Source of the DNA: Nitratidesulfovibrio vulgaris str. Hildenborough
GTDB lineage: Bacteria > Desulfobacterota > Desulfovibrionia > Desulfovibrionales > Desulfovibrionaceae
Direction: 5' to 3'
Assembly (NCBI RefSeq): GCF_000195755.1
Contig: NC_002937.3
Location: 1,740,001-1,772,000, forward strand
DNA length: 32,000 nucleotides
Under the pieces are notes generated by a model. It made no database searches, was not told the origin of the DNA, and was given only the letters and a program-made list of their open reading frames with translations. Of this stretch, positions 1 to 32,000 are shown piece after piece (within the stretch, counting starts at the first letter, position 1; every line of letters begins with the position of its first letter). Both the position numbers and the translations under genes were made by a program.

Positions 1-92
1 ATGGTGGGAAGAGGATGAGTTACTCGCATGACATGCCGGTCTCAAGCGAACCTGTTTGGCCCTCCACGGACGCCAACATACACATAACTACG

Positions 93-141
93 CAAAAAGA
101 CCGGGGTTCGTGGATGCCTGCGGACATCTGCGAACCCCGGT
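93..141 (-). terminator. Rho-independent terminator downstream of tRNA-Met
   Basis: Perfect 11-bp stem accggggttcg (100-110) / cgaaccccggt (131-141). On the minus strand it is followed by TCTTTTT (rc of 93-99). The plus strand also has a T-rich tail (ttcatttg), so it could act in both directions. Confidence 0.6.
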
Positions 142-152
142 TCATTTGCTAG

Positions 153-229
153 TGGTAGCGAGGGAGGGAATTGAACCCCCGACACTGCGGATATGAGCCG
201 CATGCTCTGACCAACTGAGCTACCTCGCC
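153..229 (-). tRNA. tRNA with CAT anticodon (tRNA-Met elongator type; lysidine-modified tRNA-Ile2 not excluded)
   Basis: rc of 153-229 = GGCGAGGTAGCTCAGTTGGTCAGAGCATGCGGCTCATATCCGCAGTGTCGGGGGTTCAATTCCCTCCCTCGCTACCA. It folds as a cloverleaf: 7-bp acceptor stem (G1-U72 wobble), GCTC/GAGC D stem, anticodon loop CTCATAT, T loop TTCAATT, encoded CCA. The anticodon stem lacks the three consecutive G-C pairs typical of initiator tRNA. Confidence 0.9.
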
Positions 230-267
230 AAACCTGTCGTGACGTCTTCTCCGTCGCGACGGGTGAC

Positions 268-296
268 TCTTTACCCAAGCCACCCGACCTTTGCAA
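268..296 (-). promoter_or_regulatory. Candidate sigma70 promoter for tRNA-Met
   Basis: On the minus strand: TTGCAA (291-296), 17-nt spacer, TAAAGA (268-273), about 35 nt upstream of the tRNA 5' end. A perfect 12-bp palindrome ccgtcgcgacgg (251-262) lies in the leader. Confidence 0.35.
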
Positions 297-326
297 GCGT
301 TTTTTCGGAGAATCCCCCCAAAATGT

Positions 327-1124
327 TCAGTAGGCCATAAAATAGTAGACCAGCGGGGCGATGGCGAGGCGATACCAGGCGAAAGGCCTGAAGGTCATGC
401 GTCCGACCAGCGCAATGAAGAGTTTCACCGCCGCCCACGCGGAGAGGAACGACACGACAAAGCCCGTCGCGAAGAAAGGCAGGTCGGCCGGAGTGAAAAG
501 AGTCCAGCTCTTCAGCAGGTCGTAACCGGTTGCGGCGAACATGATGGGAACGGCGGCGATGAACGAGTACTCTGCGGCCAGCCCCCGGCGAGCCCCGAGA
601 AGCATGCCGCCCATGATAGTGGCCGCCGAACGCGAGAATCCGGGCCACAGGGCAAGGCATTGAAAGCAGCCTATGCCCAACGCAAGCGCAGGTGACATCT
701 CATCAAGGGTCATGTAGCGGGGCCGTTCCGTACGTCGTTCGACCAGCAGCATGAAGATTGCCCCCACAGCCAGGGCGATGGCAACGGTGGAGGGGGTGAA
801 AAGATGCGCCTTGATGGTAGAGTGGGCAGCGAGTCCGAGTACGCTCGCGGGCAGGCTGGTCAGCAACAGAAGCATGATGCCCCGTAGCCCTGCGAAGCGG
901 ACATAGGGCTGGGGGCGCAGCAGGCCCCAGAACCTGTCCCAGTACAGGACGACCACGGCGAGGATGGCTCCAAGCTGAATGGCGACTTCGAAGGTCGTGG
1001 CCTTGGGACCGGTGAACCCCAGCAACTCGCCCGTGATGATGAGGTGACCTGTCGAGGAGACGGGAAGGAACTCTGTCAGTCCTTCGACGAGGCCAAGAAT
1101 CGCAGCGGTGATCATGTCTGACAT
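327..1124 (-). CDS. uppP: Undecaprenyl-diphosphate phosphatase (UppP/BacA)
   Basis: 265 aa starting MSDMITAAILGLVEGLTEFLPVSSTGHLIITGELLGF, which carries the UppP N-terminal signature (E..LPVSSxGH). Polytopic membrane profile throughout. Start moved to ATG 1124 (Met49 of track ORF 327..1268), because the upstream extension is Arg/Pro/Ala-rich and does not look like this family. Confidence 0.9.
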   Translation of the reverse strand: MSDMITAAILGLVEGLTEFLPVSSTGHLIITGELLGFTGPKATTFEVAIQLGAILAVVVLYWDRFWGLLRPQPYVRFAGLRGIMLLLLTSLPASVLGLAAHSTIKAHLFTPSTVAIALAVGAIFMLLVERRTERPRYMTLDEMSPALALGIGCFQCLALWPGFSRSAATIMGGMLLGARRGLAAEYSFIAAVPIMFAATGYDLLKSWTLFTPADLPFFATGFVVSFLSAWAAVKLFIALVGRMTFRPFAWYRLAIAPLVYYFMAY

Positions 1125-1333
1125 GGTGGATGCTCCGTATGCCGGAAGTGCGGGATGAGCAGGGAGGGCATTGTGACAGGAACGAGTCGTTCCGCAGATG
1201 CCGATGGAGGAAGGCATGTCGGCTTCTCGCCGTTTGCGGGGGATAGCGTATGCCGCCGCGAGTTGCAAGGGGGGGGGCGTTCATGTAGATTGTCGCGTCG
1301 CAATGCCGCGGCAACCCACACAGGAGACAGGCC

Positions 1334-1528
1334 ATGACCACCATCGTAGGACACAACGAGCTCGTGCGCCGTGCCGCCTCTTTCGTTCTTGACGAGCACA
1401 GGGAACACCCCGACCGCTCGTTCGATAGCCTCAGTGAAGAGGCGTCCATGCGTTTCAACCTCGGCCCGCTCGACAGCGAGGCACTGCGTCGCATCCTCTG
1501 CGATGAGAAGGCCGAAGAAGCCCACTAG
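1334..1528 (+). CDS. Small hypothetical protein (64 aa)
   Basis: AGGAG at 1322-1326 lies 7 nt before ATG 1334. The protein is acidic and helical-looking (MTTIVGHNELVRRAASFVLDEHREHPDRSFDSL...). I recognise no family. It is in the same frame as lptF downstream. Confidence 0.5.
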   Translation: MTTIVGHNELVRRAASFVLDEHREHPDRSFDSLSEEASMRFNLGPLDSEALRRILCDEKAEEAH

Positions 1529-1570
1529 GGGGCCACTCTGCGCTCGTTCACGACTCTTCTGCAGAGGCAG

Positions 1571-2713
1571 GTGTTCAAGGAGCTTGTCTCCATCTTCCTG
1601 CTTTGTCTTGGTGCGTTGCTATCGCTCATCCTTATAGGACGGGGCCTGCAACTGCGCGAACTGTTTCTGGGGCTCGACCTTGGCCTCACAGACGCCACGC
1701 TGCTGTTTCTCTACCTTGTGCCCTTCTTCATGCTGCTGGTCGTTCCCGTGGCATGCATGTTGAGCGTGTTCCTGACCTTCCTGCGCATGAGCACCGACCG
1801 CGAACTCGTGGCGCTCAAGGCGGGGGGGGTGAGCATCTACCAGATGATGGCGGCACCGCTCGTTTTCTGCGTTCTCTGCGCGGGCCTCTCCCTCAGCATC
1901 TCGCTACACTGGCTGTCGTGGGGCATGGGCAATTTCCGCGCTACCATCATGGAAATCGCCAATACCCGCGCCCGCATCGTCATACAGCCCGGAGTCTTCA
2001 ACCAGGACATCCCCGGGCTGACACTTTTCGCGCGGCAGGTAGACCCGGCGACCGGCAACTTGCGTCAGGTCATCGTCGAGGACAGGTCGCGCCCGGGTTC
2101 TACGCTTACCATCGTCGCCCCGGAGGGGACGACCGCCACCGACGAAGTGCGCGGAGAGATACTGTTCCACCTGCGTGACGGTCGCATCTACAAGGCCGAT
2201 GGCGAGAACGTGAGTGTGCTGGGCTTTTCCGAATACAGCGTCCGTCTTGACCTCGACAAACTGTTCAAGGGCCTCGAGCTTGGCGAGATCAAGCCCAAGG
2301 AAATGTCGTGGAGGCAGCTGGCGGGGCTCGACCTCAATAGATACGAGGCCGAGATGGGCGAACGCTATGTCCGCAAGGTTCTGGTAGAGGTGCATAAACG
2401 ATGGGCGCTTCCGGCAGCCTGCATCGTGCTGGGCATCTTCGCTCTGCCTCTCGCCTGCGCCTTCGAAGGGCTGCGCAGACAACTCGGCGTGGCGCTCGCG
2501 CTTGTGATGTTCCTTGTGTACTACAGCATGCTTTCGCTTGGGCTGAGCACCGGTGAAGCGGGAACGGTTCCTCCGGTCGTGGGGCTATGGGCTCCCAACG
2601 TCCTGTTCCTTGTGGCAGGGCTCTATGGTCTGCGGCTGACGGCACGTGAGCGTGCGCCCTCCATCACCAGCCTTGTCGGCCACTTCATCAGCCAGAAGAG
2701 GAACAGACCGTGA
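1571..2713 (+). CDS. lptF: LPS export ABC transporter permease, LptF/LptG (YjgP/YjgQ) family
   Basis: 380 aa with N-terminal TM helices, a central periplasmic beta-jellyroll-like region and C-terminal TM helices, paralogous to the next gene. GTG 1571 is the first canonical start, but the true start may lie upstream (see findings). Its stop overlaps the lptG start (GTGA, 2710-2713). Confidence 0.8.
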   Translation: MFKELVSIFLLCLGALLSLILIGRGLQLRELFLGLDLGLTDATLLFLYLVPFFMLLVVPVACMLSVFLTFLRMSTDRELVALKAGGVSIYQMMAAPLVFCVLCAGLSLSISLHWLSWGMGNFRATIMEIANTRARIVIQPGVFNQDIPGLTLFARQVDPATGNLRQVIVEDRSRPGSTLTIVAPEGTTATDEVRGEILFHLRDGRIYKADGENVSVLGFSEYSVRLDLDKLFKGLELGEIKPKEMSWRQLAGLDLNRYEAEMGERYVRKVLVEVHKRWALPAACIVLGIFALPLACAFEGLRRQLGVALALVMFLVYYSMLSLGLSTGEAGTVPPVVGLWAPNVLFLVAGLYGLRLTARERAPSITSLVGHFISQKRNRP

Positions 2714-3792
2714 CCCTGCTTTTCAGATACCTTTTCCGGAACAACCTGCAGGTCATCCTGCCTACGCTTGCCGTGGGCACCGGACTGTATCTTCTCTCGG
2801 ACCTGTTCGACAGGCTGGACGACATCCTCGAAGCGGGCGTGCCCGGCAACGTTGCCATATGGTATTTCGTGGCCAAGACGCCGCTCATTATCTCGCAGAT
2901 TCTGCCGGCAGTGTTCCTGCTGGCTGCACTCATCCAGCTGTGCCTCATGTCCCGTGACCGGGAGTTGATGGCCCTGCAGGCGGGCGGCGTCTCGTTTGGA
3001 GCCATAGCCCGCTTCTTCGTCGTCTACGGGCTCCTATGGGCGGTGTTGCAGCTTGGCTTCTCCCAGGTGCTAGGCGTTGCCGGAGAGCGTGAATCTGCGC
3101 GCATCTGGCAAGAACAGGTGAGGGGACGCACCCCTGGAACCCGCGACCTGACCAATGTATGGTTTACCGATGACAACCATGTCATCCATCTGGAAGTGGT
3201 CACGCCAGCCCTGCGCAAGGGGCAGGGCTTTGCCGCCTACGGCCTCGCTGCGGACGGCATCCATATAGATACCGTCATCCGGGCCAAAGCCTTCACAGGC
3301 ACGGCCGGGACATGGAAACTGCAAGATGTCGAGGTCTTCTCCACGCGCGACTTCGGTCATGCAAAGCTTCCTGAGATGTCCATCGCCATAGGGCAGGACC
3401 CGCAGGACTTTGCCGTCATCGACCCCGGTGCCGACCCGCAGCGCCTGCCGCTGTGGCAGTTGGGTGACGCCGTAGAGAAATTGCGCACGGCGGGTTCCAA
3501 CGTCGAGGGGCTGCGGACTGCATGGCATATGAAACTCGCCTACGCCGCTTCGCTTGTCGTCATGGGCTTGCTTGCGGTCGCCATGGTCACATGGCGCGAC
3601 AACATCTACCTCGCCACCGGACTCGCCCTCGTCTTCACCTTCCTGTTCTATACGATGTTCACCATCGGCAGCACGCTCGGGCAGAAGGGCATAGTCTCTC
3701 CTCCGATTGCCGCGTGGGGAGCGGACATTCTGGTGGGCGTCGTCGCTTCGGCGCGGCTACTGCTCGTACTGCGCCCCCGGTCATTACGGTGA
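2710..3792 (+). CDS. lptG: LPS export ABC transporter permease, LptF/LptG family
   Basis: 360 aa starting MTLLFRYLFRNNLQVILPTLAVGTGLYLLSDLFDRLDD, a typical LptG/LptF N-terminus. Same architecture as the upstream paralogue. GTG start overlaps the lptF stop. Confidence 0.85.
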   Translation: MTLLFRYLFRNNLQVILPTLAVGTGLYLLSDLFDRLDDILEAGVPGNVAIWYFVAKTPLIISQILPAVFLLAALIQLCLMSRDRELMALQAGGVSFGAIARFFVVYGLLWAVLQLGFSQVLGVAGERESARIWQEQVRGRTPGTRDLTNVWFTDDNHVIHLEVVTPALRKGQGFAAYGLAADGIHIDTVIRAKAFTGTAGTWKLQDVEVFSTRDFGHAKLPEMSIAIGQDPQDFAVIDPGADPQRLPLWQLGDAVEKLRTAGSNVEGLRTAWHMKLAYAASLVVMGLLAVAMVTWRDNIYLATGLALVFTFLFYTMFTIGSTLGQKGIVSPPIAAWGADILVGVVASARLLLVLRPRSLR

Positions 3793-3811
3793 GAGTCCCC
3801 CCTGACAACCG

Positions 3812-3843
3812 AAAGGCCGTGGTCTCCCACGGCCTTTTCCTTT
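3812..3843. terminator. Bidirectional rho-independent terminator between convergent lptG and engB
   Basis: Stem aaaggccgtgg (3812-3822) / ccacggccttt (3827-3837) with loop tctc. T-rich tails follow on both strands. Confidence 0.7.
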
Positions 3844-3910
3844 GAAAGCGAACGGTGCATCACTGAAAAGCCCCGTGGTGTGACCACGCCAGCCCCTTTT
3901 GTGATGTGAG

Positions 3911-4561
3911 CTATGCTGTCACGTCGTCGATGGCATCACTGGTATCCGAAGGGGCATCTTCCGCTTCGTCGTCGGCAGATAGTCCGCCAGCGGCAAGGGC
4001 ACGCAGTTCGCGCCACAGGTCGGCGATGCCGAGCCCCGTCATGGACGCGGTGACGAGGGGCTTTCTGCCCCCCAGAAGCACCGCCCACTGCTTCTGCCTG
4101 TCGGAACGTTCACGCAGCTTGCACTTGTCACCCTTGGTCAGCACGGGCAGCAACGGAATGTTGTTGGCACGGGCGTAGCTGGTGAGGTCGACATCCAGCC
4201 GTTGCGGGTCGAGACGGCAATCGAGAAGTACGGCAAGACCCCGCAGGCTCTTGCATGAGACGATGTACTTCTCGATGAGCTTTGCCCACTTTTTGCGTTC
4301 TTCCTTGCTGCACTGGGCATAGCCGTATCCCGGAAGGTCTACGATGTAGAATCCTTCCGGTTCGACTCTGTAGTAGTTGACGCTGCGGGTCTTGCCAGGT
4401 GTCGAACTCGTCTTCGCCAGTTGCTTGCGACGGGCAAGAGCGTTGACGAGTGACGACTTGCCGACATTGGATCGTCCGGCAAGGGCTATCTGTGGCGCGT
4501 CCAGATGTATGAGTTGTTCCAGCGTATAGGCTGTGGTTTCAAGCACAAGGGTCGATGACAT
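3911..4561 (-). CDS. engB: Ribosome biogenesis GTPase YsxC/EngB (YihA)
   Basis: G1 [10 protein letters not shown]3 DLPGYG and G4 TKGDK, in the order and spacing typical of EngB. It carries an acidic Ala/Asp-rich C-terminal tail. Confidence 0.9.
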
Positions 4562-4603
4562 GGGGTATCCTGCTGTTTTATCAGGGAGCGGGCAGGGCGC
4601 ATC

Positions 4604-4633
4604 TTGACAACGCCCCCCGTCTTGGAAGACAAT
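4604..4633 (+). promoter_or_regulatory. Candidate sigma70 promoter for aroQ-efp
   Basis: TTGACA (4604-4609), 18-nt spacer, GACAAT (4628-4633). A 15-bp palindrome follows immediately (4641-4655). Confidence 0.4.
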
Positions 4634-4705
4634 GTTAGCTTGCCCAAGTTGGGCATAGCAAACCCACCTTAAAGCATTACAGCAGGAAACTCAAACGAGG
4701 ACACC

Positions 4706-5173
4706 ATGCCAAGTTATAGGCTGCTCATCATGAACGGCCCCAATCTCGGTGCGCTTGGTGAACGCCAGCCCGAGATATACGGAACGACAGGCATGGATAC
4801 CGTGCCTGCCCTTGTGAAGAGCCTTCTTGGTCCCGCCGCATCCGACATCGAACTGACGTTCTTCCAGTCGAACCATGAGGGCGCGCTCATCGACCGTCTT
4901 GAGCAGGCACGCCGCGACGGGGTGGATGGTGTCATCCTCAACGCGGGTGCGTTCACGCACACCAGCCTTGCCTTGGCAGACTGCCTTGCGTGGATTGGCA
5001 TCCCGTGTGTCGAGGTCCACCTCAGCAATGTCATGGCGCGGCAAGAGCCCATGCGTCACAAGAGCCTCATCGGCAGACACGTTATCGGCATTATCGCGGG
5101 TTTTGGCATCATGGGCTACGCCCTCGCCGTACAGGCGATGGTGCAGCATTCGAGAAAGAGCGGCGACGCTTAG
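4706..5173 (+). CDS. aroQ: Type II 3-dehydroquinate dehydratase
   Basis: 155 aa. Contains [42 protein letters not shown] and EVHLSNV, the characteristic AroQ motifs. Confidence 0.95.
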
Positions 5174-5213
5174 GCGGGCGCCACATTCATACGACCAGCA
5201 TACCGGAGGATTC

Positions 5214-5771
5214 ATGTATTCGACCACCGACTTCAGGAAGGGCCTGAAGATTGAACTGGACGGCACCCCGTTCGAAATCGTCGATTTCCAGCATTTCAAG
5301 CCGGGCAAGGGCGGCGCCATGGTGCGCACCAAGCTTCGCAACATCCTGAACGGCCGGGTTGTCGACAATACCTTCCGTTCCGGCGAAAAGGTGGGGCGTC
5401 CCGACCTTGAAAGTCGCGACATGCAGTACCTCTACCATGAGGGCGACGACCTCGTGCTCATGGACCTCACGACCTATGAGCAACTGTACATGCATGAAGA
5501 CCTCACCGACGGCAAGGCCGGCTTCCTGAAGGACGGCCAGCAGGTGCGCGTGCTGCTGTACAACGGCAAGCCCCTTGACCTTGAACTGCCGGTGTCTCTC
5601 GTCCTTGAAGTGGTCGAAACCGAACCCGGCGCCAAGGGTGACACGGTCAGCAACGTCACCAAGCCCGCCAAGCTGGAGACCGGCATCGTCGTGCAGGTGC
5701 CCATCTTTGTGAACCAGGGCGACCGCATCAAGGTCGACACCCGTTCACGCGAATACCTCGGTCGCGAATAG
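5214..5771 (+). CDS. efp: Translation elongation factor P
   Basis: 185 aa starting [43 protein letters not shown] (KPGKG loop). GGAGGA at 5205-5210 precedes ATG 5214. The track ORF 4875..5771 is an upstream read-in extension. Confidence 0.95.
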
Positions 5772-5810
5772 CCACCCGCGTCCTCTGTGGACGACTTGGC
5801 CCTGTTCATG

Positions 5811-5852
5811 TAAGGGATATGGTCGATTGCGGCCGTATCCCTTATCATTTCC
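5811..5852 (+). terminator. Hairpin, possible efp terminator
   Basis: 9-bp perfect stem taagggata (5811-5819) / tatccctta (5836-5844) with a 16-nt loop, followed by tcatttcc. The U tract is weak. Confidence 0.4.
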
Positions 5853-5900
5853 AACGCCCCGGAGGGTACCGCCACGGAAGGCAACAAGCTGGCCCGCGAA

Positions 5901-8231
5901 TTGCTCGGGCTGTTCCTCATTTTCTGGGGGCTGCTGCTTCTGCTCAGCCTTGCCACGTTCGACCTGCGTGACCCGAGTCTCAATCATGTCGTAAGCAACC
6001 CGACCGAAATCCGCAACGGTGCCGGGATGTTCGGCTCATATCTCGGGGGAATGCTCGCCGACGCCTTCGGCATTGCCGCCTTCCTGTGGCCTGTCGGCTT
6101 CATCGGCCTTGGTGCGCGTTACATCATCGTCAGCTTCGACATCGCATGGTGGCGATGGGCGGGCCTGCTGGCGCTTTCTCTGTGCATGGTGACAGCAGGG
6201 GCCGCGTGGGAGTTGTCCCTCGGTGATGTCAACGCTGGAGGCGTCCTTGGCGACCTGCTCTACCGTTTCTCGTGGAAGGCCCTCAGTCCGCGAGGCTCCA
6301 CCCTTGTGTGGCTGTTCCTGTGCATCATCGGGTTGCAACTCACCTTCGACATTTCGTGGACGGCGCTTTTCAGACGCATCGTGGACAAGGTCCGCGCAGA
6401 CCTTGAAGCGCACCCCGTTTCACGTCCCCAGTTGCCCGAACTCAAGTTGCCACGTCTCGGCCTGCCTTCCGGGTTGCACCTTCCCGGCCGCAAGGGCGCC
6501 GAGGGCAATGCGCCTGCGACACTGGCTGTCGTCGATGTCACCCCCGACGGCAGCGACAGCACGAACGGCGCACCGAGCGTTGTAGCCCGAGAGGCTTCAA
6601 CGCCACGCGGCATGCCTGTCGAAACCGACGACTTCGTGCTCTCCGAAGACCGTCTGCAACCCCCTGCAAGCGAATTGCCGTTCGAGGTGGTTCTGGATGC
6701 CGACACCGACGGTGTTGCCGACCTCACGGCCGATGTAGAGAGCGACATTTCAGAAGGGGCCGGCCGCCCGAAGGCCAAGATGCGTCGCAAGTCGCAGTTG
6801 CCCCCGCTTGACCTGTTGCACAGCGCCCTCAACGAAGACAGCCGGCCCGATCGTGAGGTGCTTGAAGGCAAGGGGCTCAGTCTCACCAACTGTCTTTCCG
6901 ACTTCGGGGTTCAGGGCGAGCTGACCCGCATCACCCCCGGACCCGTCGTCACCATGTTCGAGTTTCGCCCCGCGCCCGGCGTGAAGGTGAGCCGTATCGC
7001 CAATCTCAGCGACGACCTGGCCCTTGCGCTCAAGGCCATAGCCGTGCGCATTCAGGCTCCCATTCCCGGCACGGACACGGTGGGCATCGAGATCCCCAAT
7101 GAGACACGCGAGACGGTGTGCTTCAAGGAGTTGCTGTCGTCCGACACCTTCAAGGGGGCAAGCTCGCTGCTCACACTCGCCATCGGCAAGGATATCGCCG
7201 GACGTCCGACAGTGGCCGACCTTTCGAAGATGCCCCACCTTCTTGTGGCAGGGGCCACGGGTGCGGGCAAGAGCGTATGTCTCAACTCCATCCTGCTCAG
7301 CATCCTGTACAAGGCGCGCCCCGAAGACGTGAAGCTGCTCCTCGTGGACCCCAAGCGCATCGAACTTGCCGTCTATGCCGACCTGCCGCATCTTGTGCAC
7401 CCTGTGGTCACGGAGATGGCCCACGCCAAGAACGCCCTCGACTGGGCCGTGCACGAGATGGACAAGCGCTATGAGGGGATGGCCCGGCTGGGAGTCCGTA
7501 ACATCGCGGGGTACAACCAGAAGCTTGAGGACATGGGCAAGGAGCGTCCGGCAGACCTTGCCGACCTTGAGGCCATGCCATATCTCGTCATCATCATCGA
7601 CGAACTGGCAGACCTCATGCTCACTGCCGCCAAAGAGGTGGAGACCAGCATCGTGCGTCTGGCACAGCTTGCCCGCGCTGCAGGCATTCACCTCATCCTC
7701 GCCACGCAGCGGCCCAGCGTGGATGTCGTCACGGGACTCATCAAGGCGAACTTCCCGTGTCGCATATCGTTCCAGGTCACTTCGAAGCACGATTCGCGGA
7801 CGATTCTCGATACCGTAGGGGCCGAATTCCTTCTCGGAAAGGGCGACATGCTCTTCAAGCCTAGCGGCGGCAAGCTTCAGCGCCTCCACGGTGCGTTCGT
7901 CAGCGACGATGACGTGAACGGCGTGGTCGCCTTCTGGAAAAAACAGCAGCCGCCTTCCTACAAGGTGGATTTCGCCGAGTGGGGCAATGAGGGAACCCTT
8001 GATGGCAACGGAGGCAGCGGGGGGGCTGGCGACCTTGCCGACGACCCTGTATACGCCGAAGCCGTCGAATTCGTCATGGGACAGGGCAGGGCGTCCATAT
8101 CGCTCATCCAGCGCCGGTTCCGCATCGGTTTCAACAGGGCGGCCCGCTACGTGGAACAGATGGAACAGGACGGCATCATAGGCCCGGCTGACGGCAGCAA
8201 ACCGCGCTCCGTCATCCGGGGTAAAGAATGA
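5901..8231 (+). CDS. ftsK: DNA translocase FtsK
   Basis: N-terminal TM helices, a Pro/Ala/Asp-rich linker, and a motor domain with Walker A GATGAGKS and Walker B YLVIIIDELAD. The C-terminal gamma-type winged helix reads ISLIQRRFRIGFNRAARYVEQMEQDGIIG. The listed start is TTG 5901, which lacks a correctly spaced SD; CTG 5889 has one (see findings). Confidence 0.9.
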   Translation: MLGLFLIFWGLLLLLSLATFDLRDPSLNHVVSNPTEIRNGAGMFGSYLGGMLADAFGIAAFLWPVGFIGLGARYIIVSFDIAWWRWAGLLALSLCMVTAGAAWELSLGDVNAGGVLGDLLYRFSWKALSPRGSTLVWLFLCIIGLQLTFDISWTALFRRIVDKVRADLEAHPVSRPQLPELKLPRLGLPSGLHLPGRKGAEGNAPATLAVVDVTPDGSDSTNGAPSVVAREASTPRGMPVETDDFVLSEDRLQPPASELPFEVVLDADTDGVADLTADVESDISEGAGRPKAKMRRKSQLPPLDLLHSALNEDSRPDREVLEGKGLSLTNCLSDFGVQGELTRITPGPVVTMFEFRPAPGVKVSRIANLSDDLALALKAIAVRIQAPIPGTDTVGIEIPNETRETVCFKELLSSDTFKGASSLLTLAIGKDIAGRPTVADLSKMPHLLVAGATGAGKSVCLNSILLSILYKARPEDVKLLLVDPKRIELAVYADLPHLVHPVVTEMAHAKNALDWAVHEMDKRYEGMARLGVRNIAGYNQKLEDMGKERPADLADLEAMPYLVIIIDELADLMLTAAKEVETSIVRLAQLARAAGIHLILATQRPSVDVVTGLIKANFPCRISFQVTSKHDSRTILDTVGAEFLLGKGDMLFKPSGGKLQRLHGAFVSDDDVNGVVAFWKKQQPPSYKVDFAEWGNEGTLDGNGGSGGAGDLADDPVYAEAVEFVMGQGRASISLIQRRFRIGFNRAARYVEQMEQDGIIGPADGSKPRSVIRGKE

Positions 8232-8248
8232 TACAAAGGAGTCGGTTC

Positions 8249-8926
8249 ATGAACCGTAAGACCCTTCGCGCCATCGCGCTCTCGGCGTTGCTGCTGCTTG
8301 GCGGCACGGCGTCCGCCCTCGCCGGGACTGCCGCGCAGGACATCCAGAAGCGTTACGATACGGTGACCACCCTCAAGGCGGCATTCACCCAGAAACTGCT
8401 GCATCGTGAGAGCGGTTCGACCGAGACGCGCAACGGCACCCTGCTTTTCCGCAAGCCCCTTCTCGTACGATGGGAGACCGGTGGAAAGAATCCGGAGGTG
8501 CTGGTCATCTCATCGCAGGACATCTGGAACTTCCTGCCCGATGAGGAACTCGCCTACCGTTACCCGCTAGACCTCGTGCAGGACTCGAAGTCCATCATCA
8601 AGGTCATCACGGGACAGGCGAAGCTCGATCAGGACTTCAATGTCGTCGAAGAAGGACAAGAGGAAGGGCTCACCCGGCTGCACCTCTACCCGAAGGAGCC
8701 TGTGCAGCAGTTGACTGAAGCCATCCTGTGGGTCGACCCGCAGGAGCACCTCATCCGCCGCGTTCGCGTCTACGACTTCTACGGGAACGAGAACGAGATA
8801 GACTTCACGAGCCTTGAAGCCAACGCGACCGTGGCGGACAAGGCATTCACCTTCACGCCGCCCAAGGGCACTGAAGTGCAGGACAGGCTGAAGGAAGGGG
8901 CTCCAGAAAAACAGCTATTCAACTGA
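8249..8926 (+). CDS. lolA: Outer-membrane lipoprotein carrier protein LolA
   Basis: Signal peptide MNRKTLRAIALSALLLLGGTASALA, then LolA-like TLKAAFTQ...G.LLFRKP..VRWE. AGGAG at 8237-8241 lies 7 nt before ATG 8249. The alternative in-frame ATG 8228 overlaps the ftsK stop (ATGA). Confidence 0.85.
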   Translation: MNRKTLRAIALSALLLLGGTASALAGTAAQDIQKRYDTVTTLKAAFTQKLLHRESGSTETRNGTLLFRKPLLVRWETGGKNPEVLVISSQDIWNFLPDEELAYRYPLDLVQDSKSIIKVITGQAKLDQDFNVVEEGQEEGLTRLHLYPKEPVQQLTEAILWVDPQEHLIRRVRVYDFYGNENEIDFTSLEANATVADKAFTFTPPKGTEVQDRLKEGAPEKQLFN

Positions 8927-8958
8927 TGCTTTAAGTATTCGCTCAAGCGAAGACACAA

Positions 8959-8994
8959 CAAGAGGCAGCCGTCCTTCGGGAAGGCTGCCTCTTG
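8959..8994. terminator. Strong hairpin between convergent lolA and rluB
   Basis: 12-bp perfect stem caagaggcagcc (8959-8970) / ggctgcctcttg (8983-8994) with a 12-nt loop. Flanks are moderately T-rich on both strands. Confidence 0.6.
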
Positions 8995-9105
8995 CTTATA
9001 TCGATGAAACCTCATGGATGATGCGCTGGTGTCGCTACCCATCCCCTCGAATTCGTATCGCAATGCCCTGTCATCATCCAAGACAAGCCGGAACCACCAG
9101 TGTGT

Positions 9106-9984
9106 TCAGGAGAGTCCGGCGGCCTTGCGAAGCGCCTTCACCTCATGGTCTTCCAGTCGGCGACACGCACCACGAGACAGGTTGCCGAGTTCTACGGGAC
9201 CTTGCTGGATGCGCAAAAGGCGAAGCACGGTAAGCCCGAGGTCGCGGCACATGCGGCGAATCTGCCGGTTGATTCCCTGATGGAGCACCATTTCAAGTTC
9301 CACCCCATACTCCGACCGGTCGATGATGTATGCCTCTACAGGCGCCACGCGGTCGCCCTCGGCAAGAGTCATCCCGGAACGCATGGCGGTCAACGCTGCG
9401 GGTGGGATGTCTTCACGAACCAGCACCCTGTAATATTTGGGAAGATGCCATTTGGGATGGGTCAGGCGATGCGTGAGGTCTCCGTCGTCCGTGAGCAGAA
9501 GCAACCCTTCCGAGAAGAAGTCGAGCCGCCCCACAGGATAGAGTCGTACGGTCTTCAGGTCGTCGGGGAGGATGTCGAGGATGGTTGTCCGCCCCTGCGG
9601 GTCGCGCACGGTGGAGACGACCTGAACGGGCTTGTTGAGCATCACATAGGTATGGCGATGCCGGTTCAGCGCTTCGCCGCAAGCCAGCAGACGTCCTTCG
9701 ACCTCGATACGGTCTGTGGCGGGGAAAACACGGCGGCCCATCTCCGTGACCACCTCGCCGTTCACGCGCACTTTCCCGCCCGCGATGAGGGTGTCAGCCT
9801 GCCTGCGCGAGCAGACACCAGCCCCGGAGAGGGCCTTGTTAAGCCTCGTCCCGCCATCCTCCACTTCGTCGGGGGAAGTGCCCGCTTGCGGGGCAGGGAC
9901 GTGGGGCACGGCAGCCCGCTTGCGGGGAGACGTGTGCTGTCGGGTGCTCCGGGAATCACCTTGACGGGGGGAATCATGCTTCAC
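9106..9984 (-). CDS. rluB: Pseudouridine synthase, RsuA/RluB family
   Basis: S4 domain RLNKALSGAGVCSRRQADTLIAGGKVRVNG, catalytic VGRLD motif, and GLLLLTDDGDL. Basic N-terminal extension. The GTG start overlaps the stop of the upstream gene (GTGA, 9981-9984). Confidence 0.85.
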   Translation of the reverse strand: MKHDSPRQGDSRSTRQHTSPRKRAAVPHVPAPQAGTSPDEVEDGGTRLNKALSGAGVCSRRQADTLIAGGKVRVNGEVVTEMGRRVFPATDRIEVEGRLLACGEALNRHRHTYVMLNKPVQVVSTVRDPQGRTTILDILPDDLKTVRLYPVGRLDFFSEGLLLLTDDGDLTHRLTHPKWHLPKYYRVLVREDIPPAALTAMRSGMTLAEGDRVAPVEAYIIDRSEYGVELEMVLHQGINRQIRRMCRDLGLTVLRLLRIQQGPVELGNLSRGACRRLEDHEVKALRKAAGLS

Positions 9985-10619
9985 GGACGGATGACCTTGG
10001 TTGCGAGTTGCAGGCTCGTTACGACGTCAAGCATGTTCGTCGTCTGGCCCACTGCCTTTTCGGACAGAAGCCCGAAATGGTCAAGGCACGTTCCGCATAC
10101 GAGAATGTCGACCCCCATCGCTTCAAGCTTGTTCAGATGCGTAACGGCAGGGTGCTCGCGTGTGGCGAGCCTGACGCCGCCATTGACGCAGACGATGCGC
10201 CAGAGTTCGTCACCGAGTTCGGGCAGTGTCGCGAGGAAATTGGCCATGAGCTTGCCCCCGAGTACGTCATCTCCGGAACCGAGCGTTTCGGAGGTGATGA
10301 AGACGGTCACCTTCTGGGGCATCTCTGCCGTACCAGCGATGGCGGCAATGCCACGGGCATCCATGACTTCGCAATCGCAGGAAGGCGCCACTGCGGAGTC
10401 CTTGCGTACAGCTATGATATTCCAGAGGCCTTCCGGATCGGCATGGACGCTGGTATCGTACCCCCGGCTTGTCAGAAAGCGGGCTACGTTTTCGCTGGCG
10501 GGCGCGTTGTCGACCGTGACGGTGCAACGGGCGGGGGCTTCAGTGTCGAGAAGGGCCTTGCACCGCAGGACAGGCTGGGGGCAGGGAAGTTTCTGGCAGT
10601 TCAGAGTGATTTCTGGCAT
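9981..10619 (-). CDS. YedF-like protein: TusA/SirA-type domain fused to a DsrE-like domain (sulfur/selenium carrier family)
   Basis: 212 aa. The N-terminus MPEITLNCQKLPCPQPVLRCK carries the CPxP TusA motif. The C-terminal half (VTVFITSETLGSGDD...VCGTCLDHFG) looks DsrE/YedF-like. GGAGG lies 5 nt before ATG 10619, so I used Met11 of the track ORF as the start. Confidence 0.7.
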   Translation of the reverse strand: MPEITLNCQKLPCPQPVLRCKALLDTEAPARCTVTVDNAPASENVARFLTSRGYDTSVHADPEGLWNIIAVRKDSAVAPSCDCEVMDARGIAAIAGTAEMPQKVTVFITSETLGSGDDVLGGKLMANFLATLPELGDELWRIVCVNGGVRLATREHPAVTHLNKLEAMGVDILVCGTCLDHFGLLSEKAVGQTTNMLDVVTSLQLATKVIRP

Positions 10620-10730
10620 AGGTACCTCCACGTGCCTGATGACCACCACACAGGCTAAACGTCAAATCGAAAAGCTTCGCCTTTTTTGCCGCCAACCATA
10701 GATTGAATCTATACAACCTCAGGTATCTTC

Positions 10731-12536
10731 ATGGGTGAACCTTCGACAACGCAAAGGGCAAGCCTGCCCCTGTTGCGCCGCATCGGCCGTTATTTTCTCC
10801 CTCACAAGGTTTCGATCGCCCTTTCCATGGGCTGCATGGCTATCGTTTCTGCCACCACTGCGGGAACCGCCTACCTGATCAAGCCCGCTCTTGACGACAT
10901 CTTCATCAACAAGGATGAGCAGGCGCTCTTGCTTGTGCCGGCCTTTTTCATCGTGCTCACCGCGCTCAAGGGCTTCGGCAGATATTTCCAGAACTACTTC
11001 ATGAACTACGCTGGCTTGCGTGTCATTGAAAGCCTGCGGGATCAGCTCTTCACCAAGATCATCCACTTGCCGATGCGATTCTACGAGGATTCGCAGATCG
11101 GCTTGCTCATGTCGCGCATCATCAACGACGTATCCATGATCCGCGACAGCCTGCCGTCGACCGTCATGATCGTCCGGCAGATACTGACCATGGTGGGGCT
11201 CATCGGCGTGGTCTTCTACCAGAACGCCGAACTGGCCACATGGGCGGTTCTCGTGTTGCCGCTGGCTCTCTATCCGTTCATCTACTTCGGGCGCAAGCTG
11301 CGCAAGCTGGGACGACGCAATCAGGAGAAGCTGGCCGACATTTCCGTCATCCTTCAGGAGGTGTTCAGCGGCATCCGGGTTGTGAAGGCTTTCGCCACCG
11401 AAAAGGAAGAAGCCCATCGCTTCGATGCCGAGAACCAGAGACTCGTGAAGCTCACCCTCAAGCAGATTTGCGTCTCTGAGCTTTCATCTCCTGTCATGGA
11501 ACTCATAGGCGCTCTCGGCATCGGTCTCGTCATCCTTTACGGAGGACATGAAGTCATATCCGGCAAGACCACGCCCGGTACGTTCTTCTCGTTCATGGCT
11601 GCACTGGTCATGCTCTACGACCCCATCAAATCGCTGAGCATGGCCAACCGCGAGGTGCAACGTGCCCTTGTCGGGGCTGAACGTGTCTTTGAAATCCTCG
11701 ATGCAGAGGACCTTTGCATCGAAACCTCGGGTGACCTGAAGTTCAACCGCGACTTCAAGGAAGTGTGCATCAAGGATGTGAGCTTCGCCTATGCCGACGG
11801 GTCGCCAGCCCTGAGGGACATCAACCTGTGCGTTCGTGCAGGAGAACGGGTGGCCATCGTCGGGCCAAGCGGCGCCGGCAAGACCACACTGGTGAACCTC
11901 ATCCCCCGTTTCTATGAACCCTCATCGGGATGCATCGAGATTGACGGGGTACCGTTGCAGGACTTCGACCTTGCCGACCTCAGGCGTTCCATATCCGTGG
12001 TGTCGCAAGACGCTTTTCTCTTCAACCTGAGCGTCTCGGACAACATCACCTACGGCACGCCGAATGTCGGCGCCGGACGGATAGAGGCCGCAGCACATGC
12101 GGCGTTCGCTCACGAGTTCGTACAACAACTCGCCCAAGGGTACGATACCGTCCTCGGTGAACGGGGCGTCAAACTCTCCGGGGGTCAGAAGCAACGGCTC
12201 ACCATCGCCCGGGCACTTCTCAAGGACGCACCGCTCCTTATCCTTGATGAAGCGACCAGTGCACTCGACTCGCAAGCCGAGCGTATCGTGCAGAAGGCTC
12301 TCGACAATCTGATGGAGAACAGGACGAGCATCGTCATCGCGCACCGTCTTTCCACGGTGCTCAATGCCGACCGCATCGTAGTCATGGAAGACGGTCGCGT
12401 CGTCGACCAGGGCCCTCATGCCGAGCTTCTCGGCCGGTGCGAGCTTTATACCCGACTGTATTCCATTCAGTTCGGGCAGGAGAAGGCCGACGCAGACCGG
12501 ATAGACGGAACCTCCGAAGAGAAGCTTGAAGCATGA
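10731..12536 (+). CDS. msbA: ABC transporter permease/ATPase, MsbA-like lipid A exporter
   Basis: 601 aa with six N-terminal TM helices, Walker A GPSGAGKTT, signature LSGGQKQR and Walker B LLILDEATSALD. It heads a lipid A gene cluster. Confidence 0.85.
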   Translation: MGEPSTTQRASLPLLRRIGRYFLPHKVSIALSMGCMAIVSATTAGTAYLIKPALDDIFINKDEQALLLVPAFFIVLTALKGFGRYFQNYFMNYAGLRVIESLRDQLFTKIIHLPMRFYEDSQIGLLMSRIINDVSMIRDSLPSTVMIVRQILTMVGLIGVVFYQNAELATWAVLVLPLALYPFIYFGRKLRKLGRRNQEKLADISVILQEVFSGIRVVKAFATEKEEAHRFDAENQRLVKLTLKQICVSELSSPVMELIGALGIGLVILYGGHEVISGKTTPGTFFSFMAALVMLYDPIKSLSMANREVQRALVGAERVFEILDAEDLCIETSGDLKFNRDFKEVCIKDVSFAYADGSPALRDINLCVRAGERVAIVGPSGAGKTTLVNLIPRFYEPSSGCIEIDGVPLQDFDLADLRRSISVVSQDAFLFNLSVSDNITYGTPNVGAGRIEAAAHAAFAHEFVQQLAQGYDTVLGERGVKLSGGQKQRLTIARALLKDAPLLILDEATSALDSQAERIVQKALDNLMENRTSIVIAHRLSTVLNADRIVVMEDGRVVDQGPHAELLGRCELYTRLYSIQFGQEKADADRIDGTSEEKLEA

Positions 12537-13159
12537 AGCTGCCCCCATCGCTTATCTGCCCGCCGTTACTGGCTCTTTACAGAGTATGGTGTCGCACCCT
12601 CAACTTCGAAGAAGAGGGGAGAGCGGCAGTAGACGTCTTGTGGCAGGAACGAAAGCCGATGGTGTTCGCGCTCTGGCACGACGAACTGTTTCCACTCATG
12701 CATGTACGGCGTGAACTTGAAATAGTGACCGTGGTCAGTCAGAGTCGCGACGGCGAGTACCTTGCACGGGTACTGCAGGGGCTCGGTCTGCATACGGCCC
12801 GCGGGTCGAGTTCGCGTGGTGGTGTAAAGGCACTGTTACAGGCCGCGCGCATGATGCAGAAGCAGAACCTGTGCGGCTGCGTCACCGTTGACGGGCCGAG
12901 AGGCCCCCGGCACCGTGTGAAGGAAGGAGCCATCTTTCTGGCGCATCGTGCAAAAGCGCCGATTGTCCCTATACGTCTCTTCATGAGCAGGACGAAGGTC
13001 TTTGCAAAGGCGTGGGATAAGTTCCAGCTTCCTCTTCCGGGAAGCGATGTACGCGTCGTCTTCGGAGCGCCATACCACACTGCAGAGAACGCGCTCGAAA
13101 GCCCCCGGCTAGAAGACGAGCGGCAAAGACTTGAAGCCAAGCTTGAGGCTCTCGCATGA
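12533..13159 (+). CDS. DUF374-family protein (lysophospholipid acyltransferase-like, lipid A/Kdo cluster associated)
   Basis: 208 aa containing ALWHDELFP, SQSRDGE, GCVTVDGPRGPR and IVPI. ATGA overlap with the msbA stop (12533-12536). Confidence 0.7.
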   Translation: MKLPPSLICPPLLALYRVWCRTLNFEEEGRAAVDVLWQERKPMVFALWHDELFPLMHVRRELEIVTVVSQSRDGEYLARVLQGLGLHTARGSSSRGGVKALLQAARMMQKQNLCGCVTVDGPRGPRHRVKEGAIFLAHRAKAPIVPIRLFMSRTKVFAKAWDKFQLPLPGSDVRVVFGAPYHTAENALESPRLEDERQRLEAKLEALA

Positions 13160-14100
13160 ACCGGAGCGCATCCTCTTTCGTCCTTTCAGCCCTTTCAGGA
13201 TTCGCGTCACTCGCCGGCAAGGCAAGCTTCGAAGGGCTTGCCACTTTCGGAGACCGGATGGGCGACCTCATGTGGTACGCCATGCCCGGGCGAAGGCAGT
13301 ATACGACACAAACCATCATCGAACGGCTCGGGGTGCCCGCCGACAGGGCTGAACAACTCGCCCGCGCCAGCTTCAGACACAATGCCCGCTCTTTTCTCGA
13401 AATCCTGCACGTCCATCGCTTCGGGTTCGAGGACAGAGGAGGGCGACTGCATATCGCACAGCCAGATCTCTTCGATGCCCTGTTGCGCAGCAACCGGCCC
13501 ATCGTCGGCGTGACCGCCCATCTCGGTGCATGGGAGCTCTTCTCGGGGCTCCTCGGGCAATTTGATGCATCCCGTCCGCGGATTGTGGTCGTCCGGCGGC
13601 AGGGCAATCCCACACTCAACGCCCTCATCATGCGCCTTCGCAGCGCCCGGGGGGCTGAGGTCATCGAACATCGCGATGCCGCACGCAAGGTGTTGCGGGG
13701 ATTGAAGCACAACGGCATGGCGGGCTTTCTCGTCGACCACAATTGCAACAGGCGCGAAGCCGTCTTCCTGCCTTTTCTCGGCAAGCAGGCTGCGGTCAAT
13801 GTTGGCCCGGCATTGCTCGCCTTGCGGGCTGAAGCCGAAGTCTGGCCCATCTTCCTTGTCCGGGAAGATGACCGCTATGTGCTGCGTTTCAGTTCGCCTC
13901 TGGATACCAGACTCGTATCCGGAGAAAGAGCACAACGAATCGAGACAGTGGCGGCATTCTACACTCAGGCTGTCGAAGAGCATGTCCGAGCCTTTCCCGA
14001 ACAGTGGTTCTGGATGCATAAACGGTGGAAGACAAGGCCCGTAGCCTCTGAAGCCCCGAAAGGGGCTAAAGCCCCAGAAGAGAAAGACCTCTCGGTCTAG
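13156..14100 (+). CDS. Lipid A biosynthesis late acyltransferase, LpxL/HtrB family
   Basis: 314 aa containing HLGAWE, FLVDHN and the C-terminal PEQWFWMHKRWK typical of the LpxL/LpxM family. ATGA overlap with the upstream gene (13156-13159). Confidence 0.8.
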   Translation: MNRSASSFVLSALSGFASLAGKASFEGLATFGDRMGDLMWYAMPGRRQYTTQTIIERLGVPADRAEQLARASFRHNARSFLEILHVHRFGFEDRGGRLHIAQPDLFDALLRSNRPIVGVTAHLGAWELFSGLLGQFDASRPRIVVVRRQGNPTLNALIMRLRSARGAEVIEHRDAARKVLRGLKHNGMAGFLVDHNCNRREAVFLPFLGKQAAVNVGPALLALRAEAEVWPIFLVREDDRYVLRFSSPLDTRLVSGERAQRIETVAAFYTQAVEEHVRAFPEQWFWMHKRWKTRPVASEAPKGAKAPEEKDLSV

Positions 14101-14262
14101 CCCTTGATTGGCATCGGGCGCACACGAGGCAAAGAGCCCTTTGGCTGCCTTGCTAGTGCCCGGTGCCTGTCCTTCAGTATTTCCAAGTACTAGCCGCCCC
14201 TGTAGCAAATACGACATGAAACCCATGATTGCAGTAGGTTAGCGATGTCGGCGTTCCGCAAA

Positions 14263-14290
14263 AGTTAACATAATTTACATTATGGGACAT
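14263..14290 (-). other. dif: dif-like XerC/XerD chromosome dimer resolution site
   Basis: The minus-strand reading is ATGTCCCATAA-TGTAAA-TTATGTTAACT, compared with E. coli dif GGTGCGCATAA-TGTATA-TTATGTTAAAT. That gives 6/11 in the XerC arm (including the inner CATAA), 5/6 in the central region and 10/11 in the XerD arm. It is an AT-rich patch in a non-coding gap. GGGNAGGG motifs switch strand on either side of it (see findings). Confidence 0.75.
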
Positions 14291-14631
14291 GCAGGGGCCT
14301 GTCTCGGGCTCGCCTGCACCGGAAACTTGTCGGCAATCCGATGCGATCCAATCGCTTGTTCGGATTCAAAAAATACGAGGCGAACTCCCCGCAGCGGATT
14401 GTCACGCTTTCGCATACAGAATCTCCACGCGCTTTGCCTTGGCAGCCAGAACATGTGTCTCCGTGAGTCTGCACCGCGGACACTTCTGGACATGCGAGTG
14501 CACGTCAATCCGCCCATGCCGCACTCTGCCGCCGACCATACCAAGCCCCCCGCACGACTTTCGGGGGCACAAGAGACCAAGCCTGCGGCGGAGGCCTCTT
14601 CTGGAGACACCGTTGCCTCGCGATAAGGGAC

Positions 14632-14661
14632 TTGCGTTCTTTTCCGCTCTGTGTTTATAAA
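14632..14661 (+). promoter_or_regulatory. Candidate sigma70 promoter of the CI-like repressor gene
   Basis: TTGCGT (14632-14637), 18-nt spacer, TATAAA (14656-14661). This would give a very short leader before the SD AGAGG (14671-14675). Confidence 0.35.
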
Positions 14662-14679
14662 AGTGAACAAAGAGGTCGT

Positions 14680-15330
14680 ATGGGAACCAATTTCGACAGA
14701 TTCTATGCCCGCGTCATGCAGGCGACTGACATAGCAACACAACAGGCGCTGGCAGCGGCACTTGGTGTGAATCGTTCCGCCGTGACCCAAGCCAAGAATC
14801 GAGACGCGATACCACAGAAATGGATACTCCAGCTGGCACGAGCCTATCACCTCGCCCCCGACTGGCTTGAATTCGGCAAGGGCAGGCAGCACCAGCCCCC
14901 CACCAGTTTGCACGACCCCGAAACGGTCCTCGTTCCCAGAGTCAAGGCTGTTCTCAGTGCAGGGGGCGGCTCACTCGATGTTTCCGGGGGTGTCGTTGAA
15001 AACCTGCCATTCCGGTACGATTGGCTGGCAAGGCGCGGACACCCGGCGCACATGGTCCTCATGAACGTCACAGGCGACAGCATGGAACCAGGCATCAGGC
15101 ACGGTGACACCCTGCTCATCGACCAGTCGCATGTCACAGCCCAGACAGGTGGTGTCTACGCTTTCGGGTATGAAGACTCCATTCTCGTCAAACGCTTTGG
15201 CAGAGACGCAGACGCCATCCTTCTACTGAGTGACAACACGGCGTATGCGCCCATACGCATCCGGGGCGATGAGGCAGACCTGCTCCATGTCATCGGCAAG
15301 ATCGTATGGCTTTGCCGCGCGGTGCAGTGA
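14680..15330 (+). CDS. Phage CI-type / LexA-like repressor with S24 autopeptidase domain
   Basis: 216 aa. The N-terminus FYARVMQATDIATQQALAAALGVNRSAVTQAKNRDAIPQKWILQLARAYHLAPDWLEFGKG resembles the phage CI repressor HTH domain. The C-terminus has the S24 Ser (GDSMEP) and Lys (VKRF), and a possible Ala-Gly cleavage site in LSAGGGS. AGAGG lies 4 nt before ATG 14680 (Met17 of the track ORF). Confidence 0.85.
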   Translation: MGTNFDRFYARVMQATDIATQQALAAALGVNRSAVTQAKNRDAIPQKWILQLARAYHLAPDWLEFGKGRQHQPPTSLHDPETVLVPRVKAVLSAGGGSLDVSGGVVENLPFRYDWLARRGHPAHMVLMNVTGDSMEPGIRHGDTLLIDQSHVTAQTGGVYAFGYEDSILVKRFGRDADAILLLSDNTAYAPIRIRGDEADLLHVIGKIVWLCRAVQ

Positions 15331-15350
15331 GGCCTTTTTTCAGGCCCACC

Positions 15351-15362
15351 ATGTTAACTTTT
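15351..15362 (+). repeat. Inverted exact 12-nt copy of the dif XerD arm plus flank
   Basis: ATGTTAACTTTT (15351-15362) is the exact reverse complement of AAAAGTTAACAT (14260-14271), which covers 9 nt of the dif XerD arm plus 3 flanking nt. No XerC-like arm is present next to this copy. Confidence 0.6.
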
Positions 15363-15388
15363 AGCAACACGAGATACAGGAGAACATC

Positions 15389-15553
15389 ATGCAACAGCGC
15401 TTCTGCCCTTGTGGCCAACCGGTATGGGTTCTGTACATCACCCGCGAACGCGGCTGGCGCTCATTCTTCTACGCCAGAGGCCTTCAGACGGGACGCCGTG
15501 TCGAAACCTGCCCCCATTGCGGCGCCCCCCTCGACATCCACCGTCTGCGCTAG
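15389..15553 (+). CDS. Small Cys4 zinc-ribbon-like protein (54 aa), not in the supplied ORF track
   Basis: AGGAG at 15378-15382 lies 6 nt before ATG 15389, and the stop is TAG 15551-15553. Translation: MQQRFCPCGQPVWVLYITRERGWRSFFYARGLQTGRRVETCPHCGAPLDIHRLR. CPCG and CPHCG form a CxC...CxxC knuckle pair, and the protein is Arg-rich. Confidence 0.6.
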   Translation: MQQRFCPCGQPVWVLYITRERGWRSFFYARGLQTGRRVETCPHCGAPLDIHRLR

Positions 15554-15743
15554 GTGCGCAATGGATGTTGCAACCGCCACGGCGTATGACCGCTTGAGTC
15601 TGCGCCGTGGTCTTTCTCTCGCCAATCCTCTTGAGTCCCCCCTGCCCCGCCAGGCGTCCCAGTGCAAGGCACCAGTGCTGCTGCCCATGCGCGGGGCGAC
15701 GACATCGGATTTCGAGCCTTTTTACTTCTCTGCGACGAGTCCA

Positions 15744-15782
15744 CAAAAAGAAAAAGGATTGCAGCGGCCAGCTACAATCCTT
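15744..15782 (-). terminator. Rho-independent terminator of the secG-tRNA-Leu transcript
   Basis: Minus strand: AAGGATTG-(13-nt loop with an inner AGC/GCT pair)-CAATCCTT, followed by TTTCTTTTTG. Confidence 0.75.
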
Positions 15783-15793
15783 TCATCTTTCAT

Positions 15794-15880
15794 TGGTGCC
15801 GAAGGAGGGACTCGAACCCTCACGGGATTTCTCCCACTACCCCCTCAAGATAGCGTGTCTACCAATTCCACCACCTCGGC
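15794..15880 (-). tRNA. leuU: tRNA-Leu (GAG), type II with long variable arm
   Basis: rc = GCCGAGGTGGTGGAATTGGTAGACACGCTATCTTGAGGGGGTAGTGGGAGAAATCCCGTGAGGGTTCGAGTCCCTCCTTCGGCACCA. The anticodon loop is TTGAGGG (GAG) and CCA is encoded. It lies 12 nt downstream of secG, matching the secG-leuU arrangement I recall from E. coli. Confidence 0.95.
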
Positions 15881-15892
15881 ACTGTTACAACA

Positions 15893-16243
15893 CTAATTGG
15901 CCTTGGGAGCCTCCGTTGCCGGGGCTTCAGGCTGCGCAGCAGGTGCCGCAGGCGCGGCGGACTTCTGCGGGGCGACTTCTTCGAACTTCACGTCGATGAT
16001 GCTGGACTCGTCGGACTTGTGCGAGCTGGTCATGTAGTTGTAGCTCAACGACGTGATGATGAAGAGAACTGCGAGAAAGGCGGTAAGCTTTGCCAGCAGG
16101 CCACCAGCACCGGTGCTGCCGAACACGGAAGCGTTGCCGCCGCCGAAGATGACGCCCATACCCTCTTTGCCGGACTGGAGAAGAACCAGAACGACAAGAA
16201 TCAGACAGGCAATCACATGAAGGGTCAGAACAAGATTCTGCAC
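15893..16243 (-). CDS. secG: Preprotein translocase subunit SecG
   Basis: 116 aa starting MQNLVLTLHVIACLILVVLVLLQSGKEGMG...GGG...FG, then a second TM helix and an Ala/Pro-rich tail. GTG start with AGGAGGA 7 nt upstream. Confidence 0.9.
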   Translation of the reverse strand: MQNLVLTLHVIACLILVVLVLLQSGKEGMGVIFGGGNASVFGSTGAGGLLAKLTAFLAVLFIITSLSYNYMTSSHKSDESSIIDVKFEEVAPQKSAAPAAPAAQPEAPATEAPKAN

Positions 16244-16280
16244 CGTACTTTCCTCCTCGGACGGAACGCGCGGCTACGCG

Positions 16281-17036
16281 TCATGCCAGAATGATGCGGC
16301 TGAAGCTGACAGCCTGCAAAGAAGCGCCTCCTACCAGCAGACCGTCGACATTGTCAAGAGAAAGTAGTTCTGCGGCGTTGTCAGGCTTCACGCTGCCCCC
16401 GTACAGGATGCGTATGGCGGCACCGTCGCGACCGTAACGGGCTTCGAGTAGCGAACGGACAAGAGCGTGAGCCTCGACGACTTCGGCAGGCCCCGCCACC
16501 TTGCCCGTACCGATAGCCCATACGGGTTCGTAGGCCACCACAAGCGACTGGGGTACATAGGTCGCGTCGACATCTGCAAGCCCGACCTGCAGCTGATGCG
16601 CCAGCACGTCTTCAAGCCTGCCAGCCTCACGTTCATCAAGCTTTTCGCCGATGCACAGTACCACACGCAGTCCGGCCTTCAGGCTGAAAGCCGTCTTGCG
16701 CGCGACCGTCTCGTCGTCCTCACCGAGAATATGACGCCGTTCAGAGTGCCCGGTGAGCACCCATCCGCATCCGGCATCGAGCAACATGCCGGGTGCGATT
16801 TCGCCGGTGTAGGCCCCTTCGGTAGCCGGGTAGACATCCTGCCCGCCGATGGCAAACCCCTCGACGTCCTTGAAGGTGTCATGAAGGGCATGGAGCGCCG
16901 TGAAGGGGGGGCACACGAGCACCTCACGGTCTGCGGGCAGTGACCCGGCGACGGCGGACACAAGTTCGCGTCCCGTAGCCCTAGCCTCGTCGATGGTCTT
17001 GTACATTTTCCAATTGGCGGCGATGAGCTTCTTCAT
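16281..17036 (-). CDS. tpiA: Triose-phosphate isomerase
   Basis: 251 aa starting at Met60 of the track ORF. Contains MKKLIAANWKMYK, GHSERR, YEPVWAIGTG and ILYGGSV. Confidence 0.95.
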   Translation of the reverse strand: MKKLIAANWKMYKTIDEARATGRELVSAVAGSLPADREVLVCPPFTALHALHDTFKDVEGFAIGGQDVYPATEGAYTGEIAPGMLLDAGCGWVLTGHSERRHILGEDDETVARKTAFSLKAGLRVVLCIGEKLDEREAGRLEDVLAHQLQVGLADVDATYVPQSLVVAYEPVWAIGTGKVAGPAEVVEAHALVRSLLEARYGRDGAAIRILYGGSVKPDNAAELLSLDNVDGLLVGGASLQAVSFSRIILA

Positions 17037-17055
17037 GGCTACGGCTCCGTTTCTG

Positions 17056-17550
17056 TTATGCGGTGCAGGCATCGCTGCCGTCCGCAAGGTCACACTCGAA
17101 GATGAGAGCGTCTTCTCCGGTATCCTGATAGTAGTGCGGGCGCACCCCGATACGTCTGAAGCCGAGGGCTTCGTAAAGTCCGATGGCAGGAGTGTTGCCC
17201 GTGCGAACCTCAAGGACGGCCCTCGTTATGCCCATTTTGACAGCCACCTGCAACAGGATGCCGAGCAGCCGACGCCCCAGCCCGTGCCTGCGCCGGTCCG
17301 GATGCACCGCGATGTTGAGTATTTCAAGTTCTCCTGCGGCGTGGTACACGGCAGCATAGGCCACGATACGCTCTTGGTCGCGCAGGGCGAACACCGAGAA
17401 TATACGCTGTTCGAAAGCGAGAAGAAACTGTTCTTCGCTCCACGGGGTGCTGAAGCACGCCTGTTCAAGGGCCGCCACCTCCCCCATGTCTTCACGGCCC
17501 AGCCGGACGAACGTTGCGGACTGCGCGCCACGAGACGTGTCACCAACCAT
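17056..17550 (-). CDS. rimI: Ribosomal-protein-alanine N-acetyltransferase (GNAT family)
   Basis: PWSEEQF, ILNIAVHPDRRRHGLGRRLL and LEVRTGNTPAIGLYEALGF match RimI-type GNATs. The start is uncertain: ATG 17550 is chosen by N-terminal length comparison with RimI; ATG 17574 is the alternative. Confidence 0.75.
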   Translation of the reverse strand: MVGDTSRGAQSATFVRLGREDMGEVAALEQACFSTPWSEEQFLLAFEQRIFSVFALRDQERIVAYAAVYHAAGELEILNIAVHPDRRRHGLGRRLLGILLQVAVKMGITRAVLEVRTGNTPAIGLYEALGFRRIGVRPHYYQDTGEDALIFECDLADGSDACTA

Positions 17551-17572
17551 ATCCCTTTCCTTGCGTGTGCTC

Positions 17573-18109
17573 ATGTCCGACACCACTGAATACATCGAAG
17601 TCACGGATGATCAGGACAGACCCCTTGTCATCATGCCCACGAACGAAGCCGGCAGGCAACGTCTGCGCCGCCGGGTCGTGCTGGTGGCACTCTATGACAG
17701 CCGGGGAAGGCTGTGCCTGCAACGCCGTTCGCCGCACAAGCTCATCCATCCCGGATGTTGGGACCTTTCAGCCACCGGGCATGTCAGGGCGGGCGAGTCA
17801 CGAGACGAAGCCGCCCTGCGTGAGTTGTCCGAAGAACTGGCCGTGACTGGGGTACGGTTGAGGCATATCGCGACTCTCGCGGCTTCGCAGGCGACAGCCA
17901 ACACCCACGTCACCCTCTTCGAGGCTTCAGGCTATCGAGGGCTGCCGATTCCGTGCACCGACGAGGTCACCGAAGTGACCTTTACAGACGCCGACGAACT
18001 TCAGGGCCTTATCACCCATTTCCCCGACCTGCTCACCCCCGCCCTTCTATGGGCGGCACAGCACGGTCATCTCTTCCCTTCCGTCACCAGAAGCGACACC
18101 ATGTCCTGA
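17573..18109 (+). CDS. NUDIX hydrolase
   Basis: 178 aa with the Nudix box GHVRAGESRDEAALRELSEELAV. It resembles IDI-type Nudix proteins but lacks the catalytic Cys context (see rejected items). Start is Met43 of the track ORF. Confidence 0.8.
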   Translation: MSDTTEYIEVTDDQDRPLVIMPTNEAGRQRLRRRVVLVALYDSRGRLCLQRRSPHKLIHPGCWDLSATGHVRAGESRDEAALRELSEELAVTGVRLRHIATLAASQATANTHVTLFEASGYRGLPIPCTDEVTEVTFTDADELQGLITHFPDLLTPALLWAAQHGHLFPSVTRSDTMS

Positions 18110-18858
18110 TGCACCAGACCGTTGGTGGCAAGCAACGCCCTGCCGAAGCCATAGGCCGTGCCGTCGAATGACGTGACGGCCCCTCCCGCCTCCTCGACCA
18201 GCAACCACCCGGCTGCCGTGTCCCACGGCTTGAGGTCGTCTTCGTAGAAGGCTTCGTAGCGTCCGGCGGCCACATAGGCGAGGTCCACAGCCGCGGCACC
18301 GCAGCGGCGCACGCCACGCGCCTCGACGAGCACACGCCGTAACCTGTCGACGACCTCATCGACCTTCTCCGAGATGGTGTACGGAAAACCGGTAGCCACC
18401 AGCGATTCGGCAAGGGGCATCCTGCGCGAGACGTGCACCGGTTCCCCGTTGCACCACGCGCCGCCCCCTCGTGTGGCCCAGAAGGTCTCACCCATGACGG
18501 GGATGTCGACGACGCCGAGGGCGACCCCGCCGTTGCGCCACAACCCGATGGACGTGGCGACGAAGGGCACCCCATGCGCGAAGTTGGTGGTGCCGTCGAT
18601 GGGGTCGATGATCCAGCAGTCTTCACCGGGGGTGAGGCTGCTTGCGCTTTCTTCGGCAACGAAGGTCGACCCCGGCAGAACCTGTTCGAGACGAGCCTTG
18701 AGAAAGGCCTCGACGGCCATGTCGGTATCGGTGACGAGGTCTATGCGCCCCTTGAGGCGTACATTGCGGGGGCGCTTCCAGTGCTCGCGGACAAGGTCGC
18801 CACTTTCGCGGACGACGTCAAGCACACGGTGCAGAAGCTCCGTTTCGGGGATGGACAT
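18067..18858 (-). CDS. suhB: Inositol monophosphatase family protein (SuhB-like)
   Basis: Contains FVAEE, WIIDPIDGTTNFAHG and WDTAAGWLLVEEAGG. Its 3' end overlaps the convergent NUDIX gene by 43 nt. Confidence 0.9.
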   Translation of the reverse strand: MSIPETELLHRVLDVVRESGDLVREHWKRPRNVRLKGRIDLVTDTDMAVEAFLKARLEQVLPGSTFVAEESASSLTPGEDCWIIDPIDGTTNFAHGVPFVATSIGLWRNGGVALGVVDIPVMGETFWATRGGGAWCNGEPVHVSRRMPLAESLVATGFPYTISEKVDEVVDRLRRVLVEARGVRRCGAAAVDLAYVAAGRYEAFYEDDLKPWDTAAGWLLVEEAGGAVTSFDGTAYGFGRALLATNGLVHQDMVSLLVTEGKR

Positions 18859-18876
18859 GATCCGCTCCGGGGGAAA

Positions 18877-19899
18877 TCAGTTGATATAGACGCGGCTGAA
18901 GAACTTGCGGTCGTCCAGTGTGCGTCCTGTACCCCGCACCACGGTGGTGAGGGGGTCTTCGTCGATGATGACCTTGAGCCGGGTCTCGCGTGCGACGAGG
19001 GCGTCAAGCCCCTTGAGCAGCGAACCGCCTCCTGCGAGCAGCAGGCCGTTGCGGGCGATGTCACCTGCGAGTTCGGGAGGGGTCTTCTCAAGGGCGCGCC
19101 GTATGGCCGTGAGGATGACACGCACGGGTTCACGCAGTGCCTCGCGGATATGTCCGTCGCTCACACGCACGACCTTGGGCGTGCCCGTCAGCATGTCCTT
19201 GCCGGAGACCTCCATCAGAAGCTGTTCCGGCAACGGAAAGGCCGAACCGATGGACATCTTGATGCGCTCGGACATGTTCTCGCCGATGAGGAGTTGGAAC
19301 TCCTCCTGAAAATACCGCTGAATGGCATGATTCATGGCGTCGCCCGCCATGCGCACCGATTCGGCATATGCAATGGCGGACAGGGAGATGACCGCAACTT
19401 CGGTCGTGCCACCGCCGATGTCCACGACCATGCTGCCCAGAGGCTCATGGATGGGCAGGTTGGCACCGATGGCAGCCGCCATGGGTTCTTCGACAAGACG
19501 CACGTCACGCGCCCCGGCTTGCGTCGCCGATTCGATGACAGCACGCTTCTCGACCTGAGTGATGCCCGTGGGCACACAGATGACGATGCCCGGCTTGACG
19601 ATATTGAAGCCCTTGATGACCTTGCGGATGAAGAACTCGATCATCTGCCGGGTCACCTCGAAATCGGCGATGACCCCATCCTTCATGGGGCGTATGGCCC
19701 TGATGCGCTGCGGCGTACGACCAAGATATTCCTTGGCTTCACGTCCGACAGCCAGCACCGAGTTGCGTTCGGTCTCGATGGCGACCACAGACGGTTCGTT
19801 GAGGACGATACCGTCGGCACGGGTGAACAGCAGCGTGTTCGCCGTGCCAAGGTCCATGGCGAGGTCCTTGCCCAGAAAACCGAACAGCTTGCGCAGCAT
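18877..19899 (-). CDS. mreB: Rod-shape determining actin homologue MreB
   Basis: 340 aa with DLGTANTL, VVDIGGGTTEVAVIS and LAGGGSLLKGLD. No mreC/mreD lies downstream; suhB follows after 18 nt. Confidence 0.9.
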   Translation of the reverse strand: MLRKLFGFLGKDLAMDLGTANTLLFTRADGIVLNEPSVVAIETERNSVLAVGREAKEYLGRTPQRIRAIRPMKDGVIADFEVTRQMIEFFIRKVIKGFNIVKPGIVICVPTGITQVEKRAVIESATQAGARDVRLVEEPMAAAIGANLPIHEPLGSMVVDIGGGTTEVAVISLSAIAYAESVRMAGDAMNHAIQRYFQEEFQLLIGENMSERIKMSIGSAFPLPEQLLMEVSGKDMLTGTPKVVRVSDGHIREALREPVRVILTAIRRALEKTPPELAGDIARNGLLLAGGGSLLKGLDALVARETRLKVIIDEDPLTTVVRGTGRTLDDRKFFSRVYIN

Positions 19900-20939
19900 C
19901 AGGCATCCTCACCCGTGTCGACAGGCTCTGCAGGGGCGGCGAACACGGGAATGCGCCGCTCTACCTGTGCCTGCGGCAAGGTCTGGCGCAGGCGGTTGCG
20001 AAGATACAGGTTCTCGAGGAACAGTGCGAGATGATCGACGCACATGCGCACGAAGTCGCGCATCTCGTCCGGCATGCGACGAGGTTCGGTCTGGGCAAGG
20101 CACAGGACACCGCGCGTGACCTTGTGGATGATGACAGGCAGACACATCACCGAGGAGAAGACGGGCATGTGCACCCCCTTGCCGAACAGCGCGGCGACGG
20201 GGGAACCGTCGGTACCTTCCGAGAAGACAGGGGCGTCGTTGCGGAACACCCAGCCGACGATGCCGTTGCCCATGGGGAACGTCGGCACGTCCCCATCGCC
20301 AAGCAGCATCTGACGGCTTTCGCCTTCGATGGCGTAGTTTTCGCCCGTACCGTCCCGTGATGCGAAGACACAATATTCGAAACCGGTGGTTCCGGCGACG
20401 ATCTTCAGGAAATGATGCAGAAAAAGAGGCCATTTGGTGTAACGGCCCCGCAGTTCATGGACGAGTGACAGGCTGGCGAAGTATTGTGCTACAGACTCCT
20501 GACGGCACTCGCGACTACCTTCGAGATGGATGCCCGCGAGCAGTTCGGTGAACAGGTGCAGCACCTTCTGGTCCTTGTCGGAGAAGGAGTACTGGCGCTT
20601 GCTGTCGATGCACAGCGCACCGCCCCCCCGCACCGGGCACCCCATGAAAGCCTTGATGGTCGCCTCTTCGTTGCTACGGTAGTAGCCGAGGTGGCTCTGG
20701 CGCTGATCGAAGTTGTTGACCAGCAGGGGTTGGCGATTACGGAGTATCCAGCCGACAAGCCCCTTGCCCGGGGCTATGGAGGTTCCTTCCGCGACCATGT
20801 CGCCAAGGCTGAACGAGGCGGCTATGGGATAGACCTCCGCATCGTCACCGGGAAGGAAGAGGACAGCCGAATAGGCATCAAAGACACTGCAGACGATACC
20901 GAGAATATGTTCGTAGCACTGGCGGGTGTTCATATCCAT
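19899..20939 (-). CDS. Tandem GAF-domain protein without a recognisable output domain
   Basis: 346 aa with two GAF-like halves (GKGLVGWILRNRQPLLVNNF... and GNGIVGWVFRNDAPVF...). Its stop overlaps the mreB start by 1 nt (TGATG at 19897-19901). Confidence 0.7.
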   Translation of the reverse strand: MDMNTRQCYEHILGIVCSVFDAYSAVLFLPGDDAEVYPIAASFSLGDMVAEGTSIAPGKGLVGWILRNRQPLLVNNFDQRQSHLGYYRSNEEATIKAFMGCPVRGGGALCIDSKRQYSFSDKDQKVLHLFTELLAGIHLEGSRECRQESVAQYFASLSLVHELRGRYTKWPLFLHHFLKIVAGTTGFEYCVFASRDGTGENYAIEGESRQMLLGDGDVPTFPMGNGIVGWVFRNDAPVFSEGTDGSPVAALFGKGVHMPVFSSVMCLPVIIHKVTRGVLCLAQTEPRRMPDEMRDFVRMCVDHLALFLENLYLRNRLRQTLPQAQVERRIPVFAAPAEPVDTGEDA

Positions 20940-21201
20940 TTCCCTGCCGCGACCGGGTCGGGCGGGTCTATGTTATCGGATAACGGTGGTCTTGCCACCG
21001 GGTGGTGCGCTTCGTCCATTGCTTTAACAAAGCCATACGTTCTACCGCAACAGGCTTTTCAGCCGTCCCGACGTCGGAATGCCAACAATGCCAAGCCAGC
21101 ACTGCACGACCGGGTATTCTGTTTACGGTAGAATTTTTCACGAAAAAAAAATAGGCTTTATGTCCGGGGGGCGAAGTTTCGTCCGGAACATAAGGAGCGT
21201 C

Positions 21202-22938
21202 ATGAAAACCACGTGGAAGAGCCTCTTCAGCAAAAGCGACTTTCCCTGCCGGGAGGACGGCAGTGTGCCGACTCCCCTGCAGTTGGGCACACTCGGGGAA
21301 TTGCGGCGCTTTCTCGACGTGGTCCACATACGGCACTGCCTTGTCCGCCCCTACTTTGAAACCGAGGACTATCCGCTCGTCGAAGCACGCGAACTGTTGC
21401 CATCGTTCGAATCCGACATGTGGGAATACAAGCAACTGCCGGGATTCAGCCTCGTGGCGCTGGCTCGCCCCCTCAGCTATTTTCAGGAGATATTCCAGTT
21501 CGACATCCTGCACCCGGTTCTCGACTCGGCCAGCGTAGCCGAAGGGGCCTCGTGCCCCCTTGAATCACATGTCATCGCCCGCAACGTGCAGACCATGCAG
21601 ATGCGCCTTCCCAAGGCGATGCAGGAGTCTTTCAGGCAGCGCTTCTCGCGCATGGACACCTCCGTCCCCGACTACTATGGCACGCTCACGCCCTACCTGC
21701 TTGCCATGGACAGGGGGCAGGTCTTCGCCCATGACGGATTCGGGCACTTCCATCTCGCCGGTGTGTACGCCTCCTTCCCCTCCGACCTCGACAATGAGAT
21801 CAAGAGATTCGGTCTGCGTATCGGAAAATTCGCCGTGGGCGACGATGACATGTACGAACGCAACAGGCTGTTCGTATACCAGTACCTGATGGAACTGTAT
21901 GGTTTTCCCATCGTTTCGGAACGGCGAACGTCAAGCGCCCTCTTCGCCCGCCGACTCCACAAGATGGGCGAGAAGTTCCTCATACGGGTGCTTGGCCAGT
22001 CCGACCGCACCATCACCACCATCAGCAACGAGGGCGGCACAAGCCACTATCCGCGTCTCGACAAGATTGCGCTCGTCCGAATCGACAGCGACCAGGAAGA
22101 CGCGTTGCAAGCCATCGACGAGATGGGAGCCTTCCTCGACCGGGAGAGGCGTGTTGTCATCATGCGCGTCTCCTACAAGCAGCACCGCTTCAACCCGGAC
22201 AACGTAAGGCAGGACAGAGCCCTTTCGGTGGACAGGCAGGAGATCATCCACCCGCTCACCGGTGAGCCGTTGCCCAACATGAACATCATCAAGGACACCT
22301 CGAACATGTTCCTTCGCCTCAACGACATCGTCCGGGGCGAATACACGGGGCGCATCGTCTACAAACGTACCGAGATCGTCGAGAACACGGATACCGACGA
22401 GAAGCGCCTGAAGTTCCTCTTCTCATGGCTCTCGAAGCATCAGCGGCGGATGATCGGCTACAGCGACGAATTCTTCTCCAACGTCAGCAAGGTGCTCGAC
22501 AACTACCTGCTCACGCCGGACAACTATGAATCGTTCGGGCAACTGCACGACCTCTATCAGGAGGTCTGGGCCAAATACAGCTACATCCAGCAGGCCCGCA
22601 AGGTGCGCTTCCTCGAAGACATCCAGAATCGCCTCTACCGTGGCGAACGCATAGGCTACAGGCGCATGCTGGCCGAAGCCGTGGCCTTGCTGCACGGGCT
22701 GAAATTCGAGATCGTCAGCTATTTCGATACGCTCGTGGCAAGCGTGATTCGCATTGGAGAGGCCATTCTCAATGACAGGTATCTTCTGCGCACCTACATC
22801 GAACGCCGCGACGAGGAACTTACGCGCGGCGGGCAGGAGATACGCAAGAACTATGGCAGACTCGTCTCGCTCATAGACGAATTCAAGGCCATACGCCGCT
22901 CACGTCACGGCAAGCACTCCACGATGACCACCACATGA
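21202..22938 (+). CDS. Hypothetical protein (578 aa), no family recognised
   Basis: AGGAG at 21193-21197 lies 4 nt before ATG 21202 (Met42 of the track ORF). It is a long uninterrupted ORF whose composition looks coding. The protein looks soluble, with no TM segment, P-loop or other motif I can name. Its stop overlaps ATG 22935 of gcvT. Confidence 0.7.
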   Translation: MKTTWKSLFSKSDFPCREDGSVPTPLQLGTLGELRRFLDVVHIRHCLVRPYFETEDYPLVEARELLPSFESDMWEYKQLPGFSLVALARPLSYFQEIFQFDILHPVLDSASVAEGASCPLESHVIARNVQTMQMRLPKAMQESFRQRFSRMDTSVPDYYGTLTPYLLAMDRGQVFAHDGFGHFHLAGVYASFPSDLDNEIKRFGLRIGKFAVGDDDMYERNRLFVYQYLMELYGFPIVSERRTSSALFARRLHKMGEKFLIRVLGQSDRTITTISNEGGTSHYPRLDKIALVRIDSDQEDALQAIDEMGAFLDRERRVVIMRVSYKQHRFNPDNVRQDRALSVDRQEIIHPLTGEPLPNMNIIKDTSNMFLRLNDIVRGEYTGRIVYKRTEIVENTDTDEKRLKFLFSWLSKHQRRMIGYSDEFFSNVSKVLDNYLLTPDNYESFGQLHDLYQEVWAKYSYIQQARKVRFLEDIQNRLYRGERIGYRRMLAEAVALLHGLKFEIVSYFDTLVASVIRIGEAILNDRYLLRTYIERRDEELTRGGQEIRKNYGRLVSLIDEFKAIRRSRHGKHSTMTTT

Positions 22939-24065
22939 CCCATACAACCCTGCAACCCAGCGACAAGGAGACGGAGTTGTCTGACCTTCTGCTGACCCCA
23001 CTCAATGCATGGCATCGCGCCCAAGGTGCGAAGATGGCCCCCTTCGCCGGTTGGGACATGCCCATCCAGTATGAGGGCATCCTCGCCGAACATCAGCACA
23101 CCCGCACCCATGCGGCCCTGTTCGACATATGCCACATGGGCGAATTCGCCCTGCGCGGCCCCGGCGCGAAGCAGGCCCTCGCAAGGGCCGTCACCCACAA
23201 TCTCGAGACGCTCAAGCCCGGACGCTGCCGCTACGGATTCCTTCTCAATGAGGCAGGCTGCGTGCTTGACGACCTCATCGTCTACTGTCTGGCCGAAGAC
23301 GACTACATGCTCGTCGTCAACGGGGCCTGCATAGCGTCAGACTTCGCCGCCTTGCGCGAACGCCTTCCCGCATCGCTGCACTTCGAGGACATCTCCGCAG
23401 CCACCGCAAAACTCGACCTGCAGGGGCCGAAATCCATCGACGCACTGGAGGGGCTTCTGGGGAGGAGTTTCCGCGAACTCGGCTACTTCGCCTTCACGCA
23501 CACCACCTTCGACGGTGCCAATCTCATGGTGAGCCGTACCGGATACACCGGAGAACTCGGTTACGAGCTCTATCTCCCATGGGACAAGGCAGAGACCCTG
23601 TGGACGCGCCTTCTCGAGAATGCCGACGTCAAGCCTGCGGGCCTTGGCGCACGCGACACTCTGCGACTCGAAGTCGGACTTCCCCTCTACGGGCAGGACC
23701 TCGACACGACCCACACACCAGCGGAAGCAGGCTACGAAGGCATGCTGACGAACACCGTCGACTATGTGGGCAAAGGGCGTGACCGTGAGGTGCGCGAGGT
23801 ACTCGTCCCCCTCGCCATTCCGGGCAGGCGTGCGGCGCGGCATGGCGACGCGGTGGCCCTTCCCGACGGCACTGTCGTCGGCGTCGTCACCAGCGGTTCG
23901 TTCGCCCCCAGTGTCGGACATGCCGTCGCCCTCGCCTACGTCAAGAAGCCCCATGCCGAAGAGGACTCGTTCATCATCAAGGCCGCAAGGGTTGAGCTCG
24001 AAGCGAAGCGGGCACCCCTGCCCTTCTACGCTGGCGGCACCGCCCGCATGAAGCTGCAGGGTTGA
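22935..24065 (+). CDS. gcvT: Glycine cleavage system T protein (aminomethyltransferase)
   Basis: TPLNAWHRAQGAKMAPFAGWDMPIQY, ALFDICHMGEF, VSRTGYTGELGYELY and ARDTLRLE match GcvT. The alternative start TTG 22977 has AAGGAG (22965-22970) 6 nt upstream and would give an N-terminus of E. coli-like length. Confidence 0.9.
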   Translation: MTHTTLQPSDKETELSDLLLTPLNAWHRAQGAKMAPFAGWDMPIQYEGILAEHQHTRTHAALFDICHMGEFALRGPGAKQALARAVTHNLETLKPGRCRYGFLLNEAGCVLDDLIVYCLAEDDYMLVVNGACIASDFAALRERLPASLHFEDISAATAKLDLQGPKSIDALEGLLGRSFRELGYFAFTHTTFDGANLMVSRTGYTGELGYELYLPWDKAETLWTRLLENADVKPAGLGARDTLRLEVGLPLYGQDLDTTHTPAEAGYEGMLTNTVDYVGKGRDREVREVLVPLAIPGRRAARHGDAVALPDGTVVGVVTSGSFAPSVGHAVALAYVKKPHAEEDSFIIKAARVELEAKRAPLPFYAGGTARMKLQG

Positions 24066-24075
24066 ACCAGAAAAC

Positions 24076-24108
24076 CGGGGGGCTCTGCCGACGGCGGCCC
24101 CCCTTTTG
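24076..24108 (+). terminator. Rho-independent terminator after gcvT
   Basis: Stem ggggggc (24077-24083) / gcccccc (24097-24103) with an inner gccg/cggc pairing, followed by TTTT (24104-24107). Confidence 0.7.
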
Positions 24109-24116
24109 AGGATAGA

Positions 24117-24866
24117 GTGCGCACGTTCTTTCTGCCTTCCGAACAGTGGTCGCCTCCCTATGCCCTCACCGGGCAGGAGGCGAGACATCTCACAAAGGTC
24201 GTACGCGTACATGCGGGCGACCTCATACGTCTGCTCGACGGGGCCGGACGCGAAGGCGTCTTTCGTGTGACCGGCACCAGTCGCAACAGCGTCGAGCTCA
24301 CGCCCGAATCCATCACGACCCACCCCGAACCTGTTTCACGCGCCGTGCTGGCGGTGGGATGGGGAAAGGCGGTACGACGCAGCTGGCTCATGGAGAAGGC
24401 TGTCGAACTTGAGGCTTCCGCCATCTGGCTATGGCAGGCCGAACACAGCCAGTCCCCCGTGCCGGATGACATCAAGGAGTCGTGGCTCGCCCAGATGGTC
24501 GCCGGAGCGAAACAGAGCGCCAACCCGTGGCTGCCCGCGCTCCAGACACTTCCGGGCGGCATCGAGGAATTGCTGCGGGCATCGTCGGACTTCGAGCGCC
24601 GTTTCATGCTCTGGGAGGGCGAAACCCCGGAAGCCCTTCTTGAAGCCAAGGATGTGGGCGGGGTCGGAACCACCCTTTATGTCGTCGGCCCTGAAGGAGG
24701 ATTCTCCGCCCGCGAGGTGAAGGCCCTGCGAGAAGGCGGCATGATGCCCGTCAGCTTGGGGCAACGTGTCCTGCGATGGGAGACAGCCGCCTTGCTGTGT
24801 CTCGGACTGCACTGGTGGGGAAGACAAAAGCCCACAGCAGGGGCTACCGTCGAGGAGCATCCATGA
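24117..24866 (+). CDS. rsmE: 16S rRNA (uracil1498-N3)-methyltransferase RsmE
   Basis: 249 aa starting MRTFFLP, with VVGPEGGFSAREV and LGQRVLRWETAAL. GTG start with GAGGA 4 nt upstream. Confidence 0.85.
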   Translation: MRTFFLPSEQWSPPYALTGQEARHLTKVVRVHAGDLIRLLDGAGREGVFRVTGTSRNSVELTPESITTHPEPVSRAVLAVGWGKAVRRSWLMEKAVELEASAIWLWQAEHSQSPVPDDIKESWLAQMVAGAKQSANPWLPALQTLPGGIEELLRASSDFERRFMLWEGETPEALLEAKDVGGVGTTLYVVGPEGGFSAREVKALREGGMMPVSLGQRVLRWETAALLCLGLHWWGRQKPTAGATVEEHP

Positions 24867-26098
24867 GCGTACGCCAGCCGCTTCCCGAACGCCTGCGCCC
24901 CACTGTGCTTGAAGGTTTCGTGGGGCAGACGCACCTCACGCAGCGCATCGAGGCGCTGTTGCGTGCCAACAGGTTGCCCAGTCTGCTGCTGTTCGGCCCG
25001 CCGGGGTGCGGCAAGTCGACACTCGCCCTGCTGCTGGCGAAGGCCCGAAGCGCCAATGTGCTTCGCCTCAGCGCCCCCGAGGCTGGACTTCAACACCTTC
25101 GCAAACAATTGCACGGCGTGGACATTCTTGTTCTTGATGAGCTGCACCGTTTTTCGAAGGCACAGCAGGACTTCTTTCTGCCTTTGCTCGAGTCGGGCGA
25201 CATCACCATGCTCGCCACCACGACCGAGAACCCATCCTTCAGTGTCACGCGGCAGCTTCTTTCCCGGCTGCACGTCCTGAGACTGCGCCCGCTTGGCAGG
25301 GCCGAACTTCTTGAGTTGGGACGCCGTGGGGCCGTGGCGCAAGAGGTACAGATTGAAGATGACGTGCTCGACCTTCTGGCCAGCATGTCGCACGGTGATG
25401 CCAGAACCATGCTCAATCTGCTTGAGTATGTGGCTGCACTTCCGGAAGACAAGCGCGACATCGAAGGTGTCCGCAGCGCCATGCCGGAAATCGTCAGCCG
25501 CCACGACAAGGATGGCGACAACCATTATGAGCTGGCATCGGCCCTCATCAAATCCATCCGTGGCAGCGACCCGGACGCCGCTCTCTACTACCTTGCCTGC
25601 CTGCTCGAAGGTGGCGAAGACCCGCGTTTCGTCTGCCGCAGGCTCATCCTCTCCGCTTCGGAGGACGTAGGCCTTGCCGACCCGCAGGCTCTTCCCCTTG
25701 CGGTGGCCTGTATGCAGGCAGTGGAGTATGTCGGCATGCCCGAAGGGTTCATTCCCATGGCGCAGACCACTGTGCATCTGGCCCTTGCCCGCAAGAGCAA
25801 CTCGACCTACGCCGCCTACATCAACGCAGCACGGGAACTGAAAACGCAAGGCCGTAAGGGTGTTCCGTTGCATCTGCGCAATCCTTCCACACGGCTGCAA
25901 AAGGAATGGGGCTATGGCAAAGGGTACAGGTATCCCCATAGCTACCCCGAAGGCTGGATAGAGCAGGAATATCTCCCAGAAGGGCTGGAGGACAGACGAT
26001 TCTACGCACCCCGCGAAAATGGCGAAGAGCCCAGACTCTCGGCATGGTGGCGCAAGCTTCAGCGGCAGCGCCCACCCCGCAGGGGTTCCGGAGAATGA
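24863..26098 (+). CDS. rarA: Replication-associated recombination protein A (RarA/MgsA AAA+ ATPase)
   Basis: 411 aa with LRP..L..FVGQ.HL, Walker A GPPGCGKSTLA, Walker B LVLDELHRFSKAQQD and ATTENPSF. ATGA overlap with the rsmE stop (24863-24866); GAGGAG lies upstream. Confidence 0.9.
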   Translation: MSVRQPLPERLRPTVLEGFVGQTHLTQRIEALLRANRLPSLLLFGPPGCGKSTLALLLAKARSANVLRLSAPEAGLQHLRKQLHGVDILVLDELHRFSKAQQDFFLPLLESGDITMLATTTENPSFSVTRQLLSRLHVLRLRPLGRAELLELGRRGAVAQEVQIEDDVLDLLASMSHGDARTMLNLLEYVAALPEDKRDIEGVRSAMPEIVSRHDKDGDNHYELASALIKSIRGSDPDAALYYLACLLEGGEDPRFVCRRLILSASEDVGLADPQALPLAVACMQAVEYVGMPEGFIPMAQTTVHLALARKSNSTYAAYINAARELKTQGRKGVPLHLRNPSTRLQKEWGYGKGYRYPHSYPEGWIEQEYLPEGLEDRRFYAPRENGEEPRLSAWWRKLQRQRPPRRGSGE

Positions 26099-26802
26099 CC
26101 CGCACGCCGCGCTATTCCGTCATCACCCCCAGCACTGGACGGCGCCCGAAAGCCTTGTCGTTTGCCATAGCAAGCGTCGAGAGGGCGTTCTGTCATGCAG
26201 GCCTTGACATGGGTGCGGTCGAAATGCTCGTGGGATTCGACGGAGTGAGGGGCGAAAGGGTATCGGCAGCCTCATTCATTCGCTGGTTCGATATCCCCGC
26301 TGACGGAGATTTCGGAAATGGCATACGCAACGCCCTTCTCAAGGCAGCCCGCGGCGAACGTCTTCTTTTCCTGGACGATGACAACGCCCTCACACCGGAA
26401 GCCTTCTCCCTATACGACGCCCACGCGGGTATCGAAATGGTCGTAGGGCGCATCGACACCTCCGCCTCCTTCGACATCCCTTTCCTGCCGCGTCCGGATG
26501 TACACCCCATCACTCCCGGCAATGTAGACCCCCTATGTCTTTGTGTGACACGTGAACTTGCCGTGACCCGTTGCGGTGGCTGGCAGGGAAGCCCGGTAAT
26601 GCCTCAGGCACATGAACGCCACTTCCGCTATGAATCTGATTTCCTCAATATCCACAAATATTGGCGCAGGGCCATGAGCACCCTGCTCATAGACGCATTT
26701 GTCGGCATCTACGATGCGGGTTGCGGGCTGGACCCGCAGGGCATGAATACGCGACAGACCAGACGCGCATTACGCGACAGAGACTCGACGGAGAAGTCAT
26801 GA
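26095..26802 (+). CDS. Glycosyltransferase family 2-like protein
   Basis: 235 aa. YSVITPSTGR at the N-terminus and the DxD-type motif LLFLDDDN suggest a GT-A fold. ATGA overlap with the rarA stop (26095-26098). Confidence 0.6.
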   Translation: MTRTPRYSVITPSTGRRPKALSFAIASVERAFCHAGLDMGAVEMLVGFDGVRGERVSAASFIRWFDIPADGDFGNGIRNALLKAARGERLLFLDDDNALTPEAFSLYDAHAGIEMVVGRIDTSASFDIPFLPRPDVHPITPGNVDPLCLCVTRELAVTRCGGWQGSPVMPQAHERHFRYESDFLNIHKYWRRAMSTLLIDAFVGIYDAGCGLDPQGMNTRQTRRALRDRDSTEKS

Positions 26803-27608
26803 ACGACATCACATCCACCACTGCTGTTTCCTATAGTTCGCCTGCAACACAGCCGGGGCTGTGGGCTCGCCTTTTTCCTTCGCTGGCATTCTACCCTTCC
26901 ATATTCGGCATTGTGGCTGACGCCGCACGCAAGGCGAAAGCCGGGAAGTACGACGGTGCTGAATGGGTCCATGACAGTCTGCGCGTGGTGCGCCTCTTCG
27001 AAAGGGTCGGGACACGATTCCGCATCGAAGGCATGGAACACTTCAAGAATCTACATGGGCCATGCGTGTTCGTGGGCAACCATATGAGCACGCTCGAGAC
27101 TTTCGTCCTGCCGTGCCTCATCCAGCCTGTGAAAGACGTCAACTTCGTGGTCAAGAAGAGTCTCGCCGACTACCCCGTGTTCAAGCATGTGCTTCACGCA
27201 CGCAACCCCATCATCGTATCGCGTGCCAACCCCCGTGAAGACCTCGCAGCGGTGCTTGAAGGTGGCGAAGAACGTTTGCGTGCGGGAACGTCAGTCATCG
27301 TATTTCCTCAGAGTACCCGTTCTGCAACGTTCGACGAGAAGCTGTTCAACACCATCGGCGTCAAGCTTGCGCGACGTGCGGGGGTCCCGGTCGTTCCTGT
27401 CGCACTCAAGACGGACGCATGGGGCTGTGGTGGTCTCATCAAGGATTTCGGGCCGATAGACCCGGCAAAAACCGTCCACTTCCGATTCGGTGAACCACTT
27501 AGTGTGACTGGTAACGGCAAGGATGAACACGCCAGAATATGTGCCTTCATTGCCAGCGCCATGAAAGAGTGGGAGACTGAACCCGCTGACAACGGGCTGA
27601 TTGAATAA
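26799..27608 (+). CDS. Lysophospholipid (1-acyl-sn-glycerol-3-phosphate) acyltransferase family protein
   Basis: 269 aa with an N-terminal hydrophobic segment. VGNHMSTLE is an HX4D-type block with Glu in place of Asp. Also FPQSTRS and VPVVPVAL. ATGA overlap with the upstream stop (26799-26802). Confidence 0.75.
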   Translation: MNDITSTTAVSYSSPATQPGLWARLFPSLAFYPSIFGIVADAARKAKAGKYDGAEWVHDSLRVVRLFERVGTRFRIEGMEHFKNLHGPCVFVGNHMSTLETFVLPCLIQPVKDVNFVVKKSLADYPVFKHVLHARNPIIVSRANPREDLAAVLEGGEERLRAGTSVIVFPQSTRSATFDEKLFNTIGVKLARRAGVPVVPVALKTDAWGCGGLIKDFGPIDPAKTVHFRFGEPLSVTGNGKDEHARICAFIASAMKEWETEPADNGLIE

Positions 27609-27658
27609 ACAATTTGCTTGCAAATTGGCTATCCACGCCATTTTCTCAAAAAGAGGGG

Positions 27659-27687
27659 TTGACGTGTCATTGGTTGAGACCTATATT
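27659..27687 (+). promoter_or_regulatory. Near-consensus sigma70 promoter with no protein-coding gene behind it
   Basis: TTGACG (27659-27664), exactly 17 nt of spacer, then TATATT (27682-27687). An A/T-rich stretch lies upstream. Confidence 0.6.
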
Positions 27688-27693
27688 GCTTGA

Positions 27694-27826
27694 GCAATCA
27701 GTCAACAAAGCTTTCCGGCGCATCCTAGCCGCAATATGGATTCGCCAGTGTTACGCCTCCACGCACTGCTTGCAACGGAACACTCCTCATAAGTGGCCCT
27801 CATCCCGGAGGGCCACTTGTCTTTTG
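27694..27826 (+). ncRNA. Candidate small RNA (about 130 nt), family unknown
   Basis: It is bounded by the promoter above and the terminator at 27791-27826. An internal hairpin pairs ggcgcatcc (27717-27725) with ggattcgcc (27738-27746). Two CU-rich anti-SD-like tracts are present (CCTCC 27756-27760, CTCCTC 27783-27788). The only internal ORF is 18 codons and has no SD. Confidence 0.5.
27791..27826 (+). terminator. Rho-independent terminator
   Basis: 11-bp perfect stem aagtggccctc (27791-27801) / gagggccactt (27808-27818) with loop atcccg, followed by GTCTTTTGT. Confidence 0.8.
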
Positions 27827-28169
27827 TGCCTCCCCCTTGCCGCGCCCCTACCGGAAACGCCCTGCTGCTCACCGACTGCATACCCAGCGGCGACGCCGCC
27901 ACGCTCTTCATCACGTTCCCACTGCATCGGCAGACAAAGCAGTATCCCCTCATGGCTCACGATTGCTCTAAAGAGTAACACTCTTTGGAAGAAAGGCGAG
28001 CAACCGCTCGTTTTCCCGATTGCCAGACTTTAATTGTTTGCACAGACGACATTGACGCATGCGAGGAATGTGGGCTACACAAGTCGAGGCGAATCAGGCC
28101 TAACATCTTGCCGTTGCGGGGTTTCGGCAAGGTGTTCTCTATGTTTCAATCACCAATCAGGGCACTGCT

Positions 28170-28745
28170 ATGAGCATGACAAAGAAGGAAGCCTTACTGC
28201 AGGCTGCGAAAGAATTGTTCGGCGAATACGGTTACGCGGACACGACCTTCAAGAAGATCTCAGAGCGGGCGGGGGTTGCCCTCGGGCTGCTTACCCACCA
28301 CTACGGCAACAAAGAGAAGCTCTTTCTTGCCGCCGGTCTTGACGTGCTCGACCGCTTTCTCGCCGGTCTTCGTGAAGCTACGGCCAAGGCAACCTCAGGT
28401 CACGACGCCGTTCTGGCCTTCTCCAAGGCATATCTCGACTTTTCCATCGACAGAACGAGCAACTGGCTTGTTCTCGTTCGCTGTTCCCCATACAGCGACA
28501 TGAAAACCAAGACCGACCGGGACATCATGTACGAAAAGTTCAACATGGTTCCCAAGGAACTTGAGCAACAGATCATTCGCGGCATCGCTGATGGCAGCAT
28601 CCGTGATGTGCCGCCTCATGAGACGGCACAGGTCATCATCTCGATGATGGTCGGCGTCAACCGTACGCGTCTACTTACGCCGTATGCACCTCCCCGGCTT
28701 TATGAAGAGGCCATAGAATTCATTTCGCGCAGCATCCGGGCCTGA
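28170..28745 (+). CDS. TetR/AcrR family transcriptional regulator
   Basis: 191 aa. The N-terminal HTH LLQAAKELFGEYGYADTTFKKISERAGVALGLLTHHYGNKEKLF is typical of TetR. The SD is weak, and ATG 28176 is an alternative start. Confidence 0.85.
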   Translation: MSMTKKEALLQAAKELFGEYGYADTTFKKISERAGVALGLLTHHYGNKEKLFLAAGLDVLDRFLAGLREATAKATSGHDAVLAFSKAYLDFSIDRTSNWLVLVRCSPYSDMKTKTDRDIMYEKFNMVPKELEQQIIRGIADGSIRDVPPHETAQVIISMMVGVNRTRLLTPYAPPRLYEEAIEFISRSIRA

Positions 28746-28813
28746 TTTGCCCCCTGCGCCCGCTACAAAGGTCACGACAAGCCTCTTCACTGAATGAAGG
28801 GGAACCATGAAAC

Positions 28814-28849
28814 AAAAGGCCCACCTCCAAACGGAGGCGGGCCTTTTAT
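28814..28849. terminator. Bidirectional rho-independent terminator
   Basis: Stem ggcccacctcc (28818-28828) / ggaggcgggcc (28833-28843), 10 of 11 bp paired, loop aaac. It is flanked by AAAA (28814-28817) and TTTT (28844-28847). Confidence 0.7.
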
Positions 28850-29044
28850 ACGGTTGACTTAGCAGACAACGTCAGGGCTGCGCCATGGACATGCGCCCCT
28901 GACACAGGCAGCGGCAGCTTATGTCTTCTGCCCTGCTTCAACGCGCGAAGGGCAGTCCTTGCCGTTGCCCAAGATTCGTGAAGATATCCCGCTCAATACC
29001 GCTAGGCGTGATGTAACTTCGGTACACTTCGCCAACTGGAAAAT

Positions 29045-29440
29045 TCAGCCTTTCACGACAAAATGAAGAGGCACGCTATGCAGACTGCGTGAATGTTCCT
29101 GAGTCTGCCCCAGCGTCCACTCGATGGCATCCGCACTTATCCCCAGAATGGATGCGATGTCGCCTGCGAGTCTTCCTATACCAATGACTGGGTGCCTCGC
29201 AAAGACTGGAGGCAAGCCATACGTGAGGTTGCACGCGAGGCACTTTCCGGGACGCTGGTGCAATTCAAAGGCGAAGGTCAACCTGTTCTTCTCTTGGGTG
29301 ACGAACACTAGGCGAATGTCGTAGGCGCCATCTTCGGCATCACCATACAGGGCTTCAAAAAAGGCATCGGCCCTTTCAGCCGGGAACAGGTCCGCGAGGA
29401 CGGTGCTACTGAACAATCGGGCGCAATCTGTCGTCTTCAT
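29045..29440 (-). CDS. Hypothetical protein (131 aa)
   Basis: GGGAG lies 6 nt before ATG 29440. Sequence begins MKTTDCARLFSSTVLADLFPAERADAFFEALYGDAEDGAYDIRLVFVTQEKNRLTFAFELHQRPGKCLACNLTYG... I recognise no family. Confidence 0.6.
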   Translation of the reverse strand: MKTTDCARLFSSTVLADLFPAERADAFFEALYGDAEDGAYDIRLVFVTQEKNRLTFAFELHQRPGKCLACNLTYGLPPVFARHPVIGIGRLAGDIASILGISADAIEWTLGQTQEHSRSLHSVPLHFVVKG

Positions 29441-29610
29441 GCTCTACTCCCTTAAGATAACAGGACACAGCTGCCCCTAGCATAGCGGTCATGCCCGTGC
29501 AAGAGGAGGTGTACCATGTTCCTGAATTTTCGTCAGGCTATCCGGTGATGCATATCCGGAGAAGAAAAACGTAAAAACTGCCTCTGCGCATCCCCCAGAA
29601 GATGTCACGT

Positions 29611-30615
29611 CTAGCGACTCGTGCCCTTCTTGAGCCTGTCGAGGATATCGGCGGGCGTGACGAGTGGCCGGGTAGGCAGGGTCGCCGTGGAAAGAAGCCC
29701 GACGCAGTCTTTCGGGGCACGCGGCACAAAATCCGGTATCATTCCCGCCAGCATCGCAAGATATCCGGTTATGTTCGCCGCAGGCACCCCCGCATTCCGC
29801 AACGCGCGAATCTCGAGTGATTGATGCCTTTTCGCAAGCCTCTCGCCTGTGGCGTCCAGCAGAAGGGGGACATGAAGGTAGGCTGGCGGCTGCGCACCCA
29901 ACAGGGAATACAGGGCAAGCTGGCGCGGAGTGCACGAAAGAAGGTCGGCACCGCGCACCACCTGTGTCACGCCCATGGCGATGTCATCGACAACGACGGC
30001 AAGCTGGTAGGCAAAAACGCCATCGGAACGGCGAAGCGCAAAATCGCCACCACAAGACTCCCCGCCCGCCTGTTGTGGGCCGAACAATCCGTCGTCGAAG
30101 GCAAAGACACCATCCGGCCACCGCAGACGCATGGCTGGCCTACGTCCTTCCTTCTCCTTGCGGCTGCACTCTTCGATGGTAAGGTTGCGACATGTACCCG
30201 GATACGGGGCCCCGAGGTCGCCGGGATGGGGAGCCCCGGCCAGCGTTCGCAACTCCTTGCGTGTGCAGTAGCAGGGGTACACTGCCCCAAGGGTGGCAAG
30301 AACATCAAGGACTCTCGCGTAGTCCTGTACACGGCGACTCTGCACGTAAGGACCGCATGGTCCCCCGATATCAGGCCCTTCGTCCCAATCAAGCCCGAGC
30401 CATCTCAAATCGGCCATGATGCCTTCTGCGTATTCGGGCCGTGCCCTGTCCGGGTCGATATCCTCCATGCGCAGGAGGACCTTCCCGCCCGCCTGACGGG
30501 CGGCCAGCCATGCGAGCATGAATGCCCAGGCATTGCCGAGATGGATGTTCCCCGTGGGACTCGGGGCAAGGCGCCCCCTGATCACGCCGTCACGAGACAA
30601 AACTGAAAGTGACAT
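29611..30615 (-). CDS. gluQ: Glutamyl-Q tRNA(Asp) synthetase (truncated GluRS paralogue)
   Basis: 334 aa starting at Met29 of the track ORF. It has an HIGH-like motif (RLAPSPTGNIHLGN), RMEDID, a Cys/Tyr cluster (YPCYCTRKEL...YPGTC) and a KMSKS-like motif (GERLAKRH). It lacks an anticodon-binding domain, as expected for GluQRS. Confidence 0.85.
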   Translation of the reverse strand: MSLSVLSRDGVIRGRLAPSPTGNIHLGNAWAFMLAWLAARQAGGKVLLRMEDIDPDRARPEYAEGIMADLRWLGLDWDEGPDIGGPCGPYVQSRRVQDYARVLDVLATLGAVYPCYCTRKELRTLAGAPHPGDLGAPYPGTCRNLTIEECSRKEKEGRRPAMRLRWPDGVFAFDDGLFGPQQAGGESCGGDFALRRSDGVFAYQLAVVVDDIAMGVTQVVRGADLLSCTPRQLALYSLLGAQPPAYLHVPLLLDATGERLAKRHQSLEIRALRNAGVPAANITGYLAMLAGMIPDFVPRAPKDCVGLLSTATLPTRPLVTPADILDRLKKGTSR

Positions 30616-30664
30616 GGCAAAGGGCAAACACCAACCACGGAAAATGTCAATCGAAGGCACAGAC

Positions 30665-30693
30665 TTGACACTGACAGAGGCTTGGAATAGAAG
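30665..30693 (+). promoter_or_regulatory. Candidate sigma70 promoter of tRNA-Arg
   Basis: TTGACA (30665-30670), 17-nt spacer, TAGAAG (30688-30693). The tRNA starts about 10 nt further on. Confidence 0.5.
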
Positions 30694-30703
30694 AATCACC
30701 CTC

Positions 30704-30780
30704 GCGCCTGTAGCTCAGTTGGATAGAGCGAGCGCCTCCTAAGCGCTAGGCCACAAGTTCGATTCTTGTCAGGCGCACCA
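30704..30780 (+). tRNA. tRNA-Arg (CCT)
   Basis: GCGCCTGTAGCTCAGTTGGATAGAGCGAGCGCCTCCTAAGCGCTAGGCCACAAGTTCGATTCTTGTCAGGCGCACCA. The acceptor stem is GCGCCTG/CAGGCGC, the anticodon loop is CTCCTAA (CCT), the T loop is TTCGATT, and CCA is encoded. Confidence 0.95.
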
Positions 30781-30786
30781 TAGAAA

Positions 30787-30826
30787 ACAACGGGTTACGC
30801 GAAATGCGCAGCCCGTTATTTTTTGT
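30787..30826. terminator. Bidirectional terminator shared by tRNA-Arg and the phage-like genes
   Basis: Stem aacggg (30789-30794) / cccgtt (30812-30817) with partial extension. ATTTTTTGTTG follows on the plus strand and GTTTTCT on the minus strand. Confidence 0.6.
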
Positions 30827-30878
30827 TGTGCTACCATTTTGCTACCACAACAGTTTTTCGCCTTCTCCTCCCCTTGGT

Positions 30879-31088
30879 CTATTCGGCGCAGTCCACACAC
30901 AGCCCCACACCCGGCAAAGCCTTTAGCCTCGCCTCGGGCAGGGGTTCCCCACACTCGGCGCAGCAGGGTACGCCGTCGATGATATCAGGTGATGGCCCAG
31001 ACCATGTTGCCCGTCCCGCCGCAGCGCTGATGGCGGCCTCACGGTCTTTGGCTTCGTAGTCCGAGGCTTGGTCGAAGATGTCTGCCAT
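30879..31088 (-). CDS. TraR/DksA-family C4 zinc-finger protein (phage-type)
   Basis: 69 aa: MADIFDQASDYEAKDREAAI...GVPCCAECGEPLPEARLKALPGVGLCVDCAE. It has the CxxC...CxxC pattern in the standard TraR layout. GGAGG lies 8 nt upstream of the ATG. Confidence 0.8.
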   Translation of the reverse strand: MADIFDQASDYEAKDREAAISAAAGRATWSGPSPDIIDGVPCCAECGEPLPEARLKALPGVGLCVDCAE

Positions 31089-31103
31089 ACCGCTGCCCTC
31101 CCC

Positions 31104-31613
31104 CTACACCGGATAGCTCACGACCACGGCATCCAGCACCTCGACGGTAGTCGCGGCTTCAACCATCGCTTCAAGCTCTGCCCTGCGCGTGGCCAGCTTC
31201 TGCCGGGCATATTCAAGCCCGGTGAGGTCGGTCGCAGCGAGCAACGCGGCCTCCACGGCCACCGTGGTGGGGGTGGGGTCGGAGATGGCGACCACTCCAG
31301 CAAGGGCCGCATCGTGCCCTGCCCGGATGGCAGCCAGCTTCGCAGCCTTGGCCTGTTCCAGCGTCAGGGGCGGGGGCGGTGCATCGGCAGCGGCACGGGC
31401 CGACTCCCACGCGGCGAGGGCTGGCACCACCAGTGCGTCGTACTCGGCTTGGGTCATCGGAGTGTTCGGCGTGCCGTCGCTGTGTTCCACCCATCCGGTG
31501 AGGCCGTCCCACTGGATGGCGTGTACGTGTCCCGGCAGGGTGAGGCTCACGTTGAGGCCCCGTCCGTCCACGATGACGAGGCTGTCGGCGGGAACGATGG
31601 TCACTCTAGGCAT
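31104..31613 (-). CDS. Phage-associated hypothetical protein (169 aa, Ala-rich)
   Basis: The ORF is tightly packed between neighbours. The N-terminus is MPRVTIVPADSLVIVDGRGLNV..IQWDG..GWVEH, and the C-terminal half is Ala-rich and helical. It possibly resembles short tail-fibre-associated (DUF4376-like) proteins, but I cannot confirm this. Confidence 0.6.
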   Translation of the reverse strand: MPRVTIVPADSLVIVDGRGLNVSLTLPGHVHAIQWDGLTGWVEHSDGTPNTPMTQAEYDALVVPALAAWESARAAADAPPPPLTLEQAKAAKLAAIRAGHDAALAGVVAISDPTPTTVAVEAALLAATDLTGLEYARQKLATRRAELEAMVEAATTVEVLDAVVVSYPV

Positions 31614-31974
31614 GGGGCCCTCCTATGGAGTTCTTGAACGCGCCAGCCTTCACGCTGGCGGCAATGTCGTCCTGCTCAATCTGCGCCTTTGTGCGTGACG
31701 CGAGTGCAACGATTGTTCCCAGCCGAGCCGCTGTTTCCTCTGTCGTGCGCACCATCTCATTGCGAAGAGACTCGGTAGCCGCCGCGCCCTGCCGCACCTG
31801 CTGTGCGTTCTCGATGAGCAGCACGGGCAGCCACGCCAGCGAGCATCCCCACTCGTCGATATCCGCCCCGGTCTGCGGGTGCGTGCCGCGCAACTGTGTG
31901 AACAGGGCGCAGTCAAGTTGTCTGCATTCAGCAAAGCCCGCGAAGGGGCACAGGTTCTTGCGTTGCATCTGCAT
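31606..31974 (-). CDS. Phage-associated hypothetical protein (122 aa)
   Basis: The N-terminal Cys cluster is CPFAGFAECRQLDCALF...WGC. An 8-nt overlap (ATGCCTAG) joins it to the downstream gene. Another minus-strand ORF appears to end at 31977-31979 just upstream. Confidence 0.55.
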   Translation of the reverse strand: MQMQRKNLCPFAGFAECRQLDCALFTQLRGTHPQTGADIDEWGCSLAWLPVLLIENAQQVRQGAAATESLRNEMVRTTEETAARLGTIVALASRTKAQIEQDDIAASVKAGAFKNSIGGPHA

Positions 31975-32000
31975 GGCTAGGCCTTTGTTGCGATGATGAT

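Follow-up and report, generated by a model that had tools for sequence, protein, structure and literature searches.

Genes and features of the locus

The window analysed here is a stretch of 32,000 nucleotides from the chromosome of Nitratidesulfovibrio vulgaris str. Hildenborough (D. vulgaris below; contig NC_002937.3, positions 1,740,001 to 1,772,000). Within it, an lpxL-like acyltransferase gene and a gene for a CI-type HTH/S24 peptidase repressor flank an intergenic gap, bounded by the stop codon of the former at 14100 and the ATG of the latter at 14680 (Table 1). A sequence-only reading of this DNA had described the gap as non-coding and roughly 580 bp long; it measures 579 bp and has no called gene inside. 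The same reading placed a 28-bp dif-like site in the gap, about 6 kb from ftsK, and the end of ftsK is indeed 6.0 kb from that site.

Base composition sets the site apart from its surroundings, with a GC content of 0.21-0.25 over 28 bp versus 0.556 across the whole gap. This makes it the sharpest AT-rich patch of the gap, although to call it the only one, as had been done, slightly overstates the case; a second, milder patch (GC 0.32) is found at 14637-14652, just upstream of the repressor gene. A search for RNA families gave no Rfam match in 13900-14900 (E <= 1). A terminator-like hairpin (TGCGGGGAGTTCGCCTCGTA then TTTTTTGAAT) was seen on the minus strand of the gap at 14374-14393, about 90 bp from the dif-like site, and could terminate an unannotated minus-strand transcript beginning near the repressor promoter.

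On the other side of the repressor gene, a tRNA-Leu(GAG) gene at 15794-15880 (minus strand) overlaps a hypothetical 181-aa ORF at 15351-15896 on the opposite strand. As this ORF had no family match and overlaps the tRNA gene, it may be spurious. The repressor gene is positioned between the dif-like site and the 3' end of tRNA-Leu(GAG), and could be the leftover of a tRNA-integrated element; the Logan contig L002 ends within the same tRNA gene.

A 28-bp site with the architecture of dif

Table 1. Position, strand and basis of the features described in the text. Coordinates are window positions; negative positions lie to the left of the window on the same contig.
Feature	Coordinates	Strand	Basis or remark
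Predicted 28-bp dif site, ATGTCCCATAATGTAAATTATGTTAACT	14263..14290	-	window read, matrix score, match to published putative dif
Left arm ATGTCCCATAA, presumed XerC-binding arm, positions 1-11	14280..14290	-	alignment with E. coli dif
Central region TGTAAA, 6 bp, presumed strand-exchange zone	14274..14279	-	alignment with E. coli dif (TGTATA)
Right arm TTATGTTAACT, presumed XerD-binding arm, positions 18-28	14263..14273	-	10/11 identical to E. coli
TT dinucleotide outside the XerD arm, positions 29-30	14261..14262	-	kept in relatives
lpxL-like acyltransferase	13156-14100	+	flanks the gap
CI-type HTH/S24 peptidase repressor	14680-15330	+	flanks the gap; 390 bp from the site
ftsK, DNA translocase	5901-8231	+	Pfam FtsK_4TM, FtsK_alpha, FtsK_SpoIIIE, FtsK_gamma (KOPS-reading)
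321-aa tyrosine recombinase	-4563..-3598 (L006 2728-3693)	-	NCBIfam XerD equivalog
Five GGGCAGGG (KOPS)	3220, 4590, 8084, 9891, 10579 (span 3220..10586)	+	rightward, toward the site
Five GGGNAGGG	15640, 23857, 24016, 31096, 31317 (span 15640..31324)	-	leftward, toward the site
Exception, GGGNAGGG	30936	+	in a strain-variable, phage-like segment

The reverse complement of the window at 14263-14290 is ATGTCCCATAATGTAAATTATGTTAACT, exactly as first read. It divides into ATGTCCCATAA-TGTAAA-TTATGTTAACT, i.e. two 11-bp arms with partial dyad symmetry and a 6-bp centre. CATAA and TTATG, the inner parts of the arms, form an inverted repeat, and the 28-mer contains a perfect inverted repeat of 6 bp (CATAAT/ATTATG). 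The dif site of E. coli is GGTGCGCATAATGTATATTATGTTAAAT. A direct count against it confirmed the identities given in the sequence-only reading (21/28 over the whole site, 20/22 when counted from CATAA onward, and 10/11 for the XerD arm), with mismatches, counted by hand, at positions 1, 2, 3, 4, 6, 16 and 27. The two sites differ in the outer six bases of the left arm ATGTCCCATAA, where E. coli has GGTGCG and D. vulgaris ATGTCC, and in the centre, which is TGTATA in E. coli and TGTAAA in D. vulgaris; they have in common the 11-6-11 architecture, a non-coding location and a position at the terminus.

To score the site, we derived a position weight matrix from 13 proteobacterial dif sites, all of species other than D. 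vulgaris, as given in the tables of Carnoy and Roten (2009; PLoS One 4:e6531, PMC2731167). The scan covered a 46-kb region, consisting of the window plus 7.3 kb to its left and 6.7 kb to its right on the same contig. The site scored 45.4 bits, exceeding the local score distribution by 8 standard deviations, and the sole other positive score in the region (19.8 bits) was the same site on the opposite strand. No second dif-like site was found in the 46 kb, the best separate position scoring -2.8 bits. Within the window, the 28-mer is unique at up to three mismatches, with 0 occurrences expected from shuffled sequences, and a degenerate core (CATAA-N6-TTATGTTAANT) retrieved only the site and its own palindromic echo, against 0.15 expected. 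The site is hence single-copy within the window and the 46-kb region, while a single copy in the whole genome was a criterion of the published prediction (Carnoy and Roten, 2009).

The published prediction and other strains

The site is already known as a 2009 prediction for D. vulgaris. Carnoy and Roten (2009; Table 1 and Table S1) list the same 28-mer as the putative dif of strains Hildenborough and DP4, having required that a site lie near the skew-defined terminus, be found in several strains and occur in a single copy per chromosome. In Hildenborough, they place it at 1,754,277 of 3,570,858 bp, 18,398 bp from the whole-genome cumulative GC-skew maximum, with a 'putative acyltransferase' at 176 bp and a 'putative transcriptional regulator' at 440 bp, and the 40-mer context that they publish for this strain (CCCTGCATGTCCC...TTTTGCG) is identical to ours. 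In DP4, the site is given at 1,713,978, flanked by a 'putative phage repressor' on one side and a 'lipid A biosynthesis acyltransferase' on the other (Carnoy and Roten, 2009).

The published flank distances reproduce the geometry of the window when they are taken to the centre of the site, and we recomputed the DP4 coordinate 1,713,978 from the range of L009. The published putative dif and the site described here are the same object, with an identical 28-mer, 40-mer context, flanking genes, distances and position. Measured along the published chromosome records, the site lies at 49.1% in Hildenborough and at 49.5% in DP4. Contig DAIRNC010000001.1 of GCA_036807195.1 matches the window with 100% identity, D. 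vulgaris DP4 (CP000527.1) with 99.4%, and the complete genome CP116246.1 with 99.3-99.6%. A full-text literature search for the 28-mer sequence returned no paper besides that of Carnoy and Roten (2009), and a search for Xer/dif binding, cleavage, recombination or deletion experiments in Desulfovibrio found none.

Conservation of the motif in related genomes

To follow the motif beyond D. vulgaris, we scanned one genome per species for the pattern GTCNCATAATGTANATTATGTNAAC, which fixes 22 of the 28 positions. Exactly one match per locus was found in each of at least 120 genome-assembly loci. Among the matches listed, the loci are mostly from Desulfovibrionales (Desulfovibrionaceae, Desulfohalobiaceae, Desulfonatronum, Desulfomicrobium and others), with some from Desulfuromonas and Ignavibacteria/Melioribacteraceae, and a weak second dif-like site occurs in just 2 of 120. 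The motif was found in complete chromosomes of Pseudodesulfovibrio, Halodesulfovibrio and Maridesulfovibrio.

Positions that the pattern leaves free are also conserved among the matches listed: T is found at position 2 in 89% of the loci and at position 28 in 97% of the 118 that have full flanks. The pattern-free positions 29-30 are T in 83% of the listed 118 loci each, and the flanks farther out are at background; the conserved element may hence be 30 bp long rather than 28 bp. Position 16 is A in 73% of the related loci listed, and positions 1 and 6 vary among the 118 listed loci with full flanks. This last variation is expected, since the XerC arm is the less conserved arm of dif (Carnoy and Roten, 2009). 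The exact 28-mer also occurs once in each of ten metagenome contigs, only one of which (98.4% identical) resembles the window around the site, indicating that the 28-mer is retained while its surroundings diverge.

GC skew and KOPS polarity

The motif coincides with a switch in GC skew. Skew averages +0.037 to one side of the motif and -0.045 to the other in the 66 listed loci that extend 1.5 kb or more both ways, 61 of which agree in direction (Wilcoxon p = 4e-11). Binned at 500 bp, the skew of the matches listed switches sign at the motif itself, from +0.045 to -0.059. A fixed dif polarity read from this flip was considered and rejected: a plus-to-minus pattern is symmetric under reverse complement, and the flip therefore shows the location of the terminus, not the polarity of dif.

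For D. vulgaris, it had been expected that the GC-skew extremum would lie within a few kb of the site. The raw cumulative G-C maximum of the 46-kb region does not; it is found at window position -3509, 17.8 kb left of the site and just outside the window, in agreement with the whole-genome figure of Carnoy and Roten (2009). To the right of the site the skew stays at about -0.05, and over the 18 kb on its left it is near zero. We therefore also fitted a gene-level regression of GC skew with gene strand as a covariate and a free switch point. The coding-strand effect was strong (coefficient -0.034), and the fit was best with a switch at 14680 or 15351, gene boundaries within or next to the dif gap, with a residual sum of squares (RSS) of 44.6-44.8 versus 63.1 without a switch. 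The expectation thus fails for the raw maximum, about 18 kb to the left, but stands for the strand-corrected switch. A regression on third codon positions disagrees, with the best switch at 26-29 kb and not at dif; we regard this result as noisy, given that strain-variable, phage-like DNA makes up the right end of the region. The raw peak is plausibly displaced because plus-strand genes (lptFG, ftsK, lolA, msbA and lpxL) dominate the 18 kb left of the site, a cause for the 18-kb offset that is suggestive rather than firm.

The KOPS motifs change direction across the site as well (Table 1). No minus-strand GGGNAGGG occurs between window position 1 and the site, and the polarity switches between 10579 (the last rightward motif) and 15640 (the first leftward one), bracketing it. 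Over the 46 kb of D. vulgaris, GGGNAGGG is found on the plus strand seven times and on the minus strand once to the left of the site, versus once and six times to the right (Fisher exact p ~0.01, calculated by hand). In the at least 120 loci retrieved with the pattern, 215 copies of GGGNAGGG point toward the motif and 34 away from it (p = 2e-33), and among the matches listed GGGCAGGG emerged de novo as the most strand-skewed 8-mer (127:22). Given this polarisation of 215:34 in the listed, mostly Desulfovibrionales loci, recognition by FtsK gamma appears to be kept well outside the gamma-proteobacteria; in D. vulgaris FtsK, the FtsK_gamma domain scores 94.9 bits (Pfam). The strand-corrected skew switch at the gap and the KOPS flip across the site together place the dimer-resolution point inside the window, as the sequence-only reading had proposed.

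Xer recombinases and their linkage to the site

The 321-aa tyrosine recombinase encoded to the left of the window reaches 360.7 bits with the NCBIfam XerD model (cut-off 329.6) and 299.4 bits with the XerC model (cut-off 335.15). Carnoy and Roten (2009) label this nearby recombinase XerC, place XerD at 109,666-110,697, and report two Xer genes per such genome. Since their XerC passes the XerD cut-off and not the XerC cut-off, the XerC/XerD naming in D. vulgaris may be swapped or ambiguous. Of the Xer machinery, we saw one XerD-type gene, at a distance of 18 kb, together with an FtsK that carries a gamma domain; the second recombinase is taken from the published table (Carnoy and Roten, 2009).

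These components correspond to the XerC-XerD/FtsK-KOPS system of E. coli, in that converging GGGNAGGG and an FtsK gamma domain are likewise present in D. vulgaris. Unlike in E. coli, ftsK is only 6 kb from the site and the xer gene only 18 kb. If the site works as in the E. coli and Vibrio paradigm, from which we infer Xer binding, cleavage order and FtsK dependence, homologous recombination would first join the sister chromosomes into a dimer. One Xer recombinase would bind the left arm ATGTCCCATAA and the other the right arm TTATGTTAACT, and septum-bound FtsK, oriented by GGGNAGGG, would pump DNA until both dif copies came together at the septum. The FtsK gamma domain would then activate XerD, and two pairs of strand exchanges across TGTAAA would resolve the dimer into monomers.

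Among the 30 listed loci that extend 5 kb or more on the XerC-arm side, 16 have an Xer-family gene (45-64% identical) at 1.0-3.9 kb from dif on that side, always in the same orientation. The D. vulgaris orthologue is 18 kb off, on the XerD-arm side, and inverted. A single recombinase linked to its site is known from difSL/XerS of streptococci and difH/XerH of epsilon-proteobacteria, and the linkage in the 16 loci is similar; unlike these systems, D. vulgaris has a canonical XerCD-type site with its xer gene 18 kb away on the other side.

The neighbourhood of the motif varies in other respects. A homologous CI/S24 repressor (~45% identical) lies 90-180 bp from the motif in L023, L094 and L116 (in the last at 4499-5317, minus strand). 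It is on the XerD-arm side in all three and on the XerC-arm side in D. vulgaris, and in L116 HPPK and xer are on the opposite side of the site from the repressor. As the repressor sits on opposite arms in different genomes, the orientation of dif is flipped relative to shared neighbours. Perhaps dif in Desulfovibrionales was ancestrally a linked module with an XerD-type gene 1-4 kb away on the XerC-arm side, and the linkage was broken in D. vulgaris via rearrangements at the terminus, although we find this history rather doubtful. If true, it would mean that dif has been repeatedly re-oriented or re-seeded relative to its neighbours, possibly by Xer-mediated events with integrated elements.

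Mobile elements and alternative explanations

CTX-phi in Vibrio and the gokushovirus prophages at enterobacterial dif are elements that integrate by way of Xer. A similar case is found in the viral contig L005 (5.3 kb), which carries gokushovirus-type genes (Phage_F capsid, Chlamydia-phage scaffold protein, pilot protein and replication initiator). This gene set, a 4.3-kb prophage, is bounded by two dif-like sites in direct orientation: an identical 28-mer at 388-415 and a degenerate copy, AACGCCCATAATGTAAATTATGCCACTA, at 4685-4712. The related 4.66-kb microvirus contig L003 has a dif-like AACGCCCATAATGTAAATTATGTTAACT at 149-176. The arrangement in L005 is as expected for Xer-mediated integration at dif, and is indirect evidence that the 28-mer has recombined in vivo in some host. 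It also suggests that microviruses integrating via Xer target hosts with a D. vulgaris-type dif. The D. vulgaris window, unlike L005, is without such an element, and its 46-kb region has one dif-like site.

Strain-variable DNA adjoins tRNA genes on both sides of dif (30704-32000, continuing in L010-L013 beyond the window, and 153-229, with L008 1-7268). On the right, tRNA-Arg(CCT) at 30704-30780 is followed by a zf-dskA_traR gene and small genes, with other content in L011 and L012. On the left, a prophage of strain CP116246 that encodes an integrase and a 2608-aa LPD22/LPD3 protein adjoins tRNA-Met (window 153-229); a 450-bp piece of this prophage is 94% identical to window 30870-31319.

Against this background, a mobile element (IMEX or prophage) tied to the CI-like repressor could have left the 28-mer behind as an attachment scar or could use it as a target (att site), in which case it would not be the chromosome's own dimer-resolution site. 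The repressor gene 390 bp away, the tRNA-Leu at 15794-15880, the homologous repressors adjoining the motif in L023, L094 and L116, and the microvirus prophage flanked by the same 28-mer in L005 all fit this explanation. However, an IMEX is recognised by a block of mobile-element genes between two dif-like sites in direct repeat, and no separate site in the 46 kb scores better than -2.8 bits; the surrounding genes (lpxL, msbA, ftsK, secG and tpiA) have housekeeping functions, with no integrase or structural genes among them; and among the matches listed, more than 100 genomes have the motif at the point where skew and KOPS switch, mostly without a nearby repressor. We therefore consider an attachment site in place of dif highly improbable. 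Moreover, since Xer-integrating elements use the host dif, such a role would complement the dif reading rather than replace it.

The AT-rich palindrome could also be an operator or promoter element of the repressor gene, or a regulatory site of lpxL; its perfect 6-bp inverted repeat is intergenic and next to a gene for a helix-turn-helix repressor. Yet 390 bp separate the site from the repressor ATG downstream, the start of that gene has an AT-rich patch of its own, and a promoter scan found no sigma-70-like promoter in 13900-14900. The motif also does not follow either gene: the repressor lies beside it in just 3 of the 120 listed loci, and lpxL ends at most 1.5 kb from the site in 7 of the 98 listed loci with enough flank. 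A regulatory site appears to us slightly less probable still than an attachment site. Short AT-rich palindromes do arise by chance, but a chance resemblance without function has next to no probability given 0 expected occurrences in shuffles, a score of 45 bits that is 8 standard deviations above local scores, an exact sequence kept in divergent genomes, and the skew and KOPS signals at the motif.

The dif reading is in turn supported by the architecture of the site, its match to the consensus, its local uniqueness, its non-coding location at the terminus, the converging KOPS, the FtsK gamma domain and a nearby Xer gene. We conclude that the 28-mer is very probably the chromosomal dif site of D. 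vulgaris.

Significance

As the site was predicted in 2009 and behaves like a textbook dif, nothing in this analysis is conceptually new. Its additions are modest, namely the convergence of KOPS in Desulfovibrionales and a possible reason why the raw GC-skew peak is offset by 18 kb. As the predicted dif, the site would mark where chromosome dimers are resolved in a model sulfate reducer and, for practical purposes, where its replication terminates. It may hence be of use in genome annotation, in reading rearrangements and prophage integration near the terminus, and in engineering such as Xer-based marker excision.
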